Of a stretch of 64,000 bases of DNA, positions 1 through 64,000 are shown in pieces. The translations under genes and the position numbers were made by a program. The DNA is from an uncultured Pseudomonadota bacterium (lineage in GTDB: Bacteria > Pseudomonadota > Alphaproteobacteria > RF32 > CAG-239). The stretch covers positions 192,295 to 256,294 of the forward strand of contig CABUUO010000001.1 in the NCBI GenBank assembly GCA_902494875.1. Reading direction: 5' to 3'. The notes beneath the pieces were generated by a model, which saw only the letters and a program-made list of their open reading frames with translations, had not been told where the DNA came from and did not search any database. Positions within the stretch are counted from its first letter, which is position 1. Each line of letters begins with the position of its first letter.

Positions 1-472
1 CGCAATCTTCGCACATTCGGGCAAAATCGACCGCGTTTACCGAGTTGTGGTCCCAGCCTTTGCGAAACTTGACGCTGACTTTCAGCCCCGTGGCGGCAAC
101 GGCGGTTCTGATTATGTCAGCCGCCAGTTTCATATCTTTCATCAGATAAGAACCGGAATTGTTATTGACGATTTTTTTCACCGGACACCCCATATTGATG
201 TCAATTGACGCAGCGCCGAGCTCTGCTGCCAACTTGCAGGCGTCGTCAAACAGCGCAGCCTCTCCTCCGACCAACTGCACCACCACCGGATAGGGTTCGT
301 CGCGGACATCGGCGATTTTATAACTTTTGGGATTTTTGCGCTGAATGGCATTAATTGCCACCATTTCCGAAACCATCTGCCCGCCGCCGAAACTTTTGAC
401 CAGACGGCGCATCGGCTTGTCGGTAATACCGGCCATCGGCGCCAAAAAAACTTTTGAATCAAAATCGAGCAT
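1..472 (-). CDS. tRNA-dihydrouridine synthase (Dus family), N-terminal part; the gene runs off the window start
   Basis: The reverse strand translates from ATG(c470-472) as MLDFDSKVFLAPMAGITDKPMRRLVKSFGGG...DINMGCPVKKIV, with the Dus hallmark motifs. It is absent from the ORF track because it has no stop inside the window. Confidence 0.6.
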   Translation of the reverse strand, partial: MLDFDSKVFLAPMAGITDKPMRRLVKSFGGGQMVSEMVAINAIQRKNPKSYKIADVRDEPYPVVVQLVGGEAALFDDACKLAAELGAASIDINMGCPVKKIVNNNSGSYLMKDMKLAADIIRTAVAATGLKVSVKFRKGWDHNSVNAVDFARMCEDC

Positions 473-476
473 TCAG

Positions 477-1076
477 CTATATCCTGTAATCAAAACTGCG
501 GTTGTACCTGTGCATCAGGTCCAGACGGATCTGCGGCTTGTTGTTAACATTAAAATTGAAAGCATAGGTTTTTGTTGCATATTTTATGTCACTGAAAAAG
601 GACTTTTCCAGTCCGTAACTCATATTAACCGTCGAGGGCGCCGATAATGAAGACTGCCTGTAGGCGGCGCTGACATAGGCGGCTGACGGCAAATCCGCCG
701 AATTGTACAATTCATCCTGAAAACTGACCGGATTCGAACCTTCCGTTGTTCCCGTGTCGGGTGCAATGTTTTTTTCACCGGCGTCGTCTGAAACCTGCCC
801 ACGCGGACGGCGGTCTTTGGCGCCCTCTCCCACCGGCATTTCCTGAACAAAGCGCTGCAACGTATATAAAGATGACGGCTCCAGATAAGAAAAAGCCATA
901 TTTTGCAGACTGTAACTGCCGCCCAGCTCTGAGACTGAGACTTTGTCCGAAGCATTATCCGCCGGCAGGCCGAACCCCTGTCCGCGCTTTTGCACAATGT
1001 TTTTTACGGAATCCGCAATTCCTGACGTCAGCGTCCGGTAGATATTTTGCATTTTATCGGCTGATATTGCGCTCAT
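477..1076 (-). CDS. hypothetical protein, 199 aa, Ser/Ala/Tyr-rich
   Basis: Track ORF. It is tightly packed between the giant coiled-coil gene (10 nt gap) and dus (4 nt gap), consistent with one operon. I recognise no domain. Confidence 0.45.
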   Translation of the reverse strand: MSAISADKMQNIYRTLTSGIADSVKNIVQKRGQGFGLPADNASDKVSVSELGGSYSLQNMAFSYLEPSSLYTLQRFVQEMPVGEGAKDRRPRGQVSDDAGEKNIAPDTGTTEGSNPVSFQDELYNSADLPSAAYVSAAYRQSSLSAPSTVNMSYGLEKSFFSDIKYATKTYAFNFNVNNKPQIRLDLMHRYNRSFDYRI

Positions 1077-1086
1077 CGGCTACCTT

Positions 1087-4000
1087 TTAGTTCAATTTAT
1101 CCAACGCTCTGGCCAGAATATAATATACCTTGCCGATATCAGCGCCGGAAATGACCGACAGCAGAATGCCCGAACGTTCGTTGGTTCTGGCCTTGGTAAT
1201 AAGGGATTCAAACTCGGACAGATATTTGGTTACCAGCGTGCGAAACTCCATATTCTTTTCAAACTCGCCGCGGATGGCCAAAACCTGCTGTTTGGTCATG
1301 GTCTTGGAAAGGTAGCGTACAAAGGCCGCCGTATCGCCGTTATAGTACTTCTTCCAAATTTCTTCTTCCGCCGTCGGGTTAAAGATGCGGTTGATATCGA
1401 CCGAAGCGGTTTCCAGTTTTTCTATAATATAAGAAGCGTCTTTCAGGAAGCTGTCAACACGCACGCCCTCATAGCGTCTTTCAAGTTCGGCCAGCTTGCC
1501 GTCAGCCTTCTGTGAGGTCTCGTTCAAAACCTTAAGCTGTTTGTTGACAATATCGCTGAAAGAGATTGACTTTTTAATGATGTCGTCCCCTTTGGCCGAA
1601 AATTCGTTGGTACTGTCATTTAAGACATTCATAACATCGTTGACTTTTTTCAACGTATCGTCGGTTGCAACGACCAAAACGCCGGATTGTTTCAGGAAGA
1701 CTTCGCCCGAAGAACGGATTTCGTTGGAAATGCGCTCGGCATTGGCGGCAACTTCATTCAAGGTTGCGCGCAGTTTGCCGCTTGAGTTTTCAAAATGGGT
1801 GGAACTCATCTTGGTCGCCTCTTCCATCTGCATACTCAAAACTTTCAGGTTCTCGCCGAGGCCTTTGACCTTTTCATAGGCCATATTGGCACGGTTGGAA
1901 AGCTGGAGCGACGTATCGTTCAAAACGGTATTGAAACATTCCACCAGCTGCTTGGTATCTTCGGAAATCTTAATCATCTTGTCGCTCTGAGCGGAGATGA
2001 GATTGTTGATTTCAAAGACGCCGCTGCTGGCTTCAGCCGTAACCGTATTAAAGTTGGCTATGTATTTTTCATAATCTTTCATTACGTTGCCGATTTTGCT
2101 GCTGGAACTGTTAACGTTGACCGCCAAATCGTCAACCAGCTGGCTCAAGGACATGTTAACCTGCTCGACGTTCTTTATCGAATCACGGGAAGATTTGTTG
2201 ATGTCATCATTGACTTTAAGCAGCCTGTCACCCAGTACATTAAATTCATAGGCTATTTTGGCCGAAGTTTCAAATATGGTATCGGTACTGTTTTTGAAGT
2301 TGTTGTTGATTTCATTAACGCGCTGGGCAACTTCAGTCGAAGTGTCGGAAAGATATTTATACTGCTGCGCCAAAGAAGCCTCGCCCAAACGGGTTTGCGT
2401 CGCCACGGTATTGGCAATGTCGGTCAGAACCTCGCGCTGATGTTCGAAACTTTCGCGGATGGAATCCGTCTGGCTGACGGTCCGGTTTAAAATCTCGTCA
2501 ATATTTTTGGCCTGAGCATCCAAAACATCGGTCGTATTTTTGCTTTCAGCCGCCAAATTTTGATTGGCTGCATTAATCTTATCGCAGTTATCCAAAATAG
2601 AATTGGTAAACTCATCAGAACTGACTGTAAGATCTTTAACCGTATTGTTGAAAACCTGAAAGTTTTCTCTGAAAGCCGCGGCAATCTGCGCAATTTTATC
2701 GGAAATCTGCTGAATGAACTTGCTGACGTCATTGTTCTGCACGGCAATCGACTGATTAACCTCCGAAAGCTTGTCAATTGATTTGACGGAGTTGGCCACA
2801 ACCGCCTCAACTCTTTTGTTGACATCCTCTTCCAAAAGCGTCATCCGGGCGAAAACCTTATCGGCGTTCTGCTCAATGACGGCCACCTGTTTTTTGAGAT
2901 TGTTGCCCATATTGTCGGTGTTTTCGGTCAAGCGGTCGCAAATATTGAAAAATTCGTTTTCCTGCTGTTTGAACAACAGATTAATATTTTCAGCCTTTTC
3001 ATCCAAAAGCTGAACCACATCTGCCACATGGTTGACCGTTGCGCCGGTAATCTTGTCCAGCGTTTCATTCTGGCGGGCAAAAGCCTCCGTAATCTGCTGA
3101 AACGCGTTATCGGAGTTGGCAGTAGCAACATTGATGTTGGCAGCCTGTTTTTCCAAAACCTCGGACACATTCTCCGCACGTTCGGAAACACTCTGGGAAA
3201 CCTTATCCAGCTCCTGATAATGGTTGTTTAAAATACCGTCCATACGAATAACCTTATTCAAGGCCTGATCCGCCGTGTTGTCAAAAATGCCGGCCTGCTC
3301 GTTGAGGCTGGCACTGACCATTTTGGTCTTGGCGACAACGTCATTGCAGGAAGAAAGCGTTTCGCCCATCTGCTGTTTAAGCTGGCTGACAGTCGTTTCG
3401 GCTTCCTGCGTCAGATAAGACGCGGCGCGGGTCAACTCATCGATCTGATATTTGAGCTCAACTTTTATTTCTTCAATCCGGTTGACAGATTCCGCAATGT
3501 TTTTCTGCTGCTGAATCAAGGAATTTTCGCCAACCTTACTCTGAGCCACAACCAAGGACGCAGCCTCTTTAAGATTGTCGGTGTGTTTATTGATAACGCC
3601 GCCGATTTCCTCAAGTTCTTTTCTGGAAACATCTGCCTGTTCTTTCAGTCCGATGGTGCTGGCTCCGAGTTCCTGAAGCAGTAACTTCAAGTTCAGTACA
3701 ATACCGTCACTGACCTTCTGCAAAGTTTCACTGCGGCTTCCGACATCTTCGGACAACGCGGCAGACTTAGCCAGATGCTGTTCAGACAATGCCGATAATT
3801 TGGCGGTATTTTCTTCGGCCGAAGAAACCACATTCTGCATATTGTCAATAATTTCGGCTGAACGTTTTTCCAGAGTAACAGAACCGGCAGTCAGACGATT
3901 TTCCACGCCTTTAATATTGTCAAAAATCTCATCGGAAACGCCCTGAAGCTGATTAACCTGCGTGGCAACGCTCTCTTCTATCAAATTGGAACGAGCAATA

Positions 4001-5091
4001 ATCTTGTCGACTTCCATAGAAATCATGGCGTTGTGATCGCTGAATTTTGAAGTCAAAACGTCGCTTTCTTCATTCAGCTTGCCCAAATACCTTTCAACGG
4101 CTTCGCTCTGGCCGCGCAAAACTTCGTCAATTTTGTTAACACCGCCGTCTATCTTGCCATAGATGTCGTCGCAAACGGATACGGCGCCGTTGGCAACTTC
4201 TTCCAGCCGCGCCGTCTGAGAATCAAGTATCTGGATGACATTGTTTACGCTCTGAGCCGCCCGGTCTCCGAAATCAAGCAATGCCTGATTGGCCTTATCC
4301 ATTTTGGAATTGTTGTCATCGGCCATGCTTTGGAGCAACTGAGACGAGGTTTTGAGCTCTTGAATGTGGGGAATGATTTTGCCGAAAAGCTCGCCGCAGT
4401 TATTTTCCAGACCGGCCGCCGTGGCCGAAAAATCATTAATGTAACCCTTAAACATCTGAGTGGAATTCTGCGCACGTTCGGTCACATATTCAAAATTTTC
4501 AACCAGGGTTTTGACGCCGTCGGACAACTCGACAATCGTCTTGGTAGAATAATTGTCCAGCGTGTTGACAAGTTTGGAGAAATCGTTAACGCGGGCGCTC
4601 AGTTCCTTTTTTATCTTTTCGGTCTGCTCGGTTGCATGTTTGGTAACCTCATGGAGTTCAACCACCTGGGAACGGATGGCGTCAGCCATGGCTTTGGCGG
4701 TGTTGGCGCCGCCGTCTTCGGGATAAACGAGCTGATTCATATATGCGCGAAGGAATCTGGCTTCGTTCTTAAAACTGTTGCCGCGGTCAATATAAGCCAT
4801 AACAACCCAGATAATCGCCAAAGGCAGCGTTATGCCGGCCAGAAACGCACCGAACTCGTCGGGCATCATCAGGAAAAGGTTGGACCAGCCAAAAAACTGA
4901 GTAATGTAAATCAGTACGATGATAAACCAGATTACGCTGATGGAAATCATCAGCCTGGTCAGATTATTGTTTAACCAGCTTCCGTTTTCGGTTTCTTCGT
5001 TATAATTAATGCTGCTGGCTTCAGACATAAACCCCGGCAAAGACGAATCACTTTTGGCCGAGTTGTTATTGTCAACTTGTTGATTTGACAT
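1087..5091 (-). CDS. giant membrane-anchored coiled-coil protein, 1334 aa
   Basis: Track ORF. The N-terminus has two hydrophobic helices (ISISVIWFIIVLIYITQFFGW and FGAFLAGITLPLAIIWVVMAYI). About 1150 aa of heptad-like N/Q/E/K/S-rich helical sequence follows, then an approximately 90-aa C-terminal domain. Confidence 0.7.
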   Translation of the reverse strand: MSNQQVDNNNSAKSDSSLPGFMSEASSINYNEETENGSWLNNNLTRLMISISVIWFIIVLIYITQFFGWSNLFLMMPDEFGAFLAGITLPLAIIWVVMAYIDRGNSFKNEARFLRAYMNQLVYPEDGGANTAKAMADAIRSQVVELHEVTKHATEQTEKIKKELSARVNDFSKLVNTLDNYSTKTIVELSDGVKTLVENFEYVTERAQNSTQMFKGYINDFSATAAGLENNCGELFGKIIPHIQELKTSSQLLQSMADDNNSKMDKANQALLDFGDRAAQSVNNVIQILDSQTARLEEVANGAVSVCDDIYGKIDGGVNKIDEVLRGQSEAVERYLGKLNEESDVLTSKFSDHNAMISMEVDKIIARSNLIEESVATQVNQLQGVSDEIFDNIKGVENRLTAGSVTLEKRSAEIIDNMQNVVSSAEENTAKLSALSEQHLAKSAALSEDVGSRSETLQKVSDGIVLNLKLLLQELGASTIGLKEQADVSRKELEEIGGVINKHTDNLKEAASLVVAQSKVGENSLIQQQKNIAESVNRIEEIKVELKYQIDELTRAASYLTQEAETTVSQLKQQMGETLSSCNDVVAKTKMVSASLNEQAGIFDNTADQALNKVIRMDGILNNHYQELDKVSQSVSERAENVSEVLEKQAANINVATANSDNAFQQITEAFARQNETLDKITGATVNHVADVVQLLDEKAENINLLFKQQENEFFNICDRLTENTDNMGNNLKKQVAVIEQNADKVFARMTLLEEDVNKRVEAVVANSVKSIDKLSEVNQSIAVQNNDVSKFIQQISDKIAQIAAAFRENFQVFNNTVKDLTVSSDEFTNSILDNCDKINAANQNLAAESKNTTDVLDAQAKNIDEILNRTVSQTDSIRESFEHQREVLTDIANTVATQTRLGEASLAQQYKYLSDTSTEVAQRVNEINNNFKNSTDTIFETSAKIAYEFNVLGDRLLKVNDDINKSSRDSIKNVEQVNMSLSQLVDDLAVNVNSSSSKIGNVMKDYEKYIANFNTVTAEASSGVFEINNLISAQSDKMIKISEDTKQLVECFNTVLNDTSLQLSNRANMAYEKVKGLGENLKVLSMQMEEATKMSSTHFENSSGKLRATLNEVAANAERISNEIRSSGEVFLKQSGVLVVATDDTLKKVNDVMNVLNDSTNEFSAKGDDIIKKSISFSDIVNKQLKVLNETSQKADGKLAELERRYEGVRVDSFLKDASYIIEKLETASVDINRIFNPTAEEEIWKKYYNGDTAAFVRYLSKTMTKQQVLAIRGEFEKNMEFRTLVTKYLSEFESLITKARTNERSGILLSVISGADIGKVYYILARALDKLN

Positions 5092-5245
5092 AAATATATT
5101 TCCCCAAATATTTATATTTCCCTGTTTTTTGCTTCAAGCAGCCAATTCTTGCCGCTTGAAACTGCATAGATCTTATAATAAAAATCGGGATTTTTAAACC
5201 TTAAACTACAAGTTTAGAAGTTATCCACAGGAGCCTGAAAGAAAA

Positions 5246-6919
5246 TCAGAACAGGCCGGAAACAACACCGTTTTCATCAACGTCGATTTTTTCGGCGGCA
5301 GGTACGGGCGGCAGTCCCGGCATATCCAAAATGCTGCCGGCAAAAACCACCACAAAGCCGGCTCCGGCGGAAACGGAAACGTCTCTCACCGGCAGAACGT
5401 AACCTTGCGGAGCGTTGAGCAGATTTTTATCATGCGAGACGGAATTTTGGGTTTTGGCGATGCAAACCGGAAAGCGCCCAAAACCGTTTTTGGCATATTC
5501 ACGCAGCTTTGCCGCCGCGATTTCCGAAAATTCGACATCTGCCGCCCGGTATATTTCTCTGGCAACGGTACGGATTTTTTCTTCCAGCGGCAGTTCGTCT
5601 TCATACAAAAACTTAAATTTTGCCGGCCGGTCGCAGGCTTTGAGCGTCTCTTCAGCCAAAGAGAGCACGCCCCGACCGCCTTTGGCCCAGCCTTCGGAAA
5701 CAAGCGCCTTGACGCCGCAAAGCGCCGCTTTTTCTTCTATCAGCGCAATTTCGGCATCCGTATCCGAAGCAAAGCGGTTAACAGCCACCACCACTGGAAC
5801 GCCGTATTTTTGCATATTTTCAATATGAAGCTTTAAATTATCAAAGCCCTTATCAAGCGCGGCAAGATTTTCCTGTCCGAGGCACTCTTTCTCCATACCG
5901 CCGTGCATTTTGAGCGCCCGCACCGTAGCAACGACGACGATGACCGACGGCTTGATGCCGCCGAAACGGCATTTGATGTCCAAAAACTTTTCGGCACCCA
6001 AATCAGCCCCGAAACCGGCTTCGGTTACAACATAATCAGACAGTTTCAGCGCTGTGCGGGTAGCCATAAGGCTGTTGCAGCCGTGCGCTATATTGGCAAA
6101 AGGTCCTCCGTGCACCAGAGCCGGCGTATGTTCCAGCGTTTGAACCAGATTGGGTTTCAGCGCATCTTTGAGCAGCGCGGCCATAGCACCGACAACGTTA
6201 AGTTCCCGGGCCCGGACATCGCGTCCAGTCCGGTCTTTGCCGATGATAATCCGTCCCAGACGTTCTTTCAGATCTGCCATATCGCGTGCCAGACACAAAA
6301 CCGCCATAATCTCGCTGGCAACGCTGATACAGAAATGATCCCGGCGTTCAATGCCGTTGATTTTACCGCCCTGCCCGACGGTTATGTCGCGCAGAACCCG
6401 GTCGTTGAGATCCAGGCTGCGTTTCCAGGTTATCTGAGCAGGATCCAGATTAAGAGAGTTGCCCTGATATATATGGTTATCAATGATTGAGGCCAGCAGA
6501 TTGGCCGCAGCGGTAACGGCGTGAATGTCTCCGGTAAAGTGCAGATTGATATCTTCCATCGGCGCAATTTGCGAATATCCGCCGCCAGTGGCGCCGCCTT
6601 TGGCGCCGAAACAAGGACCCAATGACGGTTCGCGCAGCGCAATGGCCGTCTTTTTCCCCAAACGGCGCAATGCGTCTCCCAGGCCAATCGAAACGGTTGA
6701 TTTTCCCTCTCCGGCCGGGGTCGGCGTAACGGCTGTCACCAAAATCAGCTTACCGTCGGGCAAAGAAGAATTTTGCAGTTTTTTTAATGCGGCATAAGAT
6801 ATCTTGGCTTTGAGGCTTCCGTAGGGTTCAATGTCTTCCGCCGCAAGTCCCGCCTGCACCGCAATCTCTGCAATCGGCTTCAAAACGGCCTGCTGGGAAA
6901 TCATGATATCGCTCCGCAT
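5246..6919 (-). CDS. fhs: formate--tetrahydrofolate ligase
   Basis: 557 aa. SDIMISQQAVLKPIAEIA at the N-terminus, the GEGKST P-loop and overall length match FTHFS. Confidence 0.9.
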   Translation of the reverse strand: MRSDIMISQQAVLKPIAEIAVQAGLAAEDIEPYGSLKAKISYAALKKLQNSSLPDGKLILVTAVTPTPAGEGKSTVSIGLGDALRRLGKKTAIALREPSLGPCFGAKGGATGGGYSQIAPMEDINLHFTGDIHAVTAAANLLASIIDNHIYQGNSLNLDPAQITWKRSLDLNDRVLRDITVGQGGKINGIERRDHFCISVASEIMAVLCLARDMADLKERLGRIIIGKDRTGRDVRARELNVVGAMAALLKDALKPNLVQTLEHTPALVHGGPFANIAHGCNSLMATRTALKLSDYVVTEAGFGADLGAEKFLDIKCRFGGIKPSVIVVVATVRALKMHGGMEKECLGQENLAALDKGFDNLKLHIENMQKYGVPVVVAVNRFASDTDAEIALIEEKAALCGVKALVSEGWAKGGRGVLSLAEETLKACDRPAKFKFLYEDELPLEEKIRTVAREIYRAADVEFSEIAAAKLREYAKNGFGRFPVCIAKTQNSVSHDKNLLNAPQGYVLPVRDVSVSAGAGFVVVFAGSILDMPGLPPVPAAEKIDVDENGVVSGLF

Positions 6920-7100
6920 TATTCATCTTCCATTTTTTTCAAAACGTAACTGAGTTTTTTCAAAGCCTGAATCTGCATTTGCTGTTCGGACAGGCCGACC
7001 GGGACAACGACACAGACCTCGGTTCGGGTTTCCGGCTCGATTGCCGTTACCTTTACGTATTGTCCCTGTCTGGCATATTCAAACAAAACTTCAGCCACGT

Positions 7101-9323
7101 TTATTCTTTCAAGAACTTACCTGACTTCGGAAAACCGAACGGCGCCAGCTTGCCGACCTGTGCGCGGTGGCCAAGCCAGGACAACAGATCGGTCTCGGTT
7201 TTGGTGCCGCCGGCACGATTATAGGTAAAACCGTCAGCCTCATTAAATATCTGGATATCGCACAGACCGCCGTCCTTGTATTTTTGCAGCGTTACGCCGC
7301 GTCCGCGAGCCATGGTCGGTACTTCTTCAACCTTAAAAACCAGAAGCTTGCGATTGTCTCCGATAACGGCAACCATATCGCCGGTAATTTTTTTGCAGAA
7401 AGCAGCGTGCTCACCGTTTTCAACGTTCATAATCTTGCGGCCGTTGCGGGTCTGAGCCATAATATGATTTTCATCGACCAGAAAACCGCGACCGGAATTG
7501 GATGCAATGAGATACTGCGCTTTGGGCTCAAAGACAAACATATCGCAAATGTTGTCATTGATGCCGAGGTCAACCATCAGACGCAGAGGCTGTCCGAAAC
7601 CGCGTCCGCTCGGAATCTCATTGGCGGAAATGGTGAAAAACTTGCCTGAGGTGTCAAACAAAATGATTTTATCCGTTGTCTGAGCGTGAATGGCAAACAG
7701 CAGCGCGTCGTCGTCTTTAAACTTGAACTCGTCATTCAGATCGGCATACCCCTTGAGCGAGCGTATCCAGCCTTTTTGTGACAGGATAACCGTAATCGGT
7801 TCCTTCTCAATGAACGCTTCTACAGGAACGTCCACAATTTCTTCAACCTCGGCGAACTCGGTACGGCGGCGGCCTAAGGCCGTTTTTTTGCCGAATTTTT
7901 CCCGGGTGGCCTTAATTTCTCCGGCCAAAGCTTCCCAGCGTTTCCCTTCATCGGCCATTAAGGCTTCAAGCTCTCCCTTCTCTGCCGAAAGGTCATCGTA
8001 TTCTTTGCGGATTTCCATTTCTTCCAGTTTGCGCAGAGAACGGAGTTTCATATTCAAAATGGCCTCGGCCTGATTTTCGCTCAGCTCAAACTTATTCATC
8101 AACGCGGCCTTGGCGTCGTCTTCTTCACGGATAATGCGGATGACCTCGTCCAAGTTAAGATAAGCAATCAGATAGCCGCTCAAAAGCTCCATCCGGGCGT
8201 TGATTTTATCCAAACGGAAGCTGACGCGGCGTTTCAAAACGTTATGACGATGATCCAGAAATTCACGCAAGACTTCCTTGATGTTCATAACTCTGGGAAC
8301 CGTATCCGAATCAAGAACATTCATATTCATGGCAAAACGGACCTCCAAATCCGTCTGCTTAAAAAGATGCTCCATCAGCAACGCCGCATCAACCGTGCGG
8401 TTTTTGGGCTCCAGCACAATACGCACGTCTTGCGCGGATTCATCGCGAATGTCGCTCAACAGCGGCAATTTCTTGTCCATCAGCAAAGCCGCAATTTTTT
8501 CAATCAGCTTGGATTTGACAACCTGATACGGTATCTCGGTAATGACAATCTGATACTGCCCGTGACCAAGGTCTTCCTTTTCCCACTTGGCGCGAATGCG
8601 GAACGAACCTTTGCCCTGCGTATAGGCGTCTAAAATGGTTGAAAACTTGTCAATGATAATACCGCCGGTCGGAAAATCAGGCCCTTTGATGCGTTTGACC
8701 AAAGGTTCCAGACCGCAGTCGGGATTTTCTATCAGATAGAGCAAAGCATCGCAAACCTCGCTCAGATTGTGCGGCGGAATGTTGGTCGCCATACCCACGG
8801 CAATGCCCATTGAACCGTTGCAAAGCAGGTTTGGCACCATGGACGGCATGACCACAGGTTCGCTTTCTTCCCCGTCATAGGTATCGCGAAAGTCAACGGC
8901 GTTTTCGTTCAGCCCTTCCATCATGGCAATGGCAAATTCAGTCAGGCGCGCTTCGGTATAACGCATGGCGGCGGCACCGTCTCCGTCGATGTTGCCGAAG
9001 TTGCCCTGTCCGTCAACCAAAGGATAACGCACCGAAAAATCCTGCGCCAGACGCACCATGGCTCCATATACGGCCGTATCGCCGTGAGGATGATATTTAC
9101 CGATGACATCACCGACCACGCGGGCACATTTCTTAAAGCCGGACTTAGGGTCAAGATGCAGCTGACGCATGGCATAAAGCAAACGGCGGTGCACCGGCTT
9201 CAAGCCGTCGCGCACGTCCGGAAGCGCACGGTCGACAATGGTCGACATTGCATAAGACAAATAGCGGCTGCTTAATTCTTCCGCAAGGTGGACATCTTTT
9301 ATTTTTTCTACTGCGTCTGCCAT
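7101..9323 (-). CDS. parC: DNA topoisomerase IV subunit A (GyrA/ParC family)
   Basis: 740 aa. The N-terminal GyrA/ParC signature includes HRRLLYAM and the YHPHGD active-site region. The length fits ParC better than GyrA. Confidence 0.8.
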
Positions 9324-9332
9324 AATTTCACC

Positions 9333-10049
9333 CTAAAAACCCAAATTATGCAGCAAATTAGCACGGTTCAGCGGGAATTTCAAGCCGTGAGTTTGAAAAA
9401 AGTTTTTGTTCAGGAAAAACTCGGTCATTTTCAGCAAATCCTTCAGTTCCTGCCGTGTCGGCACATAATTTTGCTCCAGAACAAACTGTGGAAAACTGAA
9501 CAGCCTGTTTTTATAAGGTTCGCCGGCTTCCGCACAGACGGCACGTCCGGTTTTGGGCGACACATATTTCAGATTTTCGGTGGTTCCGGTAGCCGAACAT
9601 TCGCTCAGGTCCAGCGAAATACCGAGAAAGTCAAGAAGATAAAATTCAAAATAAGCATAATGTGTTATCCAATTATCTTCAAGTATCAAATTAAAAAAAC
9701 TGTCAACATAGTAGAAAAGACGTTCCAGAGCCATTTGTTCGGGCATACAGACATTGCAGAGCTCGCAGAAAGAGGCTAAAGCTTCCAAACGGGCGGCATC
9801 GCCGAGAAAATTGACGGCGGTCGGCGCCAGCAGTTCCGTTTTCAGGCTCAGCATATTTTCATCTACCCGGGCATAAGCCTCAACCGCCACCAGATTACCC
9901 AGTTGAAAAACGCCGAGGCTTCTTTTGGTAAAGGCATTCTTGACAAAGCCTACGATTTTGCCGTGATGACGGGTCAAAACGGTCAAAATGGCCGAATTTT
10001 CTCCGTGTTTGCGCAGTCTGACAATGTAACCTTCATCATTAAACTTCAT
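9333..10049 (-). CDS. recO: DNA repair protein RecO
   Basis: 238 aa with RecO-like N-terminal OB region; position next to parC. Confidence 0.65.
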   Translation of the reverse strand: MKFNDEGYIVRLRKHGENSAILTVLTRHHGKIVGFVKNAFTKRSLGVFQLGNLVAVEAYARVDENMLSLKTELLAPTAVNFLGDAARLEALASFCELCNVCMPEQMALERLFYYVDSFFNLILEDNWITHYAYFEFYLLDFLGISLDLSECSATGTTENLKYVSPKTGRAVCAEAGEPYKNRLFSFPQFVLEQNYVPTRQELKDLLKMTEFFLNKNFFQTHGLKFPLNRANLLHNLGF

Positions 10050-10172
10050 TTTTCTTTCCTAAAAACAGCTTTATTCTACGTTTTGGCGGTGAAGAGTCAA
10101 CGGGAAAAGAATTAAGTTGAAAAAAGAGCCGGGATTTCAACCCGGCTCTGATTTTAATAAAAAAGTTCCCAA

Positions 10173-11069
10173 TTAACTTGCTTTTTTCTTGGTTGTGGAA
10201 AGCACAAGCTTGGAAGCCTTGGTTATTCTGTCATACTCCATTAAATTGGATAAAACGGCTTCCATATCGCATAAGGCGATCGTATTCGGACCGTCGGACA
10301 AAGCGTGATCCGGATCTTCATGCGTTTCCATGAAGACGGCCGCAACACCCACGGCAACGGCGGCACGAGCCAAAACAGGAGCAAATTCGCGCTGACCGCC
10401 GGAGCAGCCGCCCAAACCTCCGGGTTGTTGTACGGAGTGGGTCGCGTCAAAGATAACGGGGCAGCCCGTATCCTGAATCATTTGGGGAAAAGCGCGCATA
10501 TCGGTTACCAGAGTATTGTAGCCGAAGCTGGTTCCGCGTTCGGTAATGCATACGTTAGGATTGCCCGAAGCCAAAACTTTTTTCACCAAATTTTTAACAT
10601 CCCACGGCGCCAAAAACTGACCTTTTTTAATATTGACAATTCTGCCGGTCTTAGCCGCTGCAACCACCAAATCCGTCTGACGGCACAAAAAGGCGGGAAT
10701 TTGCAGCATATCAACATATTCGGCCACAACCGCACATTGATTTACTTCATGCACGTCCGTGACAATCGGAATGTTGTTATAGAGTTTTTTGATTTCGGCA
10801 AAGGTACGCATACCTTCTTCAAGGCCGACACCGCGCGGACCGTCAATCGACGTACGGTTGGCTTTGTCAAAAGAGGCCTTGAAAATGTAGTTAATGCCCA
10901 GTTTGCGCGTAATTTCAATCATCGCGCCGGCAATGTCAATCGCGTGCTGCCGGCTTTCTATCTGGCAGGGACCGGAAATAACGGATAGCGGCAGATCGTT
11001 GCCGATTTTTATGCCGTTTACCTCAACAACTCTTTGTTTTTCGGGGAATTCTAAAATTTTATTTTCCAT
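10173..11069 (-). CDS. kdsA: 3-deoxy-8-phosphooctulonate (KDO8P) synthase
   Basis: 298 aa; GPCQIES and KASFDKANR motifs typical of KdsA. Confidence 0.9.
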   Translation of the reverse strand: MENKILEFPEKQRVVEVNGIKIGNDLPLSVISGPCQIESRQHAIDIAGAMIEITRKLGINYIFKASFDKANRTSIDGPRGVGLEEGMRTFAEIKKLYNNIPIVTDVHEVNQCAVVAEYVDMLQIPAFLCRQTDLVVAAAKTGRIVNIKKGQFLAPWDVKNLVKKVLASGNPNVCITERGTSFGYNTLVTDMRAFPQMIQDTGCPVIFDATHSVQQPGGLGGCSGGQREFAPVLARAAVAVGVAAVFMETHEDPDHALSDGPNTIALCDMEAVLSNLMEYDRITKASKLVLSTTKKKAS

Positions 11070-11181
11070 ATTTTACTCCTTTTAGGCATTTGTCCTTTTA
11101 ACACTTTAGGAAAATATGTCAATATTTTTCGTTATTTTGTTCAGATAATAATAAAGCCTCCCGTTGCCGGGAGGCTTTAAG

Positions 11182-12816
11182 CTAAATCAGGCGGGACTTT
11201 TCAATCGCGGCCCTGACAAAGGAAACAAACAACGGATGCGGATCAAACGGCTTGGACTTTAGTTCGGGATGGAACTGAACACCGATAAACCACGGATGCT
11301 CCGGAATCTCGACGATTTCGGGCAGACGTCCGTCCGGAGACTTTCCGGAAATGACCATTCCGACGTCATTGAGCTGTTTTTCATATTTGATGTTTACTTC
11401 ATAGCGGTGGCGGTGACGCTCAAAGATTTTTTCCGCACCGTAAACCCGGTTGACCAAGGAACCTGGCTGAAGGTCGCATTCATAAGCGCCCAGGCGCATG
11501 GTGCCGCCCAAATCGCCGTCTTTGTGGCGGATTTGTCTGGCTCCGTCTTTGTCCCATTCGGTCATCAGGCCGACAACGGCTTCGCAGTCCGGCGCAAACT
11601 CGGTGGTTCCGGCATTTTTAACGCCGCAGAGGTCGCGCATGGCTTCAATAACAGCCATCTGCATACCAAAACAGATGCCCAAAAACGGAATGTTGTTTTC
11701 ACGGGCATAACGAATGGCCCTGATTTTGCCTTCCGTACCGCGGGCACCAAAACCGCCCGGAACCAAAATGCCGGAGACATCGCCCAGTTCGGCGGCAATG
11801 TCTTCTTTTTCCAGAGCTTCTGAATCGACCCATTTGATACGAACCTTATATTTGTTGGCAATACCTCCGTGCGTCAGAGCCTCGCCCAAAGACTTATAAG
11901 TGTCAAGCATCTGCGTATATTTGCCGACGACGGCGATTTTCACTTCGCCTTCAGGGTGTTTGATGGTCTCGACTATGTGCTCCCATTTGCTCAAATCAGC
12001 CGGTCCGTCTTCCAGACCGAAGTATTTGCAGACCTGACGATCCATCCCCTCACGCGAATATGCCAGCGGAACGGCATAAATGCTCGGCGCATCCAAAGCG
12101 GCAATAACGTTTTCTTCCTTAATATTGCAGAAAAGCGCAATCTTGCGTTTTTCATTTTCGGGAATCGGCATTTGCGAGCGGCAAAGCAACATATCAGGCT
12201 GAATACCGTATTCCTGAAGCTGTTTGACCGAGTGCTGGGTCGGCTTGGTTTTAAGTTCGCCGGAAGCTGGAATAAAGGGCAGCAGGGTCACATGGATAAA
12301 CATAACCCGGCTACGCCCCAAATCGTAAGCCGTCTGACGAATGGCCTCGAGAAACGGCTGCCCTTCAATATCGCCGACCGTACCGCCGATTTCGCAGAGA
12401 ACAAAATCTTCGTCGGTAATATCCGATTTGATAAAATCCTTAATTTCATTGGTTACATGCGGAATGACCTGAATGGTGGCTCCAAGATAATCTCCGTGGC
12501 GCTCCTTATCCAGCACACGTTGATAAATTTTGCCGGAAGTTACGCTGTCGGTCTTGTGACAGGAAACGCCTGAAAAACGTTCATAGTGACCGAGGTCAAG
12601 ATCGGTTTCGGCACCGTCATCGGTTACAAAGACTTCACCGTGCTGATACGGACTCATGGTTCCGGGGTCTACGTTCAGATACGGATCGAGCTTGCGCATG
12701 CGGACTTTGAAACCTCTGGCCTGCAGGGTTGCCGCCAGCGATGCGGAAGCCAGCCCCTTACCCAAAGAAGAGACGACGCCGCCTGTAATGAAGATAAATT
12801 TTGTATTTTCAGACAT
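11182..12816 (-). CDS. pyrG: CTP synthase
   Basis: 544 aa; N-terminal [16 protein letters not shown] and a C-terminal glutamine amidotransferase domain (GICFGMQ). Confidence 0.95.
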
Positions 12817-12890
12817 TTAATTTTCCCTTGTTTTAAAGTGAGAAAGGCACCTTCCCGAAAAAGGTGCCTTTATGTTCGTTACGATATTCA

Positions 12891-13199
12891 TTATTCACCG
12901 GCAACCGGAGCCTGCGGTTCTGACGGAGCCGTATCGGAAACCTCAATAATGGAATCCAATTTTCTCTCAAAACCCCGATGATAAATAGACAGTGAGATAC
13001 TGGTAATAATGAAAATTGTGGCCAGAATGGCTGTCAGTCTGGTCAAAAAATTTCCGGTTCCTCTGGCCGTTAAAAAACTGCCGGCGCCGCTGCCGCCGCC
13101 CAAACCGTCAAGAGCGCCGCCTTCAGAACGCTGCAACAAAATCACGGCGACCAGAAAAATTGCCGTAATCAAATGGATTACCAATAAGACGTTTCCCAT
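12891..13199 (-). CDS. secG: preprotein translocase subunit SecG
   Basis: 102 aa; SecG-like LLQRSEGGALDGLGGGS region; located between tpiA and pyrG. Confidence 0.8.
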   Translation of the reverse strand: MGNVLLVIHLITAIFLVAVILLQRSEGGALDGLGGGSGAGSFLTARGTGNFLTRLTAILATIFIITSISLSIYHRGFERKLDSIIEVSDTAPSEPQAPVAGE

Positions 13200-13240
13200 A
13201 TTTATTCTTCCTTTTTAATCAGTTTACCGGCAAGACAATC

Positions 13241-14002
13241 TTAGAAACCGGCGTTTTTGGCGATATTTATAAAATCTTCAACCTTCAGGCTGGCTCCGCC
13301 GATCAGAGCACCGTCGACATCAGGCAAAGACAAAAATTCTTTGGCATTGGACGGTTTAACCGAACCGCCGTACAAAATGCGCATTTTGTTGGCATTGCCC
13401 TTTCCGAGCTTTTTGGCCAGAACCTTGCGAACGGCAGCATGAACTTCTTCAACGTCTTCCGCTGTCGGCGTTTTGCCGGTACCGATGGCCCAAACCGGCT
13501 CATAAGCGATGACGGTGTTGGCTGCGGTGGCCGTATCCGGAACCGAACCGAGAATTTGCGTGGTGCAAACGTCAATGGTTTTGCCGGCATCGCGTTCGGC
13601 CAGCGTTTCACCGATGCAGATAATGACTTTCAAACCGGCATCATAGGCGGCCTGAGACTTTTTGCAAATCAGTTCGTTGCTCTCGCCATGGTCGGCGCGG
13701 CGTTCGGAGTGTCCGGTAATGACATATTGGCAACCGGCATCTTTCAGCATAACCGGACTGACGTCACCGGTATGAGCGCCCTTCTCCGCAAAATGGCAGT
13801 CCTGAGCACCGAGAGCGACTTTTGCGCCGCGCAGCGCTTTTTTAACCGAGGTCAGCAAAGTGAACGGCGGACAAACCAGAAACTCGCATTCCGGTTTTCC
13901 CATTTTCTTTACTTCCGCAGCAACGCCTTTTGCCAAAGCCACGCCGTCTTCCAAAAGACCATTCATCTTCCAGTTGCCGGCAATCAGAGTTTTTCTAGCC
14001 AT
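13241..14002 (-). CDS. tpiA: triose-phosphate isomerase
   Basis: The track ORF carries a 25-aa N-terminal extension. The real start is probably [15 protein letters not shown], the canonical TIM N-terminus. Confidence 0.9.
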
Positions 14003-14202
14003 TTTTACTTCCTTAACAATATTAAAAAAACAAATTTGTTTTCTATTTAACATAACAAAAAAAAATATTCCAGACAAAAAAACTTTTCAACACTAATATT
14101 ATTTAAGATTTTCGTGCATTATTTTAAATTATGTGCAGACATATTATAAAAATGCATTATAATCAGCGCAATTAGTAAATATATGGATAGGATTACGATA
14201 GA

Positions 14203-16086
14203 ATGATTACTAAACTGACAAAAATCAAGGATTCTTGGATTATCAAGCTTTTATTGATTTTAACCGCTCTGAGCTTTGTGTCTTTGTTCGGCATTACGGG
14301 CTATATCGGCAGCGCCGGCAAAAACAAACCTGTTATCAGCGTCGGAAGCATAAACATATCTCAGGCCGACATCAACAGCCAGTTTAACCATGAAATGCAG
14401 ATGGCAAAGAACCTGTTCGGCGAGAACCTCGACATTAACGAATCAATGCGGAGCGCCCTGCTGCAGGGAATTATCCAAAAAGAACTGATGAACGCCATTA
14501 TGCAGGAAACAGCAGACGATCTGGGTGTCAGCATCAGCAATGACTATGTCAGACAAATCATCTTTTCACAATCTGAATTTCTGGATGCGGACGGACGTTT
14601 CAGCCCAGAAAAATTCAAACGCCTTTTGAGCGCTTCCGGCTGGAGCGAAGGAAAATACATCCAGACCCTGAAAGAAGACGTTATCAAACAACACCTGATT
14701 CACGGTTTGGTCGAAAACTTCAACGTTCCGAAGTTTATGACGCCGTATCTGGAAAAAATCAACAATCAGAGGAAAGTGTTCAAATATATTACCATTAACA
14801 CCGACAAACTGCCGATTGACCGCAGAATTTCCAAAGACGAACTGGAACAATATTATCAAGACTTTGCGCCCCAGTTTGTTGAACCGGAGAAAAGAGACGC
14901 CTCTTTCATCGTATTGAAAACAGATGACATCGCTGCCCGCTTCAGTCCCGAAGAAGACGAAATCAACGCTTATTATGAGGAAAATATAAGCCAGTTTGTT
15001 ACCCCTGAAAAAAGAAACGTTTTGCAGATGGTTTTTGATCAGGAAAGCGATGCCGAAGCCGCTGCTGCAAAACTCAAAGCCGGCGAAGACTTTTACAAGG
15101 TTGCCGAAACTCAGGCCAAACAGGATAAAAGCGCCACTGAGCTGGGCTGGGTTGCTCAGGATCAGCTGATTGCCGATATGGGCGGAAAAATATTCAGTCT
15201 GAAAAACGGCGAAACGGCCGGACCGGTCAAATCCGAGATGGGCTGGCACATTATGAAAGTCACCGGCATTAAAGCCAAAAGCGAAATGCCAAAAGCTGAG
15301 GCTCGCAAGAAAATCATTGATGAAATCAGAAAAGAAAAGGCTTATGACGAGGCTTACGAGATCGTCTCCCAGATTGAAGACCAGATCGGCGCCGGAAAAT
15401 CTTTGGAAGATATTGCCAAAGAAAACAAAGTCCGGATTTATAAAGTCAAGGCTCTCAGCGACGACGGACAAGCCAGATCTATGCCCGAAGAATATAAGAA
15501 GCTGCTGAAATCCAATGATTTTCTGGACACGGTCTTTTCTTACAATATCGGCGAAATCAGCCAGGTTATTGAAGAAGAAGACGGCTTTGTTATCGTCCGC
15601 GTTGACGCCGTTGCCGATGCGCACCCTAAAGAGATAGCCGAGGTTAAATCCGAGATTGAGGAACTGTGGGAAGAAAACGAACGCAGCGCCATTGCTCAGG
15701 AAATCATTAACGACGTTACCCATGATTTGGAAAACGGCGACAGCATTGACGAAGTTGCCCGGAGATTCAAACTCAGCCTGAATGTAACCAAACCGCTCAA
15801 GAGGAACGAAACGTTCGCCAACCTCAGCAATGCTCAGGTAAAAGAACTCTTTCAGGAACAAATGAATACGCCCAAACTTTATTCTCTGGGCAATATCCAA
15901 ATCATTGCCGTCAATACACAGATTGTCAACGACAGCAAAAACATTTCTTCCGAAGAGGCAAATGCCATGAAGATGAAAGTTGTCTCCGATCTGACTCAAG
16001 AAGCTGCCAATCAGCTGGTTAATGCATACGGCTCTAATTATAAAATTACGGTGGATTATAAAAACGCCGGTTTAAGCGATATCTAA
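14203..16086 (+). CDS. ppiD: periplasmic chaperone / peptidyl-prolyl isomerase, PpiD-like
   Basis: 627 aa. An N-terminal TM anchor (IIKLLLILTALSFVSLFGITGYIG) is followed by SurA-like chaperone and parvulin-type regions. The size matches PpiD. Confidence 0.7.
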   Translation: MITKLTKIKDSWIIKLLLILTALSFVSLFGITGYIGSAGKNKPVISVGSINISQADINSQFNHEMQMAKNLFGENLDINESMRSALLQGIIQKELMNAIMQETADDLGVSISNDYVRQIIFSQSEFLDADGRFSPEKFKRLLSASGWSEGKYIQTLKEDVIKQHLIHGLVENFNVPKFMTPYLEKINNQRKVFKYITINTDKLPIDRRISKDELEQYYQDFAPQFVEPEKRDASFIVLKTDDIAARFSPEEDEINAYYEENISQFVTPEKRNVLQMVFDQESDAEAAAAKLKAGEDFYKVAETQAKQDKSATELGWVAQDQLIADMGGKIFSLKNGETAGPVKSEMGWHIMKVTGIKAKSEMPKAEARKKIIDEIRKEKAYDEAYEIVSQIEDQIGAGKSLEDIAKENKVRIYKVKALSDDGQARSMPEEYKKLLKSNDFLDTVFSYNIGEISQVIEEEDGFVIVRVDAVADAHPKEIAEVKSEIEELWEENERSAIAQEIINDVTHDLENGDSIDEVARRFKLSLNVTKPLKRNETFANLSNAQVKELFQEQMNTPKLYSLGNIQIIAVNTQIVNDSKNISSEEANAMKMKVVSDLTQEAANQLVNAYGSNYKITVDYKNAGLSDI

Positions 16087-16103
16087 CCTAAAAGAACAGC
16101 TGA

Positions 16104-16137
16104 TAAAAAAACCGCTCTCTTCCGGGAGCGGTTTTTT
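16104..16137. terminator. bidirectional intrinsic terminator between ppiD(+) and the autotransporter(-)
   Basis: A7-CCGCTCTC...GGGAGCGG-T6 hairpin flanked by A and T runs. Confidence 0.55.
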
Positions 16138-16174
16138 GTTAAGCCTCCGGTCCGCAGAAGCGCCATATTTGCCG

Positions 16175-18817
16175 CTAAAAACGATACTTTGCGTTAATCA
16201 TGCCGGTATGGTTCTGATAATCCTGCCGGAACTGTCCTTCATAACCAAATTCCGCTTCTAAGCGATCATTGACTTCGACCGAAAATCCGGCACCTATTTC
16301 CAGCCCCAAACGATGGAGCCGATCACCTTTGATGACGTATGACGAATTGTTGCTTAAGCCGACTAACGCATTATCGGTATCGGAAATAATATCATAAGTT
16401 AAGGCCAACCGTGCTTCGGGCTGCCAATTGGTTCCGTTGCAGGTTGTAAAGTTTTTTGCAACTCTGGCACCGGCAACTGCCGTTAAGACGTCCATCGTAC
16501 GGGAAGACACCCCCTGCCCCAGCGTATCCGTATAAGCTCCGCGGTCAATGCGGGCATAGCGCATTCCGCCTTCCGGCGTGACGTCAACATTGCCGACATT
16601 CAGTTCATAACCGCTCATCAATTGCAGTCCCAGCGTATCCGTATCATATTTAGATTTGACAATGCGGCCGTAAGCGCTTTTATGTTCTTTATAGTCAGCG
16701 AAGCTGTATGATGCGACAGCATTGAGATACCACTTTGACGGTTTATATTCTCCGTAAATAAAAATCGTATGCGTATCTATGTCCGTATCACGCAAAAAAC
16801 TTTCAACGTCGCTTTGGGTATATGCATAGCCCACACCTGCTTTGCTATTATCTCCGACAGCCTTTTCAAATCCCATGGCCACACCGCCGGATTTTGTATC
16901 AAAACCGTGCGTTTTAGAATTATCGTCAAGTTTTGATTTGTTCGCCAGCATCTGCACCCAGGAGGCTCCTTTATCAAAAATTCCGTCTCCGGCAGACATA
17001 CCGGGTAAAATGCCGGAGACAACGCCACCCGACAGCCTTGACGATACGGCATTAAAGACCTGAGAACTATGCTCGGTGGCAGCCGTTCTGGCTAACGGCG
17101 CGGCATCGGGAGCCAGAGCATAGGCTCCATCGACTATTTTTCCGCTGTCACTTCCGTTCTGAAGCGAAGTATTTATATAGTCCGCAATATCGTTAAAACT
17201 CTGATTGGAACCGTGACCGTTGGTAAAAGCATTGATGAGGCCGGCATTGTTTTTGCTCGTATTTAAAGCGCCTGCAATTTCCGTCTCTGTTTTCTTACCG
17301 CTGTAGAGTAATGAACCGTCATCGTTCAGTGCAAAATTGTAAAGATTATTGCTTATGTCAAATTTTCCTTCAATATGACCGCTTTGCAAGATGTCATAAC
17401 TGCCGATTTCCGTATCGGAATTAACTATCAGATTAAGCTTGGCGCCATCTTCAATGTTCAGTTCATCGGCTTTAATCGAAGCGTATTCAGAAGTGTCTTT
17501 TATACCGATATTCAGTTTGGAATTGCCGTTAAAGCTAATCGAACCGCCGGAGACCGAAGCTGTCGATGCCAGTGTAACTTCGGCATCGTTGACATTTATT
17601 TCTCCGTTGCCATCTATACCGCCGGTAAAAGATGTATGTCCGGATGAAATAGTCACTACGGAAGCATTATGAATATCATTTAATTTTCCGGCGGCGGTAT
17701 TGCCTTGAAAAATATTGTTCCCGCTCAAAGTCAGCGCTGCGTTTTTCTCTCCCCAAATAGCACCGCCGCTTGATGACGCTTTATTATTTATAAAAACGGA
17801 ATCTGAAATTTCCAATTGGCCGCCATTCCATTCTTCATTATATACAGCTCCGCCATTAACCGCCTGATTTTCTTCAAAACGCGTATTATAAATATGCATT
17901 TTTCCCTGATTATTAATCGCACCGCCTGAGGCATACCAACCGCCGGAGACCTTGTTATTGTAAAAATAGCTGTTGCGAATGGTCGTTTCGGCCGAAGGTC
18001 TGGCAAACAAAGCGCCACCCAAAGCCATAGATCCGACACTCACACTGTTATTGGCCATTATAACATTATCCAAATCGGCTTTACCGGCATTGGTTATTGT
18101 AGCATGAACCGTTCCACCACTTAAGCTGCTGCCCGAAATAGAAGAATCAAAAATTTTCAGGGAGCCGCCTTCTTTATTGAAAATTAACCCGGCATCCCCA
18201 TTGCTGACAAAATTGTACAAACCGCTTTTCTCATCAGCAGAATTACCGATATTTTCAAGGATAAGCTCTTTATCGCTATTTATAACAAAACCGATTTTGT
18301 TGTTGCCATTTATGGAATGACCGTTTCCATTAACAATTAAGACATCTGCACTCTGCCCCTCAATACTATTTTCTAAGGTTATATCACCGGTCAAATTAAT
18401 TTTTTCCGTACCGTTTTGTACCAGAAAAGAAAAATTTTTTCCGTTATCGGTAGTTACATCCCGGCTTAAAACCAAATGCAGAGTACTGTCTTTCCGGATG
18501 GAATAATCCTGAAGCGTATTGCCTGCCGCCAAACTGCTACCGGCAAAAGTCAACAGTTGGTTTTCCGGCGAAACACCTTCTTTATCATATATTTGGGCCA
18601 TAATATCTTCAATTCTGTCTGTCGGTTCGACTTCAAGGGTAATATGCTTGCCGCTCAGCGTTTTTACAAAAATCTGCATTGCCGAGGCATTTTCAGCACC
18701 AAGTATCATTACGGCAAACAATCCGGCATTAATCAACGCGCACTTCTTTAAAACGGAACGATATTTTGAAGTCAATACCTTTAAGGCGGTACGGGAATAT
18801 TTCATAAAGCTCTCCAT
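16175..18817 (-). CDS. autotransporter with an N-terminal ubiquitin-like domain and Pmp-type (GGA[ILV]/FxxN) passenger repeats
   Basis: 880 aa with an extended signal peptide. A 72-aa block, [72 protein letters not shown], is about 65% identical to eukaryotic ubiquitin by eye. It ends in LVLS, not LRLRGG. GGAI/FxxN repeats follow. The C-terminus ends ...NAKYRF, a typical terminal-Phe OM beta-barrel signature. Confidence 0.8.
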
Positions 18818-18908
18818 ATTTTGTCAATTGCCACATTCAATTAATAATGTATACGTATTAACATTATGTAAACATTGTATAAAAAACACTACTTTAAGAT
18901 GCGACAAC

Positions 18909-18947
18909 AAAAAAAAGAGGAAACAGTGCTGTTTCCTCTTTTTTTCT
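18909..18947 (-). terminator. intrinsic terminator downstream of the 193-aa gene
   Basis: Perfect 11-bp stem AGAGGAAACAG/CTGTTTCCTCT with a 2-nt loop, flanked by A8 and T7. Confidence 0.65.
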
Positions 18948-18961
18948 GCCCGTTTAACATA

Positions 18962-19543
18962 TTATTCAATACAGCAGTCTACGGCCTTGCGGACAAAAGC
19001 TTTCATTTTGGCTAAGGCTCCCTGCGGCGCCTTTTCTTCATCTGCGGACGGAGCAGCTGCAACGGCTTCATTAACCTTGGCGGTCAGTTTCTTTACGTCG
19101 TCAACATTGTCTTCAATCCATTTGACATCATTGATGTTGAGCATATTCATATTCAGCCCCCAGAACAGACAATATAGCTCATAAGCCTGATTAAACAAAT
19201 CATACGCGGCTTCCTTATGGCCGAGGCTCTGCTGTTTGGTTCCGACCTCCATCAGACGCATGGAAGAAGCCAGCAGATGTTTGGAGATGCACCATACCTC
19301 CCCTTCATAAGACGGAATGATTTTTTGCATCAGGGTCTTGCGCTTTTCGCGAACTTCTTCAATCAGATCATAAAAAGCAGTTTTACCGGTTTTGGCGCCG
19401 GAAAAGACCAGATGTTCTTCAATCGAAATCAGATTCATAATCGCAATGGTCAGATCCTGGTCCGAAGACAAATCTTTGGGGTTAACTTTTTTGGAGCTGT
19501 CTATTCTTTCAACAAACTCTTTTACGTTTTTGGCTTTGTTCAT
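18962..19543 (-). CDS. hypothetical protein, 193 aa
   Basis: Track ORF. A perfect 11-bp-stem terminator lies just downstream. It sits 4 nt from the next gene. Confidence 0.5.
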   Translation of the reverse strand: MNKAKNVKEFVERIDSSKKVNPKDLSSDQDLTIAIMNLISIEEHLVFSGAKTGKTAFYDLIEEVREKRKTLMQKIIPSYEGEVWCISKHLLASSMRLMEVGTKQQSLGHKEAAYDLFNQAYELYCLFWGLNMNMLNINDVKWIEDNVDDVKKLTAKVNEAVAAAPSADEEKAPQGALAKMKAFVRKAVDCCIE

Positions 19544-19547
19544 GATA

Positions 19548-20084
19548 TTACTCCATAAAATTTAACAGATCATCGGCACGGGCGCACAGCGGATTATAAT
19601 AAAACCAGGTACTGATTAACGCCAATGCAGCAACCGGTACAAAAACCTTTTCAAACGGAAAGTGTGCATGACCGCCGTTTCGGGCTTTCATCCACTGATA
19701 AAATTTGGAAGAATAAATCAGAGCCAGAGCACCGACGATGACGCTGAACAGAAACGGATCAATGTAAAAAATCAAGATAGAAATCGGCTCATAGGTCATT
19801 TTGCTGACATACATAAAACCGATCATGGCAACGGAAAGCGCAATCAGCAAAACGTCACGTCCCTTGAAATTCCAGCCCTTCTTGTCAAACCAGACAATAC
19901 ACCAGTATCCAAGCAAAGCCAGAAAAGCGCCGGCCCAAACACCGACGACGCTGTCGTCAACGCCGAAATGGCGGGCTATTTCCAAAGAAGCGCCGACGGC
20001 AATGGTGCAGACAGCGCAGGCCGGATTGGCCCAGGCATTGAAACTAAAGGCGGTAACGAACATTAAAATTAATATACAAGCCAT
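19548..20084 (-). CDS. hypothetical integral membrane protein, 178 aa, about 4 TM
   Basis: Track ORF with four long hydrophobic segments; co-oriented and adjacent to the 193-aa ORF and SulP. Confidence 0.5.
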   Translation of the reverse strand: MACILILMFVTAFSFNAWANPACAVCTIAVGASLEIARHFGVDDSVVGVWAGAFLALLGYWCIVWFDKKGWNFKGRDVLLIALSVAMIGFMYVSKMTYEPISILIFYIDPFLFSVIVGALALIYSSKFYQWMKARNGGHAHFPFEKVFVPVAALALISTWFYYNPLCARADDLLNFME

Positions 20085-20150
20085 ATTAAAATCCTCTTTA
20101 TTAAAATTTTAGTTTATTATCGCCTTTCGTTTACAAAAAGCAATAAATTT

Positions 20151-21905
20151 CTAAGACTTATCAGAAACTCCGCCGGTTCCGGCTTCTTCTTCCATATTTT
20201 TCAGATAGCGCCTGGTCATTTTCAGCGCATTTTCAAAGGTGGAAGCGGTCGAAATGCAGGAACTGTCAATTCCCTCCTCGTTCAACGCTTCGTGCAGAAC
20301 GCGGCGCGGCTGTTTCTTGACATTAGAAAATATAATCTTGGTATTATATTTTTTAAGCTTTTTTACAAATTCGACAATAACATTGGCACCCGTGGCATCA
20401 ACCACCGGAACATAACCCATACGCAGAATAACGACTTTCGGATGCTGGTGCGGCAGGTTCAGCTTTTTGAAAAAGTTTGAAATCTGCGAAGCAACGCCGA
20501 AAAACAGAGGACCGGAGAAACGCAGCGAGACAACGCCCTGTTGATGCAGAACTTCAGTCAAATCACGGCCGCCGCCGACATTTTCAAGCGTGGTTTCATC
20601 GGTCTCGATTTCAATCTCGCGGCTCATACGGTGCATAAATATAATGCTGGCCATAATGAAACCGACGCTGATGGCGGTGTTCAAATCGACCAAAACGGTC
20701 AAGAGCACGGTGACAATCAAAGTATAACGATCACCGCGCGGCCCTAAAATAAGCTTATACATTTTATCAAAGCCAAGCATATTCCAGCCGATAATAATCA
20801 GAATCGAAGACAGGCAGGCCAAAGGAATGTATTTTGCCAGCGGCGACAACAAGAGCATAAACAGCAACAAAAAGACCGACTGCATCATTCCAGCAACCGG
20901 AGAATAAGCATTCGCCTTAAAGTTGGTTGCGGTGCGGGCAATGGCGCCGGTGGCGGGAACGCCGGTAAAAAACGAACAGATAATATTGGCCAGTCCCTCG
21001 CCGATCAACTCGGCATTGGAATTGTGGTTATCACCGCTCATACCGTCGACAACCGTTGCGCTTAACAGAGATTCAACGCCTGCCAGAAAAGCGATGGTCA
21101 AACCGCTCGGAACGACTTTTAGGAACAAATCCAAATCAAATTCGGGAATTTCCGGCATCGGAATAAAATGCGGAATACCGCCGAACTGACTGCCGATGGT
21201 ATCAACATGAACTCCAAAAATGCTCAGAATCCCAACCAGAAACGTGGTCCCGACCACACTCAGCAGATACCCCGGAAGCTTGGGATATTTGGCTTTAACG
21301 TAAAAAATGATTCCGAACGACAAAACGGCAATCAGCAGGGAAGAAAAACTAAACGTGTTCAAATTGCTCAGATAAGCGCGCCATTTAGGCAAAAATTCTG
21401 CCGGAAGATTTTCAATTTTGAGACCAAGCATATCCTTAATCTGCGTTGTAATCAGAAGCAGGCCGATACCGGCGGTAAAACCAATTACAACCGGATAAGG
21501 AATATATTTGATATAAGTTCCGAAGCGGAGCAGACCGGCAATAATCAGTACCAGGCCGGCAACCAGCATGGTCATGGCCAGCCCCGGGTAGCCAAACTGC
21601 TGAATGACGCCGAAAATGACGACCACAAAGGCACCGGTGGGACCTCCGATCTGATAGCGACTGCCACCTAAAAAGGCAATGAAAAACCCGGCTACGATGG
21701 CTGTATACAGTCCCTGGGCAGGAGTAACACCGGAAGCTATGGCCAAAGCCAGAGCCAACGGGATTGAGATGACAGCTACGGTCAATCCGGCAACGGCATC
21801 ACGGCGAAACTCTTCTTTCGTATAGCCTTTTTTTAAAACTTCAAAGATTTTGGGAGCAAAATTTTTACCATAGAACGCGGTAAGACGATTGAACGACGCA
21901 AACAT
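20151..21905 (-). CDS. SulP-family anion transporter with C-terminal STAS domain
   Basis: 584 aa; multi-TM core followed by a STAS-like tail; typical SulP architecture. Confidence 0.85.
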   Translation of the reverse strand: MFASFNRLTAFYGKNFAPKIFEVLKKGYTKEEFRRDAVAGLTVAVISIPLALALAIASGVTPAQGLYTAIVAGFFIAFLGGSRYQIGGPTGAFVVVIFGVIQQFGYPGLAMTMLVAGLVLIIAGLLRFGTYIKYIPYPVVIGFTAGIGLLLITTQIKDMLGLKIENLPAEFLPKWRAYLSNLNTFSFSSLLIAVLSFGIIFYVKAKYPKLPGYLLSVVGTTFLVGILSIFGVHVDTIGSQFGGIPHFIPMPEIPEFDLDLFLKVVPSGLTIAFLAGVESLLSATVVDGMSGDNHNSNAELIGEGLANIICSFFTGVPATGAIARTATNFKANAYSPVAGMMQSVFLLLFMLLLSPLAKYIPLACLSSILIIIGWNMLGFDKMYKLILGPRGDRYTLIVTVLLTVLVDLNTAISVGFIMASIIFMHRMSREIEIETDETTLENVGGGRDLTEVLHQQGVVSLRFSGPLFFGVASQISNFFKKLNLPHQHPKVVILRMGYVPVVDATGANVIVEFVKKLKKYNTKIIFSNVKKQPRRVLHEALNEEGIDSSCISTASTFENALKMTRRYLKNMEEEAGTGGVSDKS

Positions 21906-22012
21906 TTCTTTTTTCTTCTTTCTTGATTTTTCTATTTTATATTTTCCGGCTGTAGGAATACTACTTTCTTCTGCCGTGTCAAGGGGTTCGGCCGTATTTT
22001 TTGAATATTTTG

Positions 22013-22047
22013 CAAAAAAAAGCGCTTCTTTTATTGAAGCGCTTTTT
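22013..22047 (-). terminator. intrinsic terminator downstream of malQ
   Basis: A8-AGCGCTTC-TTTTATT-GAAGCGCT-T5. Confidence 0.55.
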
Positions 22048-22062
22048 CCGGCAGATATAAAA

Positions 22063-24690
22063 CTATATGATTTTATTTCTCCGCTGCAAAATCAGATAGG
22101 ATGACATATTCCGGCTCTGATCTTCATCCAGATGAACTATCGGAAGATTTTTCTCCCGCATTTCGCGTTTGTGTTGAGAAAAGGCTTCTTTCTGTTCCTG
22201 GTAACGGCGCTGCGTTTCTATCCTTCTGCGCTCAAGACGCTGGCGGGATCTTTCGCTGTAACGTGCCTCTATCAGATTGCTGAACTCATAATCCTGACGG
22301 TTCTTAATGATATTGTAAATCCGCTGATAGTGTTCAAAATCAATGACGGACTCTTTTTCTTCTCCCATACGGTGAAACTGATAAAAGCGGCCTTTGCCGT
22401 TGTTTCCGTCAGGGCGGTATCCGTTAATAATGGAAGTAATTTCCAGAAACTCGGGAACCTTTTCCATATGCTCGACCGGAATGTGCATTTTTTTGCGCCA
22501 GTTGGGATAAGCCTTGTCGCCCAAGATGCACAGCGGCGTTTCCTGTTCGGAAATGTCCAACTCCTTAATGCCCGGAATATTGCCCATTTCCTTGGTACAG
22601 AAAATATCCGAAAAAGGAATGAGCATAACGGCAGAATTGCTTTGCCCCAGATAGTCGGCTACGGCCTGAACATATTTTTCGGGAATATAGCTGGCTTCCA
22701 CCCGCGGATTGCGGCTCGGGCGGCCGCCTACCCGTTCCCAGCTTCCGGTTTCGCTCAAAGCCCAGTTCAGAGCCTCTCTCTGCGTGGCATATTGTTCAAA
22801 CTTGTCATTAGCCTGCGCTTCGTTTAAGAAACCGTATTTTCTCTTTTGATAAATTCCCTGAACGTTCCACTGCCCCATAACCGTTTCCGTATCATGCGTA
22901 GAAGTGGCGCAGACGGATGCCTGAGGATATTCGTCCGGGTGGTGCATGGCATTACTGCCATAACCGCTTTTGAAACCCCATTCGCGCTCAAAAGGCAGTA
23001 CCCGGTATGAAAGGATTCCGAAATCTTCAAGTTTTTCACGGAAACCCAAAGGCAGTTCGCCCAAATCCTCACCGATAATCATGGTTTTGTTCAGATGGCT
23101 TTCCAAAGCAACCATAGCCATCAGTTCATCAGGATTATAATAAATGAAAGTGCCTTCAAGTTCATTTTTGCCTTCAGGAATCATATAAAGGCGCTGTAGC
23201 TGCAAAACATGGTCAATGCGGATGCAGCCCGCATATTTCATATTGGCTTCCAAAATTTTGCGATACGGCTCATATCCGGCTTCCTGAAGTTTACGGGGAT
23301 TGAAACCCAAAATGTTCCAGTTCTGGCCGCTCTGGCTCAAAATGTCCGGGGGCGCACCGGCAGAAGCGCGCAAATAGAGTTCCGGATGGCGCCAGGCTTC
23401 AAAGCCTTTGCAGGAACAACCTACGGCTGCATCCGTATAAAGACCGATGCTCATGCCCGAGTTAAGGCAGGCTTCCTGAACCTTTTGCAGCTGATGGTTA
23501 ACAATCCATTGCGTATATTTGTAGTAGTTGATAGCGTCGCGGTTCTGTTCTCTGAAACGCGTTACGAATTCAGAGTTATAATCCTTATATTCCCGCGGCC
23601 ATTGCTGCCAGGTCACCGGCGCCGGATCCTGCTTGGACATCAGACGGCTTAAAGCGCGAAACGTAGCATAACTTTCCAGATCATCGCCCAAATCGTCACA
23701 GAACACGCAAAAACGCTTATATTCTTCAGTTTTTTTGTCAGAAATGAATTTGGCAAAACAACGGCTCAGAATGTCATCTACCAGCATTTGGGTCGTAGCA
23801 TAGTCAACATAGCCTTTGCGGCGGTTGCGGGTCACTTTTTCCTGAAACTCGGGGCTGTTGTAATAATCCTGAATTTCCTTGGAAGATTTAAACTCTTCGG
23901 TTGCCGTGACATCGACGTAAATGTAGTTGAAAAACTGCCTACTGTCCGGTTCATAAGGACTGGCATTTTCCGGCTGATCGTCACGCATGGCGTGCAGCGG
24001 ATTGACGCCGAGAATGCCGGCGCCGTGACGACCGAGAATATTGCCGATCTGCGCCAGATCGCTGTAATTGCCGATGCCGAGATTGTTTTCGGAAACCTGT
24101 TCATAAAGCTGAACCGGCACACCCCAGGTTTTTTTGCCTTCTTTGACACCAATGCGGTCATAGCATTTTTCCGGCGCGGATATCAGACGCGAATTCTGAC
24201 TGACAGTCTTTCCGTCGCGGTTCTGATAATCAAACTCAATATTATGGTAACCAAGTTTCACCTCAAAAGGAAACCTGAATTTGTATTTGTGATATACAAC
24301 ACCGTCAATTTCGCGCGAGCAGCCGTCATTCCTGAGCTGCTCCAACTCGGCAACGGGCGTTTCTCCGGTATAGGTATTCTTACCGTCTTCCATCAGTTTC
24401 CAATGAATCTTGTCCACACCTTCCGGCAACGAAATCGTTATATCGTTTACACGATTGCGCCGCATAATCGGAACATGGTGCATAATGCTCAGAAAATCTG
24501 CATCTTTGTGTTCTTTAATCAACTGATCGAGAAGGTTTTTATTATTAAAGATATTGTCTCTGTCATTCAGATCAAAATCTTTGCTTAATATTCCCATTGC
24601 TTGAAGAAGGTAGACCTTATTTTCGACACTCGTCCGCATTTCAATGCCGGACAAGTGTGCCAACCGGCATATTTGTTCATCAAGTATCAT
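22063..24690 (-). CDS. malQ: 4-alpha-glucanotransferase (amylomaltase, GH77) with a long N-terminal extension
   Basis: 875 aa. The C-terminal two-thirds carry GH77-like motifs (YVDVTATEEF, IGEDLGELP). The N-terminal ~250 aa are unassigned. Confidence 0.75.
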   Translation of the reverse strand: MILDEQICRLAHLSGIEMRTSVENKVYLLQAMGILSKDFDLNDRDNIFNNKNLLDQLIKEHKDADFLSIMHHVPIMRRNRVNDITISLPEGVDKIHWKLMEDGKNTYTGETPVAELEQLRNDGCSREIDGVVYHKYKFRFPFEVKLGYHNIEFDYQNRDGKTVSQNSRLISAPEKCYDRIGVKEGKKTWGVPVQLYEQVSENNLGIGNYSDLAQIGNILGRHGAGILGVNPLHAMRDDQPENASPYEPDSRQFFNYIYVDVTATEEFKSSKEIQDYYNSPEFQEKVTRNRRKGYVDYATTQMLVDDILSRCFAKFISDKKTEEYKRFCVFCDDLGDDLESYATFRALSRLMSKQDPAPVTWQQWPREYKDYNSEFVTRFREQNRDAINYYKYTQWIVNHQLQKVQEACLNSGMSIGLYTDAAVGCSCKGFEAWRHPELYLRASAGAPPDILSQSGQNWNILGFNPRKLQEAGYEPYRKILEANMKYAGCIRIDHVLQLQRLYMIPEGKNELEGTFIYYNPDELMAMVALESHLNKTMIIGEDLGELPLGFREKLEDFGILSYRVLPFEREWGFKSGYGSNAMHHPDEYPQASVCATSTHDTETVMGQWNVQGIYQKRKYGFLNEAQANDKFEQYATQREALNWALSETGSWERVGGRPSRNPRVEASYIPEKYVQAVADYLGQSNSAVMLIPFSDIFCTKEMGNIPGIKELDISEQETPLCILGDKAYPNWRKKMHIPVEHMEKVPEFLEITSIINGYRPDGNNGKGRFYQFHRMGEEKESVIDFEHYQRIYNIIKNRQDYEFSNLIEARYSERSRQRLERRRIETQRRYQEQKEAFSQHKREMREKNLPIVHLDEDQSRNMSSYLILQRRNKII

Positions 24691-24963
24691 ATTTTCAAAA
24701 ATCCAAAATAGTTATTTACAATGCCCAAAATGTACTATTCGTACGTTTTTTTGTCAATCAAAATCAGCAGACCGACGGCCGCTGCCGCGCAGCTTTCAGG
24801 TTTTGTTCCATACGGGCTTGAGTTTCCTCGCATATTTGCCTTTTTACCGCGAAAAACAAAAAACGACGCTGTGTATAAACAAGTATCTAAAATATATATT
24901 CGATTGCCTTAATTTAAAGTCTGGAGTAAACATAAGTTTGTCAAAATTTCAGTTGAGGAAAAA

Positions 24964-26025
24964 ATGGATATTTTGCTGGAAAAAGCCCAAAACGAACACG
25001 AACTTACCAGGAAAGAACTGACGGTTCTGCTGCAACCCGAATACCCCCTGCCCGATTTGCTGTCTGCCGCAGACAAAGTCCGTAAAAAATATGTCGGCGA
25101 CGAAATACATCTGCGCGGCTTAATCGAATTTTCCAATTTCTGCAAAAATAACTGCCTTTACTGCGGGCTGCGCCGCGACAACAAGCACATCCAACGTTAC
25201 CGCATTGACATTCAGACTATTCTGGAACTGGCTTCACATGCCAAGAACATCGGTCTGAAGACCGTGGTTCTGCAATCGGGCGAAGATATGTGGTTTTCCA
25301 CCGAAAAAATGGTTGAAATCATCCGCGGCATCAAAGCCATGGGGCTGGCTCTGACTTTGAGCATCGGCGAGAAAAGCCGCGAGGAATACAAAGCCTATCG
25401 CAAAGCCGGTGCCGACCGCTTCTTAATCCGCATTGAAACCACGGACAAGAAACTCTATGAAGACAATGATCCCGGAATGAGCTGGGAAAAACGCCGGCAA
25501 TGTATGCTTGACCTGAAAGAGCTCGGCTTCGAGCTCGGCTCCGGCTGTCTGGTCGGACTGCCGGGACAAACACTTGAATCCCTGGCCGATGATATTTTAT
25601 TCTTTAAGGAAACAAGCTGCGACATGATCGGCATCGGCCCTTTTATTCCACATCCGATGACACCGTTGAAAAATGCCGAAGGCGGAAAACTGGAGCCGGC
25701 TCTGCGCGTTATGGCCTTGACACGGCTGCTGCTTCCGGATATTAACATTCCAGCAACAACCGCCATGGAAACGCTGGCGCCTAACGGACAAACCCTGGCT
25801 CTGCAAGGCGGCGCCAACGTAATTATGCCCAACGTAACGCTGACTGCATACCGGCAGCACTATCAGTTGTATCCGGGCAAGACCACGACCGGATATACGC
25901 CGGATGAAAGCCTGAAAAAAGTCATTGCCAAAATAGAAAGCCTCGGGCGCAAAATAGGCACCGGCGCCGGACAAAGTCCCAAATGGCTGAAAGAACAGAA
26001 TACGGAAAAAAAACACGATGATTGA
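24964..26025 (+). CDS. hydE: radical-SAM [FeFe]-hydrogenase maturase HydE-like
   Basis: 353 aa; LIEFSNFCKNNCLYCGLRRDN CxxxCxxC cluster; VVLQSGED, GLPGQT and IGIGPFIPHP blocks match HydE (BioB/PylB/HydE subfamily) as I remember it. Confidence 0.6.
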   Translation: MDILLEKAQNEHELTRKELTVLLQPEYPLPDLLSAADKVRKKYVGDEIHLRGLIEFSNFCKNNCLYCGLRRDNKHIQRYRIDIQTILELASHAKNIGLKTVVLQSGEDMWFSTEKMVEIIRGIKAMGLALTLSIGEKSREEYKAYRKAGADRFLIRIETTDKKLYEDNDPGMSWEKRRQCMLDLKELGFELGSGCLVGLPGQTLESLADDILFFKETSCDMIGIGPFIPHPMTPLKNAEGGKLEPALRVMALTRLLLPDINIPATTAMETLAPNGQTLALQGGANVIMPNVTLTAYRQHYQLYPGKTTTGYTPDESLKKVIAKIESLGRKIGTGAGQSPKWLKEQNTEKKHDD

Positions 26026-27382
26026 ATATAACCTGATAAAGAAAGATTTGAAAGCCATCGCCAAACTGGCGCTGCCGATTACCACCGCCTTTGTCGCCAT
26101 GGGCATTATGGGGATTGTCGACACCATGATTGTCGGTAACTACAATACCGACCAACTGGCCTACATCGGGCTGGCCAATTCTATTTTTGTGGTTTTATTC
26201 ACCATTCCGATCGGTTTGTTGCAGGGCGTTTTGATTAAATCCTCACAGAAATTCGGCGCCCGCAAATTCAAGTCCTGCGGAAAAATTTACAACGAAGGCA
26301 AAAAATATCTGATTGTCTTGTCGTTTATCTTTACGCTTATCGGCATCAACGGCCGGCTGATATTGAAACTGCTCGGACAGGACGCCGATATGGCCGCGCA
26401 CGCGGGAAAGGTTTTGAGCGTGTTTGTCTTTTCCATTCCCTTTATTCTGATTTATGTCAACGCCAATTTCTTTTTACAGTCGATAAAGCGTCCGTATGTG
26501 GCCATGTATGCCATTTTGGCGGCCAACATTCTCAACATTATAATTAACCCGGTTCTGGTATACGGAAAATTCGGTTTTCCGGAACTGGGCGCCGTGGGTT
26601 CGGCTACCTCTACGCTGATTGTCCGCATTTTTCTCGCGCTTTATATGCTCTATTATATCCGACGGATGCGTCTGAATCCCAAGCTGAACAGACGTTTCGG
26701 CCTTGACCGCTCCTATGACACCTGGTGGAACGACAGCCGGACAACGCGGAAAATCGGCTACGGCGTGGCAATTACCACAGTCGCCACCAACGGTTCCTTT
26801 TCCGCGGTCAGCACCTTTGCCGGCTGGATGGGACAGCATACCATGGCCACCTTTGTGATTATGATCAACATCAGCACCATGGTATTTATGATCTGTTTTT
26901 CAATCTCGCAGGCCACATCCATTGTTGTTGCCAACGCTTTCGGCCGCAGGGACAAAGACGGCATTATGACCGGTGCATTGTCCGGCTTTATCATTATGAT
27001 GGGGGTGTTGCTGATGCTTGAAACGCTGATTTTGAGTTTTCCCAATCAGATTTTCGGCATCTTTACCAATGACCCGACAGTTATGGTCGTTATTCACGCT
27101 CTGATATTTTATCTGATGGCCGACGTTTTTATCGACGCTCTGCCGTTGACGGTTATGGGAACGCTGAACGGCCGCAGCGACGTCAAGATTCCCACTATTT
27201 TTCAGATTATCTCATTTTTGGGCGTAAGAATCTCCGCCTGCTACCTTCTGGCGTTTCAATTTGAACTCGGGCTTAAAGGACTGATTATCGGCCTGGCCTG
27301 CGGCGGCGCGTCTTCCCTGCTTCTAAACGGCAGCCGGTTTGTATATCTGCGACGCCGGGACAATTTGTACGGATTAAAATAA
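26018..27382 (+). CDS. MATE-family efflux transporter
   Basis: 454 aa with 12 predicted TM; N-terminal LAxPI-type MATE motif (AKLALPITTAF). It overlaps hydE by 8 nt. Confidence 0.8.
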   Translation: MIEYNLIKKDLKAIAKLALPITTAFVAMGIMGIVDTMIVGNYNTDQLAYIGLANSIFVVLFTIPIGLLQGVLIKSSQKFGARKFKSCGKIYNEGKKYLIVLSFIFTLIGINGRLILKLLGQDADMAAHAGKVLSVFVFSIPFILIYVNANFFLQSIKRPYVAMYAILAANILNIIINPVLVYGKFGFPELGAVGSATSTLIVRIFLALYMLYYIRRMRLNPKLNRRFGLDRSYDTWWNDSRTTRKIGYGVAITTVATNGSFSAVSTFAGWMGQHTMATFVIMINISTMVFMICFSISQATSIVVANAFGRRDKDGIMTGALSGFIIMMGVLLMLETLILSFPNQIFGIFTNDPTVMVVIHALIFYLMADVFIDALPLTVMGTLNGRSDVKIPTIFQIISFLGVRISACYLLAFQFELGLKGLIIGLACGGASSLLLNGSRFVYLRRRDNLYGLK

Positions 27383-27472
27383 AGACAGGCAATCTCATAA
27401 TATTACGCTGTACACTCGGCTCTTCACGATACGGTAATGAAATTTACTTATAAAAAATTGCCGTTCATACCC

Positions 27473-27508
27473 AAAAAAAGCGGCAGTATTAAATACTGCC
27501 GCTTTTTT
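27473..27508. terminator. bidirectional terminator between MATE(+) and the flavodiiron gene(-)
   Basis: A7-GCGGCAGTA-TTAAA-TACTGCCGC-T6, perfect 9-bp stem. Confidence 0.65.
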
Positions 27509-27523
27509 ATTTCTTCCGCTTGT

Positions 27524-28702
27524 TCAGGCTATCATTTCCTTAACGCGTTCTTTTATTTTTTCGACCACGTCGGACTTCGGCGTATATTTTTCTTCAAACG
27601 GAGCGACGGTTTCCCAGCCCAAAGCCTCAAACACGGCTTGAATATTATTGACGACGCCCGGTTTCCAGCCATAAGACCCAAAGGCAAAACCTTTTTTGTT
27701 TTTCGGCTGCAAACCTTTCATATAGGTCAGAAATGCGGCAACTCTCGGGAAAAGCTCGTTATTCAGGGTCGGTGAACCCACGCAGACATATTTGGCGTCA
27801 AGAAAATCGACCATAACTTCAGACACGTCTTTGTTGCTCAGGCAGTATTTGACCACCGGAACGCCGGCATCCTGAAATACGGACATTACGGCATCGGCCA
27901 AAGTGGCAGTAGCTCCCCACATCGTATCATAAACGATTACGGCTTTGCCCTCGTCTTTGCCGCTCGCCCATTTGCCGTAAGCGGCAAGAATGGCGGAAAC
28001 CTCTTTTTCGCCGGACCAGATACAACCGTGTGACGGAGCAATCATCTCAATGTCCAAACCAAGATCACCGGCAGTATTCAGGGCTTTTTCCGCCTGAGCG
28101 CCATAAGGAAACAGAATGTTGGCATAGTAGCTCTGGGCTTCACGCATAACGACATCAAACTTGGCGTCTTTTACAAACAGAGCGTCGGTGCAATAATGCT
28201 GACCGAAACCGTCGTTTGAAAGCAAAAGCTTGTCTTCCTTGACATAGGTCATCATTGAATCCGGCCAGTGCAGCATCGGGGTGGTTACAAACTCCAGACT
28301 GCGTTTGCCGATTGACAAAGAATCGCCGGTTTTGACAATTACATATTCCCAGCCGGCCGTGTCAAAATGATCTTCCAAAGCGCGTTTGCCCATGGCATTG
28401 GTTACGATTTTGGCCTGCGGCGCCAGCTTCATGAGCGCCGGAACACTACCCGAATGGTCTTGCTCAACGTGGTTAACGACGATATAATCAATTTTGGAAA
28501 AATCAACCAAGCTCTGAATGCGCGCCAGCTGTTCGTCCGTCAGATAATGCTTGACGCCGTCAACCAGCGTAATTTTGTCATCCATAATCAGATATGAATT
28601 ATAGGTTGAGCCGTGCGGGGTCTTATATCCATGAAATTCCACAAGATTCCAGTCCTTTACGCCAACCCAGTAGACGTCTTTTTTTACTTCAACAGCATTC
28701 AT
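27524..28702 (-). CDS. flavodiiron protein (FprA/ROO family)
   Basis: 392 aa; a metallo-beta-lactamase-like diiron domain with the H-x-E-x-D-H motif (HVEQDH), then a flavodoxin-like domain. Confidence 0.8.
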   Translation of the reverse strand: MNAVEVKKDVYWVGVKDWNLVEFHGYKTPHGSTYNSYLIMDDKITLVDGVKHYLTDEQLARIQSLVDFSKIDYIVVNHVEQDHSGSVPALMKLAPQAKIVTNAMGKRALEDHFDTAGWEYVIVKTGDSLSIGKRSLEFVTTPMLHWPDSMMTYVKEDKLLLSNDGFGQHYCTDALFVKDAKFDVVMREAQSYYANILFPYGAQAEKALNTAGDLGLDIEMIAPSHGCIWSGEKEVSAILAAYGKWASGKDEGKAVIVYDTMWGATATLADAVMSVFQDAGVPVVKYCLSNKDVSEVMVDFLDAKYVCVGSPTLNNELFPRVAAFLTYMKGLQPKNKKGFAFGSYGWKPGVVNNIQAVFEALGWETVAPFEEKYTPKSDVVEKIKERVKEMIA

Positions 28703-28796
28703 CAGTGCTCTCCTTATTGTCTGAACATATTAATTTGTTGATATAAGCTTTAATATTTAAAATGTTAGTTGACAAGAATAAATTTAAGCTATAAAC

Positions 28797-28815
28797 AATA
28801 ATGAGAATTGTTATT
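28797..28815 (+). promoter_or_regulatory. Fur/PerR-box-like operator in the perR promoter region
   Basis: AATAATGAGAATTGTTATT matches the 19-bp Fur-box consensus GATAATGATAATCATTATC at 14 of 19 positions. It lies just downstream of TTGACA (28769-28774) and TATAAA (28790-28795) and upstream of the perR-rbr start. Confidence 0.4.
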
Positions 28816-28833
28816 AGTTTTAAACAAGAAGCC

Positions 28834-29217
28834 ATGAAATATTCAAGACAACGAGAACTGATATTAAAAACTCTCAAAGAAAATCCGGTCCATCCGACAG
28901 CGGATTTTGTTTATGAGCTTTTAAGAAAAGAATTGTCCAGCATCAGCCTGGCGACGGTTTACCGCAACTTGAACCAATTGGCCGAAAACGGAATTATTAA
29001 GAAAGTGCCCGGCCTGGACGGAAGCATACATTTTGATCATTCTATCCACCCGCACTATCATTTTATTTGCACAAAGTGCAATAAGGTATATGATGTACCT
29101 TATGACGTTGCTCCCAATCCGGCTGAAAAGCTCTATGAGCGAACCGGCCTGACTGCGGAAAGCTGCGATCTCTCTTTCAAAGGAATTTGCAAAGACTGCC
29201 GCAAGGATTTTAACTAA
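28834..29217 (+). CDS. perR: Fur-family peroxide regulator (PerR-like)
   Basis: The likely start is [14 protein letters not shown]; the track ORF starts 33 nt upstream. It carries a winged-helix region, HYHFIC, and CxxC...CxxC zinc sites. Confidence 0.75.
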
Positions 29218-29236
29218 CTTATTTGGAGAAAAAATA

Positions 29237-29779
29237 ATGGAACTTAAAGGCTCTAAAACTGAAAAAAACCTCATGGACGCATTTGCCGGCGAATCTATGG
29301 CTCGCAACAAATATACCTATTATGCGTCCAAGGCCAAGAAGGAAGGCTACAACATTATTGCAGACAAATTCGAACAGACTGCAAACAATGAAAAAGAACA
29401 TGCCAAATTGTGGTTCAAACTGTTGCACAACAATGAAGTTCCCGACACTATTACCAATTTGAAAGACGCTGCAGCCGGCGAAAACTACGAATGGACAGAC
29501 ATGTATGCCCGCATGGCCAAAGAGGCCGAAGAAGAAGGCTTTACCAAAATTGCCTATCTGTTCAAAGCCGTCGGCGAAATTGAAAAAGGCCATGAAGAAA
29601 GATATCAGGCTCTGTTGGACTCCCTGTGCGAAGGCAAAATTTTTGAACGCCCGACCAAAGTTATCTGGGAATGCGGCAACTGCGGCCACCGTGTAGAATC
29701 TCCGAAAGCTCCGGCCAAATGCCCGGTTTGCGATCACCCGCAGGCTTATTTCTTCCAGTTACAGGAACAGGAATTCTAA
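29237..29779 (+). CDS. rbr: rubrerythrin
   Basis: 180 aa; N-terminal ferritin-like diiron domain with EKEHAKLW; C-terminal rubredoxin-like CGNCGH...CPVCDHP. Confidence 0.9.
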
Positions 29780-29795
29780 TTTAGGAAAGAACATG

Positions 29796-29828
29796 AAAAA
29801 AGCCTCTCGTTTGAGAGGCTTTTTTTTA
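29796..29828. terminator. bidirectional terminator between rbr(+) and the 506-aa ORF(-)
   Basis: A5-AGCCTCTC-GTTT-GAGAGGCT-T7. Confidence 0.65.
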
Positions 29829-31346
29829 TTTCCCGGCATTGCCGCGATTGGCGGCGCGAACAATCTGCAACGGTTTGAGCAGCTTTTCCGTCAATCCTTT
29901 GGCAGGAGAAACCTTGTCTGCCGCCTTTTCATTTTTCGGCAGAACAATTTTTACCTCTTTGGTGTAGTCTTTCGGATCTTCCGGAACTAACAAACAGCGT
30001 TCGGCGTTCAGAACCTGTCCGACCGGACTGGCAATAAATTTTTTATGAAAGTCTTTCCAAACATACAGACGTTTGGCATCGTCCGGTTCGTTCAAGGCCT
30101 GGCTGACCTGGGCGCTCATTACCGAAAGATTGCTGTTGACCAGTTTCTGGGTCAGATTCTTATAAGGGCTGTTTTCGGGAAGTTTGGCATTGTCGACCGG
30201 TTTGGCAAAATGGCGTGCCAGTTTTTTCCAGCTCAGAGATATTTTGCTGTTCAGATATCCCAAATCAATGAACGTAACGACCGAACGATAGACTTTTTTC
30301 AGAGAGCCGAGCAGATTTTCTTTAAATGTTTTCAACGCTTTGGGCTGTTCTTTCAAAAAACGGAATAATGACGGCGCCTTGACTTTTGCCGCAGGATTAT
30401 TGTTATGCACGGCTTGGGCAATATTGGAAGCGGCATAGGAACTGACGCCCACATTGCCGGCGATGATGCCCATATTCGGCGCTTTAGCCAACGGGCGTAA
30501 TACCATAAAAGCATCGGGATATGTTTTGGAAATCTTTTTATCCAGCAGCAAAACCTTATCGGTCAGGGCTTTGGAGGCTGTATGTTCCCGCATTTGAGAA
30601 GCCGCGTTATCCAAACGGTTTACCTCGGCGAGCTGTGTGCCGATGATGTTGACGTTACTCAGCTTAAACTTGGCTTTGTTGTTCGGATTGATGATCGCTT
30701 CAAAACGTTTTTCCACCTCATTGGCAATTCTGGCCTTTTCCTGAATGGAAAGCTGACTGTGCTTGGTATGTGAAACATTTTCGACAATCTGGTTGGAAAC
30801 CATAACAAAGACATTTTCCTCCATAGCCATAACAAAGGCTTTGGCATAGGCGTCTTTCTGTTCTTCCGGTTTCAGTCTGGCAAAATTTTTATTCAGGCAG
30901 ATTTCCTTCAAGGCACTGACGCGAGCGATTTCAGCATTCTGCGCAAACAGATTTTCAGTCTTTACCGGTTCGGCAGAAGGCTTGTTCTCAACTTCAACAC
31001 GTTTATAAAAATTGAAAACAGGCAGCAAAGACTTTTGCAACGAACGATCCAGCGTATCAAAATTAAAGAGACTGAAATCCGGTTCTTTGTTTTTTCCGAC
31101 AACCAAACCGATGCTTTGTTCCACGGCCTTTACGGCTGCCATATTGTTATTGATGGCAGTCTGCATTTCCAAAGATTTTTGAGACAGTCCCAGCCCGGCC
31201 GCCGTATTTTGAAAAATGACCAGATACTGTAATGCCCGCGGATCATTGGAGGAAGACAGAACATCTTTAATCTGCCACAAAACTTCAATGTCCAATTCGT
31301 TCAGACGGTCGCTTTCAATCAGTTGTATTGCGTCTTTAACATCCAT
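29826..31346 (-). CDS. hypothetical protein, 506 aa
   Basis: Track ORF, bounded by terminators at both ends; no recognisable domain. Confidence 0.55.
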   Translation of the reverse strand: MDVKDAIQLIESDRLNELDIEVLWQIKDVLSSSNDPRALQYLVIFQNTAAGLGLSQKSLEMQTAINNNMAAVKAVEQSIGLVVGKNKEPDFSLFNFDTLDRSLQKSLLPVFNFYKRVEVENKPSAEPVKTENLFAQNAEIARVSALKEICLNKNFARLKPEEQKDAYAKAFVMAMEENVFVMVSNQIVENVSHTKHSQLSIQEKARIANEVEKRFEAIINPNNKAKFKLSNVNIIGTQLAEVNRLDNAASQMREHTASKALTDKVLLLDKKISKTYPDAFMVLRPLAKAPNMGIIAGNVGVSSYAASNIAQAVHNNNPAAKVKAPSLFRFLKEQPKALKTFKENLLGSLKKVYRSVVTFIDLGYLNSKISLSWKKLARHFAKPVDNAKLPENSPYKNLTQKLVNSNLSVMSAQVSQALNEPDDAKRLYVWKDFHKKFIASPVGQVLNAERCLLVPEDPKDYTKEVKIVLPKNEKAADKVSPAKGLTEKLLKPLQIVRAANRGNAGK

Positions 31347-31430
31347 AACCTTGGGTCTCCATCCTGTTTATTGAATGCCATAATATACTATTTTTGAGTA
31401 TAAATCAACCGCTTTTGTCAATTTTTTCTA

Positions 31431-31468
31431 AAAAAAGGTCTCCGATGACACCACCGGAGACCTTTCTT
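31431..31468 (-). terminator. intrinsic terminator downstream of cspA-like gene
   Basis: GGTCTCCG/CGGAGACC stem; the minus-strand transcript carries a T7 run after the hairpin. Confidence 0.5.
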
Positions 31469-31488
31469 TGAAAGTAATATGGAACAAC

Positions 31489-31692
31489 TTAAGCCAACTT
31501 CAAATTACCGGCTACGGTTTTTCCTCTTTCGGTCAGAAGTTCGTAAGCGATTTTTGCGCCTTCGTCCAAGCTTCTCAGACCGGCTTTCTGAACTGCGGAA
31601 ATATGCACAAACACATCGCTGCCGCCTTCGTCAGGGGTAATAAAACCATAACCCTTTTTGTTGTTAAACCATTTTACTGTTCCTGTTGCCAT
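31489..31692 (-). CDS. cold-shock protein (CspA family)
   Basis: MATGTVKWFNNKKGYGFITPDEGGSDVFVHISAV; the track ORF has a 6-aa N-terminal extension. Confidence 0.85.
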   Translation of the reverse strand: MATGTVKWFNNKKGYGFITPDEGGSDVFVHISAVQKAGLRSLDEGAKIAYELLTERGKTVAGNLKLA

Positions 31693-31980
31693 AACTTTTA
31701 TCCTTTGCATTAACAGGTTAATCCATTCAAATATAACTATTCAAGATGTGGTTAAGCTGCTTGGCCAAGACAAAGTTTTGTTATGGTATCAACATTAAAA
31801 GACTTAACTTTTAAAACCACCGAATTTAGTTATGGTTTGAGTCTAATATAACTAAATTAATTTGCAAGTGGTTTTTGATTACTTTTTTATCCGCAACGAA
31901 TGTATATATTGTCTTTGCCGCAATCGCAATTATATCTGTTTCGGTTTACTTCCAAACAACAGACTGAGAAAGGATATCAC

Positions 31981-32475
31981 ATGAAAAAACTTTTGCTGGC
32001 GACGGCTCTCGCCCTGCCCCTGCTTCTGAGCGCAAACGCTCAGGCTCAAAGAGCCAACCATACCAAAAAAGACGTATCGACACAAATTTCCGAAACCTAT
32101 GACAAGGCGGCCGACAAAACCAAAGAAGCCATGCACGACATGAAAGACGGCGTTTCAAAAAAAATGGACCAGATGAAGAAAAAACACTCTCCGGAACATA
32201 AAATGAAAGAAGAACAAAAAGAAATTGCCGAAAACTATGACAAGGCCGTCAAGAAAATCAATAAATCATCATTCAATCAGGATCAGAAAAATATGCTGCT
32301 CAAACAGGCCGCAGAAAACCGGGATCTGATGACAAAACAGCTTCAGGACCGAAGCAACCTGATGACAAAGCACTGGGACGCGCGTAAAAACGCCGACGGG
32401 TTCCCGGCAGCGGCAAGGTCCGAAAAAGACAATCGCAAAGCCGTTAAAGCCGTCAGGAAAATTCTCGACGACTAA
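31981..32475 (+). CDS. secreted Lys-rich repeat protein, about 164 aa
   Basis: The real start is probably MKKLLLATALALPLLLSANAQAQ, a signal peptide. Internal repeats include ETYDKAADKTKE and ENYDKAVKKINK. Confidence 0.5.
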   Translation: MKKLLLATALALPLLLSANAQAQRANHTKKDVSTQISETYDKAADKTKEAMHDMKDGVSKKMDQMKKKHSPEHKMKEEQKEIAENYDKAVKKINKSSFNQDQKNMLLKQAAENRDLMTKQLQDRSNLMTKHWDARKNADGFPAAARSEKDNRKAVKAVRKILDD

Positions 32476-32555
32476 TTCTTTTTCTTTGTAAACTCCCAAA
32501 AAAAACAGTCCCTGAAAAAACTTCGGGGACTGTTTTTAGTCAAACATGTAAAAAA

Positions 32556-33173
32556 TTAATGGAGAAACGCTTCCTCGTATTGACTGCTGTCAAAGCAGAT
32601 TTGAGGAAATCTTTCGGCAAAGTAGCCGAAAACGGCAGAACTGCCAATATTCTCCCCGTCCAGACATTCGTCTCCCTTGTCTTCCTCAACCCTGACGGCC
32701 AGACAAGTCAGAAAAGCCTCCACCTCGTTTTTATCAGCCTCAGGAAACAAGCGGACAATTTCGCCGCTTAGCTTTGGCATTTCCCTTCCGCCGTACAGCG
32801 ACATCTGCCAAACGGCATTGAGAAGATAAGTTATCTCCGGCACGGGAAAAACGGCGCAAGAAGCGTTCTGTACCTTTACCATTGCGGCCAGATGACGCAA
32901 CAGACGCGGAAGTCCGGCATAAAGCAAGGCTTCTTCATAGCTTCTGAACGGATACTGCGGCGCCTTGACCAAACGCTGATCATCCAAAATGCAGTATTGG
33001 AGATGCTTGCCTTTGGCCGTTTTGTTGAAGTTGGCACAAAAATAAGAACCGACCAAAAGCGGATAACCGTTAAGTTCTCCGTCGCAAACAAAACTTTTTT
33101 CTCCGTTGCCGAGCGTAATCACGAATCCCTTGAGAGCCTCTTCTCTAGAGACGGCTTTAATAATTTGTCTCAT
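32556..33173 (-). CDS. hypothetical protein, about 205 aa
   Basis: The track ORF, GTG-initiated at 33365, overlaps the proS start region. The first ATG that clears it is MRQIIKAVSREEALKG at c33171-33173. No domain recognised. Confidence 0.4.
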   Translation of the reverse strand: MRQIIKAVSREEALKGFVITLGNGEKSFVCDGELNGYPLLVGSYFCANFNKTAKGKHLQYCILDDQRLVKAPQYPFRSYEEALLYAGLPRLLRHLAAMVKVQNASCAVFPVPEITYLLNAVWQMSLYGGREMPKLSGEIVRLFPEADKNEVEAFLTCLAVRVEEDKGDECLDGENIGSSAVFGYFAERFPQICFDSSQYEEAFLH

Positions 33174-33348
33174 AATGTGAATATATTTAAAATTAACTTT
33201 TATGTTATACGCCATTTTAGACAAAATTGCAAGAAAAAAATATTGTGTATTTACAACCGGGATTTGTTCTGTTATCTTTTGTGAGCCTGCGCCATTGGGG
33301 GCGCGGGCTTTTAATTGCGATATTAAACTAAAAAATAGGAATAAACTT

Positions 33349-34866
33349 ATGACACTGAAAAACACAAGAGCAGGAAATTATCCTGAATGGTATCAAAACG
33401 TTGTGGCCGAAGCAGACATGGCGGAAAACTCCTCCAGCCCGGGATGTATGGTGATCAAACCGTGGGGATACGGCATCTGGGAACGCATTCGCGACGTTTT
33501 TGACGAGAAAATCAAAGAAACAGATCATGAAAACTGTTATTTTCCAATGTTTATTCCGCTTTCTTTCTTTCAAAAAGAGGCTGAGCATGTGGACGGCTTT
33601 GCCAAAGAGATGGCGGTTGTTACCCATTCACGTCTGGCGATGGAAGACGGTAAACTGGTTCCTTCCTCCGAACTGGACGAACCGTTGATCGTGCGGCCGA
33701 CCAGCGAAGCCATTATTGCCGACTCTTTTTCAAAATGGGTTAAATCTTATCGCGACCTGCCGGTTTTGATTAACCAGTGGGCTAATGTCGTTCGCTGGGA
33801 AATGCGTCCCCGCCTCTTCCTGCGTACCCGCGAATTTTTATGGCAGGAAGGACACACCGCTCATGCAACGGCCAAAGAAGCCGAAGAAGAAACAACCAGA
33901 ATGCTCGAAGCTTACCGCGAGTTGTGCGAAGACACGCTGGCCATGCCGGTAATTAAAGGCCGCAAACCCGAGTTCGACAAGTTTCCGGGCGCGGTCGACA
34001 CTTATTGCGTCGAAGCCATGATGCAGGACGGCAAAGCCCTGCAGGCCGGAACGTCTCATTTTCTGGGACAGAATTTTGCAAAGTCTGCCAACATTTCATT
34101 CATCAACGCCAACAACCAGCCGGAATTTGCCTATACGTCTTCATGGGGCGTTTCCACCCGCCTTATCGGCGGCGTTATCATGACGCATGCCGATGACGAG
34201 GGAATGGTCGTTCCACCGAGGATTGCCCCTTATCAGGTCGTTATTATCCCGGTAGTGAAAAAAGCCGAAGACGAAGAAACCGTGACGGCCTATATCAATG
34301 AACTGGCCAAACAGCTCAAAACACAAACTCCGTTCGGCGAAAAAATCCGCATTAAAATTGACAAACGCGACCGTAAGAGCGTTGACAAGTTCTGGGAATG
34401 GACCAAGAAAGGCGCTCCGGTTATCTGTGAAGTCGGCATGCGCGACGTCGAGAACGGCGGCCTGATGGTTAAAGAACGTCTGAAACTAGGCACTCCCGAA
34501 GGCAAAGAAATCGTGAACAAAGATGCTTTTGCATCAACCATTGCCTCTCGTTTGGAAAACATACAGAAAGCTATGTTCAACAAAGCCAAGGCAATGCTGG
34601 AAGCCAATATCCGTACCGATATTGACACACCGGAAGCTTTCAGAGAATATTTCAGCCGATCCAACGCCTGGATAGAAGACGGCAAGCAAGGCAAGGTCGC
34701 TTTCGTCCGCGGCAAGTGGAGCGGCGACGAAAACAGCGAAGCCCTGCTCAAAGAGCTGAAAATAAACATTCGCTGCATTCCCTTTGACCAGGACGGAAAA
34801 GAAGGGAAATGTCTCCTGACCGGAAAACCGGCCACAATCGACGTTATCTACGCACGTTCTTATTAA
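33349..34866 (+). CDS. proS: proline--tRNA ligase, archaeal/eukaryotic-like type
   Basis: The real start is MTLKNTRAGNYPEWYQNVV, in frame with track ORF 33202. The architecture is the approximately 505-aa archaeal/eukaryotic form with a conserved C-terminal ...IYARSY Tyr terminus. Confidence 0.8.
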   Translation: MTLKNTRAGNYPEWYQNVVAEADMAENSSSPGCMVIKPWGYGIWERIRDVFDEKIKETDHENCYFPMFIPLSFFQKEAEHVDGFAKEMAVVTHSRLAMEDGKLVPSSELDEPLIVRPTSEAIIADSFSKWVKSYRDLPVLINQWANVVRWEMRPRLFLRTREFLWQEGHTAHATAKEAEEETTRMLEAYRELCEDTLAMPVIKGRKPEFDKFPGAVDTYCVEAMMQDGKALQAGTSHFLGQNFAKSANISFINANNQPEFAYTSSWGVSTRLIGGVIMTHADDEGMVVPPRIAPYQVVIIPVVKKAEDEETVTAYINELAKQLKTQTPFGEKIRIKIDKRDRKSVDKFWEWTKKGAPVICEVGMRDVENGGLMVKERLKLGTPEGKEIVNKDAFASTIASRLENIQKAMFNKAKAMLEANIRTDIDTPEAFREYFSRSNAWIEDGKQGKVAFVRGKWSGDENSEALLKELKINIRCIPFDQDGKEGKCLLTGKPATIDVIYARSY

Positions 34867-34984
34867 CTGTGACAGACAAACATAGTGCCCCGGAGCCAAA
34901 ACTCTGGGGCTTTTTTTGATTATTATTTTGACTATGTATTCTATTTACAATAGACTCTCTGCTGTAAATTAAGGAGAAAACAGA

Positions 34985-36118
34985 ATGAAAAAGCTTTGGT
35001 ACTCTCTGGCTTGGGGATTGCTGTGTACGACGGCCGCCGCAACAGCGCAGGAAAATGCCGGACCGTTTCCTAAACCGGCAGCAGAAAGAATACAGAAAGA
35101 ACCCGCGGCAGATTTTCCCCGCCCGCTTCAGCCCGTACAACAAAACGAAAAAGACAACGAAAGTTTTATCGTTTTACCCGAAGAAGTTTTACAAGCTGAA
35201 GAAAATGACGAAGACAACGAACTGAGAGCCGCATCGCTTATCGGCGACGATACGGACGAAGAAGCTCCGGTCGAATTTCCCAAACCCAGAGATCCGGTTT
35301 TGCCGCAGCCTCAGGATAACGATACCCCACCGTCTGAAAACATTGCCGTTCCAGAGATGCCTTCCAACATAAAGCAGCCGCGGCCTGCCGTCGTTTCTGC
35401 CCCCGCAGCAGCTTCTGACCATAAGACTGTTCCCGCCGCCGAACCGACAGGACCTCAAACTCTGAAAGAAGAACTTAAAGCGCCGGTTTCGGAGCCTCTC
35501 ACGCAGCCAGAAGAAAATACAGCAAATTCAGAAGCATCTTCAGAACAAATTAAACCAAAAGATGAAGTTTCTTCATCTTCCAAAGAAAACCAGACTTCAG
35601 TCTCCGCTCCGCAGGAAAATCTGCCTAAACCAAAGGAACCGGCAGCGGTCTCTGCTGAAGAAAAAACTGTCGCAGAAGAAACTCCGCCGGCAGAAACAAA
35701 CGATAAAGCATCGGATACGGGCAACGACGATGAGACTTCCAGCCTGCAAGATGCCATTCATGCGCAAACACCGGCCGGCCCTTACGCCTTGAGCAAAGAC
35801 GCTCCCATTCCCTCCAAACTCTTGGGAGATTCCGGTTTTGCACCGGCTTTGCTAAACAAAACGATTGAAATTTCTCCCGAACAGCGCGTCAAGATGCTGA
35901 TGAAAAAGAAATATGACGAAATGGACGCCAACCATGACGGAATGGTTTCCGAAGAAGAATTTGTCACTTACAAAACCGAAGAAGCGCGCAAAATCGCCAA
36001 GGAAATATTCAAACGCGTTGACCGCAACAGCAACGGCCTGCTCTCTGAATATGAATACGGAATCTTGATGAACAAAATGATTGAAAATTATATAAAGCAG
36101 CCCAAAATACCAAAATAG
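34985..36118 (+). CDS. secreted Pro/Glu-rich protein with C-terminal EF-hand pair
   Basis: A signal peptide (LAWGLLCTTAAATAQ) and an approximately 260-aa acidic/Pro-rich low-complexity region precede two EF-hand loops (DANHDGMVSEEEF, DRNSNGLLSEYEY). Confidence 0.6.
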   Translation: MKKLWYSLAWGLLCTTAAATAQENAGPFPKPAAERIQKEPAADFPRPLQPVQQNEKDNESFIVLPEEVLQAEENDEDNELRAASLIGDDTDEEAPVEFPKPRDPVLPQPQDNDTPPSENIAVPEMPSNIKQPRPAVVSAPAAASDHKTVPAAEPTGPQTLKEELKAPVSEPLTQPEENTANSEASSEQIKPKDEVSSSSKENQTSVSAPQENLPKPKEPAAVSAEEKTVAEETPPAETNDKASDTGNDDETSSLQDAIHAQTPAGPYALSKDAPIPSKLLGDSGFAPALLNKTIEISPEQRVKMLMKKKYDEMDANHDGMVSEEEFVTYKTEEARKIAKEIFKRVDRNSNGLLSEYEYGILMNKMIENYIKQPKIPK

Positions 36119-36129
36119 GAGAAGATTTT

Positions 36130-36531
36130 ATGAATAAAACAATATTGACATTAACGGCGGCGGTTCTCATTTCCGGAAGTGTCGCGGCATACGCCAAGGA
36201 ATGTCCTGACGGCGATCAAAGCCCAGAATGCACGGTCCAGCAGCAGCGCGCGGCGTTTGCCAAGGCTCAGGATAAGGCGCGGGTCAAAATGAATCAGAAT
36301 TTAAGAAAGCAGTTTTCCGCCATGGATACCAATCAGGACGGAAAAGTAACCAAAGAAGAGTTTGTTACCTACCGTCTCAAAAATCTTGAAAAACAACAAG
36401 CGGAAATTTTTAACAAGATAGACGCCGACGGCAAAGGGAGCATTACCGAAGACGAATATGTGGGCAGCGTCAACAATTTGTTGAATGACATTGCTTCTCA
36501 AATTGCCAACAGCATAAAAAAGAATATGTAA
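36130..36531 (+). CDS. secreted EF-hand calcium-binding protein
   Basis: 133 aa; signal peptide; two EF-hand loops (DTNQDGKVTKEEF, DADGKGSITEDEY); followed by a hairpin-T9 terminator. Confidence 0.6.
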   Translation: MNKTILTLTAAVLISGSVAAYAKECPDGDQSPECTVQQQRAAFAKAQDKARVKMNQNLRKQFSAMDTNQDGKVTKEEFVTYRLKNLEKQQAEIFNKIDADGKGSITEDEYVGSVNNLLNDIASQIANSIKKNM

Positions 36532-36550
36532 GAAAAGCATTCTTTACGGA

Positions 36551-36577
36551 AAAACCGCCTTTCGGCGGTTTTTTTTT
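36551..36577. terminator. bidirectional terminator between the EF-hand gene(+) and the 137-aa ORF(-)
   Basis: A4-CCGCC-TTTC-GGCGG-T9. Confidence 0.6.
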
Positions 36578-36578
36578 A

Positions 36579-36992
36579 CTAATTACGGTTTTGTTTCAGC
36601 CATTGTTCCCAATTCTGCCCATTTATCAGCAGATGTTTCAAATGCGGCTGCTTGTCGGCCGGATAAGCAAAAACCAGTTCCAACGTCAAATTTTCCCTGC
36701 GGATAACCTTGTCCAGATATAAGGCATCGCCTTCCGGGAGATAGTAGTTATAAACGCTCTGGAACCGGCTTGGATGGCAAAGATTGTCACTAAACTGGCG
36801 ACAATCCGTTTCCTGCCAGTTCAACCTCAGGCTCAGATAATGTCCGGAAATAAGGCTGCGGGGATCAAATCCTTCGGCTCTGATCGTTATTTCCTGAGCA
36901 TGTTTGATTTTATATTCGACCGAAGCGGCCCAAACTGCCAGAAAAATTACCGGCAAGGCCAATGCCGCCATGAGCAGTATTCTTTTCTTCAT
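36579..36992 (-). CDS. exported hypothetical protein, 137 aa
   Basis: N-terminal signal/anchor (LLMAALALPVIFLAVWAA); overlaps the upstream membrane-protein gene by 1 nt (ATGA-type coupling). Confidence 0.45.
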   Translation of the reverse strand: MKKRILLMAALALPVIFLAVWAASVEYKIKHAQEITIRAEGFDPRSLISGHYLSLRLNWQETDCRQFSDNLCHPSRFQSVYNYYLPEGDALYLDKVIRRENLTLELVFAYPADKQPHLKHLLINGQNWEQWLKQNRN

Positions 36993-38161
36993 TATTTGGG
37001 TTCCCTTACATCTATAAACTTTTCAATATGCAGGCGTTTCCACAGACAGATGATGCCGAGGAACACAAAGCCAGAAACAATCAGCCCGATGCCGGTTGTC
37101 AGCAGACTGCCGAAAACTTGTATATAAACAATGAAAAAACGCAGAGCCATCAATCCGGTTGCCAAATTAAGCAGCTTGTGCCGCCCCTTAATCAGAGCAT
37201 AGGCACAAAGGCAGCTCAAAGCCGACATAGTTAGCAGAAAACCCCAGACGTCCAAAACGTCGGTATTGTGCGGAAGGCTGGTATATATAAAGGAAAAGCC
37301 GAGCAGAATCGCCAGAATGCAGGTCAAAAGACGAGAGTAGTTATATTTGTGGCTGAAGTAACCGAAACCAGCAACCGTAACTACCAGAAGCGATATGACG
37401 ATTGAAGACACATAGCTGCCGGCGGAATGCATATGGCCGAACATACCTGAAACAAAAGGATTGCCGGCACCGAAATCCATCATCAGCACCAAGACGACAA
37501 TGTCAAACACCAGCCAGAATTTCAACGCTTTTACAACCGCGGCCAGCCTGGTGCGGAAATGGATGGCCAGCAGGCGATAAACAAATGACAGAACTAAGAT
37601 GCCGGTAATGGAAATGGCAAACGGAAAAGAACGTTCTACAATGCCCAAAATGCGGTCAATCCAGCTTATGTGGGTCAGCAGGTCAATCGTCGAAGCGGTA
37701 AAAACCGGAAACCAGACAATCGGCAGTACCAGTTTTTGCGTATAGAACAAAAGCGGCGCGGTCAGCAGGGACCAGATGAAATATGCCTTATAGCCGTCCG
37801 GCTGGATCTGGTATATCTGCGCAATCAGTCCGATGCTGGCCAGAATCATTACGGCATAAAGCACTATCGTCGTCTCAAACCAGAGCGTTTTTTCATTACG
37901 GGCAAAGCGATATGCCGCAACTGCCAGAACAATAAGAAAAACAAAGTCAAAAAAGAGCTTTACGCTCCCCGGAATGAGCTGCCAGTTGGCTGATATCAGC
38001 GAAACAATGCCCAGTCCGATACAAAAGACGGACAAAGCCAGAAAAGAATACATAAACATCGGTTTACGGCATTTTTGTTCATAGGCCAGAATGGCCTCTG
38101 CCTGAGAAGCCGTAATTAGGTTACGCTGTTGCCAGCCGGCCAGTTTTTTTGTCAGATTCAT
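36992..38161 (-). CDS. polytopic membrane protein, 389 aa (DUF2157-like architecture)
   Basis: About 10-11 TM helices after a short cytoplasmic N-terminus; translationally coupled to the downstream 137-aa exported protein. Confidence 0.5.
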   Translation of the reverse strand: MNLTKKLAGWQQRNLITASQAEAILAYEQKCRKPMFMYSFLALSVFCIGLGIVSLISANWQLIPGSVKLFFDFVFLIVLAVAAYRFARNEKTLWFETTIVLYAVMILASIGLIAQIYQIQPDGYKAYFIWSLLTAPLLFYTQKLVLPIVWFPVFTASTIDLLTHISWIDRILGIVERSFPFAISITGILVLSFVYRLLAIHFRTRLAAVVKALKFWLVFDIVVLVLMMDFGAGNPFVSGMFGHMHSAGSYVSSIVISLLVVTVAGFGYFSHKYNYSRLLTCILAILLGFSFIYTSLPHNTDVLDVWGFLLTMSALSCLCAYALIKGRHKLLNLATGLMALRFFIVYIQVFGSLLTTGIGLIVSGFVFLGIICLWKRLHIEKFIDVREPK

Positions 38162-38232
38162 ATTGTTTTTCCAATGTTATCAAGACTTTTAAGTATTGTT
38201 ATGTAATAATAAGGCATTGTCAATCAGATTAT

Positions 38233-38261
38233 AAAAAAAGGAGATGATATTTCACATCTCC
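38233..38261 (-). terminator. intrinsic terminator downstream of ppa
   Basis: GGAGATG/CATCTCC stem followed by T7 in the minus-strand transcript. Confidence 0.5.
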
Positions 38262-38272
38262 GGGAATGTATA

Positions 38273-38824
38273 TTACCCGCCGTAACCGGCCAAGGTGGTT
38301 TTACATTCTTCATAAAGGCGACAAGCGTCGACAACCGCCTTTTTGGCTTCTTCGGGGCCTAAGAAGGCCTCGATTTTGACTTCTTTGTTTTCCAGCACTT
38401 TATAGTCTTCAAAAAAGCGTTGCAGCGTTTTCAGAACATGTTGGGGAAGCTCGTCAATCGATTTGTACTGTGCATATTCGGGATCGTCTACATGGACGGC
38501 AATGATTTTGTCATCAGCCTCACCCTGGTCAATCATCTTCATAACGCCGATCGGTTTGGCGCGCACGATGGACAGCGGAACCACGGCCTCCTGCCCCAGA
38601 ACCAGAATGTCCAACGGGTCATTGTCATCGCAATAGGTTTTGGGAATGAAACCATAATTGGCCGGATAGTGAACGGCACTGTACAAAATGCGGTCAACTT
38701 TGAGCAGACCGCTTAACTTGTCAAGCTCGTACTTGGTTTTGGAACCTTTGGGAACTTCAATTATCGCCGTAATGATTTCGGGCATATTTTTACCGGTTTC
38801 AACACCGTGCCATGGATGCAGCAT
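38273..38824 (-). CDS. ppa: inorganic pyrophosphatase, family I
   Basis: 183 aa; DPLDILVLG and surrounding family-I PPase motifs. Confidence 0.9.
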
Positions 38825-38902
38825 TATTCAATTCCTTTTTGTTGTCGATTAAGGATTAAAATAGAGATTTTTGCCCGAATGTCAAAGCTTTTATTTACGC
38901 AT

Positions 38903-38931
38903 AAAAAAACAGCCGTCGTTGCGGCGGCTGT
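38903..38931 (-). terminator. intrinsic terminator downstream of the 173-aa ORF
   Basis: CAGCCG/CGGCTG stem followed by T7 in the minus-strand transcript. Confidence 0.45.
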
Positions 38932-38951
38932 CTAAATCTTCATAAGCGCGG

Positions 38952-39473
38952 TTATCGTTCGTTTTCTTCGCGTTCGGTAAAAAATTCGCGATAAGCGCGG
39001 ACAAAGTCCTCTTCATTTCCAAGCTTTCCCTTTACAAACTTGCAGCAGGCCACGTTGATAAGCTCCGGCAACGAAATCTGCATGGTTTCAAGCTCCAAGC
39101 GTTCCGAAATCAGCTTTTTCATTCTCGGCGTACGGCGGAAGAAATAGTTCCAGAGGCTGACTTCCGAAAGCTCCGCATTTATTTCCTTATGGCGCCGATG
39201 ATCCCGATGAAACTGACTGATTCTGTTCTCGGCGGCGGCAATATCCGGCTTGAAAGCGTTGACCGCTCCGGACATTGTTATTTTCAAGAAATCGTCCTTG
39301 CCGGCCAAAACGAGCACATTGGACAATTCGTCGTGGATTCCGCAACCTGAAACAATCGGCTGGTTTGCATAATAGTCTCTGACTACGGCATTATACAACA
39401 AACGGAAAATGCCATTGGCGTCAAGTCCTTCTTCCTGGAAAAACGAACTTGCATTGTAAACTTTGATGTTCAT
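38952..39473 (-). CDS. hypothetical protein, 173 aa
   Basis: Track ORF with its own hairpin-T7 terminator. Confidence 0.45.
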   Translation of the reverse strand: MNIKVYNASSFFQEEGLDANGIFRLLYNAVVRDYYANQPIVSGCGIHDELSNVLVLAGKDDFLKITMSGAVNAFKPDIAAAENRISQFHRDHRRHKEINAELSEVSLWNYFFRRTPRMKKLISERLELETMQISLPELINVACCKFVKGKLGNEEDFVRAYREFFTEREENER

Positions 39474-39570
39474 AGATTTACATTTTAGAGTGATAATATT
39501 TTAATAACAAACATGCTAATTGACGATATGTTTATCAATTAGCATGTTTTTGGACAAAACTCAATATAAA

Positions 39571-40698
39571 TTATTGTTTTTCGCAAACAATCAACGGAAC
39601 AAGCATTTCCTTTTCGCTCAAACCGGCGTGGTGTGCCACAAAATCAACCGGTTCGACACCGTTCGGCGTTTGATACTGAATGATGATGTCGCCGACGGCC
39701 AGCGCAACATAATCCCCCATAAAACCGCGGAAGCGAGGATGTATTCTGCCGGTGCCGGCGTAACCTTCCGCAATATAATCTTCCGTCTTGAGCAGGATAT
39801 AGTCTTGGCCGAAGCGTTCGCGGAACAGTCGTTCAAAGTCTGCCTCTCTTCCCGGTTTGACATAAAACGCGATCGTCCGGGGTTCAACCGCCGGCGGCAG
39901 ACGCAGGCAGTCGTCAAGCTCTTTGATTTCATTCAGCAAAACCGAATCTTTAATGTCAAGCAGTCCGTGGTCGGCCGTAACAATCAGCATACTGTCCTCC
40001 AGCGCCTGATAAAGCGCCTCAAGCTTTGCATTCAGAGAAGTGATACAGTTTTTGGTCTCTTCGCTGTAACAGCCGGTTTTGTGCATGATACCGTCAGGAT
40101 TTTTCCAGTAAGCGAGCACGAACTTCTTTTCGTCTTTGCGCGACAGTTTTTCCAAAATGCGGCATATATCATCAAAGCTTTTCACCTCAAAATTTCCCCA
40201 GGGCTGAGCCACGCCGTATCCTTCGGCCGCACCGCTCTCGGCGATTTGCTCGTTCAAACGCTTAAAGCCCATTATCTGTTCCGGCGAAGGCGTTGACAGC
40301 GGCTGCTGGGTATAATAGTCAAAATTACGGAACAGTTCGACACAGCGGCCGTATTCCTCAAAGTAACACTGCCAGCCGGCCCAGCCGTGTTCCAAAGGCG
40401 GCAAACCGGAATAAATGCTGGTGGTGGCTGCCGCCGTCGTCGGCGGATAAACAGAAGAAATCGGTTTTATGATATGCGAACGGAGAAAACTGTTCTCTGG
40501 AAGATTGTGCTCCAGCATATCGGTTCCCATACCGTCCAATACCAAAAGAATAACCGTGCGCGGATTTTTTTCCGCCAGAGCAGCGTCCAGTTCCGGCAGC
40601 GTCTGATGCCGGGCGGGAAGACCGTAGTGTTTCAATATCGAGTTTGACAAACTGACCAGCGAATTTTGATAATCGGGTTTAAAAATCTTCTGCTTCAT
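39571..40698 (-). CDS. alkaline-phosphatase-superfamily enzyme, type I phosphodiesterase/nucleotide pyrophosphatase-like
   Basis: 375 aa; VILLVLDGMG, a T-rich Thr nucleophile region (SVYPPTTAAATTSIY) and VTADHG metal-site motif. Confidence 0.55.
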   Translation of the reverse strand: MKQKIFKPDYQNSLVSLSNSILKHYGLPARHQTLPELDAALAEKNPRTVILLVLDGMGTDMLEHNLPENSFLRSHIIKPISSVYPPTTAAATTSIYSGLPPLEHGWAGWQCYFEEYGRCVELFRNFDYYTQQPLSTPSPEQIMGFKRLNEQIAESGAAEGYGVAQPWGNFEVKSFDDICRILEKLSRKDEKKFVLAYWKNPDGIMHKTGCYSEETKNCITSLNAKLEALYQALEDSMLIVTADHGLLDIKDSVLLNEIKELDDCLRLPPAVEPRTIAFYVKPGREADFERLFRERFGQDYILLKTEDYIAEGYAGTGRIHPRFRGFMGDYVALAVGDIIIQYQTPNGVEPVDFVAHHAGLSEKEMLVPLIVCEKQ

Positions 40699-40756
40699 AT
40701 TCTTATGCCTAAATAAATTATTCCGACAGAAAGTTTAGAAGAAGATTTTTGCGATG

Positions 40757-41434
40757 TCAAAGTTTATTTATGCGATAATGCTTTCTTCCGCGGCGCCACA
40801 AGTTAAGAACCAGCAGCAGACAGATTATGCCCAGTGAACCGCTGACCGCGGTCAGAATCTGCTGACGACTCCAAGCCCGGGTGATTTCATTGACATTAAC
40901 GGCCGAACCGACAATTTTGAAATCCGGCGTATTATTCTTGTGCAGAACCGTCACGGTTATTTGGTTGCCGGGATTTAAGAAATCAAATTTTATGACTATG
41001 GCACCGCCGATGTCTTCCAGTTCAGCCGTTACGGCCGGCGAAGTCTGATTATTGTCTATGGTGTAATGTGTGACGCCCGCTCCTTTAGGAATGACGATGC
41101 GGATCGGATCATGACCGATTTTGGAAACGTCGGCTCCGGCCAGCGCCTGCTCACCGCTGTTTACTAAAGTTACATCAGTTTGATATAAGTCTTTATACTC
41201 TTCCGATTTGACAATGATTTTAAAGTCATTTTTATTGTTGGAAGATATTATATTGTTTGTCGTCGTGACATATTCCAATATCGGACGGTTGATATAAAAC
41301 TGGTAAGAACCGACCAGAATGGCCGAAACGCCTATCAGAAAGGCCCCTGTCTTGCTGGTCAGAAAGTCCCAACAGTGTTTTAAAAAGCGCTTAAATCGGC
41401 TGCGATGAAAAAAGTAGCGGTGTTGTCCAAACAT
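40757..41434 (-). CDS. hypothetical membrane-anchored protein, 225 aa
   Basis: Track ORF with N- and C-terminal hydrophobic helices. Confidence 0.4.
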   Translation of the reverse strand: MFGQHRYFFHRSRFKRFLKHCWDFLTSKTGAFLIGVSAILVGSYQFYINRPILEYVTTTNNIISSNNKNDFKIIVKSEEYKDLYQTDVTLVNSGEQALAGADVSKIGHDPIRIVIPKGAGVTHYTIDNNQTSPAVTAELEDIGGAIVIKFDFLNPGNQITVTVLHKNNTPDFKIVGSAVNVNEITRAWSRQQILTAVSGSLGIICLLLVLNLWRRGRKHYRINKL

Positions 41435-41539
41435 ATTGTTCCTCCATAAATCAGCTTAATATGTAATCATTATGCCCGGCCTTTAAATACTTTTACTTCC
41501 GTTTTTCGCAACAAAAACAAAAATAATTAAAAATACCCC

Positions 41540-41568
41540 TTGCCTAACCGCCAATTTGCGGTTATATA
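41540..41568 (+). promoter_or_regulatory. sigma70-like promoter for the csp gene (TTGCCT-N17-TATATA)
   Basis: TTGCCT at 41540-41545, a 17-nt spacer, TATATA at 41563-41568; it would give an approximately 155-nt leader before the csp ATG. Confidence 0.35.
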
Positions 41569-41731
41569 TAAACCCGTAACTAAACTCTGTGGTCTAAGAG
41601 TGACTCTTTATCTAATGATTTTTATCCTTATATTTTAAAGAAACATCGTTCCCCACATTAATCTAGTTTATTGTATCAAGGCATTGTGCCTTGGTTTGTT
41701 TTAACCTGTTTCTTTATAAAGGATTTTCAAA

Positions 41732-41935
41732 ATGACTACAGGTATCGTAAAATGGTTTAACCCGGCCAAAGGTTTCGGCTTTATTTGCCCCGATAACGGC
41801 GGCACCGACGTGTTTGTTCATATTTCCGCCGTTGAAAAAGCCGGCTTTCGGACATTGAACGAAAATGACAAGATCGCTTTTGACCTTATCAGCGAAAAAG
41901 GAAAAGTTTCGGCCGGAAATCTGAAAAAAGCCTAA
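41732..41935 (+). CDS. cold-shock protein (CspA family)
   Basis: MTTGIVKWFNPAKGFGFICPDNGGTDVFVHISAV; an approximately 300-nt upstream leader and a hairpin-T terminator downstream. Confidence 0.85.
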   Translation: MTTGIVKWFNPAKGFGFICPDNGGTDVFVHISAVEKAGFRTLNENDKIAFDLISEKGKVSAGNLKKA

Positions 41936-41946
41936 GCCAAACCCGT

Positions 41947-41980
41947 TAAAAAAATCCCCGTTCTCCAACGGGGATTTTTT
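41947..41980. terminator. bidirectional terminator after csp(+) and the GNAT gene(-)
   Basis: A7-ATCCCCG-TTCTCCAA-CGGGGAT-T6. Confidence 0.6.
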
Positions 41981-42560
41981 ATTTATACTCACCTTTCAAT
42001 TTGGCAAAAACATTAATGTCGCGAAACTTGTCTTCGGCCCGGTTCCAGGACGACTGACGAAGAATCCCTTCCAGCCGGTAACCCAGTTTCTGCGGAACAT
42101 TGGCCGACTTAATGTTCAAGACGTCCGTATGAATCGCAATACGGTTAATTCCCAACGCAAAAAACTCTTTTTCAATCAGGCGCACCGCTTCTTTCATAAA
42201 GCCGCGACCGGCAAAACGCGTCGATATCCAATAGCCGATTTCCAGAGATTTATAATCTTCGTTAACATTCAGCGCGGAAATCATCCCCATAAACTGTCCG
42301 GACAAATCGCAAAGCATATAATTATATCCTTTTCCTTCTTTCCACTCTTTATCACAGCCCTGCAGATATTCATAGGCGTCTTCAAGTCCGTACGACGGCG
42401 AGGCCCAGCCCAGCCAGGGATAAAGCTCGGCCCGGCTTGCGTCAACTTCCGCCAGGGAAATCTGCGCCTGTTTGAATGTCTTGTCGGCTTTTTTCAAAAT
42501 AATTCTGGTTCCGGTAATTGTTTCTGGCGGATTCAGCATAAAATTTCTCCTCTTTTTCAT
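41979..42560 (-). CDS. GNAT N-acetyltransferase (RimJ/RimL-like)
   Basis: 193 aa; GNAT fold motifs (ISTRFAGRGFMKEAV). Confidence 0.65.
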   Translation of the reverse strand: MKKRRNFMLNPPETITGTRIILKKADKTFKQAQISLAEVDASRAELYPWLGWASPSYGLEDAYEYLQGCDKEWKEGKGYNYMLCDLSGQFMGMISALNVNEDYKSLEIGYWISTRFAGRGFMKEAVRLIEKEFFALGINRIAIHTDVLNIKSANVPQKLGYRLEGILRQSSWNRAEDKFRDINVFAKLKGEYK

Positions 42561-42610
42561 TAAGACTAGATTTTAATTGTTTATTGTGCAATAAATAATT
42601 TATAAAGGAG

Positions 42611-43183
42611 ATGAAAATGTTAAGATTAGTTCTACCCTCCCCTGAATATACCGAATCCGTCAAAAACGCCGTTGAAGAATATAAAGCGCACCCGTCGCCG
42701 TTTGATATTCATGCCGTTCGAAAACTGATTGAATTTGCCGACAGTAATTTTGAAGGTTATTTTGAGTATGTCGAAAACCAGCGAACGGGTATAAACCTTA
42801 TTCCCGGACATGTTCCGTCAACAAGCCTATGGCTGGTTGAAGACGGAAATTATATCGGCTCTTTTGACATTCGCCATGAGCTTACGCCCCAGCTGGAAAA
42901 AAGCGGCGCACATATCGGCTATCAGATTATTCCGTCTCAGCGCCGCAAGGGCTTTGTCAAAGCCGGACTGAAATTGGCTTTAAGTTATGCGCGGGAAGTT
43001 CTGAAGCTTGAGCGCGCGCTTCTCACCTGCGAAGAAGAAAACATCGGTTCTTATTTGGCCATGACTTCCGTTATGCGCGAATACGGCGGCGAGGAAATCG
43101 AACCGGCAGTTACAGACGGACATAAAGAACGCCGGGTATGGATTGAAACTGTGCCCTATAAGAAAAAAAGTGCTTGCATTTAA
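42611..43183 (+). CDS. GNAT-family acetyltransferase
   Basis: 190 aa; Q/R-x-x-G-x-G/A acetyl-CoA motif (SQRRKGFVKAG). Confidence 0.6.
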   Translation: MKMLRLVLPSPEYTESVKNAVEEYKAHPSPFDIHAVRKLIEFADSNFEGYFEYVENQRTGINLIPGHVPSTSLWLVEDGNYIGSFDIRHELTPQLEKSGAHIGYQIIPSQRRKGFVKAGLKLALSYAREVLKLERALLTCEEENIGSYLAMTSVMREYGGEEIEPAVTDGHKERRVWIETVPYKKKSACI

Positions 43184-43215
43184 GTATGGATGGTTTTATA
43201 TAGTTTCTTGTCGTT

Positions 43216-43292
43216 CGGGACGTAGTTCAGCCTGGTAGAGCGCTTGCATGGGGTGCAAGATGTCGGAGGTTCGAATCCTCTCGTCCCGACCA
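43216..43292 (+). tRNA. tRNA-Pro (anticodon GGG)
   Basis: A hand-folded cloverleaf: acceptor CGGGACG/CGTCCCG, D-stem GTTC/GAGC, anticodon stem CTTGC/GCAAG with loop ATGGGGT, T-arm GGAGG-TTCGAAT-CCTCT, discriminator A plus CCA. A hairpin-T9 terminator follows. Confidence 0.85.
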
Positions 43293-43298
43293 GATATA

Positions 43299-43331
43299 AA
43301 AAGCCTGCTCAAAAGCAGGCTTTTTTTTTAC
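43299..43331 (+). terminator. intrinsic terminator after tRNA-Pro
   Basis: AGCCTGCT-CAAA-AGCAGGCT followed by T9. Confidence 0.6.
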
Positions 43332-43396
43332 GATTATTTTCAAACGGGACACCGTTTTTACTCATCAAACCGGCAGAGGATTATCACTTAAAGCAT

Positions 43397-44140
43397 TTAG
43401 CTTTCGGACAGGTATCTGCTGAGAATTTTTTCCAGCAGGTCAGCCCATTCTTCCACCCCCTGCTCCAGATTGTCAAACTCGTCGTCGCGGATTTCTATTA
43501 AGGCATAGTCAAATCCTTTGCGTTCTCCGCAGAAGACAGCCGCGCCCGTATCATAGGCGCGCAGATCATAAGGAACGTTTTCACCGATCCGTTTATCGGA
43601 TTTGCACAGTTCTTCGTACATAAAAGAAGCCAGTTTTTGCGGCCGGCGATATAAAATTCCGGCTTGCCACGGACGATAGTTTCCGCCCCGAAGCTGCGGC
43701 GTAAAACTGTGAACGGAAAAAATGACCGGCTGTTTTCCCTTCTTTTGCAGTCTGGATATCTGCTTTTCAATTTCAGCATAATAAGGACGATAATAGCGGC
43801 TGACGCGTTTTTCTTTTTCTTCCGCCGACAACGACTGATTGCCGGGAACCGGAACCTTGTCGCTTTCCGCCACAATCAGTTCGTCTTCATCAACAGCGCG
43901 GTTCAGGTCTATTAAAAGGCGCGAATATCCGCCCATTACGGCAAAACATCCCAGTCGCTCCGCCAGTTTCTGCGTAACTTCTTTACAGCCCTTATCACGG
44001 GCAATGTGCGTATCCAACGCTTGCTCCGATAATCCGAGATTGCCATATTCGCCGGGGATGCGGGCCGAAGCGTGCTCACAAGTCAGAATCAGGCTATGTT
44101 CGGAATTTTCATTAACGATATTAAACACATTAGCGGCCAT
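43397..44140 (-). CDS. N-formylglutamate amidohydrolase (FGase) family protein
   Basis: 247 aa; LTCEHAS...; size and motifs resemble the FGase/HutG-like zinc amidohydrolase family. It overlaps the upstream 572-aa gene by 11 nt. Confidence 0.45.
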   Translation of the reverse strand: MAANVFNIVNENSEHSLILTCEHASARIPGEYGNLGLSEQALDTHIARDKGCKEVTQKLAERLGCFAVMGGYSRLLIDLNRAVDEDELIVAESDKVPVPGNQSLSAEEKEKRVSRYYRPYYAEIEKQISRLQKKGKQPVIFSVHSFTPQLRGGNYRPWQAGILYRRPQKLASFMYEELCKSDKRIGENVPYDLRAYDTGAAVFCGERKGFDYALIEIRDDEFDNLEQGVEEWADLLEKILSRYLSES

Positions 44141-45848
44141 TTCTCTTCATCTCCATAAATTTCTTGTTAAAACCGGCGTTAACATAAGGCACTTTGCCGG
44201 TTTCGTTCAAGGCGTGCATTATCAAAAGCCAGCACTTCTGCTCCTGCTCGATTACATCTTTTGAAACCGGCTTTTTCTGCGGATGGAAAGAATCATATTC
44301 ATACTGATAGAAATACGGCAGCGCATGCATAACGGTTTTGGTATCCGTCTGCCGGTTTTGACGCCAGGAATATTTGTTCAACAGCTGACGGTTTACATGA
44401 TCTGAACTGTTTTCCGCCGCAGATTTTACAAACTCACGATTAAACTGCAAAAAACCGCGGACAAAGCTTTTGTTGAAGTTGGCATTCATAAAGCGCATTT
44501 CCACCGTATGTTCGGGCATTATGTTCAAGGTTTTGTATTTATGACCGAAAGAGGTGAATTCCTGTAATTCACGCTTGTCTTCGCACAACTCGGCCATGAC
44601 GCACAAAAACGGATAGTCTCTTTTGCCGTCATCACTCAGGTTGCGGCTGATGTAAGTGGCATACAACAACCTGTTTTCCCGTCTTTCAGGCGCGGCAAAA
44701 GCGGCAACGACCTCTTCTTCATGCTGCATCATCCGTTTAACCAATCTTTTGTATACGTCAAGGTCAAATCCGTCCGCCGACAAATGCTGATGAAGAGAAC
44801 AATGGGCGTTGACATGTCCCTGCTCAAAAGAATCGAAAATTTTGAGACAGGATTCCTCGTCTTCCCGGCTTTTCAAAATGCGGCTGGCATACTCCACGGC
44901 CGCCAGTTTATTGTAGCGAACCAAACTTTCGTCACGCATGATGACACCAGCAGAATTTTCGTCATGATAAACCGCCGCGTCTTTATTGGTCGAATAAAGT
45001 TTTTTCCAACCGTTTTTATCTTTAAGATAATCTATCAGACGGCCATAGTCCTTATATTCTTCCGGTACGTAGAATTCCAGTTCAAAACCGCTGGGCCAGT
45101 AACCGCCGGAAGTTTTTCCGGGACGCGTTTCTTCGGCCTGGAACAGTTTTTTCATGGCCGGGCTTGCGGTACCTTCCCGCGCATAGTCCTGATAAAGACG
45201 TTCTTTCATCGCCGCCATATCTTTCATAAGCCGGCGGCGGGTTTTGAAATTGTAACTTCCGTCATAGCGATATGCTCCGGCCATTTTCTCGCGCATAAAA
45301 CAATCGGCAGCATATAACGCTTTTTCATAACAATTTTCGCCCTGAACCAATTTTTGATAGTTTTTATCCAGAAAACGCAGAATATCCTCGGCAGCCATCA
45401 TTCCGTAGAGCATGGAATAAGGCATATTGGTCTTTATCGGCCAACCGCTGAAAGCTTTGTCATGGTCATTTTTGTCGGCAAAATTATACATAAACTGCCG
45501 AAACTCAAAACCAAAGGTTTCCACGCCGTCAATCAGCGATGACAGCATTCCGTCCCCCGATTTTGAAAATTTTGAATTTTTCAAAACGCTGAGCTGCGGC
45601 TTGTCGACATTGTAAACGCTGACGGATGCCCGGATATCTTCGACAAATTCGTGAAATATGTGCGGCGCTTCCGCCCCGTACTGTTTGCTGAAATATTCGG
45701 CCAGCCCGGCGAACGGCGCCAGCATATTGTCAATATGCCAGTCATAGTAAAATTGTTTAAACTTTCTTCCGCCGATGGTTGAAAAATAATCGGCAAACAA
45801 TGAGTTACATTCTTTAACGCTGTTTTCTAAATTTTGATTTGATGACAT
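44130..45848 (-). CDS. hypothetical protein, 572 aa
   Basis: Track ORF with no recognisable domain; operonic with the FGase-like gene. Confidence 0.55.
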   Translation of the reverse strand: MSSNQNLENSVKECNSLFADYFSTIGGRKFKQFYYDWHIDNMLAPFAGLAEYFSKQYGAEAPHIFHEFVEDIRASVSVYNVDKPQLSVLKNSKFSKSGDGMLSSLIDGVETFGFEFRQFMYNFADKNDHDKAFSGWPIKTNMPYSMLYGMMAAEDILRFLDKNYQKLVQGENCYEKALYAADCFMREKMAGAYRYDGSYNFKTRRRLMKDMAAMKERLYQDYAREGTASPAMKKLFQAEETRPGKTSGGYWPSGFELEFYVPEEYKDYGRLIDYLKDKNGWKKLYSTNKDAAVYHDENSAGVIMRDESLVRYNKLAAVEYASRILKSREDEESCLKIFDSFEQGHVNAHCSLHQHLSADGFDLDVYKRLVKRMMQHEEEVVAAFAAPERRENRLLYATYISRNLSDDGKRDYPFLCVMAELCEDKRELQEFTSFGHKYKTLNIMPEHTVEMRFMNANFNKSFVRGFLQFNREFVKSAAENSSDHVNRQLLNKYSWRQNRQTDTKTVMHALPYFYQYEYDSFHPQKKPVSKDVIEQEQKCWLLIMHALNETGKVPYVNAGFNKKFMEMKRNGR

Positions 45849-46219
45849 TTTTTCCTCTTAATTATCAGTTTTAATCCGTTTGGCTGGCTAAAGTGTGTCA
45901 CTTTATTCTCCCTGAGCACCCACACTTTATAAAAAAACGGACGGAAATGCTCAGAGACTGATAATGAGGAGGGAAATGAGAATAAGAATCAGGGGAAGCG
46001 CATAGGCCAAAACACCGCGGATTTTATCAGCGGCCATATCAGACAATATGTTTTGGTCCAAATTAAACATTTTATTCCCTTACAAAACTTGTATCAGAAT
46101 ATAAAGAAGATAAAATTTAGGCAAGAAATTTTTTGCGCTTTTATAATTTTTTTTGAAAATCAGATTTGTTTACAGCCGTTTCTTTATATGCTATTATGTA
46201 AAAAAACAAAGGAAAAACG

Positions 46220-47068
46220 ATGTCTTACAAGAAAACGCTCATTCTAGGCGGCATCATTGCCGCCAACAGCCTAAGCCTGAACACATCGGCGCGGCAGGAT
46301 TTTAATTTGGGCGACTCCGACACAAAAACGGAATTGCCGGCTATCCGCAGCGATGAAAAAGACATTATGTCTGCACTTATCTTCTTTGAAGGATTTTCCA
46401 AGGTGCCGTATCGGGACTGCGTCGGTATATGGACCAACGCTATCGGCATGACCAAACTTCCCGACGGTAAAGCCGTGACGGAAAAAGACACCATCCGCTC
46501 TTTTTCCGAAGCCAAAGAAGCCACGGACTATCACTTGGAAACGGAAGTCAATCCGGCAATTGAAAAATATATTTCGGCAAAGCTAAACAGCAAGCAAAGA
46601 GCGGCTCTCACCAGCCTTGTCTACAACTGCGGCCCCGAAGCGCTGGGAACGGACAAAGGCCCGACGAAGCTGGCTTTGGCCATCAACCGCGGCAACGAAC
46701 CCGAAATTGAGAAATGTTTTATGAAATACTGCTATGCCGGAGGAAAATACAATAAAGGGCTGGCCGTACGCCGCTATATGGAAGCTGCTTTATATAAAGG
46801 ATTGCTGGATTTTTCCGACTTTTACATTTGCAGTTACGGCGAACTGGCTTCTTCTTATCTGATAAAAAACGGCAAACCTGACTTCAGCCGGGCCAAGCTC
46901 GATTATGTCAAGAAAATATGCACGCAGGCTCCCAGCCGGGAAAAAACCGAAAAATTCGCATGGTTCGGATATGGTTCCAAAGTCAAAGACATTTTTATGC
47001 CGGAAAATGCGCAAAAACCTTCGAAAATATTATATTCCCAGGTCTCCGTCAACAAACGCGGCCGCTGA
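46220..47068 (+). CDS. secreted lysozyme-like muramidase (GH24-like N-terminal domain) with C-terminal extension
   Basis: 282 aa. A signal peptide precedes a GH24-like catalytic region (FEGFSKVPYRDCVGIWTNAIGMT). An approximately 120-aa C-terminal extension follows. Confidence 0.6.
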   Translation: MSYKKTLILGGIIAANSLSLNTSARQDFNLGDSDTKTELPAIRSDEKDIMSALIFFEGFSKVPYRDCVGIWTNAIGMTKLPDGKAVTEKDTIRSFSEAKEATDYHLETEVNPAIEKYISAKLNSKQRAALTSLVYNCGPEALGTDKGPTKLALAINRGNEPEIEKCFMKYCYAGGKYNKGLAVRRYMEAALYKGLLDFSDFYICSYGELASSYLIKNGKPDFSRAKLDYVKKICTQAPSREKTEKFAWFGYGSKVKDIFMPENAQKPSKILYSQVSVNKRGR

Positions 47069-47110
47069 AAACTCCTGCGGCCGCATTTTTTTATGGTTTC
47101 GATATCCTAT

Positions 47111-47653
47111 TTATTTTACGTTTTTACCCATTTCATAGGCTTCTTTCATAGCCGGCATGCCTTTTATGTCGCCGGCATTCCAGGCGCCGGTACCATAAAT
47201 CACACCTTTTTCTTTGGTTCCGGGCAGACAGTCTTCGGTGAAGCCGCGGAAGCCTTCCAACGTTTTTTCCATATTGGCATGCGAGCCGTCAGCCGCAGCG
47301 ACAATAAAATAAAAGTCTTTGCCGCTGATCTCTTCATAACGCGGCACCGTGCGGTCGATCAGTGTTTTCATCTGACCGTTCATGGTATAAAAATAAACCG
47401 GAGTGGCCATAACAATGACATCGGCATTAACCATTTTATCCAGAACGGCCGCCATATCGTCCTTCTGGACGCAGCGGTGTGTCGTGTTGCAGACACCGCA
47501 GCCGCGGCAGTAGTTGATCTTTTGGTCATTCACATAAATTTTTTCAACCTGATGTCCGGCTTCTTTCGCACCGCGGATAAATTCATCGCACAATAGGTCG
47601 GAGTTTCCGTGTTTGCGGAAGCTTCCCGATAAAACCAACACTTTTTTACTCAT
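47111..47653 (-). CDS. iron-sulfur flavoprotein (NADPH-dependent FMN reductase family)
   Basis: The likely start is MSKKVLVLSGSFRKHGNSD; the family is flavodoxin-like with an extra Cys cluster (YCRGCGVC...HRC), as in Isf proteins. Confidence 0.6.
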   Translation of the reverse strand: MSKKVLVLSGSFRKHGNSDLLCDEFIRGAKEAGHQVEKIYVNDQKINYCRGCGVCNTTHRCVQKDDMAAVLDKMVNADVIVMATPVYFYTMNGQMKTLIDRTVPRYEEISGKDFYFIVAAADGSHANMEKTLEGFRGFTEDCLPGTKEKGVIYGTGAWNAGDIKGMPAMKEAYEMGKNVK

Positions 47654-47664
47654 ATTTAATCCTT

Positions 47665-48468
47665 TCATTTTTCCTGAGAGTATACTTCATTAATCAGCGC
47701 AATGGCATTGAGACTGCGCGGATAGCCTATATAAGGGAGTATCTGGGTTACTGTATCAAGCAACAGGACACGGCTGTTGCCGACGTTTTGATTGGCTTTG
47801 GCATGTGCCCGAGCTTGGGGTTCGGCACCTCCCATGGAAACCAAAATAACAAACGTAACAAGTTCCCGTTTTTTTATATCCAAACCATCTCGGGTGTAAT
47901 AGTCGCCGAAACAGTTTGCCGAAAGAAAATCCTGAATATGTTTCAATTCTTCCGGCGCGGAAGCTCGCATCGAATCAATATGTCCGGCTCCGAAAATTCC
48001 GCGCTGAACAGCCAGTCCTTTTTCCAAACGATCTGCCTCCGTCGTGGTCGACTGATCCGGCAGCGGCAGCCTGACGTTCCGATCAGCGAACACCTCATTG
48101 GTCAGGCGGAAAAAATCATAAACTTTAGCCATTCCCGCATAAGGCACGGCATGATAAAGCACTTCTTTGGCCTTGATCGGAGAAAGCCCCTGCTCCAGAG
48201 CCTCGTTTAAGACATTTTTATACCCGTCGCGCGATTGTATGGCAATATGGGCGGCCAAAAGCGCCGTGTAGCGCGTATCTCGGTCAAGACTTCCATGCTT
48301 TTTGACGTCTTTTTCCACAAAACTGTTCCATAAGGCCATAAATCCAGGATCTGTTTGATTAAAATCGTTCATATTCTTTTCCTGATTAAAACTGAAAGAC
48401 CAAACAGCCGCCAGAACTGACAACGCAGCAACCGCGGCCAAAACATATCGCTTACTCATATTCTTCAT
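47665..48468 (-). CDS. carboxymuconolactone decarboxylase/AhpD-like family protein (exported)
   Basis: I trimmed the track ORF to a start at MKNMSKRYVLAAVAALSVLAA (signal peptide) so it does not overlap the cupin gene. The domain is a tandem CMD/AhpD-like alpha-helical domain. Confidence 0.5.
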   Translation of the reverse strand: MKNMSKRYVLAAVAALSVLAAVWSFSFNQEKNMNDFNQTDPGFMALWNSFVEKDVKKHGSLDRDTRYTALLAAHIAIQSRDGYKNVLNEALEQGLSPIKAKEVLYHAVPYAGMAKVYDFFRLTNEVFADRNVRLPLPDQSTTTEADRLEKGLAVQRGIFGAGHIDSMRASAPEELKHIQDFLSANCFGDYYTRDGLDIKKRELVTFVILVSMGGAEPQARAHAKANQNVGNSRVLLLDTVTQILPYIGYPRSLNAIALINEVYSQEK

Positions 48469-49117
48469 CGGCAACCGGCTCCAGCCAGGTCGTTTGGTTG
48501 TCCGGAAGGTTGGTCTCAACCGAAATATGCGTCATCCAGGCACCGGGAGCGGCTCCGTGCCAGTGTTCAACATCCGGCGCAATGCGGACAACGTCGCCTT
48601 TGCGCAAGACTTTCATTTCTCCGCCTCTTTCACGATAACGCCCCTCTCCGTTCAAAACCAAAAGAATCTGTCCGCCGCTGTGTTTGTGCCAGTTGGTGCG
48701 GGCACCGGGTTCAAACGTAACGTTTGCCAGCGAAGAATGCCAGACATCGTCGTTGGCACTCAGCCTGGTGAGATAGGTTTGTCCGGTAAAAAAACGGCCG
48801 TAGGGATTGGGTTCTCCCTGCGCAAAAACAGTGTCAATCGGGGCTTTTTTCATTTCTTTTTCTCCATTTTCCGTGGTTAGTTTTAAAATTGCAGGTTCCG
48901 ACTGCGCCTGAACGCGGTCCGCTCCCAAAGATGCAGACACGGGAAAACAGGCCGCCAATATGCATACAGCAAAAGATTTTTTCAGAAGGCCCAAACCTAA
49001 ATTTCCGGCACAGAAAAACAGCAGTACCAAGCAGCTTAAAACCCCAAGCAGTTCCGCATAGGTCATTATCATTTCAATACTCCGCAAAAAATTAAATTCC
49101 GAGTCTGTTTTTATCAT
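48452..49117 (-). CDS. cupin-domain protein, exported
   Basis: 221 aa; N-terminal hydrophobic leader; C-terminal cupin barrel (WHKHSGGQILLVLNGEGRY...HWHGA). Confidence 0.55.
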   Translation of the reverse strand: MIKTDSEFNFLRSIEMIMTYAELLGVLSCLVLLFFCAGNLGLGLLKKSFAVCILAACFPVSASLGADRVQAQSEPAILKLTTENGEKEMKKAPIDTVFAQGEPNPYGRFFTGQTYLTRLSANDDVWHSSLANVTFEPGARTNWHKHSGGQILLVLNGEGRYRERGGEMKVLRKGDVVRIAPDVEHWHGAAPGAWMTHISVETNLPDNQTTWLEPVADEEYE

Positions 49118-49204
49118 AAACTTTAGAGTTAACTTTAAGTCAAGCTTTTTCTTGACTCAAGGCAAATTTTGTGCTTTTTTATAGCTAACAACGGAGGTAA
49201 AATC

Positions 49205-49642
49205 ATGGGATATTCAATCGGACAAGCCGCCCAAATGACCGGCTTGACGGCACACACTCTGAGATATTATGAAAAAGAAGGCCTGTTACCTTTTGTAAAG
49301 AAAAGCGGTTCCGGCCTGCGTGTTTTTTCCGACAACGACATCGGCTGGCTACAGATGATCGAGTGCCTGAAAGGCGTCGGAATGCCGCTGAAAGGCATTA
49401 AACAATACATAGACTGGTTTATCGAAGGCGACTCAACGCTTGAAAAACGTCTGCAAATGTTCAAAGAGCAGAAAGCCAATCTGGAAGCGCAAATGGCGCA
49501 ACTGCAAAAACACATGAACAAAATCAACTATAAAATCAACCTTTATTCCAAAGCGGTTGAAAAAGGCAGTCTGGCTCTGGTTCAAAACGACCCTGAACTG
49601 TTAAAAGAAAAAGAACGGGTTTACGGACAAGAACAACACTAG
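49205..49642 (+). CDS. MerR-family transcriptional regulator
   Basis: The real start is MGYSIGQAAQMTGLTAHTLRYYEKEGLL, a MerR helix-turn-helix, followed by a coiled-coil dimerisation helix. Confidence 0.75.
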   Translation: MGYSIGQAAQMTGLTAHTLRYYEKEGLLPFVKKSGSGLRVFSDNDIGWLQMIECLKGVGMPLKGIKQYIDWFIEGDSTLEKRLQMFKEQKANLEAQMAQLQKHMNKINYKINLYSKAVEKGSLALVQNDPELLKEKERVYGQEQH

Positions 49643-49651
49643 GAAGCATCC

Positions 49652-50407
49652 ATGATTTTTTATTTTTCAGGTACGGGAAACTCACGCTGGGCAGCCTTGG
49701 AAACAGCCAAACTGACGGGAGACCGCGCCGTTTTTATTCCCCGCGCAGAAGCAAACTGCAGGCTCCGGGACAATGAGCCCGTCGGTTTTGTTTTTCCGAT
49801 TTATGCCTGGGCCCCGCCCTCTTGCGTGACGGCATTCATAAAATCCGTCCAGCTTGACAATTATCAAAACAATTTCTGTTATTTCATTGCCACCTGCCAC
49901 AGCCAGACCGGAAACATCGACGGCATAATGAAAAAAGCTCTGGCATCCCGGGGCTGGCGGTGTGATGCCGGTTTTTCAGTTCGGATGCCCAACAACTATC
50001 TGCTGGCGCCCTTGGTTAAAACTGATACGCCGCAAAAAAGAAACGAACTTCTGCGCAATGCACAAATGCGTCTCAAAGACATTGCTGCTGATATATCCCG
50101 GCGTACTTCAAAATTTGATCTGCGCAGAGGTTCAAAACTTCTCAGCCTGATTACTCCCCTGTTTCAGAAACACATGACAGCAAAAGGCTTTCGGGTTGAA
50201 CGGGACAAATGCGTCAAATGCGGCAAATGCGCGGAAATATGTCCGGTAAACAACATCCGCCTTACTCCCTTTCCGCAATGGGGAAGTCGCTGCGAAATGT
50301 GTCAGGCCTGCCTAAGCGTATGTCCGACGGCAGCCATTCAGTACGGCCGCTATACCAAAGGCAAGCAGCGCTATATGTTTTCGGAAGAATATCTGAATGA
50401 AGATTAA
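49652..50407 (+). CDS. flavodoxin-like / 2x[4Fe-4S] ferredoxin fusion (EFR1-like)
   Basis: 251 aa; MIFYFSGTGNSRW flavodoxin-type start; C-terminal CVKCGKCAEICP and CEMCQACLSVCP clusters. Confidence 0.6.
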   Translation: MIFYFSGTGNSRWAALETAKLTGDRAVFIPRAEANCRLRDNEPVGFVFPIYAWAPPSCVTAFIKSVQLDNYQNNFCYFIATCHSQTGNIDGIMKKALASRGWRCDAGFSVRMPNNYLLAPLVKTDTPQKRNELLRNAQMRLKDIAADISRRTSKFDLRRGSKLLSLITPLFQKHMTAKGFRVERDKCVKCGKCAEICPVNNIRLTPFPQWGSRCEMCQACLSVCPTAAIQYGRYTKGKQRYMFSEEYLNED

Positions 50408-50918
50408 GGCTATGAAAAAAAGTGAAAATATTCTGCACTGTTTTGAACCGGTTATCGACCAAAACACCAAAGTGATGATTATCGGCACCATGCCGGGAGA
50501 AGCGTCTCTTGTTGCCAACGAATATTATGCGTATAAGCATAATGCCCTGTGGAAAATTATGGCACGGCTGTATAATTCCGACCGGAAATTTGCCGATTAC
50601 GGAGAAAAGTTATCATGTCTGCGGGAAAATGGGATCGGTCTCTGGGACAATTTGCACAGCTGCGAACGCAGCGGCAGTCTGGACAGCGATATAAAAAATG
50701 CCGAACCGAATGATTTTGAAACGCTGTGTATCCGCTATCCTGCCCTGAAGCGCTTTTTATTCAACGGTCAGCAGTCTTACAAGTTTTTCAAAAAATTCCA
50801 TCCGGCGCTGTTGGAAAAATACGAGTATTATATTTTGCCGTCTACCAGTCCTGCCAACGCCTCCATTTCATTTGACGAAAAGTTGAAACACTGGAAAGAG
50901 GCTTTGTTTCAGGCATAA
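50397..50918 (+). CDS. uracil-DNA-glycosylase-superfamily protein (DNA-deoxyinosine/hypoxanthine glycosylase-like)
   Basis: 173 aa; IIGTMPGEASL motif typical of UDG family members; overlaps the upstream gene by 11 nt. Confidence 0.45.
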   Translation: MKIKAMKKSENILHCFEPVIDQNTKVMIIGTMPGEASLVANEYYAYKHNALWKIMARLYNSDRKFADYGEKLSCLRENGIGLWDNLHSCERSGSLDSDIKNAEPNDFETLCIRYPALKRFLFNGQQSYKFFKKFHPALLEKYEYYILPSTSPANASISFDEKLKHWKEALFQA

Positions 50919-50946
50919 AAAAAGCGGTTTCTTCACCGCTTTTTTA
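50916..50946. terminator. bidirectional terminator between the DNA glycosylase gene(+) and the MerR gene(-)
   Basis: A7-GCGGT-TTCTTC-ACCGC-T6. Confidence 0.55.
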
Positions 50947-50947
50947 T

Positions 50948-51355
50948 TTATTTGACCTTATCAACCGCCAACTGGAGCTCATTGCGCATTTCTTTCAACT
51001 CCGCAATAAGGGAAGTGATGAACTCACGGCTTTGCAAATCAAGTTGAACCTCTGGCACCGTTTCCTCAAAAAAATCTTTTTGAATTTCTTCGCCCAATAA
51101 ATTTTTTAATCCTTTTTCTTTAAAGAGCTTTTGAACGCCTTCAATCGTATAGCGTTTTTCATAAAGAAAGGTTTTTATGACTTTAACGATTTCAACATCG
51201 TCCGGACGATAGTAGCGGCGGCCGCCGTTTCTCTTCATTGGCTTTATCTGAGGAAATTTGGTTTCCCAAAAACGCAGCACATGCGTTGCGACTCCGAGTT
51301 CTTCAGCCACTTCGGCAATTGTTCTGAATGCTGCTTTGCTTTTGTTTACAACCAT
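50948..51355 (-). CDS. MerR-family transcriptional regulator
   Basis: 135 aa; [26 protein letters not shown]; directly downstream of ihfA, the arrangement conserved in alphaproteobacteria. Confidence 0.7.
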
Positions 51356-51375
51356 TTATGCCTCGTGAAGAAAAT

Positions 51376-51660
51376 TTAGGCGTTGATGATTTTTCTCATG
51401 GTTTGAGAAGGCTTGAAAGAAATGACGCGACGGGAAGAAATAACAGCTTCAACACCGGTTTTAGGATTGCGGCCGGCACGGGCTTTCTTATCCCTCAAAG
51501 AGAAGGTGCCGAAAGACGACAGTTTGACATCGTTTCCGGAAGTGAGTTCCTGTACAATCTCATCAAGAATCATATCCAAAATATCTGTAGAATCTTTACG
51601 GGAAAGACCAATTTCTTCATAAATTGTCTCTGCAACATCTGCACGAGTAATTGTCTTCAT
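51376..51660 (-). CDS. ihfA: integration host factor subunit alpha
   Basis: 94 aa; HU/IHF fold with GRNPKTGVEAVISSRRVISFKPS arm. Confidence 0.85.
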   Translation of the reverse strand: MKTITRADVAETIYEEIGLSRKDSTDILDMILDEIVQELTSGNDVKLSSFGTFSLRDKKARAGRNPKTGVEAVISSRRVISFKPSQTMRKIINA

Positions 51661-51758
51661 TTCTTAATACCTCTATTATTTACTTATTTTTACTTTGACA
51701 GACTTATATCAAATCAGAGTCCGTGACAAGTCCGTGATGGTGTTTTATCCAGATTTAT

Positions 51759-52739
51759 TTAAATCCGCACTAAGGCGCCGCCCCAGGTAAAACCGGCTCC
51801 CATGGCGTTGAACACGACCAAATCGCCTTTCTTGATTTTTCCGGCTTCCATGCATTCGGACAGAGCCAGCGGAATGGAGGCAGCCGACGTATTACCGTGG
51901 TGATCGACGGTAACGACGACTTTTTCTTCCGGCAGACCCAGTTTTTGACCGACACCGGAAATGATGCGGATATTGGCCTGATGCGGGATCAGCCAGTCTA
52001 AATCTTCGGCCTTTACGCCGCACATGGACATAACATCTTCTGCGCCTTGTGCAAGCGAATTGATTGCATATTTGAAAACTTCTTTACCGTTCATCCAGAT
52101 ATGTCCGGCCGTTTGGGTCGTGGAAACACCGCCGTTAGTCAGCAGATTGTCAAACTGGGAACCATCGGCATAAACCTTAGTGGCCAGCACACCCGTATCG
52201 GCCGCCGTTCCCTCTCCTTCCACCGCACGCAGGACAACCGCGCCGGCACCGTCGCCAAACAAGACGCAGGTGTTGCGATCTGTCCAGTCGGTAATTTTTG
52301 ACAAGGTTTCGGCACAAACGACCAAAGCCGTTTTGGCCTGCCCCAAACGAATCATATTGTCAGCCATGGTCAGGGCATAAACAAAACCCGAGCAGGCCGC
52401 AGAAATGTCAAATGCAGGCGTTCCGGCCTTAACACCCAGACGGGCGGCAATCTTGGCAGAAGTAGCCGGCGTAGTATTATCCGGCGTAACGGTTGCCAAA
52501 ACAACAACGTCAAGCTCAGCCGCTGAAATTCCGGCAGTTTTGAGCGCCATCTGAGCGGCATTGAACGCCAGGTCAGAAGTATATTCCTTTTCGGCGGCAA
52601 CGTGGCGGCTCTTGATGCCGGTACGGGTGCTGATCCACTCGTCGTTGGTATCAACCATCTGTGCCAAATCATCATTTGTTAAAACTTTTTCAGGCAGAAA
52701 ATGCCCGTGGCCAATAATTTCAGATCTAATACACTTCAT
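51759..52739 (-). CDS. fabH: 3-oxoacyl-ACP synthase III
   Basis: 326 aa; Cys-His-Asn active-site context (SAACSGFVYAL; HQANIRI; GAGFTWGGALVR). Confidence 0.9.
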   Translation of the reverse strand: MKCIRSEIIGHGHFLPEKVLTNDDLAQMVDTNDEWISTRTGIKSRHVAAEKEYTSDLAFNAAQMALKTAGISAAELDVVVLATVTPDNTTPATSAKIAARLGVKAGTPAFDISAACSGFVYALTMADNMIRLGQAKTALVVCAETLSKITDWTDRNTCVLFGDGAGAVVLRAVEGEGTAADTGVLATKVYADGSQFDNLLTNGGVSTTQTAGHIWMNGKEVFKYAINSLAQGAEDVMSMCGVKAEDLDWLIPHQANIRIISGVGQKLGLPEEKVVVTVDHHGNTSAASIPLALSECMEAGKIKKGDLVVFNAMGAGFTWGGALVRI

Positions 52740-53775
52740 AAAATACTTCCTGAGATAATTCGTCTAAATCTACTTTTTCAACTTCAGAACGGATGGTGGC
52801 GACAAAGTCCTGACGGACCAGATTTGCCGCATTGCCGACAGCAACCGAAAAGCCCAGGGCATCGGTTCCGCCGTGGCTTTTAACGGACAGGCCGTTCAGT
52901 CCGACCAGCATTGCACCGTTGTAAAGCCTGGGATCCATCGTTTTTTTGACTTTGAGCATAACGCCCAGCATAAACGGCAGGCCGAGTTTGGCCAGAAAAG
53001 AATGGTTAATGGCGTCTTTCAGCAGTCTTACAACCAGACGCGCCGTTCCTTCAATGGACTTTAGAGCTATGTTGCCGGTGAAACCGTCGGCAACTATAAC
53101 GTCGGCAATGCCGTTGGGAATTTCGTGCGGCTCAATATAGCCGATAAAATCAATGTTCATGTGAGAATGTTTCATGATTCTGGCAGCCTGGCGAATCTCT
53201 TCCTTGCCCTTCATTTCCTCGGCGCCGATGTTCAGCAGCGCCACCCGCGGCTTTTTCACATTCAGGGCATGCCGTGCTAAGATGTCTCCCATCAAAGCAA
53301 ATTCGGCCAGATTAACGGCATCGCATTCCGTATTGGCGCCCAAGTCAAGCATAACATAGCGGCCGTAACGGTGCGGCATAATACTGACGATTGCCGGGCG
53401 GTGAATCTTGGTAATTGTTCTCAGCACAATTTTGGAAATAGCCATCAGGGCGCCGGTATTTCCGGCAGATACCACAGCTTTCGCCTCGCCCTTGCGGACG
53501 GCGTCAATTGCCATATACATGCTGGTGTTTTTATTACGGATGACCTGAGAAGGCTTATCTTCGTTGTGCACCACTTCGTTTGCGTGGCGGATTTCGCAGA
53601 CTTTTTTCAGAGCCGGATAAGTATTGAGGATGGGATTTACTTTGTTTTCATCGCCAAACAGCAAAAACCGTATGTCTGGATTTTTTTTGGCAGCGATAGC
53701 AAGCCCTTCTATCACGACTCTGGGGGAATTATCTCCCCCCATAGCGTCTATTGATATGACCAGATTATTAGACAA
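52726..53775 (-). CDS. plsX: phosphate acyltransferase PlsX
   Basis: 349 aa; ISIDAMGGDNSP N-terminus; overlaps fabH by 14 nt. Confidence 0.9.
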   Translation of the reverse strand: MSNNLVISIDAMGGDNSPRVVIEGLAIAAKKNPDIRFLLFGDENKVNPILNTYPALKKVCEIRHANEVVHNEDKPSQVIRNKNTSMYMAIDAVRKGEAKAVVSAGNTGALMAISKIVLRTITKIHRPAIVSIMPHRYGRYVMLDLGANTECDAVNLAEFALMGDILARHALNVKKPRVALLNIGAEEMKGKEEIRQAARIMKHSHMNIDFIGYIEPHEIPNGIADVIVADGFTGNIALKSIEGTARLVVRLLKDAINHSFLAKLGLPFMLGVMLKVKKTMDPRLYNGAMLVGLNGLSVKSHGGTDALGFSVAVGNAANLVRQDFVATIRSEVEKVDLDELSQEVFYEVY

Positions 53776-53838
53776 GAAACCTGCTCCATATAGAATTGAA
53801 CATACACAGACACACTTCGTATGTTCAAATGATTTTAA

Positions 53839-54030
53839 TTATTCTTGAGTAGCTGCTTTTTTAGCAACAACTTCGCGACTGTCATACTGTCCGCAGCTCG
53901 GGCAGACGTTATGAGGTCTCTTCAATTCGCCGCAGTTCGGGCACTCATGATAAGAATTTGCTTCTAAGGCATCATGAGAACGGCGCATATTGCGACGAGA
54001 TTTTGATGTTTTGTGTTTTGGTGTAGCCAT
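53839..54030 (-). CDS. rpmF: 50S ribosomal protein L32 (zinc-ribbon type)
   Basis: 63 aa; [22 protein letters not shown] with CPNCG...CPSCG. Confidence 0.9.
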
Positions 54031-54218
54031 TTTCTTATACTCTAGTTATTAAATTACACTTTTATTTTCTTAGCCATTAATAAACCAATTAGTTTTTTAA
54101 ATCAACTAATAAAACAAGGTTTATGAATTCTAGCTGACGTTTTATATAAAAATTTTGCATTTGGCAAGTCTTTTTTGCGGCAAAATGCCGCTTTATGCCG
54201 CCGGGATATACTTTAAAG

Positions 54219-54737
54219 TCATTTTTTAAGTTTTTTCAACACGCTGAACGGATTTAGCTTTTCCGAATCCTCGTCGTCGAATTCCGACTTGAAAACAAAA
54301 ACTTCGCCTTCCTTGCGGGGGTTGTCTTCCATAACCAAGGCCACCTGTTCAATGGCAATCTGGCCAAGATCTATCTGCCCGTTGACAACGACATCGGGCT
54401 CGTCTTCATTGAAATCAATCTCGAGTTCTTTGATTTCTTTCAGCGTAGCCTTGGTATCGAAACTGATTTTAAATTCAGGCGAATAGGTCTTGTAAAAATT
54501 TTCCAAGCTGATGACGCTTTTTAACTCCAACTCGGCATCTACCCGTCCCCAAACATCAAGGCGGTGTTCCTTTTTATACAGCTTGAGCATTATTTCGGCA
54601 CCAAAAGAACGCACCCCTTCAACCTGAAGCACATCTTTTAAATAATCCAACTCTTGTTTATCGGCATTCAGATGATATCTTCTTTCCGTTGAAGGAAGAT
54701 CATCTACAACGATAGGATAAGAAAAAAGATTTTGCAT
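54219..54737 (-). CDS. yceD: YceD/DUF177 family protein
   Basis: 172 aa, acidic; conserved position upstream of rpmF-plsX-fabH. Confidence 0.7.
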   Translation of the reverse strand: MQNLFSYPIVVDDLPSTERRYHLNADKQELDYLKDVLQVEGVRSFGAEIMLKLYKKEHRLDVWGRVDAELELKSVISLENFYKTYSPEFKISFDTKATLKEIKELEIDFNEDEPDVVVNGQIDLGQIAIEQVALVMEDNPRKEGEVFVFKSEFDDEDSEKLNPFSVLKKLKK

Positions 54738-54801
54738 TAATTTTTTCCATATGATATAAATTTACAAAAATCTTAAATGATATAACTGCAAGGAACCACA
54801 T

Positions 54802-55260
54802 ATGTCAATAAACAAAATACGTTTTCTGGGGCTGTTAGCGCTGTTTTCAATCTGCGGATGTTCCAACGACCTGTTTTTAACCCATAACGGCAATATGCCT
54901 TCCAACGAACGGATCGCCAAGGTAAAAGTAGGCGATTCAAAAAATCAGGTCATTTCACAGCTCGGCTCGCCCTCTTCCGTCGTATCTTTAGACCAGAATA
55001 CCTGGATATATATGTCGTCAGACATTAAGCGCGTGGCTTTCATGGCGCCCAAGGAAGTCAGCAGAGACGTTCTGACCATTGAATTTGATCCCAAAGGCAA
55101 AGTTGAAAACATTAAACGTCTGACCAAAAAAGACGGCGTTGAGGTTGCCGTCAGCGAGGAAAAAACCGACGCACTCGGTCATCAGCCCGGATTTTTTGAG
55201 AAATTTTTCGGCGGTATCGGCAACTATGCACCATTTCCGGGTATCAAAGATCAGATGTAG
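54802..55260 (+). CDS. bamE: outer-membrane lipoprotein BamE (SmpA/OmlA)
   Basis: 152 aa; lipobox LFSICGCS; SmpA/OmlA-like core; followed by a hairpin-T6 terminator. Confidence 0.65.
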   Translation: MSINKIRFLGLLALFSICGCSNDLFLTHNGNMPSNERIAKVKVGDSKNQVISQLGSPSSVVSLDQNTWIYMSSDIKRVAFMAPKEVSRDVLTIEFDPKGKVENIKRLTKKDGVEVAVSEEKTDALGHQPGFFEKFFGGIGNYAPFPGIKDQM

Positions 55261-55275
55261 TCCTTTAAATTTTCA

Positions 55276-55304
55276 GAAAAAGCGCCCCACAGGGCGCTTT
55301 TTTG
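55276..55304 (+). terminator. intrinsic terminator after bamE, at the boundary of the low-GC island
   Basis: A5-AGCGCCC-CACA-GGGCGCT-T6. Confidence 0.6.
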
Positions 55305-55468
55305 TTATATTTTATTCTACTTTTAGTTTTATTATGTATTTTTAATTGATATAAAATCACTTTTAAATTGCATTATTAAAAATAATAGGTATTATACCTC
55401 TGCATAGCCCCTGACCCGGGACAAAAACTTAAAGAAATACATTTTTTATGTTAGGCGTGTTCAGATAA

Positions 55469-56386
55469 ATGCAGAAAAAATATCCCCATAAAATTGCGGT
55501 TCAGATATTCGGCCATTTGCGCAGTTATAAAAACTGCATTTCCGCTCTGAAGAAAAATCTTTTGGATCGATATGACTGTGATGTATTTATGCATTGCTGG
55601 GACGTTTCGGACTACACTCAAAATACATCCGTCACTAAAGATGAGATTGCACATATTAAAAGTATGTACGCCTTAAAAGATTTTAAAATGGAATCTCAAA
55701 AAAAACATGAGCCCATGCGTATTCCGTGTCTCGCAACGAGCAAAGCACAGCACATTGACATTTATGCGATGAAAAATATGCTGTATTCAATGCAGCAGGC
55801 CAATCACCTGAGAAAACTGTATCAACAGAAAAAAAACATAAAATACGATATTGTTATCTGCATCCGCCCTGACATATATCTGAAGAGTCCCATCCCCCTT
55901 GATTTGTTTTTATCCGAAATGTCCGTTTTGGGCGCATCACTAAAAAACAAACGTTTTTGCGCTGTTAATTATAATAAGCGGCAAAAAAATTATATTTTAA
56001 GTACCGATTTGGCCAGTGACATTATAACCTTTGCAGAACAGGACACTATGGATGCCATTATATCGGCTCTGTCACAAATTGACTTTGTCAAAGAACAAAA
56101 ACGGTTTTGGAATCCGGAAAGTTTTTATTCTGCCGTTTTGGAAGAACACGGCATTTCGTCGTATGCCATTACCTATAATTATCGGGACAACTGGGAAATT
56201 ATGCGTCCCATATATTTAAAATCTTTGAATGTTCGGCGGCTGCGTAAAAAAATCATTAAAATTCATATCAACAAGCGGGAGCTGCGCGTTTTTTTATTTA
56301 ATTTCATTCCCAAAGAAGTTTTTAATTTTGAAGCCGTTTTTTTTGAGAAATTTACAATACAATTTTGCATAGGAATTCCGAAATGA
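55469..56386 (+). CDS. hypothetical protein, 305 aa; first gene of the low-GC island
   Basis: Track ORF in about 30% GC DNA; the stop overlaps the next start (ATGA). Confidence 0.5.
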   Translation: MQKKYPHKIAVQIFGHLRSYKNCISALKKNLLDRYDCDVFMHCWDVSDYTQNTSVTKDEIAHIKSMYALKDFKMESQKKHEPMRIPCLATSKAQHIDIYAMKNMLYSMQQANHLRKLYQQKKNIKYDIVICIRPDIYLKSPIPLDLFLSEMSVLGASLKNKRFCAVNYNKRQKNYILSTDLASDIITFAEQDTMDAIISALSQIDFVKEQKRFWNPESFYSAVLEEHGISSYAITYNYRDNWEIMRPIYLKSLNVRRLRKKIIKIHINKRELRVFLFNFIPKEVFNFEAVFFEKFTIQFCIGIPK

Positions 56387-58008
56387 CAAATACCATCATT
56401 TTATCTGCAGGAAAATTTAACCCCAAGAACATTTCAGCCGGCATGATCAGCGATCCCGGTTTGTTGCCAATCAGAGGTAAACCAGCTATCAACTGGTGCA
56501 TAGACTCTGCAATGAAAAACGGAGCTGAGAATATTAAAATTATTCTCAGAGAAAGCAATACGCGCCTCAGCCGCTTTCTAGGATACAGTTACCCCGAAGT
56601 TCAGCAGTATTTCATTGACAGCAACTCTGACTTTTCATCATCCGTATTGAACATTTTATCCGATTGCGACGAAAACCAGCCCACACAAATTATTCTCGGA
56701 GACACGCTTATTGACGAACCGTTTCCGGATGAGGCCGATGTTTTCTTATCTTCACCAAACATCAAAGCTTCCAAGCAATGGTGTCTGGTTACGAAAGACG
56801 ATCAAAACCATATTGAAAGAATATATAACAAAGAACGTGACATATCTATTGCCGGCAAAGAGGCCTTGGTTGGTTATTATAAATTTTCAGACACAGCCCT
56901 GTTAAAGAAACTCACCGCTCTGGAGTTAAAATCACCAAATTGCAGTTTTATTAACATTTTGCTCAATTATAACCGCAAACATCCGATTGTTATTAAAACG
57001 ACGCAGAGATGGTTCGACTTCGGCCATATCAGCGGCGCGGTTCAGGCCAGATTGGGATTGTTCAGCGCTAGGGAATTCAATTCGCTCAAAGTTGATGCCG
57101 TACGCGGAACCATTACCAAAATATCAAAGAAAAAACAAAAGCTTTTGGATGAGGCAAACTGGTATCAAAAACTTCCGGCGGACGTATCGTGTTACGCTCC
57201 CCGGGTTTTCAATGTTACCGAAACAGATGAACTTGCCAGCGTAGAAATGGAGCTTTACGGCTATGCCAATTTAGCAGAAACTTTTATTTACGGTTCCAAC
57301 AATCTGGAAGACTGGTACAACATTATTGAAGCGTTGTTAAAGGTGCATAAAGTCTTTGAAAATTATACCGAACCACAAAACAAAGAAGAGCTGGAAGAAA
57401 TTTACCGCAGCAAAACCCGGCAAAGAATAAATGACATTCAGAACAAAAATCCTGAAATTGCCAAAATGATGCAAAGCGATTATTTATCCATCAATAATGT
57501 TCATTATAAAAATTATCCTTTGTTGAAAAAAAGCCTAGATAAAGAAATTGATGCTCTGACAAACTATCCCAAAAGGACAATTGTCCATGGAGACTATTGT
57601 TTTTCCAATATTTTATTTGACCCGATGCATTATATTTTCAAACTGATTGATCCCCGCGGCAGATTCAAAACGCAAAGTATTTACGGAGATCCCCGTTATG
57701 ATATTGCAAAACTTCGCCACAGCATCGTCGGACTGTATGATTTTATAGTCGCCGGATTATACAAATTGAAAATTGCGGCTCCGGACGTATATGAATTTCA
57801 AATTTCTACGCCGATTTTAACTGAAAAGCTCGAACCTTTCTTTGACGAACTGGTTGTTGAATACGGATATGACCGCAGAGAAATAAAACTTATTGAGGCT
57901 CTGCTCTTTTTAACCATGATTCCTCTGCATGCCGACGACGTTAACAGACAAAAAGCTTTTTACCTTACTGCAATTCAAAAACTAAACGAGGTTTTATATG
58001 ATGAATAA
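56383..58008 (+). CDS. bifunctional nucleotidyltransferase / APH-choline-kinase-like kinase fusion
   Basis: The real start is MTNTIILSAGKFNP. The N-terminal ~230 aa are sugar-phosphate nucleotidyltransferase-like. The C-terminal ~300 aa carry the kinase catalytic loop HGDYCFSNILFD and IDPRG of the APH/ChoK fold. Confidence 0.55.
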   Translation: MTNTIILSAGKFNPKNISAGMISDPGLLPIRGKPAINWCIDSAMKNGAENIKIILRESNTRLSRFLGYSYPEVQQYFIDSNSDFSSSVLNILSDCDENQPTQIILGDTLIDEPFPDEADVFLSSPNIKASKQWCLVTKDDQNHIERIYNKERDISIAGKEALVGYYKFSDTALLKKLTALELKSPNCSFINILLNYNRKHPIVIKTTQRWFDFGHISGAVQARLGLFSAREFNSLKVDAVRGTITKISKKKQKLLDEANWYQKLPADVSCYAPRVFNVTETDELASVEMELYGYANLAETFIYGSNNLEDWYNIIEALLKVHKVFENYTEPQNKEELEEIYRSKTRQRINDIQNKNPEIAKMMQSDYLSINNVHYKNYPLLKKSLDKEIDALTNYPKRTIVHGDYCFSNILFDPMHYIFKLIDPRGRFKTQSIYGDPRYDIAKLRHSIVGLYDFIVAGLYKLKIAAPDVYEFQISTPILTEKLEPFFDELVVEYGYDRREIKLIEALLFLTMIPLHADDVNRQKAFYLTAIQKLNEVLYDE

Positions 58009-58384
58009 TGAAAAAAAGTTGAGAATATGCATAGATCTTGACGGAACAATCTGCGAGATCAGAAAAGATCCTCAAACTTATGCCGACGTTAAGGCCAAGC
58101 CCGGTGCCAAAGAACGTATTCATGCGTTAAGGGCCGCCGGCCATACCGTTATTATCAATACTGCACGCAATATGGGATCAACCGGACATAATGTCGGCAA
58201 GGCTCTAAAAAATGTCGGTAAGATGACTTTTGAATGGTTAGAGAAAAACGGAATTGAATATGACGAGATATTTTTCGGCAAACCTAATGCAGATATTACC
58301 ATTGATGACCGAGTTGTCCGTTTTGAAGACAACTGGGAAGAAATGACAGAAGATGTGTTAAATAAAGCTGCAAAAGCGAAATAG
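57998..58384 (+). CDS. small HAD-superfamily phosphatase
   Basis: 128 aa; DxDGT motif (CIDLDGTIC), later GKPN and IDD motifs; overlaps the upstream gene by 11 nt. Confidence 0.55.
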   Translation: MMNNEKKLRICIDLDGTICEIRKDPQTYADVKAKPGAKERIHALRAAGHTVIINTARNMGSTGHNVGKALKNVGKMTFEWLEKNGIEYDEIFFGKPNADITIDDRVVRFEDNWEEMTEDVLNKAAKAK

Positions 58385-58392
58385 GTGTTAAA

Positions 58393-59112
58393 ATGTTAAA
58401 TATTGTAATTCCGATGGCCGGTGCCGGCAGCCGTTTCAAAGCGCAAGGCTATGATTTGCCCAAGCCGTTTATTGACATTAACGGCAAAATGATGATTGAG
58501 CATGTTCTTGACGGTATAAACTATCCGAACGCACACTATACCCTGATTATTCAAAAGCAATTTGAAACAGAAAATCGTGACCAGTTGGAAAAACTTTCCA
58601 AACACTATCATGTTGCGTTTCTTTCTGTTGACAAACTGACACAAGGAGCTTGCTGCACGGCTCTGGCCAGCCATGAAATCATCAACAACAATCTTCCCGT
58701 TATTTTTGCAGATTCTGATAATATTTTTGATAATCTGGCCTTTCAAAATTTTGTCAAAGACTGTTTGGATCGGAAGCTCGACGGCAGTCTGCTTACATTT
58801 AACACGCAAGAGGCTTGTTTTTCTTTTGTGGAAACGGATGAGAACGGCTATGCCCTGCGAACAAAAGAAAAAGAAGTTATCTCCAATCATGCAATTACGG
58901 GAGTTTATATGTTTCGCCGCGGAGCCGATTTTGTAAAAAACGCTATAGACATGATGATATACGGCGATAAGGCAAAAAATGAATATTACATGAGCAATGT
59001 CTATAATCACGCAATAAAAAACGGAGCTCAAATAGGCATTTATGACATTCATGTTCAAGACTGGGCGTGTGTCGGCACCCCCGAACAATTGAAAAAATAT
59101 CTGGGAGACTGA
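58393..59112 (+). CDS. sugar-phosphate nucleotidyltransferase
   Basis: 239 aa; N-terminal MLNIVIPMAGAGSRF and C-terminal DWACVGTPEQL match the NDP-sugar pyrophosphorylase fold signature. Confidence 0.7.
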   Translation: MLNIVIPMAGAGSRFKAQGYDLPKPFIDINGKMMIEHVLDGINYPNAHYTLIIQKQFETENRDQLEKLSKHYHVAFLSVDKLTQGACCTALASHEIINNNLPVIFADSDNIFDNLAFQNFVKDCLDRKLDGSLLTFNTQEACFSFVETDENGYALRTKEKEVISNHAITGVYMFRRGADFVKNAIDMMIYGDKAKNEYYMSNVYNHAIKNGAQIGIYDIHVQDWACVGTPEQLKKYLGD

Positions 59113-59113
59113 A

Positions 59114-61089
59114 ATGCATAGTACCCTCTCCGAAACCCATTTGTTCATTCTTTGGCCGAACGGAAGACAAAAAGAAAAAGAAGTTATGGAAATTGTAAAG
59201 AAAAATTTCCAGATTTTGAAGCTTTATGAAATATTATGGTCGCAAGATAAAATTTTAGATAACTACACTTCCTTTTACGGCTTTGACCACTCTCAAAACC
59301 ACAACATAATCAATGAGCGAGGGGGGGGTATTTTCTACTTATGATTGTTAGAGACAATAATCCAAAGTACGAAAACAGAATGACTTCAAAAGGAATGGTT
59401 CCTGTTAACATTAATACATCAGATGTTAAATCATATATCAGAAATGTTATTTTTCAGGGAATAAACCTGCTTCATGGAACCAACTCTGAAGAAGAAACCA
59501 GACATGACTTAGCTCTGTTACTGGGACGCAGCCTTTCTGACTTTTTAAAAGAAACCAAACTTGATGGGGCATTAGAAAAATTATCTCAAAATCTTCCGGC
59601 AGTAGACGGATGGAAAAGTCTTTCTCAGGTATTTTATATTCTTAATGAAACATGCAGATACGCTGTTTTGAGAGGTTTTGAAAAACTTCCAGGCAATTTT
59701 ACTCCTTTTGACGGGGATATCGATCTTTTGATTGAAGACCCTCAGTGCTTTACTTATACCTTAATGTCAGCCCAGTCTGACGGTTCCAATGATTTCGCTT
59801 TTGCCAATTTAGTAAAAGTTAAAGACAGTATTTTCAGTTTTCATACCAAATATATAGGCGACGGTTATTATGACACCCGGATGTCGCAAAAAATTATTGA
59901 CACGAGACAAAAAAATAAAGCAGGCATTTATATTCCGTCTGATGAAATGTATTTTTACGAACTTTTATACCATGGCATTATACATAAAACCAATTATTTA
60001 AAATATGCTGACATTTTTAAAACCTTGGCTTCAGAATTAAAAATAGAAAAATTTAACCTAGAGTTTTCTTATTTAAAAAAACTGATAAATACGTGGCTGA
60101 AAAACAACAATTACAAATGCCCTCTTCATTTAGACCATACGAGAAGCAGGCATAATGAGAACATATCCGAAAAAAAACTGATAAAAGATATTCCCGATAT
60201 ATATATTTATCAAAATCATACGGATACAATCATCTTCAGTTCTTTATTAATAGCACGGCATCCGGGCCTAGCCTCCAGATATACAAAAATATGCGGTCCT
60301 TATCATAATTGGCAGCAGCATCTCTTGTCTCCGGAACATAAACTTTACAAAGAGATGTCTCGTAAGGCGGCAAAGGGACAAATTGCCTGGATTTTCAAAA
60401 AAAGATTTGGCCGGATAATGTTGACGACATTGACGGTAAAATCCGGAGAAACCATTTTTACCAGAAAGATATTAGGAACCCCGCAAGATATTGAATCTCC
60501 ATATCTGATTGTCACGGCAGATAAAAAAAGGAAATTTATTGCCGGAAACAACGTAGGAAATATCTTAAGTTCAATAAAAGATTCAAATATTCTCAAGATA
60601 GAACTGGAGAAATTCGTTGGTGAAGTTTTTTCGCAGTATCGTACCGGCAATGCTGCTTTATTGCAGCCAAACGCATGGGATGCCGTACCTCATAATTGCA
60701 TTTTAACCAATGAAAACAATTATTGTTTTTTTGATTTTGAGTATTCATTAAAACACGGCGTTGACAAGTCATATATGCTATGGAGAATTATCCGTCATAC
60801 CAATATGATAATACAAGACAAATTTTCTCTATATGATGAATTCTGCAAAAAGTTTAATCTTGAAAATAAGTTTTTCTGGTGTGAATTTCTGGATGCTAAA
60901 ATTCATGAAAGGCTCTTAGACGCATACTCTATGCCTCCGAGTTTTATTAATAAAATAAAAAAGTTTTTAATTAATCTGACGGTTACACCAATCGCTCAAA
61001 AAAATTTACGAGATAAATACAGAAAAAAACTGGAACGTCATTTTCTTTTTTTCAACCAAAAATTATGGAAAAGATATTTTATTAACTAG
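59114..61089 (+). pseudogene. large hypothetical protein split by a G8 homopolymer (76-aa ORF plus 582-aa ORF); G9 would give one 658-aa product
   Basis: ORF 59114..59344 is in frame 2 and ORF 59341..61089 is in frame 1. The frame-1 reading is open from 59317, across the G tract at 59321-59328. Inserting one G fuses ...NERGGG to YFLLMIVRDNN... without a stop. Confidence 0.55.
59321..59328 (+). repeat. poly-G homopolymer (G8), candidate slipped-strand phase-variation tract
   Basis: GGGGGGGG in a region of roughly 30% GC; its length determines the reading frame of the 658-aa gene. Confidence 0.6.
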
Positions 61090-61105
61090 CAAATGAGAGG
61101 TTTTA

Positions 61106-61923
61106 ATGAATAAAAATAAAATTTATAATAAGCTTATAAAGTTATTATCTTATTTCATTCCGCTGTCAAATAACAGAAAAAACTTTCGTAAAAAATTTCT
61201 AAAAAACAACATTTGTGCTGATGTTTCTTCCAGTATAGTAAATTATGGTCATAACAACATTGTAAAATTAATTCTGGAAAATGGTGAAGAAATTATAAAT
61301 CCTGCTATTTCTGGCCTAAAAATCATATTTTACGGAAATAATAATCTGGTTGTCTTGCATTCTCCAATTCAATTTCGGGCATCTACATTTGAGATGCAGT
61401 CTGATTCTTTGATTAACATACAAAAAAGCAAATATTTTTTATGTAATCTAAATATTTCTCCTATGAACAATAATACACTATTAATAGGCAGAGATTTTTC
61501 CTGTTCATCTGTTAATATCCGTTTACATGATGAACCCAAGCTTACTGTTAAAATAGGCGATGATTGTATGTTTTCTCATGATATTGAAATTCGTTCGAGT
61601 GATGGGCATACAATATTAAACAGAAAGACAAAAGAGATATTAAATCCAGCAACAGACATTAAAATTGGCAACCATGTTTGGATTGGCATGAGATGTATTT
61701 TATTAAAAAATACACAAATTCCAGATCATTCTATACTCGGCGCTAATTCTCTCATAAATAAATCTTTTTCCGCCTCACACAACCGGGGGGGGTGGTTATT
61801 GCAGGGATACCCGCCAAGATTGTCAAGAACGATATTGTTTGGCTTAGGCACAGTACAAATCTAGCCTCTGAAGAAATTATAGACGATTTCTACAAAGAAT
61901 ATAAAATTAATATGAAGGAATAA
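61106..61923 (+). pseudogene. hexapeptide-repeat (left-handed beta-helix) acetyltransferase truncated by a G8 tract; G9 would give a 272-aa product
   Basis: The track ORF ends ...SHNRGGWLLQGYPPRLSRTILFGLGTVQI*. The +1 frame after the tract reads VVIAGIPAKIVKNDIVWLRHSTNL...KINMKE*, the canonical C-terminus of LbH acetyltransferases. The upstream part has IKIGNHVWIGMRCILLKNTQIPDHSILGANSLI hexapeptide repeats. Confidence 0.65.
61785..61792 (+). repeat. poly-G homopolymer (G8), candidate slipped-strand phase-variation tract
   Basis: GGGGGGGG followed by TGG; inserting one G restores the acetyltransferase C-terminus. Confidence 0.6.
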
Positions 61924-61927
61924 TAGT

Positions 61928-63148
61928 ATGAAGACGCTACAGAAAGCTATAATTACGCCAACTTTTTCAGGACATTTTGGTTATATAAAAAACTATTTAA
62001 AAAGTTTCGATCGTTATCTTATAGATCGTGATTTTCCAATATTTTTTATTATAAATAAAAATGAAAACAGTATTTTTTCTCCTATTATCCAAAAGTACCG
62101 TAATCGTTTAAATTTAAATGTAATTTTTCTTGATGATATTTTTGAACATTTCAAAATTGACGAAACACCGGAAGAAGCCTTAAGCAAATATGGACGTTTA
62201 TCTTTTCAAACATTAAAAAAATTTTACGGGGCATTATACGTTAATGCTAAAGAATTTTTATTTCTTGATTCAGAGAGTATGTTAATAAAACCAACGAACA
62301 TATCTCTGCTTTTCGATGATTATTTTAAAAAACCAACATTTTTTATTTCTCGAATATCTGAGAGGGCTCAAGGCTTCAAAGAAAACTTTACATATGAATT
62401 TTTAAATGCGGTTACAAACCTTTTAGGAAAAAAACCAGAGTACTGGAGTATTGAATCTTATGAATGGTTTTATAAACTAGACATATTGAAAGATCTGATA
62501 AATGATTTGGGAACACCTATCGAAATTGTAAAGAACTATAAAATGCCCGGTAAGTTTCCAAATATCGAAGGAATTCTGGAAGCTCTTCTTTATTATCAAT
62601 ATATTTTATACCACAATGACAAATACGGCTATACAATCAAAATAATAGAAGATGAGCTCAGAGAAGCTCTGGGAGATAATAACTATAAGAGATTCCGTCA
62701 GTATTTTGACAAATCGCCCTTTTTTATATGTGGCGTTTTAGAAACGGCAATGTTTTTTATCGATAAGGACAATGCTGATGGTTTCATTCATTTCCTAAAC
62801 AAATATAAAATCCGTTTATTACGTGTAGAAGATCCTAAAATTAACAATGCAACGGCCCAAATAAAAATAATTAAGAATACGGGAATTCATATTTGTCCAT
62901 CTTCTCAGAACCATATCTTTGGAATAAACAGTACAATAAAAAAACGTTTCAATATACTGATAGGAAATAACAGAAATATTCAAAAACTGAAAAAACATTT
63001 TACTAAATTTGCCAAACCATTCATTTTTATTTGCAAGCCATTTCTGGCTACGATTAAATGGATGTTTGAAATTATTCCCATTTGCATTTATTCATTGAAA
63101 TCATTGAATATCGTTTTGAAAAATCTAAAAAATATATTGTTTGGGTGA
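61928..63148 (+). CDS. hypothetical protein, 406 aa (possible glycosyltransferase-like)
   Basis: Track ORF in the island; no motif I can name with confidence. Confidence 0.45.
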   Translation: MKTLQKAIITPTFSGHFGYIKNYLKSFDRYLIDRDFPIFFIINKNENSIFSPIIQKYRNRLNLNVIFLDDIFEHFKIDETPEEALSKYGRLSFQTLKKFYGALYVNAKEFLFLDSESMLIKPTNISLLFDDYFKKPTFFISRISERAQGFKENFTYEFLNAVTNLLGKKPEYWSIESYEWFYKLDILKDLINDLGTPIEIVKNYKMPGKFPNIEGILEALLYYQYILYHNDKYGYTIKIIEDELREALGDNNYKRFRQYFDKSPFFICGVLETAMFFIDKDNADGFIHFLNKYKIRLLRVEDPKINNATAQIKIIKNTGIHICPSSQNHIFGINSTIKKRFNILIGNNRNIQKLKKHFTKFAKPFIFICKPFLATIKWMFEIIPICIYSLKSLNIVLKNLKNILFG

Positions 63149-63157
63149 TTTGCAAAA

Positions 63158-64000
63158 ATGACTAATATACAAAAATCAGACATCACATTCATATGCAGCG
63201 GCAAGATATTTGCAGGAAAAAAATTTAATACTCTTGCATCAATAAAATCCGTAAAAAAATATTTTCCTGAATCCAAGATAATTCTTTCGACATGGGAAGG
63301 AGAAAATATTGAGCCTTTTGAAAAATTCTGTGATTTAATAATATTAAATCCATGCATGGAAATGAAATATCATACTTGTTTGGAATCATGTTCTTGGTAC
63401 CCTAAATTGAATTCTTATGATTTGCAGCAAAAGAGCGTCAATGCCGCATTACGACAATGTAAAACTAAATATGCCGTTCGGTTCAGAACCGATTTTGTTC
63501 TTAAAAATGACAACTTTTTAAAAAAGTACATTGAATTTGAAAATATCTTTGATCGGTTTGTACCTGAATATAAAATATTTCAGAACAAAGTTCTGATTCA
63601 TCAAACCGGAACAATTTCTCCTTATACCAAAGATGTTCCGATGCTTCATCATCCTTCAGAATTATTCCATTTTGGTCTAACTGAGGATTTATTGAAAATA
63701 TGGACCGGAAAGAATATGCCAGAAAAGATTGCAGATTACTTTCATGATGAAAACCATAATGAGAGCAATCCGTGTCTTTTTAATCATAGATATACACCAG
63801 AACAGTATATTTGGTTAAAAATGCTTGATGATTCCGGTGTCGGCTACGAAAAACCGGACTATTATCTTTCCTTTTCCGAAAAAATGAGACAAGAACAAGA
63901 CAGGCTTTTCATTTCTAATTTCATTATTCTTGATGCGCAAGGCTTGGGAATATCATCGAAATTTGATGAAAAATTGAAACATGTACAACATCGTTTTTAT
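63158..64000 (+). CDS. hypothetical protein, 5' part; the ORF is open to the window end
   Basis: ATG at 63158, which I translated by hand as MTNIQKSDITFICSGKIFAGKKFNTLASIKSVKKYFPESKIILSTWEGENIEPF... The frame stays open to 64000. It is absent from the track because it has no stop in the window. Confidence 0.5.
   Translation, partial: MTNIQKSDITFICSGKIFAGKKFNTLASIKSVKKYFPESKIILSTWEGENIEPFEKFCDLIILNPCMEMKYHTCLESCSWYPKLNSYDLQQKSVNAALRQCKTKYAVRFRTDFVLKNDNFLKKYIEFENIFDRFVPEYKIFQNKVLIHQTGTISPYTKDVPMLHHPSELFHFGLTEDLLKIWTGKNMPEKIADYFHDENHNESNPCLFNHRYTPEQYIWLKMLDDSGVGYEKPDYYLSFSEKMRQEQDRLFISNFIILDAQGLGISSKFDEKLKHVQHRFY

What the first reader, a model, noticed from the sequence alone, without database searches (positions are those of the whole stretch)
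16175..18817. Eukaryote-like ubiquitin domain fused to the passenger of a Pmp-type autotransporter
The first 72 residues of the mature protein, right after the signal peptide, align to eukaryotic ubiquitin at about 47 of 72 positions. The match includes the MQIFVKTL start, the DKEG loop and the TLHLVL end. K6, K11, K33 and K63 are conserved. The K48 equivalent is Ser. The diglycine tail is replaced by SRDVT, so the domain cannot be conjugated through a free C-terminus. The rest of the passenger has paired GGA[ILV] and FxxN motifs, the hallmark of chlamydial polymorphic membrane proteins. The C-terminus is a terminal-Phe beta-barrel. A ubiquitin fold exported to the cell surface by type V secretion is not a described architecture as far as I know. 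It suggests mimicry of host ubiquitin signalling by a eukaryote-associated bacterium.
Basis: partly seen in the sequence, partly recalled or inferred. Interest (0 to 1): 0.85.

Follow-up and report, generated by a model that had tools for sequence, protein, structure and literature searches.

The report
Ubiquitin-tipped autotransporter of a gut bacterium
An uncultured gut alphaproteobacterium has a real, conserved outer-membrane autotransporter whose exported arm begins with a protist-type ubiquitin domain, one case of a widespread and apparently undescribed bacterial habit of exporting captured ubiquitin.

Summary
The gene most likely spans 16175..18805 (- strand, 876 aa), starting at the second ATG.

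**Architecture**
- A 42-aa extended signal peptide ends in A-S-A.
- A ubiquitin domain follows directly: Pfam PF00240 E=3.8e-20, 47/72 identical to human ubiquitin, predicted fold 0.8 Å rmsd from ubiquitin. It has no Gly-Gly tail.
- A Pmp-like beta-helix comes next, then a helical linker and a 12-strand autotransporter barrel ending in Phe.

**Not an artefact.** The exact protein lies on at least 18 independently assembled contigs in fixed synteny. Six further fusion clusters (45-90% identical) share the junction.

**Origin.** The ubiquitin is the Trichomonas type, not the human type. Its canonical recognition residues (R42, I44, K48, R72) are replaced here and vary across the fusion family.

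**Wider pattern.** Signal-peptide-plus-ubiquitin modules occur in at least 167 loci of bacterial species genomes with many different partner domains. Independent ubiquitin-autotransporter fusions exist in Planctomycetes.

**Reading.** The domain is most likely a non-conjugatable ubiquitin fold displayed at the distal tip of an adhesin-like autotransporter. Its ligand is unknown. Mimicry of host ubiquitin signalling is poorly supported.

**Literature.** I found only BfUbb and BoUbb described. This is a new variant of known kinds.

The parts
18909..18945 (.). Hairpin flanked by A8 and T7 (A8-GAGGAAACAG-TGCT-GTTTCCTC-T7). It looks like a terminator that ends the upstream 193-aa gene and separates it from the ubiquitin-autotransporter gene.
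   Evidence: Sequence read directly. The consensus scan did not list it.
18844..18872 (-). Sigma-70-like promoter match (TTTACA-17-CATTAT) upstream of the gene
   Evidence: Consensus scan only, 9 of 12 matches. Weak evidence.
18812..18815 (-). Shine-Dalgarno GGAG, 6 nt before the ATG at 18805
   Evidence: Sequence. The homologues' starts agree.
18680..18805 (-). Extended 42-aa signal peptide [42 protein letters not shown]. It has a basic n-region, a hydrophobic core and an A-S-A cleavage motif.
   Evidence: Sequence. Nearly invariant in 7 fusion proteins and shared with ubiquitin-less paralogue-type autotransporters. Low pLDDT at residues 20-39. No dedicated signal-peptide predictor was available.
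18464..18679 (-). Ubiquitin-fold domain (protein residues 43-114). Trichomonas-type signature H12 T20 R22 D25 N54 Q57 S60 D64. No GG tail and no Cys.
17291..18463 (-). Short cap helix (residues 122-130) and right-handed beta-helix passenger (about residues 135-505) with Pmp-type FxxN/GGA[ILV] repeats
   Evidence: AlphaFold2 secondary structure, pLDDT mostly above 85. Motif counts. Pfam and TIGRFAM repeat hits.
16976..17290 (-). Helical junction region (residues 506-610), including the linker helix 571-588 expected to sit in the barrel pore
   Evidence: AlphaFold2. TIGR01414 covers residues 573-880. 100% identical in the 90% orthologue.
16178..16975 (-). 12-strand autotransporter beta-barrel (residues 611-876), C-terminal ...KYRF
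   Evidence: PF03797 E=7.6e-47. Foldseek matches EstA, NalP, EspP and BrkA barrels, E 1e-12 to 1e-9.
16175..16177 (-). Stop codon TAG

Best explanation
This is a functional classical (type Va) autotransporter of an uncultured alphaproteobacterium. The sample and record names look like human-gut metagenomes.

**Proposed mechanism**
1. Sec exports the protein using a 42-aa extended signal peptide. Signal peptidase I cuts after A-S-A, so Met1 of the ubiquitin domain becomes the mature N-terminus (inferred from sequence and conservation).
2. The C-terminal 12-strand barrel inserts in the outer membrane with the linker helix in its pore (shown at the level of family membership and predicted fold).
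3. The passenger emerges C-terminus first and folds into a Pmp-like beta-helix stalk (inferred from how this family is known to work).
4. The ubiquitin domain emerges last and ends up at the tip furthest from the cell (inferred from domain order).

**What the ubiquitin can and cannot do**
- It cannot be conjugated. It has no Gly-Gly tail, and its C-terminus is peptide-bonded to the stalk.
- I take it to be a displayed head module that binds some partner or caps the adhesin-like stalk. It does not act as a ubiquitin signal. The ligand is unknown.

**Origin**
- The domain derives from Trichomonas-type ubiquitin.
- It belongs to a large pool of 'signal peptide + ubiquitin' modules that bacteria have captured from protists and other eukaryotes and recombined with many surface-protein scaffolds.
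- In this lineage it was inserted directly behind the signal peptide of an existing Pmp-like autotransporter family, and it has been kept since.
For: **The gene is real and conserved**
- The exact protein is on at least 18 contigs in fixed synteny. A 90% orthologue has the same synteny.
- Fusion clusters P0002-P0007 share the AxA|MQIFV junction.
- dN/dS for the ubiquitin segment is 0.30.
- Ubiquitin GC is 0.43, like the rest of the gene, so the acquisition is not recent.

**Architecture**
- Pfam and NCBIfam hits.
- AlphaFold2 mean pLDDT 86, showing beta-grasp, beta-helix, helices and barrel.
- Foldseek: ubiquitin at 0.8 Å, barrels matching EstA, NalP and EspP.

**Insertion into an older autotransporter family**
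- L012 and P0011-P0071 share the signal peptide (64% over residues 1-42) and the C-terminal half (39%) but lack ubiquitin.

**Ubiquitin is retained as the head**
- Across family members, ubiquitin stays 56-76% identical while the beta-helix falls to 26-53%.

**Surface display of ubiquitin is selected repeatedly**
- Planctomycete and UBA6062 proteins of 483-541 aa consist of signal peptide, canonical-type ubiquitin, a roughly 100-aa linker and a barrel.
- The planctomycete barrels are only about 20% identical to this one. The UBA6062 (L077) barrel gave no blastp match to it at E<=1e-3.
- Pirellulaceae orthologues carry a different head on the same chassis.
- Other partners include SLH, Flg_new, LRR_5, GLUG and cadherin-like domains.

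**Origin**
- The window domain has the complete 8-residue type-A signature shared by 27 extracted domains, 25 of them from bacterial genome loci of several phyla.
- It is 77% identical to the type-A consensus.
- That consensus scores 155.8 bits on the T. vaginalis ribosome ubiquitin chain 5xy3_m against 138.5 on human ubiquitin.
- It also occurs as head-to-tail LRLRGG|MQIF polyubiquitin fragments.

**Stand-alone gene**
- It has its own promoter-like site and an upstream hairpin.
- Neighbours are not conserved around diverged homologues or around 76 other signal-peptide-ubiquitin loci.
Against: - There is no experimental evidence for expression, cleavage, surface exposure or a ligand.
- Signal-peptide cleavage is inferred without a dedicated predictor.
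- The A|MQIFV junction in the 79 extracted loci was imposed by the search pattern. It is therefore not independent evidence there.
- Ubiquitin folds fast and is stable. A folded N-terminal domain could hinder passage through the autotransporter route. The natural minimal ubiquitin-autotransporters argue that export works, but this is untested.
- High conservation of the ubiquitin block may partly reflect the tight packing of a small fold, not a binding function.
- dN/dS of 0.30 is no lower than in the rest of the passenger.
- The Trichomonas assignment rests on bit scores and metagenomic polyubiquitin fragments. I did not see a residue-by-residue alignment or build a eukaryote-wide tree.
Confidence: 0.6

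Rival explanations
1. Structural cap or secretion aid. The ubiquitin domain has no specific ligand. It serves as a very stable, protease-resistant, fast-folding N-terminal cap. It protects or nucleates the end of large exported repeat proteins in protease-rich habitats such as the gut.
For: - The module sits in front of very different scaffolds in many phyla and habitats.
- Canonical binding residues (L8, R42, I44, V70, R72) drift while core residues stay invariant.
- dN/dS equals that of the stalk.
- No partner gene is conserved nearby.
Against: - Minimal autotransporters have ubiquitin as essentially the only passenger, so there is nothing to cap.
- Many free secreted ubiquitins of 100-140 aa exist.
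- Many other stable small folds are available to bacteria. This leaves the repeated capture of ubiquitin in particular unexplained.
Confidence: 0.22
2. BfUbb-like antibacterial function. The displayed or released ubiquitin domain antagonises competing bacteria. The secreted ubiquitin homologues of Bacteroides fragilis and B. ovatus do this: they enter through a SusCD transporter and inhibit a periplasmic prolyl isomerase.
For: - BfUbb and BoUbb are the only characterised bacterial ubiquitin homologues, and both are toxins with a signal-peptidase-I signal (PMC5705921, PMC11467351).
- The habitat appears to be the gut in both cases.
- Many small free signal-peptide-ubiquitin proteins exist in gut Firmicutes.
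- One fusion partner elsewhere is an endonuclease/exonuclease/phosphatase domain.
Against: - The C-terminal disulfide reported as crucial for BfUbb and BoUbb is absent. The window domain has no cysteine.
- The domain is tethered to a large stalk and barrel and is not a free 76-aa protein.
- No immunity-like or other conserved neighbour exists.
- The adjacent ppiD is convergent and is not conserved next to diverged homologues.
Confidence: 0.1
3. Mimicry of eukaryotic ubiquitin, in one of two forms. (a) The first reader's version: interference with host ubiquitin signalling. (b) Antigenic or surface mimicry directed at the host immune system or at phagocytic gut protists whose ubiquitin type it carries.
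For: - 65% identity to human ubiquitin and 77% to the Trichomonas-type consensus.
- BfUbb cross-reacts with anti-ubiquitin antibodies, and antigenic mimicry has been proposed for it (PMC3352274, PMC6194340).
- The bacterial ubiquitin flavours match gut protists: Trichomonas and Entamoeba types.
Against: - For (a): the domain is extracellular. It has no GG, and I44, R42, K48 and R72 are replaced and not conserved in the family. There is no sign of an intracellular lifestyle or of effector secretion into host cytosol.
- For (b): the same module is found in lake, marine and soil bacteria. The window copy is among the most diverged from any eukaryotic ubiquitin.
Confidence: 0.07
4. Artefact: a chimeric assembly, contamination by eukaryotic DNA, or a decaying pseudogene.
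For: None found. The only related oddity is locus L013, where a minimal ubiquitin-barrel gene is split by a frameshift at an A7 run.
Against: - The identical 876-aa protein occurs in at least 18 contigs from different studies and assemblers, inside housekeeping synteny.
- The reading frame is intact with a conserved junction in seven clusters.
- Selection is purifying.
- Composition matches the host gene.
Confidence: 0.01

Closest known systems
BfUbb / BoUbb, secreted ubiquitin homologues of Bacteroides fragilis and B. ovatus (PMC3352274, PMC5705921, PMC11467351)
   Same: - A eukaryote-derived ubiquitin placed directly behind a signal-peptidase-I signal peptide in a bacterium that appears to live in the gut.
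- No usable Gly-Gly conjugation tail.
- About 60-65% identical to human ubiquitin.
   Different: - BfUbb is a free 76-aa protein with a C-terminal disulfide, and it acts as a toxin on a periplasmic prolyl isomerase after SusCD import.
- The window domain has no cysteine and is the N-terminal head of an 876-aa autotransporter.
- It carries the Trichomonas-type signature. The closest reported relative of BfUbb was an entomopoxvirus ubiquitin.
Chlamydial polymorphic membrane proteins (Pmp) and Pmp-like autotransporter adhesins
   Same: - Sec signal, beta-helical passenger with paired FxxN and GGA[ILV] motifs, and a C-terminal autotransporter barrel ending in Phe.
- The repeat models pass narrowly.
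   Different: - Only 4 GGA[ILV] and 8 FxxN motifs.
- No Pmp middle-domain family appeared in the Pfam scan.
- The organism is an alphaproteobacterium.
- No Pmp is known to carry a ubiquitin head (my knowledge).
'Secreted protein containing Ubiquitin' of Rhodopirellula maiorica SM1 and relatives (database entries only; P0281-P0284, P0294-P0296, L041, L060, L077)
   Same: Signal peptide, ubiquitin and autotransporter barrel in one protein: ubiquitin exported by type V secretion.
   Different: - These are independent fusions. Their ubiquitin is the canonical type.
- The planctomycete barrels are about 20% identical to this one, and the L077 barrel gave no blastp match to it.
- There is no beta-helix, only a linker of about 100 aa.
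- They are uncharacterised.
Eukaryotic ubiquitin-fusion genes (polyubiquitin, ubiquitin-eL40, ubiquitin-eS31)
   Same: Ubiquitin is encoded as the N-terminal module of a longer protein. They are the likely ultimate source of the domain.
   Different: In eukaryotes the fusion is cut after Gly76 to release free ubiquitin (established knowledge). Here the Gly-Gly site is gone and the domain stays attached. It is also exported, which eukaryotic ubiquitin is not.

Membership tests
Ubiquitin family domain (Pfam PF00240, beta-grasp fold) | Significant match to the family profile | tested here: met
   E=3.8e-20, 71.9 bits vs cut-off 25.4, profile positions 1-71 of 72
Ubiquitin family domain (Pfam PF00240, beta-grasp fold) | Beta-grasp fold superposable on ubiquitin | tested here: met
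   In the AlphaFold2 model, strands and helix fall at ubiquitin positions. Foldseek gives rmsd 0.8 Å over 72 residues with target TM-score about 0.9.
Ubiquitin as a conjugatable modifier | Free C-terminal Gly-Gly (LRLRGG) available for E1 activation | tested here: not met
   The tail is LVLSRDVT and continues into the passenger. All seven fusion proteins lack GG.
Ubiquitin as a signal read by eukaryotic receptors | Conserved L8-I44-V70 hydrophobic patch with R42 and R72 | tested here: not met
   I44 is T, R42 is L and R72 is S in the window. L8, H68 and V70 are kept. These positions vary across the fusion family and the type-A group.
Classical (type Va) autotransporter | C-terminal 12-strand beta-barrel of the PF03797 / TIGR01414 family with a terminal aromatic residue | tested here: met
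   E=7.6e-47 and 6e-26. The model has a barrel over residues 613-875 that matches EstA, NalP and EspP. The protein ends in F.
Classical (type Va) autotransporter | N-terminal Sec signal peptide | tested here: inconclusive
   A basic n-region, a 16-residue hydrophobic core and A-S-A are seen by eye and are conserved. Relatives hit the ESPR model PF13018, but this protein did not. No signal-peptide predictor was available.
Classical (type Va) autotransporter | Passenger secreted to the cell surface through or with the barrel | not testable with these tools
   Needs protease-shaving, immunolabelling or heterologous display.
Chlamydial Pmp family | Multiple paired FxxN and GGA[ILV] motifs; match to the Chlam_PMP / POMP repeat models | tested here: met
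   4 GGA[ILV] against 0.19 expected, and 3 ordered pairs. PF02415 scores 21.2 vs 20.6 bits and TIGR01376 17.8 vs 15, both marginal.
Chlamydial Pmp family | Pmp middle domain (a Pfam family, from my memory) and chlamydial lineage | tested here: not met
   No such family appeared in the Pfam scan at E<=0.1. The organism is an alphaproteobacterial MAG. The protein is best called Pmp-like, not a Pmp.
Bacteroides antibacterial ubiquitin homologues (BfUbb / BoUbb) | Signal-peptidase-I signal directly followed by a ubiquitin homologue | tested here: met
   The A-S-A|MQIFVK junction, compared with BfUbb as described in PMC5705921.
Bacteroides antibacterial ubiquitin homologues (BfUbb / BoUbb) | Free mature protein of about 76 aa with a C-terminal disulfide needed for activity | tested here: not met
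   The domain has no cysteine and is fused to about 760 further residues. The disulfide requirement comes from PMC11467351.
Bacteroides antibacterial ubiquitin homologues (BfUbb / BoUbb) | Kills related bacteria via SusCD import and inhibition of a periplasmic prolyl isomerase | not testable with these tools
   Needs growth-inhibition and binding assays. The ppiD neighbour here is not conserved next to diverged homologues.

The most novel reading that the evidence does not exclude
Bacteria of many phyla have repeatedly captured the ubiquitin genes of the eukaryotes they live with: Trichomonas-type and Entamoeba-type in gut and rumen bacteria, canonical type in aquatic and soil bacteria. They have turned these genes into a Sec-exported N-terminal surface module. 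The ubiquitin-tipped autotransporter would then be a cell-surface device that engages a specific extracellular partner on protists, host cells or other bacteria. Examples would be attachment to, or escape from, phagocytic protists. This would be a previously unrecognised extracellular biology of ubiquitin and a new class of inter-kingdom surface mimicry.
Probability: 0.18. Interest if true: 0.85.

Novelty: new variant of a known kind. Interest (0 to 1): 0.65.

Why it matters
- **The published picture is narrow.** Ubiquitin is regarded as an intracellular eukaryotic signal. [quoted passage not shown] A second Bacteroides case was added in 2024 (PMC11467351).
- **The phenomenon is much broader.** A single pattern scan found 167 loci in bacterial species genomes with ubiquitin behind a signal peptide. 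These are fused to cell-wall anchors, adhesin repeats and, at least three times independently, autotransporter barrels.
- **It gives a testable model.** The window gene is a clean, conserved, apparently human-gut example in which ubiquitin sits at the tip of a surface stalk. It can be used to ask what extracellular ubiquitin does for a bacterium.
- **It is relevant to autoimmunity.** Mimicry of ubiquitin by gut bacteria has been proposed as a link to autoimmune disease.
- **It records gene flow.** The protist-specific ubiquitin flavours document gene transfer from gut protists to bacteria.

Tried and rejected
- **Link to the adjacent ppiD.** I suspected this because BfUbb targets a prolyl isomerase. 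The genes are convergent, and ppiD is absent next to the diverged fusion genes P0004, P0006 and P0007. I treat the adjacency as coincidence.
- **Operon with the two upstream unannotated genes (178 and 193 aa).** They have no Pfam hits. A hairpin and a promoter-like site separate them from the gene. They are absent from diverged loci.
- **Conserved neighbours of signal-peptide-ubiquitin genes.** All-against-all comparison of 837 neighbouring ORFs from 76 loci gave only generic ABC ATPases.
- **A second ubiquitin copy in the window.** None found.
- **Recent transfer.** The GC and GC3 of the ubiquitin segment match the rest of the gene.
- **Foldseek against afdb50.** The library was not available.
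- **Residue-level alignment to the T. vaginalis ubiquitin chain 5xy3_m.** The alignments shown were taken up by polyubiquitin chains. I relied on bit-score differences instead.
- **Literature.** Seven searches found no paper describing ubiquitin-autotransporters or the wider family. The held library lacks most subscription journals.
- **Not used.** The 1.84-billion-protein representative search, because eukaryotic ubiquitin would swamp it and it carries no annotation. The second structure job, because model coordinates cannot be inspected.
Full report
**1.

An 880-aa ORF lies at 16175..18817 on the minus strand. The likely start is the second ATG at 18805, giving 876 aa. GGAG sits 6 nt upstream of it, every homologue begins M[KR]YSRTAL, and public gene calls use this start.

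Residues 47-118 of the ORF are 47/72 identical to human ubiquitin:
- K6, K11, K33 and K63 are kept.
- K27 is M, K29 is Q and K48 is S.
- The tail is SRDVT, with no Gly-Gly.

The match is far beyond chance:
- Pfam ubiquitin scores E=3.8e-20.
- PDB ubiquitin chains score about 1e-25.
- In an AlphaFold2 model built on 64 sequences (mean pLDDT 86.1, pTM 0.69), the domain superposes on ubiquitin at 0.8 Å over 72 residues.

- It has four GGA[ILV] motifs against 0.19 expected, and three ordered FxxN...GGA[ILV] pairs. Only 15 of 2000 shuffles gave even one pair.
- The Pmp repeat models pass narrowly.
- The model shows a beta-helix over residues about 135-505 and helices over 507-588.
- A barrel over residues 613-875 matches PF03797 at E=7.6e-47 and resembles EstA, NalP and EspP. 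The protein ends in Phe.

**2. It is not an artefact**

- The identical protein was found on at least 18 contigs from separate studies and assemblers, including NCBI MAG GCA_964314275.1.
- The gene order is always the same: MatE, radical SAM, MalQ, SulP, two unannotated genes, this gene, ppiD (convergent), tpiA, secG, pyrG, kdsA, recO, parC.
- A 90% orthologue sits in the same synteny in MAGs titled 'uncultured Alphaproteobacteria bacterium'.
- The sample and record names look like human-gut studies. That reading is my inference.
- Five further clusters (45-57% identical, P0003-P0007) have the same architecture and the same AxA|MQIFV junction.
- Against the 90% orthologue, dN/dS is 0.30 in the ubiquitin segment.
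- The segment's GC (0.43) matches the rest of the gene.

**3. How the fusion arose**

The signal peptide and the C-terminal half belong to a larger family of Pmp-like autotransporters that have no ubiquitin. Examples are L012 and P0011-P0071. In L012 the predicted cleavage site is followed directly by the cap of the beta-helix. Ubiquitin was therefore inserted exactly behind the signal peptide of an existing autotransporter.

It has been kept since. Across the fusion family, ubiquitin stays 56-76% identical to the window copy, the beta-helix drops to 26-53%, and the barrel is 57-61%.

**4. Where the ubiquitin came from**

From 79 bacterial signal-peptide-ubiquitin ORFs recovered in one scan of species-representative genomes, three flavours appear.

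*Type A (the window's type)*
- The window domain carries the complete type-A signature: H12 T20 R22 D25 N54 Q57 S60 D64.
- 27 extracted domains have the full signature. 25 of them come from bacterial genome loci, including Ruminococcaceae, Christensenellaceae and a further gut alphaproteobacterium. The other two are the window copy and its own alignment row.
- Parabacteroides, Muribaculaceae and a Nomurabacteria MAG carry near-variants of the signature.
- The window domain is closer to these bacterial domains (52-55/72) than to human ubiquitin (47/72).
- The type-A consensus also occurs as head-to-tail LRLRGG|MQIF polyubiquitin fragments in metagenomes.
- It scores 155.8 bits on chain m of PDB 5XY3 against 138.5 bits on human ubiquitin. 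5XY3 is the Trichomonas vaginalis ribosome (PMC8860606).

*Type C*
- This flavour is found in rumen and gut Clostridia.
- Its consensus scores 154.4 bits on Entamoeba histolytica ubiquitin (4GSW), while human ubiquitin falls below the threshold.

*Type B*
- This flavour is nearly canonical, up to 68/72 identical, and sometimes keeps LRLRGG.
- It occurs in Verrucomicrobia, Planctomycetes, Chlorobi, Conexibacter, Paenibacillus and Rhodobacteraceae.

I infer several independent transfers from eukaryotes to bacteria, followed by spread and domain shuffling among bacteria. I did not see the Trichomonas sequence residue by residue and did not build a eukaryote-wide tree.

**5. The wider module**

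The scan found 167 loci that tblastn confirmed as relatives. Nearly all of the 80 returned carry the signal-peptide-ubiquitin junction. The search pattern required the A|MQIFV junction, so the junction itself is not independent evidence in that set.

Partners of the module include:
- nothing at all, giving free secreted proteins of 100-140 aa that NCBI names 'ubiquitin-like protein';
- SLH anchors, Flg_new / InlB-type repeats, BspA-type LRR, GLUG, cadherin-like and Big_9 domains, and an endonuclease/phosphatase domain.

Ubiquitin has also been joined to autotransporter barrels independently:
- Rhodopirellula maiorica SM1 (named 'secreted protein containing Ubiquitin'), Novipirellula and alphaproteobacterium UBA6062 have proteins of 483-541 aa. 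Canonical-type ubiquitin is essentially their whole passenger.
- The planctomycete barrels are only about 20% identical to the window barrel. The UBA6062 (L077) barrel gave no blastp match to it.
- In Pirellulaceae, orthologues on the same linker-barrel chassis carry a different N-terminal head. Ubiquitin therefore behaves as an exchangeable displayed cargo.

**6. What it probably does**

*Shown*
- Domain order, family membership and predicted folds.
- Absence of a Gly-Gly tail and of any cysteine.
- Replacement of I44, R42, K48 and R72.
- Relative to the Trichomonas-type consensus, substitutions in the fusion family cluster at positions 6-12, 26-31, 36-52 and 68-72. Those are the surfaces eukaryotic partners use. 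Residues 13-25 and 53-67 are kept.

*Inferred from how type Va autotransporters work*
- Sec export, then cleavage after A-S-A.
- Barrel insertion in the outer membrane.
- C-to-N emergence of the passenger, which leaves ubiquitin at the distal tip.

I conclude that the domain is a non-conjugatable head module for binding or capping. It is not a ubiquitin signal.

*Rivals*
- The strongest is that it is merely a stable cap with no ligand. The drifting surfaces and the diversity of scaffolds favour this. The minimal autotransporters and the free secreted forms argue against it.
- A BfUbb-like toxin role is weakened by three points. The essential disulfide is missing. The domain is tethered. There is no conserved immunity-like neighbour.
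- Host-signalling mimicry is the weakest functional reading, for the reasons given in the interpretation check.

**7. Context**

- The gene appears to be its own transcription unit.
- The convergent ppiD neighbour is tempting, because BfUbb targets a prolyl isomerase. It is not conserved next to diverged homologues.
- The window otherwise holds ordinary housekeeping genes and a flavodiiron-type protein.

**8. Novelty**

- The searchable literature describes only BfUbb and BoUbb as bacterial homologues of eukaryotic ubiquitin.
- The proteins themselves are in public databases under automatic names.
- I class the finding as a new variant of known kinds: a secreted bacterial ubiquitin homologue joined to a Pmp-like autotransporter.
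- The wider pattern has more interest than the single gene: repeated capture of protist ubiquitin and its export on many scaffolds.

Noticed in passing
L013:5977-7135 (gut alphaproteobacterial MAG BRZ_LA bin12): A signal-peptide-plus-type-A-ubiquitin ORF (101 aa) is followed, in another frame, by an autotransporter linker-and-barrel ORF that has no signal peptide. The junction holds an A7 run, and a one-base change there would fuse them into a minimal ubiquitin-barrel autotransporter. This could be phase variation at a homopolymer or a sequencing error.
   Followed up: partly
window 16175-18805 compared with L007:8001-10634: Synonymous divergence from the 90% orthologue is very uneven: dS is 0.35 in the beta-helix, 0.14 in ubiquitin, and 0.06 in the linker and barrel. 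This suggests recombination or mosaic evolution of the exposed passenger.
   Followed up: no
window 55000-64000: GC falls to 0.30-0.39 against about 0.45-0.50 elsewhere. The genes include a nucleotidyl transferase, an APH-type kinase and a hexapeptide transferase. ORFs of 582 and 406 aa have no Pfam match. The region may be a surface-polysaccharide or decoration island.
   Followed up: partly
window 1087-5091 (-): A 1334-aa ORF has only sub-threshold Pfam hits (ATG17-like, DUF948). It may be a long coiled-coil protein of unknown function.
   Followed up: no
window 18962-20084 (-): Two genes just upstream (193 aa, and a 178-aa predicted membrane protein) have no Pfam family. They are syntenic in the close relatives only.
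   Followed up: partly
L027, L038, L054, L058, L061, L062, L070-L072 (rumen and gut Clostridia): Their secreted ubiquitin domains carry an Entamoeba-type signature (N20 S22 A25 K54). The consensus scores 154.4 bits on E. histolytica ubiquitin 4GSW, above any other single-copy ubiquitin chain. This points to a separate transfer from another gut protist.
   Followed up: partly
L033, L034, L052 and others: Some bacterial signal-peptide-ubiquitin proteins keep the full LRLRGG tail and then continue into further sequence. An example is Conexibacter sp. CPCC 206217, at 68/72 identity to human ubiquitin. Whether these are processed at Gly-Gly is unknown.
   Followed up: no
P0285-P0293 (Pirellulaceae): These are orthologues of the Rhodopirellula ubiquitin-autotransporter, of the same length and 45-49% identical over linker and barrel. 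Their N-terminal head of about 115 aa is unrelated and is not ubiquitin. The head has been swapped on a conserved chassis.
   Followed up: partly
P0072 (metagenomic protein, 498 aa): A eukaryote-looking protein has three ubiquitin-like repeats. The third has a near-type-A signature (K in place of N at position 54) and ends in LRLRGG. It may come from a protist related to the donor lineage.
   Followed up: no
CAMUZD01 (L053, L079, L084) and RUG13820 (L034, L063): Single genomes can carry two or three different signal-peptide-ubiquitin genes.
   Followed up: no

Follow-up and report, generated by a model that had tools for sequence, protein, structure and literature searches.

Genes and boundaries of the insert

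The window, the whole stretch of 64,000 nucleotides analysed here, ends in a cluster of genes (O1 to O8) that share the plus strand and either overlap by 4-11 nt or are separated by short gaps (Table 1). A preliminary description of this DNA had counted at least eight genes packed on that strand; eight genes are present in the window, but O5 is split there into two ORFs of 76 and 582 aa because of a frameshift at a poly-G tract, a feature of both O5 and O6 that the description had not mentioned. On its left side the insert begins just 3' of the bamE terminator, as had been proposed, and bamE was found in every relative's locus reaching that position. With public contigs that match the window at 99.4-99.9% identity (L001-L006 for the downstream genes), we followed the island, which had been expected to continue beyond the window, to its far boundary at a window-equivalent position of ~65.5 kb, about 1.5 kb past the window end. 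These same-species contigs add a second WavE gene (O9), a 63-aa ORF and a bidirectional terminator hairpin (positions 13544-13588 of L001). The insert measures ~11 kb and is flanked by bamE and a TerB-like gene, which are convergent; nine genes form the operon that makes up its low-GC part, about 10 kb long. The insert has no integrase or other mobility gene, no tRNA and no direct repeats at its ends, in keeping with the earlier remark that neither integrase nor repeat was in view.

Table 1. Features of the insert and its left flank, in window coordinates
Feature	Position	Strand	Basis or remark
bamE	54802..55260	+	PF04355 E 3e-14; conserved left flank, outside the island
bamE intrinsic terminator	55276..55303	+	12-bp stem and T-run
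O1, 305 aa, DUF7796-like	55469..56386	+	DUF7796 E 8e-4, below cutoff
O2, 541 aa, AfhE-like architecture	56383..58008	+	APH PF01636 E 3e-7
O3, 128 aa, cap-less HAD phosphatase (AfhF/BcbF-like)	57998..58384	+	TIGR01689 E 9e-16
O4, 239 aa, canonical sugar-1-phosphate nucleotidyltransferase	58393..59112	+	PF00483 E 4e-9; rmlA_long E 1e-13
O5, phase-variable, 658 aa in frame	59114..61089	+	Single ORF in G9 contigs
Poly-G tract 1, in O5 codons 69-72	59321..59328	+	G8 in window: O5 out of frame
O6, LbH (hexapeptide) O-acetyltransferase, 272 aa in frame	61106..61923	+	Hexapep PF00132 E 4e-9
Poly-G tract 2, 3' part of O6	61785..61792	+	G8 in window: aberrant O6 C-terminus
O7, 406 aa, GT-A-fold glycosyltransferase, unannotated family	61928..63148	+	Foldseek on AF2 model
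O8, WavE-family, 366 aa in full	63158..64000, cut by window end	+	PF07507 E 5e-33
O9, WavE, 334 aa	Outside window, after O8		PF07507 E 3e-42
63-aa ORF, then bidirectional terminator	Outside window, after O9		

Profile searches of the four genes previously listed as unknowns placed one, O8, in the WavE family (PF07507) and found O1 to be weakly DUF7796-like, whereas O5 and O7 have no Pfam match. O7 also lacks an NCBIfam match and none of its 43 homologues (0/43) is annotated, but its predicted structure (AF2 pLDDT 93.3) gave 157 PDB matches by Foldseek at E<=1e-3, headed by TarP, TarS, XXYLT1, RmlT, GTA/GTB, SpsA and glycogenin, and an invariant D114-S-E116 occupies the DxD position. As regards TRANSFERASES, O7 has a GT-A fold, and O8 and O9 are WavE proteins. 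The latter share 28% identity, in an alignment that begins at the 63158 start of O8, and an O7 homologue in locus L094 is fused to WavE domains. Gut alphaproteobacteria have WavE genes beside an O2/O3-type pair, as does an O-antigen-like Wzm/Wzt cluster of Citrobacter. The LbH acetyltransferase recognized earlier proved to be O6, which also matches galactoside, maltose and WbbJ acetyltransferase models. O5 is predicted (AF2 pLDDT 90.6) to consist of NDK-like, nucleotidyltransferase-like and protein-kinase-like domains: residues 1-150 adopt the NDK fold with an invariant H121, the middle domain weakly matches NTP_transf_5, and the C-terminal profile matches protein kinases (E 4e-6). Its family comprises 1358 representatives at 50% identity, most of which span only residues 6-340; its homologues occur as fusions with GT2, GT8 or Pkinase domains, and WavE, HAD and NTP_transferase genes lie next to them. 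O5 is a candidate glycan phosphotransferase or kinase.

Putative sugar activation and transfer genes O1-O4

Of the two nucleotidyltransferases and the APH-fold kinase described previously, the second nucleotidyltransferase stands as O4, while the first and the kinase are one fused protein of 541-547 aa (O2), with the nucleotidyltransferase-like domain N-terminal and the kinase C-terminal. Over 950 homologues of O2 were found, of which some bear the name 'capsular biosynthesis protein', and bacterial and phage proteins of this type all keep the kinase motifs HGDxxFSN, IDPRG and YGDxRYD. The N-terminal domain matches NTP_transf_3 and Arch_glmU weakly and is without the GxGxR signature retained in the phage proteins, so that any division of labour between O2 and O4, which has a PMAGxGSRF signature, is a guess. 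O3, reported earlier as a small HAD phosphatase and upheld as such, has its best curated match in TIGR01689, the EcbF-BcbF capsule biosynthesis phosphatase model, at 57.9 bits against a cutoff of 162; it weakly matches HAD-IIIA and histidinol-phosphatase models and is 33% identical (E 1e-14) to a phage phosphatase adjoining an AfhE-like gene. In O1, GHxR, DxFxHxW and RxD motifs are invariant across the family alignment (A4), similarity to WavE is not significant, and a homologue in L094 is fused to GT2.

All four proteins have homologues in capsule region 2 of CP103510.1, the K11 capsule plasmid of E. coli (PMC10433991). O1 matches a domain of a 562-aa protein (hhalign 96.7%, E 4e-10), O3 is 29% identical to the HAD protein (E 1e-13), and O4 is 28% identical over its full length to a 'capsular biosynthesis protein' (E 2e-22). 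Fructose is found among group 3 capsule structures, K11 is composed of glucose, fructose and phosphate, and its locus stands alone in group 3 in having no rml genes. Together with the EcbF/BcbF match of O3, this makes D-fructofuranose the most likely sugar, a link suggested by loci whose gene functions are genetic (BcbE/G) or deduced (K11).

We propose that the O2 kinase domain would phosphorylate the anomeric position of a furanose phosphate drawn from central metabolism, that O3 would strip the distal phosphate from the resulting bisphosphate, and that O4 would convert the sugar-1(2)-phosphate to an NDP-sugar; for fructose, the route would be Fru-6-P to Fru-2,6-P2 to Fru-2-P to NDP-Fru. The activated sugar and other residues may then reach the acceptor through O1, a candidate transferase for it, the GT-A enzyme O7 and the two WavE proteins, after which O6 would O-acetylate the product and O5 would add or relay a phosphoryl-type modification. 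The island would decorate an acceptor built elsewhere in the genome, presumably LPS core, O-antigen or capsule; it has no export, polymerase or initiating-transferase gene, which leaves decoration an inference.

The alternative sugar is D-arabinofuranose, made as in the phage AfhE/AfhF pathway and transferred as NDP-Araf to LPS. In phage HY126, AfhE is reported to be both an Ara-5-P kinase and a UDP-Ara pyrophosphorylase, and AfhF to be a Mg-dependent phosphatase with Araf-1,5-P2 as substrate (PMC13326640); they are the counterparts of the phage UDP-arabinose pair with which O2 and O3 share homology and synteny. The pathway would need no isomerase in the island if the host makes Ara-5-P for Kdo. 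Gram-negative hosts are expected to do so through the housekeeping isomerase KdsD. Against arabinose, O2 is 27% identical (E 5e-13) to the 561-aa UDP-arabinose enzyme of phage AlbertHofmann versus 32% to the K11 protein, a stand-alone O4 and an O1-like domain are common to the K11 locus and missing from the phage cluster, and O3 has its best curated match in the fructose-linked BcbF family. We regard arabinose as unlikely, though still a reading to be reckoned with.

Poly-G tracts in O5 and O6

Tracts 1 and 2 are the sole G/C runs of at least 7 in the 64 kb; for comparison, the relatives' loci contain about 4 orthologous poly-G sites in 1.26 Mb. Among independent assemblies, whose consensus gave the tract lengths, tract 1 was G8 in one of seven, G9 in five and G10 in one, and tract 2 was G8 in five of nine, G9 in three and G10 in one. 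The full O5 ORF results from G9 only. In the window, the frame of O6 changes at residue ~228 and a stop at 61864 leaves 252 aa, while its G9 version has the canonical end '...GGVVIAGIPAKIVKNDIVW...'; the O6 homologue of loci L091 and L092 carries a G7 run at the same place. Three frame combinations were seen: both genes in frame, O5 only, and, as in the window, both out of frame.

These differences could be sequencing or assembly artefacts or fixed mutations, with O5 and O6 mere pseudogenes in the window strain and no phase variation: the lengths come from consensus contigs, homopolymers are error-prone on some platforms, and both genes are out of frame in the window. Yet every indel among the 99.4-99.9% identical sequences falls in tract 1 or tract 2, with none elsewhere in 12 kb of eight other assemblies made with different assemblers. 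Each tract has three length classes and the two vary independently, two runs of at least G8 occur where about 0.005 are expected by chance in the island (17% G), both tracts lie in surface-glycan modification genes, a classic location, and the commonest length at tract 1 is the one that keeps O5 in frame. We judge an origin in artefacts or fixed mutations improbable, and these lengths indicate that the poly-G tracts switch O5 and O6 on and off between strains. Slipped-strand changes would switch the two genes independently, possibly also within a population, and could let one strain display several glycan variants.

Probable acquisition of the insert and likeness to known systems

Over bases 1-54000 the GC content of 1-kb windows is 46.3±3.1% (range 38.3-53.0). 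It is 38.9% in the O1-O4 stretch (55469-59112; z about -2 to -2.8), 35.6% at 59-60 kb and 31.6% in the O5-O8 stretch (59114-64000; z -3.4 to -5.6), making the island a mosaic of two composition tiers. GC3 is 26-42% in the island genes versus 50-61% in fabH, plsX, bamE, mfd and recG. The drop reported at ~55.3 kb is thus real, but a uniform 30-33% GC, true only from about 60 kb on, was overstated for the first 3.6 kb. Before the island starts, the 54-55 kb segment (yceD and intergenic DNA) has 38% GC.

The same low GC might reflect local mutational bias or selection on an ancestral locus lost from the relatives, given that integrase, tRNA and repeat are all lacking and that O1-O4 homologues in other gut alphaproteobacteria are 75-86% identical. 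Against this, convergent bamE and the TerB-like gene are only 24-85 bp apart in ten related species and use one common hairpin, which is intact. Representatives of 80 related species, these ten among them, carry no island gene at a distance of up to 10 kb from plsX, so that this comparison gave no instance of the same gene set at this site with native composition. The cassette occupies three different chromosomal sites across species: the bamE site, one adjoining a resolvase and PBP1 (L091-L094) and one between rplJL and rplKA (L106). Finally, the island is two-tiered, and O5-O9 homologues are only 30-59% identical and come from hosts of 24-34% GC. An ancestral locus is accordingly quite improbable, and these observations bear out the horizontal acquisition suggested earlier.

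Glycan decoration, the other half of that interpretation, is likewise supported by the homology of O2 and O3 to the UDP-arabinose pair and by the GT-A enzyme, two WavE proteins and acetyltransferase alongside; the interpretation is thus broadly supported, while the observation beneath it is partly confirmed. We give a probability of roughly 0.7 to the reading that an uncultured gut alphaproteobacterium has here a horizontally acquired, phase-variable insert of ~11 kb, whose products decorate a surface polysaccharide.

The pathways named earlier as analogies fare less well. LicC-LicA fusions resemble an APH/choline-kinase fold fused to a nucleotidyltransferase, as in O2, and a kinase, a HAD phosphatase and a nucleotidyltransferase follow heptose logic, an idea that is right in principle, judging from the phage homologues of O2 and O3. 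However, the LicB, LicD, choline-kinase, GmhA/SIS and GHMP-kinase models are without match, the lic pathway has no role for a phosphatase, the island has no heptose isomerase, and HddC is matched only at E 4e-4. The closest relatives found with reported or deduced function (AfhE/AfhF counterparts, K11 region 2) act on furanose phosphates, and a lic1-like phosphocholine or an HddA/GmhB/HddC-like heptose pathway is very improbable. A role of the island in DNA glycosylation or in defence against phages is hardly credible: its activation enzymes are akin to those of phage DNA hypermodification, and O2 has 268 phage-record matches, which lie in DNA-modification clusters in both records examined, but the island has no thymidylate-synthase-like hydroxylase/hydroxymethylase and no GT-B DNA glycosyltransferase, PADLOC flagged none of four proteins (O1, O5 and two downstream minus-strand genes), the activation enzymes are accompanied by WavE proteins, an O-acetyltransferase and a GT-A enzyme, and the bacterial homologues reside in capsule and O-antigen loci.

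Among known systems, AfhE/AfhF (HY126, with counterparts in RB69, DLP3 and Bas47) supply UDP-D-arabinose for arabinosylated 5-hydroxycytosine DNA and share the logic of sugar-omega-phosphate to 1,omega-bisphosphate to sugar-1-phosphate to NDP-sugar (PMC13326640). In both systems a protein of ~550 aa joins an N-terminal nucleotidyltransferase to a C-terminal APH-fold kinase, and its gene overlaps the next one, which encodes a HAD phosphatase of ~130 aa; the systems agree in adjacency, order, overlap, invariant kinase motifs and homology over both proteins; here, the acceptor is presumably a surface glycan rather than DNA, there is no arabinose-5-P isomerase, O2 lacks GxGxR, O4 is separate and identity is only 27-33%. 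The K11 region 2 likewise clusters O1-O4 homologues in low-GC mobile polysaccharide DNA. There, however, the module is part of a capsule locus of the kps (ABC-transporter) type, which also carries Stealth and TagF-like polymerase genes; WavE, O5, O6 and O7 genes and poly-G tracts of at least 8 are absent, the HAD/kinase gene order is reversed and identities are 20-32%. Pasteurella multocida type B/E bcbE-bcbF-bcbG, which adds a fructose side chain, also serves side-chain decoration and not backbone synthesis (PMC13552107); O3 belongs to the wider BcbF/EcbF HAD clade, with a score below the family cutoff. The ADP/GDP-heptose pathway (HldE or HddA, GmhB, HddC) shares the succession of anomeric kinase, HAD-IIIA-type distal phosphatase and nucleotidyltransferase, but its kinases have sugar-kinase folds whereas that of the island is APH-type, GmhA has no counterpart, and curated heptose models were matched only marginally.

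Compared with WavE of the Vibrio cholerae wav core-oligosaccharide clusters, for which we found no report of biochemical function in the literature, O8 and O9 score 115 and 145 bits against a gathering threshold of 27, but here two paralogues share an accessory, non-core island, and fusions of WavE to GT8 or O7-like domains occur in some relatives. Poly-G contingency genes are known from Campylobacter jejuni capsule and LOS loci and from Neisseria and Haemophilus LOS genes. As in those systems, intragenic G tracts of 8-10 lie in low-GC glycan-modification genes, several of which would switch frame independently to give combinatorial surface variation; here, one switched gene encodes an LbH acetyltransferase and the other a member of an unannotated family, and the host is a gut alphaproteobacterium. 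The type of island is familiar, and what is new is its occurrence in this bacterial group.

Composition, boundaries and probable acquisition of the island

Over bases 1-54 kb of the window the GC content averages 46.3% (sd 3.1, minimum 38.3, 1-kb windows), and from the bamE terminator to the window end it averages 34.5%, arranged in two tiers (see table). The discontinuity reported in the preliminary description is therefore real, but its figure of 30-33% fits only from about 60 kb onward. The codon usage check agrees with a shift at this point, GC3 being 26-42% in the island genes vs 50-61% in five flanking or background genes (fabH, plsX, bamE, mfd and recG). The island genes (O1, DUF7796-like; O2, nucleotidyltransferase-like domain fused to an APH kinase; O3, HAD phosphatase; O4, nucleotidyltransferase; O5, three-domain protein; O6, acetyltransferase; O7, glycosyltransferase; O8 and O9, WavE proteins) all lie on the plus strand and either overlap or are spaced by at most 63 nt; they begin after the bamE terminator and, as had been supposed, run past the window. 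The O7 protein is encoded by 11 public metagenome contigs, and eight distinct assemblies, which match the window at 99.4-99.9% identity across up to 12 kb, served to extend the sequence. These same-species contigs carry the rest of the island, after which, at window-equivalent ~65.0-65.4 kb, GC is back at 43-53%. Between the island terminator and the TerB-like gene sits an orphan gene for a 198-aa protein that is absent from all 80 relatives' loci described below and has no Pfam or PADLOC match. Searches for an integrase, a tRNA target and flanking direct repeats at the insert found none (the preliminary description had likewise seen no integrase or repeat), and no simple-sequence repeats other than two poly-G tracts were found.

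Coordinates of island features and of related loci (window positions unless a contig is named)
Feature	Position	Strand	Remarks
bamE terminator	55276-55303
Upper GC tier	55469-59112		38.9% GC
Lower GC tier	59114-64000		31.6% GC; z -3.4 to -5.6 (1-kb windows)
Poly-G tract 1	59321-59328	+	G8 in window, inside O5; G8 in 1, G9 in 5, G10 in 1 (n=7 independent assemblies)
Poly-G tract 2	61785-61792	+	G8 in window, inside O6; G8 in 5, G9 in 3, G10 in 1 (n=9 independent assemblies)
O7	61928-63148	+	406 aa
O8 remainder (first WavE gene)	directly past window end	+	same-species contigs
O9 (second WavE gene)	3' of O8, past window end	+	same-species contigs
63-aa ORF	3' of second WavE gene		same-species contigs
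Perfect bidirectional hairpin terminator	L001 (same species) 13544-13588		then 198-aa orphan gene
198-aa orphan gene	L001 13601-14197; window-equivalent ~65.5-66.1 kb	minus	GC 49.7%, native
223-aa TerB-like gene, then mfd, recG	beyond 198-aa orphan gene		same-species contigs
409-aa autotransporter beta-domain gene	L007 7246-8475; L008 equivalent		two closest species, bamE/TerB-like junction
Serine recombinase (resolvase with HTH)	L091-L093 8348-8950; L094 7565-8152		directly upstream of cassette
Mu-like phage genes	L088 1-5716 and 19803-23090		both sides of related cassette
Enterococcus phage Planchet cluster	L097 4660-7857		O2 and O3 homologues
880-aa autotransporter	16175-18817	minus
Block of differences in L003 (same species)	53365-53824		460 bp, 5' plsX

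A scan for PlsX with one genome per species yielded 80 loci (PlsX identity 76-91%), all from uncultured gut Alphaproteobacteria such as 'Proteobacteria bacterium CAG:495', 'Candidatus Scatocola' and 'uncultured Azospirillaceae', and the fabH-plsX-rpmF-yceD order with divergent bamE is kept in every locus that reaches that far. Within 10 kb of plsX in these loci O1-O5 and O7-O9 have no tblastn match (E<=1e-5), and the matches to O6 are weak (24-33% identity) and lie on the far side of plsX. In 10 species bamE and the TerB-like gene converge, 24-85 bp apart, on one common hairpin terminator (loci given for this spacing: L009, L010, L012, L014-L017, L036 and L079); in the window species ~11 kb separate the two stop codons. 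Since an autotransporter gene replaces the glycan island at the same junction in the two closest species, the site has taken varied surface-related cargo. We considered a general glycan-island hotspot at bamE and dropped it, as the larger gaps in distant relatives hold native-GC housekeeping genes (recJ, an ompA-family gene, DUF192, DUF502) and other surface cargo occurs only in the two closest relatives.

Homologous cassettes are found at other sites. In L091-L094 the cassette adjoins a resolvase gene and a PBP1 gene, with O2, O3 and O4 69-86% identical to those of the window, and in L106 a compact O1-O2-O3-O4-O7-WavE set lies between rplJL and rplKA. Because the relatives have no island genes at the bamE site and carry such cassettes elsewhere, the island is clearly not a set of genes that all relatives hold at the same place with native composition. 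The island is atypical in composition and close relatives lack it at this site, two marks of a genomic island, and acquisition by transfer is the best reading; the transferred island is probably a mosaic of two modules. The proposal of an acquired surface-glycan decoration operon was essentially right.

In L088 a further related cassette lies between Mu-like phage genes (portal, Mu F, integrases, GemA, MuA/MuB-like), an arrangement suggestive of glycan modification carried by a prophage. This cassette encodes a HAD protein, two nucleotidyltransferases, an acyltransferase, an O5-GT2 fusion, an O1-like protein, two WavE proteins, an ABC transporter and a split transketolase.

Two other features of the window were observed. 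L003 is otherwise >99.8% identical to the window, and ~55 of its 72 differences cluster in one block 5' in plsX, a clustering that is the mark of a segment imported by homologous recombination from a diverged relative. The 880-aa autotransporter (beta-domain PF03797, E 8e-47), encoded in a local GC dip, has a passenger that opens, after a signal-peptide-like N-terminus, with a ubiquitin domain of eukaryotic type (PF00240, E 4e-20), ~60% of its 71 aligned residues being identical to human ubiquitin and its end reading 'LVLSRD', not 'LRLRGG'. The protein resembles a ubiquitin mimic, either secreted or displayed at the cell surface.

Poly-G tracts in O5 and O6

The preliminary description missed two poly-G tracts, which are the only G/C runs of at least 7 in the 64 kb; chance alone would give the island ~0.005 runs of G8 or longer, and it holds two. 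Tract lengths, read from consensus contigs, vary among independent assemblies of the species, and indels among the aligned near-identical sequences occur at these two tracts only. The in-frame state of both genes is G9, so that a change in tract length toggles between an intact and a truncated product; in O6 the canonical C-terminus ('...GGVVIAGIPAKIVKND...') is regained in the G9 frame and only there. Assemblies were seen with both genes in frame, with O5 alone in frame and with neither in frame, three combinations in all. The window carries both genes out of frame, which explains why O5 appears there as two ORFs of 76 and 582 aa. In this G8 state the TGA of the short ORF overlaps an ATG (ATGA), and translation could still yield a 582-aa product without half of the NDK-like domain. 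From this variation among assemblies the island is also a predicted simple-sequence contingency locus.

The relatives' loci (1.26 Mb) hold only ~4 orthologous sites with runs of at least 8. An O6 homologue has a G7 run at the place of tract 2, near its 3' end (L091 13790, L092 13767), and L093 carries a C10 (1867) and a C8 (13713) in or beside modification genes. These runs belong to cassettes of 53% GC and are located at the 3' end of the acyltransferase gene, upstream of a Gly_transf_sug gene and at the 3' end of the LbH homologue. In ten related species (L020, L022-L024, L026, L028, L031, L032, L083 and L086; for example L022 10030) the opening codons of plsX, around 'MGGD', contain a G8 run. 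This homopolymer of an essential gene is conserved among them, and at the same site (53735) the plus strand of the window species reads only C6. The serine recombinase gene directly upstream of the L091-L094 cassettes may be an invertase-type switch in place of poly-G tracts.

Putative transferases, modifiers and the three-domain protein O5

The preliminary description had pointed to Stealth- and WavE-type families for the unannotated ORFs and to phosphocholine as a model. Profile searches bore out WavE for O8 and O9 (115 and 145.5 bits to PF07507, gathering threshold 27 bits), and no Stealth CR domain, LicB, LicD or choline-kinase model (Pfam/NCBIfam) matched any island ORF, leaving the phosphocholine-type analogy without a counterpart among these genes. 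All cassettes seen in gut Alphaproteobacteria combine WavE genes with an O2/O3-type pair, as does a galF-flanked Citrobacter plasmid cluster with Wzm/Wzt transporter genes; a literature search on WavE returned no relevant paper. O1 and O7 gave no match to PF07507 in the profile search or to WavE proteins in BLASTP, and hhalign of the O1 and WavE families gave a probability of 3%, too low to claim kinship. O1 is weakly DUF7796-like, with a homologue fused to a GT2 domain in L094 and others within larger proteins in the K11 and Citrobacter loci. O6 is a hexapeptide (LbH) O-acetyltransferase (PF00132, 36.1 bits vs threshold 27).

Searched as single sequences against the PDB, O2, O5 and O7 gave no useful sequence match. 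O7 has no family match and 43 homologues, none of them annotated; in L094 it is fused to WavE domains. Its AlphaFold model (pLDDT 93.3) has a GT-A glycosyltransferase fold with 157 Foldseek PDB matches at E<=1e-3 (down to 1e-6), including TarP, TarS, XXYLT1, SpsA and glycogenin, and an invariant D114-S-E116 follows a beta-strand ('FLFLDSES'), a DxE variant whose placement at the DxD position is judged from sequence only. Export and polymerase genes are missing from the island, so the acceptor that it decorates is most likely a glycan synthesised by other loci of the genome.

With a G9 tract O5 is a single 658-aa protein (AlphaFold pLDDT 90.6) that has no Pfam match, whole or cut into three pieces; PADLOC scans of O5, O1 and the two downstream minus-strand genes were likewise negative. 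Residues 1-150 adopt an NDK-like fold (Foldseek PDB E 6e-4), with H121, N124 and E128 conserved where NDK carries its catalytic HGSD motif. The middle domain has an 'LRxFExLP...GDIDLL' motif with weak NTP_transf_5 matches in Pfam, and its profile found nothing in the PDB. The C-terminal family profile matches protein kinases at E 4e-6, a value that aligned homologues with true Pkinase domains may in part drive. An exhaustive HMMER search returned 1358 representatives (310 at E<=1e-30), most spanning the first two domains only and about two dozen all three; homologues include GT2 and GT8 fusions, and their neighbours are WavE, HAD and nucleotidyltransferase genes. The three best matches in the viral structure library come from giant viruses, and two of these proteins carry a glycosyltransferase annotation. 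We infer that O5 acts in phosphoryl transfer on the glycan, the weakest step of the model.

Proposed sugar activation by O2-O4 and comparison with known systems

O2 (541 aa) consists of a 246-aa N-terminal part with weak matches to NTP_transf_3 and Arch_glmU and an APH-fold kinase domain (PF01636, residues 255-450). The top curated match of O3 (128 aa) is TIGR01689, the EcbF/BcbF 'capsule biosynthesis phosphatase' (E 9e-16, full-length alignment); since it scores 57.9 bits vs a cutoff of 162, it is a relative outside that narrow subfamily. O4 is, by its domain matches, a canonical sugar-1-phosphate nucleotidyltransferase. A tblastn search with O2 matched 268 phage genome records, among them Mosigvirus AlbertHofmann, in which a phosphosugar isomerase gene is followed by the O2 homologue (561 aa, annotated 'enzyme involved in UDP-arabinose biosynthesis'; collinear with O2, 27% identity in the kinase domain at E 5e-13) and an overlapping gene for a 133-aa phosphatase. 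O3 is 33% identical to the latter over 104 aa (E 1e-14), and the ORF overlap is arranged in the same way. In experimental work on phage HY126, AfhE combines Ara-5-P kinase and UDP-Ara pyrophosphorylase activity, and AfhF is an Mg-dependent HAD phosphatase converting Araf-1,5-P2 to Araf-1-P (PMC13326640).

Alignment of 12 bacterial and phage sequences revealed that the O2 kinase motifs (H408-G-D410...N415, D429-P-R-G and Y445-D446) are invariant. The phage homologues keep a GxGxR-type signature (GAGLATRL, AAGRGKRM), and this is gone from the N-terminal domain of O2 and its gut-alphaproteobacterial clade ('SAGKFNPKNIS...'). As members of this clade always have a separate O4-type gene, we infer that O4 would have taken over the pyrophosphorylase step from the O2 N-terminal domain. 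In Enterococcus phage Planchet, homologues of O2 (28% identity over 98% of O2) and O3 (45%) adjoin genes for a pyrimidine hydroxymethylase and for annotated glycosyltransferases. The same sugar-activation pair probably serves here in a further DNA-hypermodification cluster, and the annotations 'Glycosyltransferase' and 'Polynucleotide kinase' look wrong.

Fructose side chains are known on the capsules of E. coli K4 and K11, P. multocida B and E and H. influenzae e. Region 2 of the K11 locus clusters homologues of all four of O1-O4 (O1, hhalign 96.7%, E 4e-10; O2, 32% identity, E 3e-46; O3, E 1e-13; O4, E 2e-22), and K11 is said, from work of Rodriguez and colleagues in 1990, to be made up of glucose, fructose and phosphate only. 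From this composition and the absence of other special sugars we deduce that the K11 module would make activated fructose. The locus lies on a capsule plasmid (NZ_CP103510.1) and is the sole group 3 locus without rml genes, and fructose is among the group 3 structures (PMC10433991). In P. multocida type B the fructose side chain is lost in bcbE and bcbG mutants, and their predicted HAD partner, bcbF, could not be mutated (PMC13552107). A blastn search of 5,426 E. coli genomes with O2-O4, aimed at the K4 kfo genes, returned chance kdsB words only.

No island ORF matches a SIS/isomerase model for an arabinose-5-phosphate isomerase, which the phage cluster does carry, and since the island encodes no isomerase, a common metabolite is the expected substrate. 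D-fructofuranose-6-P differs from D-arabinofuranose-5-P by one additional CH2OH at the anomeric carbon, and this likeness makes an AfhE-like kinase that forms Fru-2,6-P2 chemically plausible. Arabinose itself, the sugar of the phage pathway, would be available if Ara-5-P were drawn from the host's Kdo pathway; we put fructose at about twice the odds of arabinose. A more novel reading, tentative at a probability of about 0.3, would join a bacterial fructose side-chain route (O1-O4) to a new class of phase-variable glycan phosphotransferase (O5). On this reading, O1-O4 would activate and attach ketofuranose (fructose) side chains, a route long sought in bacteria, by way of Fru-6-P, Fru-2,6-P2, Fru-2-P and NDP-fructose, with transfer by the DUF7796-type enzyme, and the route would be evolutionarily the same invention as phage DNA arabinosylation. 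In O5, the NDK-like phosphohistidine domain would feed the kinase-like domain.

Simple-sequence contingency is known mainly in mucosal pathogens, and gut Bacteroides use invertible promoters instead; the two tracts would extend this mode of surface-glycan variation to uncultured gut Alphaproteobacteria. The analysis links hitherto unconnected systems, namely the enzymes of phage DNA arabinosylation, the Pasteurella genes for fructose side chains (defined by genetics, their biochemistry unexplained) and the K11 locus of E. coli, in a concrete, testable pathway of furanose activation, the furanose probably being fructose, and it flags three unannotated families (O1/DUF7796-like, O5 and O7) as glycan-pathway enzymes. 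With the AfhE/AfhF pathway the island shares a ~550-aa protein joining a nucleotidyltransferase fold to an APH kinase, the invariant kinase residues and an adjoining AfhF-like HAD phosphatase, but it differs in lacking GxGxR in the O2 N-terminal domain and an Ara-5-P isomerase within the cluster. As a system the island belongs to a well-known kind; what it adds is the host clade, the three unannotated enzyme families and a testable link from the phage DNA-arabinosylation enzymes to the bacterial synthesis of furanose (probably fructose) side chains.

Follow-up and report, generated by a model that had tools for sequence, protein, structure and literature searches.

Results

A glycan-biosynthesis cluster at the end of the window

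The last genes of the window, by which we mean the whole 64-kb stretch of DNA analysed here, form a low-GC cluster of the glycan-biosynthesis type that lies on a single strand, begins after bamE and runs off the window end. Apart from the two genes discussed below, its features are as follows.

55276..55303, + strand: strong intrinsic-terminator-like hairpin after bamE, at the upstream edge of the cluster
55469..64000, + strand: the low-GC (30–39%) same-strand glycan-biosynthesis cluster
55469–56386, + strand: cluster gene, 305 aa, DUF7796-like
56365–58008, + strand: cluster gene, nucleotidyltransferase-like plus APH kinase
57998–58384, + strand: cluster gene, HAD capsule-type phosphatase
58393–59112, + strand: cluster gene, NTP transferase
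61928–63148, + strand: cluster gene, 406 aa, no assigned function, 3′ of the two tract genes
63158 onwards, + strand: cluster gene, WavE

The original prediction had placed a split glycan gene in this cluster, and the gene context supports that description, as the neighbours include nucleotidyltransferases, a kinase, a capsule-type HAD phosphatase, an O-acetyltransferase and WavE proteins. The cluster stops before mfd/recG in other assemblies and varies in gene content; the acetyltransferase is missing from it in assemblies L004 and L005. The surroundings had also been described as 30% GC DNA, which is too low a figure: GC content is 44.6% for the window, 37.9% for the 58–60 kb block and 31.8% for the 60–62 kb block. 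Apart from the two tracts, the 64 kb contains no noteworthy tandem or short-unit repeats, and a single tRNA was the only Rfam element.

Tract 1 splits the gene of a 658-residue protein

59114..61089, + strand: gene of a three-domain, 658-aa protein (NDK-like, nucleotidyltransferase-fold and APH/choline-kinase-like domains), frameshifted here; recognised from the G9 reconstruction, homologs and fold matches
59321..59328, + strand: poly-G tract 1 (G8), coding for Gly70–Gly72 of the 658-aa protein; G9 is ON, G8 and G10 are OFF; OFF here
59114..59344, + strand: 5′ fragment ORF of the G8 state, 76 aa, consisting of native residues 1–72 followed by IFYL
59341..61089, + strand: 3′ fragment ORF of the G8 state, 582 aa, consisting of native residues 77–658

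The G8 run, which reads a-GGGGGGGG-t, occupies exactly the position previously given for it, and both fragment ORFs are present with the expected coordinates and lengths. The TGA stop of the 5′ fragment (59342–59344) overlaps the start codon of the 3′ fragment, forming ATGA at 59341–59344. Replacing the run by G9 in silico yields a single ORF of 1977 nt that encodes 658 aa and contains no internal stop, in line with the fusion that had been proposed. Runs of G6 or G12 are likewise in frame, and G7, G8, G10 and G11 lead to a stop at codons 76–79 (codon 76 for G8, codon 79 for G10). The downstream frame is open from 59317, as had been noted, because the preceding codon (59314–59316) is TGA. With G10 there is a 592-aa ORF that begins at another in-frame ATG, at 59313. 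The exact sequence of the 582-aa product occurs in a public protein collection (P0045).

The in-frame protein is conserved across the tract

A full-length, 658-aa homolog (P0001) is 99% identical to the G9 reconstruction, and homologs at 38–46% identity span 99% of the query. In an alignment of 14 family members conservation continues across the tract 1 junction: in the RGxGxF motif R69 is nearly invariant (at least 90%) and G70, G72 and F74 are invariant, as are W14, R18, E21, K36, W42, N50 and Y55 within the N-terminal 76 residues. The AF2 model of the 658-aa protein has a pLDDT of 89, and in it residues 1–150 form one NDK-like domain that spans the tract, with block-mean pLDDT values mostly between 82 and 97 and of 70 for residues 1–10. 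Judged from alignment and model together, the ON (G9) frame is the predicted functional one.

The N-terminal domain adopts the NDK fold in the predicted structure. When searched in isolation it gave no Pfam or NCBIfam match to nucleoside diphosphate kinase (PF00334) at E values up to 10; the invariant H121 (LHGTN) aligns with the histidine of THGSD in an E. coli Ndk sequence, in an hhalign comparison of low confidence (E 0.075, probability below 1%). The C-terminal domain is a candidate APH/choline-kinase-like domain (family compared: PF01636). Searches of the entire 658-aa protein against Pfam, NCBIfam and PDB sequences gave no meaningful match, so that the term “surface glycan” draws on the resemblance in fold and on the neighbouring genes; the only PDB hits, to ZCCHC8 (E at least 0.07), were treated as spurious. 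We found no homology to any characterised enzyme, phase-variable ones included.

The module of an NDK-like and an NTase-fold domain, for which Pfam has no model, is found in about 2,000 representative clusters, and relatives of the 658-aa protein are fused to GT2 or GT8 glycosyltransferase domains; the enzyme family is undescribed. A scan of GTDB genomes returned eight distant relatives, from Gastranaerophilales, Muribaculaceae and Alphaproteobacteria MAGs and none of them from this species, and a protein-based scan of JGI metagenome contigs only four. For FabH, the closest named sequence has 75% identity and is labelled “MAG: Alphaproteobacteria bacterium”. An exact-pattern scan of the same JGI contigs for the tract flanks gave no match, nor did blastn and tblastn searches of a plasmid collection with the locus.

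A second tract in the neighbouring acetyltransferase gene

61106..61923, + strand: hexapeptide-repeat (LbH) sugar O-acetyltransferase gene, 272 aa at G9; here the ORF ends at 61864 and encodes 252 aa with an aberrant C-terminus
61785..61792, + strand: poly-G tract 2 (G8), in acetyltransferase codons 226–229; OFF here, and G8, G9 or G10 in other assemblies

Tract 2, which was absent from the original prediction, sits 2.4 kb downstream of tract 1 and frameshifts the neighbouring gene in the same way. G9 gives a product of 272 aa, G8 one of 252 aa with an aberrant tail and G10 one of 247 aa; the exact sequences of these three products were predicted beforehand, and all three were then matched in a collection of 15 billion proteins. 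The acetyltransferase scores above the Pfam gathering threshold for Hexapep (PF00132, 36.3 bits where 27 is required, E 3.9e-9). Its matches to WbbJ, LacA and Maa-type proteins continue beyond the tract, to residue 242, when it is read with G9 and not otherwise. It falls into none of the specific equivalogs (WbbJ, LacA, Maa), the best score being 42 bits against cut-offs of 243–347. On these matches we take it to belong to the LbH superfamily.

Run length and codon choice set the two tracts apart

The two tracts are the only G or C runs of at least 7 nt in the 64 kb. Counts of G runs fall from 282 for G3 to 36 for G4 and 5 for G5, then to none for G6 and G7, before the two G8 runs. The earlier view that an 8-G run is unusual here holds for this distribution and for the 8.5-kb island, in which 0.03 runs of at least 8 would be expected (analytical estimate; Poisson P for two or more about 4e-4), but not for the window as a whole, where dinucleotide shuffles contained 1.0 such run on average and 26 of 100 had two or more, so that the presence of two is not significant.

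In relatives the RGxGxF motif is encoded as CGAGGTAACGGA or AGAGGAGAAGGA, without a homopolymer; tract 1 is lineage-specific. The codon choice that builds it is specific to this lineage too: outside the tracts, GGG is used least of all Gly codons of the cluster (6 of 114), which puts the chance of three GGG codons in a row at about 1e-4.

Tract length varies on identical haplotypes

A comparison of tract length in related strains had been suggested as a check, and when we ran it on public assemblies G8, G9 and G10 were found on near-identical or identical haplotypes. All compared sequences are metagenome assemblies with one consensus each, from several pipelines (Logan, ENA SPAdes-type contigs and NCBI), and poly-G is error-prone on Illumina two-colour chemistries. 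For tract 1 we counted 16 assemblies as independent, some of which may share a biological sample: four carry G8 (the window, L003, L028 and L029), nine carry G9 or are in frame (L001, L002, L005, L006, L015, L017, L018, L019 and L022), two carry G10 (L004 and L020) and one, L027, carries G7TGG, an interrupted out-of-frame allele that was seen in three contigs. The commonest form is thus the in-frame G9, which is also the form kept across the protein family. Among nine assemblies tract 2 is G8 in five, G9 in two and G10 in two. Since the tract 1/tract 2 combinations 8/8, 9/8, 9/9, 9/10 and 10/8 all occur, the two tracts vary independently.

Over window positions 55469–63060 (about 7.6 kb, with 8–13 assemblies aligned) the only indel columns are tracts 1 and 2. 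About 20 A/T runs of 7–8 nt keep a constant length in this alignment, a C6 run in plsX shows no length difference among assemblies, and SNP columns number 19–24 per approximately 3 kb. L006 and L020 share 17,177 nt with 0 mismatches and a single 1-nt gap (G9 versus G10), L003 and L019 share 6,464 nt with 0 mismatches and differ as G8 versus G9, and the window and L019 share 12,895 nt with 9 mismatches and one gap (G8 versus G9). Members of the protein cluster accordingly have 658, 634 or 656 aa (ON), 582 aa (G8) or 592 aa (G10). We rejected the 634-aa proteins as variants, as they are alternative start calls on identical DNA.

Discussion

The two G8 runs are, in our judgement, very probably hypermutable homopolymeric tracts, that is, contingency loci, in two neighbouring genes of a glycan cluster of the LPS/LOS or capsule type, both of them OFF in the window. 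The sequence properties of SSR contingency loci are found at both: each is a G/C run of about 7–8 nt or more within an ORF, the gain or loss of one unit decides whether the product is full-length or truncated, tract length differs between identical or near-identical genomes in which the indels are concentrated at the tracts, and the in-frame state corresponds to a conserved protein, as seen in the family alignment, the AF2 model and the acetyltransferase matches. The proposal of slipped-strand phase variation through poly-G has thereby gained support from lengths of 8, 9 and 10 on identical haplotypes, from a second tract that behaves alike and from the lack of other indels.

How might such a switch operate? 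Slipped-strand mispairing during replication would add or remove one G. At tract 1, G9 would give the full 658-aa enzyme, and with G8 or G10 the reading frame would change once codon 72 is passed. At tract 2, G9 would give the full 272-aa O-acetyltransferase, whose last ~45 residues would be exchanged or cut short with G8 or G10. Because the two tracts switch independently, up to four glycan-modification combinations could be displayed by one strain. Switching would be fast and reversible within a population, the products presumably modify a surface glycan, and the variation may be adaptive, for instance in escape from phage or host immunity.

Could the length differences instead arise in sequencing or assembly, with intact G9 genes in the organism and G8 as a homopolymer miscall in the MAG? 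Both tracts of the window are exactly one G short, as systematic under-calling would produce, and the source is a metagenome assembly, since the proteins occur only in metagenome-derived sets of NCBI, ENA and Logan; L006 and L020, identical except at the tract, might even be one sample assembled twice. We nevertheless regard such an artefact as very unlikely. Each tract shows three length classes, repeatedly and in many independent assemblies from different pipelines, with G8 in four assemblies at tract 1 and five at tract 2, whereas the A/T runs and the plsX C6 run never differ; the constancy of these runs and the lack of any other indel argue against generic miscalling of homopolymers. The other long ORFs annotated elsewhere in the window all have full-length domain matches, and assembler disagreement confined to the tract would most likely reflect mixed reads, itself a signature of phase variation. 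If the variation is real, it could still be non-adaptive: the tracts would then be mutational hot spots in accessory genes that can be dispensed with, and the G8 alleles strain-fixed, decaying pseudogenes. The variable content of this accessory cluster, the absence of the acetyltransferase in some strains, the OFF state of tract 2 in seven of nine assemblies and the three contigs with G7TGG, which look as if OFF can be fixed, fit this account, to which we give a small though somewhat greater chance. Against it, no OFF allele of either gene carries a second disabling mutation, and the two halves of the tract 1 gene are open over 1,977 nt. Identical haplotypes carry ON and OFF alleles, which makes the OFF states very young and reversible by a single slip, and states of both +1 and −1 around the in-frame length occur at both tracts. 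That the rarest Gly codon builds a tract on a motif that relatives encode repeat-free is also hard to understand without selection for, or tolerance of, mutability.

Two further alternatives concern the products of OFF alleles. The G8 allele of tract 1 might still produce full-length protein, either through −1 ribosomal frameshifting at G_GGG_GGT or through slippage of transcription on the G run. The zero frame G GGG GGT is formally an X_XXY_YYZ heptamer, on which a −1 slip gives exactly the G9 protein (RGGGYFLL), but there is no convincing stimulatory structure downstream (92 nt at −15.3 kcal/mol, z = −1.58, with 11 of 200 shuffles as good) and the corresponding position in relatives is not slippery. 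In-frame G9 accounts for most alleles, and G10 alleles, which would need the opposite shift, are also present; the out-of-frame arrangement is therefore not conserved, unlike that of a programmed site. Recoding is thus extremely improbable, and we rejected the heptamer as a programmed −1 frameshift site, given a downstream fold not beyond that of shuffles and the predominance of in-frame alleles. Alternatively, OFF states may not be null. Termination–reinitiation at the ATGA of the G8 state would give a split or N-terminally truncated enzyme and the G10 state its 592-aa ORF, making tract 1 a three-state switch that remodels domain composition instead of an on/off gate. The enzyme made in the G8 state would lack an intact NDK-like domain and keep the nucleotidyltransferase-fold and kinase-like domains. 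We hold this to be unlikely.

Slipped-strand phase variation of surface glycans is textbook knowledge for a few cultured mucosal pathogens (Campylobacter, Neisseria, Haemophilus and Helicobacter), and most discussion of phase variation in gut commensals centres on invertible promoters. In Haemophilus influenzae, tetranucleotide repeats in lic1, lgtC and lex2 underlie phase variation of LOS. The likeness to our locus is one of logic: contingency loci gate LOS decorations, in a locus with a kinase and nucleotidyltransferase pathway, but the repeat unit there has 4 nt and here is a homopolymer. The analogy to Campylobacter and Haemophilus drawn in the original prediction, like that to Neisseria, concerns the mechanism; for the 658-aa protein we found no homolog among characterised phase-variable enzymes.

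In C. jejuni, poly-G tracts make capsule, LOS and flagellar-glycosylation genes phase-variable; strain 81-176 has five such genes at its capsule locus (PMC6097035, PMC13317227, PMC3907429) and 20 putative phase-variable genes per genome (PMC6097035). Our locus resembles these in having G tracts in the coding direction within reading frames of glycan-modifying genes, several of them independent in one low-GC glycan locus, with ON/OFF changes by one base and combined states (“phasotypes”); it differs in its host, an uncultured alphaproteobacterium, and in number, with two tracts in 64 kb against 20 genes per genome. The poly-G tracts of Neisseria lgtA, lgtC, lgtD and pgtA lie in LOS and pilin glycosyltransferases (pgtA, PMC2193922; survey, PMC5084427). 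Shared with these are poly-G on Gly codons in a glycan-biosynthesis gene, frame-dependent expression and length differences from strain to strain, for which the evidence here is comparative; enzyme class (theirs being classical glycosyltransferases), taxon and niche are different. Homopolymeric tracts of Helicobacter canadensis cause switching of C-terminal sequences (PMC2823697). Tract 2, at codon 226 of 272, similarly lies towards the 3′ end, so that length changes swap or truncate the C-terminus and do not abolish translation. In contrast to H. canadensis, the alternative tails here, of 26 or ~20 unrelated residues, no longer contain the conserved LbH segment of the C-terminus, and from the sequences inactivation seems more likely than a functional alternative tail.

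Our search of the literature on phase variation in the RF32-type lineage of gut Alphaproteobacteria found none. The locus places a known homopolymer mechanism in a new host, a gut alphaproteobacterium that is uncultured and represented by metagenomes only, and public assemblies suffice to recognise this mechanism, through length variation on identical haplotypes and frame-shifted products that are exact database entries. For annotation, both tract genes should be read as phase-variable and not as pseudogenes. Tract states could serve as a within-host population marker for this organism, and the widespread, uncharacterised family of the 658-aa protein is a reasonable target in the search for a new glycan modification.

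Reading frame at tract 1

In the window sequence, a run of eight G residues occupies exactly 59321-59328 (tract 1), within AATGAGCGA-GGGGGGGG-TATTTTCTACTTATGATTG, and the ORF listing gives the two flanking ORFs with the coordinates of the original prediction, which had also correctly placed the start of the open downstream frame at 59317. The features concerned are as follows.

59114-59344, + strand: 5' ORF in the G8 state, 76 aa
59341-61089, + strand: 3' ORF in the G8 state, 582 aa
59114-61089, + strand: 658-aa gene carrying tract 1 (codon 70 of 658, 5'-proximal)
61106-61864, + strand: hexapeptide-repeat acetyltransferase gene, G8 state
61785-61792, + strand: second G8 run (tract 2), in the acetyltransferase gene

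One extra G had been predicted to fuse the two ORFs, and in silico G9 indeed yields a single 658-aa ORF, as likewise do G6 and G12, while G7, G8, G10, and G11 lead to a stop at codons 76-79. With G8, the upstream ORF contains residues 1-72 of the native protein; the ATG of the downstream ORF overlaps this ORF's stop (ATGA), and residues 77-658 are read from it. With G10, a 592-aa ORF begins at an ATG at 59313.

The fused ORF is a gene

Homologs, a family alignment, an AlphaFold2 model and fold searches establish that the fused ORF is a real gene. A 658-aa public protein (P0001) is 99% identical to it, and homologs of 658-682 aa with 38-46% identity cover 99% of its sequence. In a 14-sequence family alignment the tract 1 codons encode an RGxGxF motif, of which G70, G72, and F74 are invariant and R69 nearly so, and the 76 upstream residues include the invariant W14, R18, E21, K36, W42, N50, and Y55. 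In the AlphaFold2 model (mean pLDDT 89, pTM 0.82), one domain spans residues 1 to ~150, and the loop that joins helix 63-69 to strand 73-81 contains the tract. Fold searches divide the protein into three domains, and in a weak profile alignment the invariant H121 falls on the catalytic histidine of nucleoside diphosphate kinase (NDK).

Pfam, NCBIfam, and PDB sequence searches with the 658-aa protein returned no match. Its family, for which neither Pfam nor NCBIfam has a model, nevertheless comprises 1,981 representative clusters (597 at E 1e-30 or better), and most members share only the first ~340 residues, an NDK-like plus nucleotidyltransferase-fold module that stands alone or is joined to GT2, GT8, kinase, or other domains, and is sometimes duplicated. 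Because this module is found in ~2,000 representative clusters despite the lack of a family-model match, the protein is a real and conserved enzyme, which gene fusions and neighbourhood would tie to glycan synthesis. Relatives are present in human and animal gut metagenomes.

A second tract in the acetyltransferase gene

Tract 2, absent from the original prediction, lies in the gene directly after the 658-aa gene, at codon 226 of 272 and thus 3'-proximal. G9 restores the canonical C-terminus NRGGVVIAGIPAKIVKND, with an end at 61923 and 272 aa; length changes replace or shorten this segment, in which the alignment to WbbJ, LacA, and Maa-type models continues as far as residue 242. The products for G6-G12 were predicted beforehand and then looked up as exact protein sequences: those of G8 (252 aa), G9 (272 aa), and G10 (247 aa) exist among public proteins, and none of the remaining lengths was present. 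At the DNA level, G8 occurs in five assemblies, and G9 and G10 in two each.

Genomic setting and base composition

Both tracts lie in a same-strand, tightly packed cluster. A strong terminator 3' of bamE (55276-55303) precedes its start, and its far end lies beyond the window. The cluster encodes:

a DUF7796-like protein
a nucleotidyltransferase-like protein fused to an APH-type kinase
a HAD phosphatase of the "capsule biosynthesis phosphatase EcbF/BcbF" type
an NTP transferase
the 658-aa protein (tract 1)
the acetyltransferase (tract 2)
a 406-aa protein with no assigned function
WavE (LPS core synthesis) proteins

The other assemblies place the end of the cluster before mfd/recG. Their gene content varies: some lack the acetyltransferase, and WavE is present in two or three copies. 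The flanking genes (rpmF, plsX, fabH, ihf, and a MerR-family gene) and the closest homolog with a name (75% identical, "MAG: Alphaproteobacteria bacterium") place the host among uncultured, metagenome-only Alphaproteobacteria.

Elsewhere in the window, a 572-aa ORF with Amidoligase_2 (PF12224; 44133-45848, -) adjoins an N-formylglutamate-amidohydrolase-like gene, and a 1,334-aa ORF (1090-5091, -) has weak ATG17-like and DUF948 matches, all under the Pfam gathering score. An 880-aa ORF (16178-18817, -) joins a ubiquitin-family domain at its N-terminus (PF00240, residues 49-119, E 4e-20) to an autotransporter beta-domain (PF03797, residues 620-860, E 8e-47); a eukaryote-type ubiquitin fold as a bacterial autotransporter passenger is unusual.

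The original prediction had called a G8 run statistically unusual in 30% GC DNA. The base composition was mistaken, as the window has 44.6% GC and the tract 1 block ~38%, dropping to 30-32% further downstream. The rarity holds within the 8.5-kb low-GC cluster (0.03 G8 runs expected vs 2 present, P ~4e-4), but not against whole-window shuffles, by which a pair of G8 runs per 64 kb falls short of significance (mean 1.0; at least two in 26 of 100). The two tracts are the sole G or C runs of at least 7 in the window, and outliers in its G-run series (G3 282, G4 36, G5 5, G6 0, G7 0, G8 2).

At tract 1 the motif is encoded as CGA-GGG-GGG-GGG, and relatives encode it as CGA-GGT-AAC-GGA or AGA-GGA-GAA-GGA, without a homopolymer. 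GGG is the rarest Gly codon in the cluster (6/114 outside the tracts), giving three in a row a chance of ~1e-4. Such codon usage is consistent with a mutable site that has evolved or is tolerated, as in classical contingency loci. Glycan loci of distant homologs in other MAGs bear poly-G/C runs of their own (L013:9041; L014:2501, 18021; L010:3013; L026:4220): an acyltransferase-3-like ORF in Avigastranaerophilus has a G8 at its 3' end, an aminotransferase of another alphaproteobacterium has an in-frame G8, a Muribaculaceae MAG has an intergenic G11, and a C8 sits at a contig end.

Tract lengths across assemblies

Loci from independent public assemblies (L numbers) were gathered through exact-protein look-ups. 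The proposed comparison of tract length among related strains shows that lengths differ at both tracts.

Table. Tract 1 states among assemblies
G8: window, L003, L028, L029
G9: L001, L002, L005, L006, L015, L017, L018, L019
G10, in frame via C>G after the run: L022 (5822)
G10, out of frame: L004, L020
G7TGG, out of frame: L027 (L027:6009, SRR30025238)

The interrupted L027 allele, GGGGGGGTGG, whose product (P0041) occurs on three contigs, could be a partly "locked" OFF variant. The base 3' of tract 1 is T, C, or G by strain, making residue 73 Tyr, His, or Asp. The 90%-identity protein cluster holds members of 658, 656, and 634 aa (ON, in frame), 582 aa (G8), and 592 aa (G10); the 634-aa forms were rejected as true variants, their DNA being identical and only the start calls differing.

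Five tract 1/tract 2 combinations (8/8, 9/8, 9/9, 9/10, and 10/8) occur, and the tracts therefore vary independently. Across 8-13 assemblies aligned over 55469-63060 there are 19-24 SNP columns per ~3 kb, no indels outside the two tracts, and constant lengths for ~20 A/T runs of 7-8 nt. L006 and L020 align over 17,177 nt without a mismatch, and their one difference is a 1-nt gap at tract 1 (G9 vs G10). L003 and L019 match throughout 6,464 nt apart from G8 vs G9, and across 12,895 nt the window and L019 show 9 substitutions and G8 vs G9. L006 (Logan ERR4341777) and L020 (ENA ERZ28565136, SAMEA7045770) may both have been assembled from one sample, whose reads would then be mixed. The identical-haplotype pairs and the lack of other indels in the alignment thus indicate that tract length changes much faster than point substitution, by rough inference at least three orders of magnitude per site; this fast change is specific to G runs.

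Discussion

What keeps the two genes out of frame in the window? We consider it likely that slipped-strand mispairing at two independent poly-G tracts gates a 658-aa glycan-pathway enzyme and an O-acetyltransferase, both OFF here. The phase-variation reading of the original prediction thereby gains support from tract lengths across samples, and a second tract. A sequencing or assembly error would leave both tracts one G short, as they are; however, three length classes recur across many pipelines, A/T runs never vary, and the other annotated long ORFs of the window match domains full-length, which makes this explanation very unlikely. Somewhat less improbable, though still unlikely, is a non-adaptive hot spot or fixed pseudogene: the variable gene content of the cluster and the interrupted G7TGG allele are compatible with it, but a second lesion is absent, ON and OFF alleles share identical haplotypes, +1 as well as -1 states are found, and the choice of codons is atypical. 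Programmed -1 frameshifting or transcriptional slippage could in principle make the G9 protein by a -1 slip at the formally slippery G_GGG_GGT, yet the downstream fold does not stand out (z -1.58) and the out-of-frame arrangement is not kept across assemblies; we regard it as highly improbable.

Under slipped-strand mispairing, G-run length would change independently at each tract. Tract 1 would act as a 5'-proximal translational switch on the 658-aa enzyme, and slips at tract 2 would swap or truncate the C-terminal segment of the O-acetyltransferase, comparable to the C-terminal switching reported in Helicobacter canadensis (PMC2823697). Gene inactivation by homopolymers has been described as a general prokaryotic device (PMC2831843). 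The poly-G phase-variable capsule/LOS genes of Campylobacter jejuni (PMC6097035, PMC13317227, PMC3907429) and the Neisseria lgt and pgtA tracts (PMC2193922, PMC5084427) are the closest known counterparts. C. jejuni strain 81-176 has 20 putative phase-variable genes, mostly with coding-direction poly-G and five in the capsule locus (PMC6097035).

In conclusion, the analysis bears out the G8 observation and adds a second tract, and both tracts probably belong to the well-known class of poly-G switches. From the ORFs that remain, it is conceivable that the OFF state is not null, leaving a truncated or split enzyme that lacks only the NDK-like domain.
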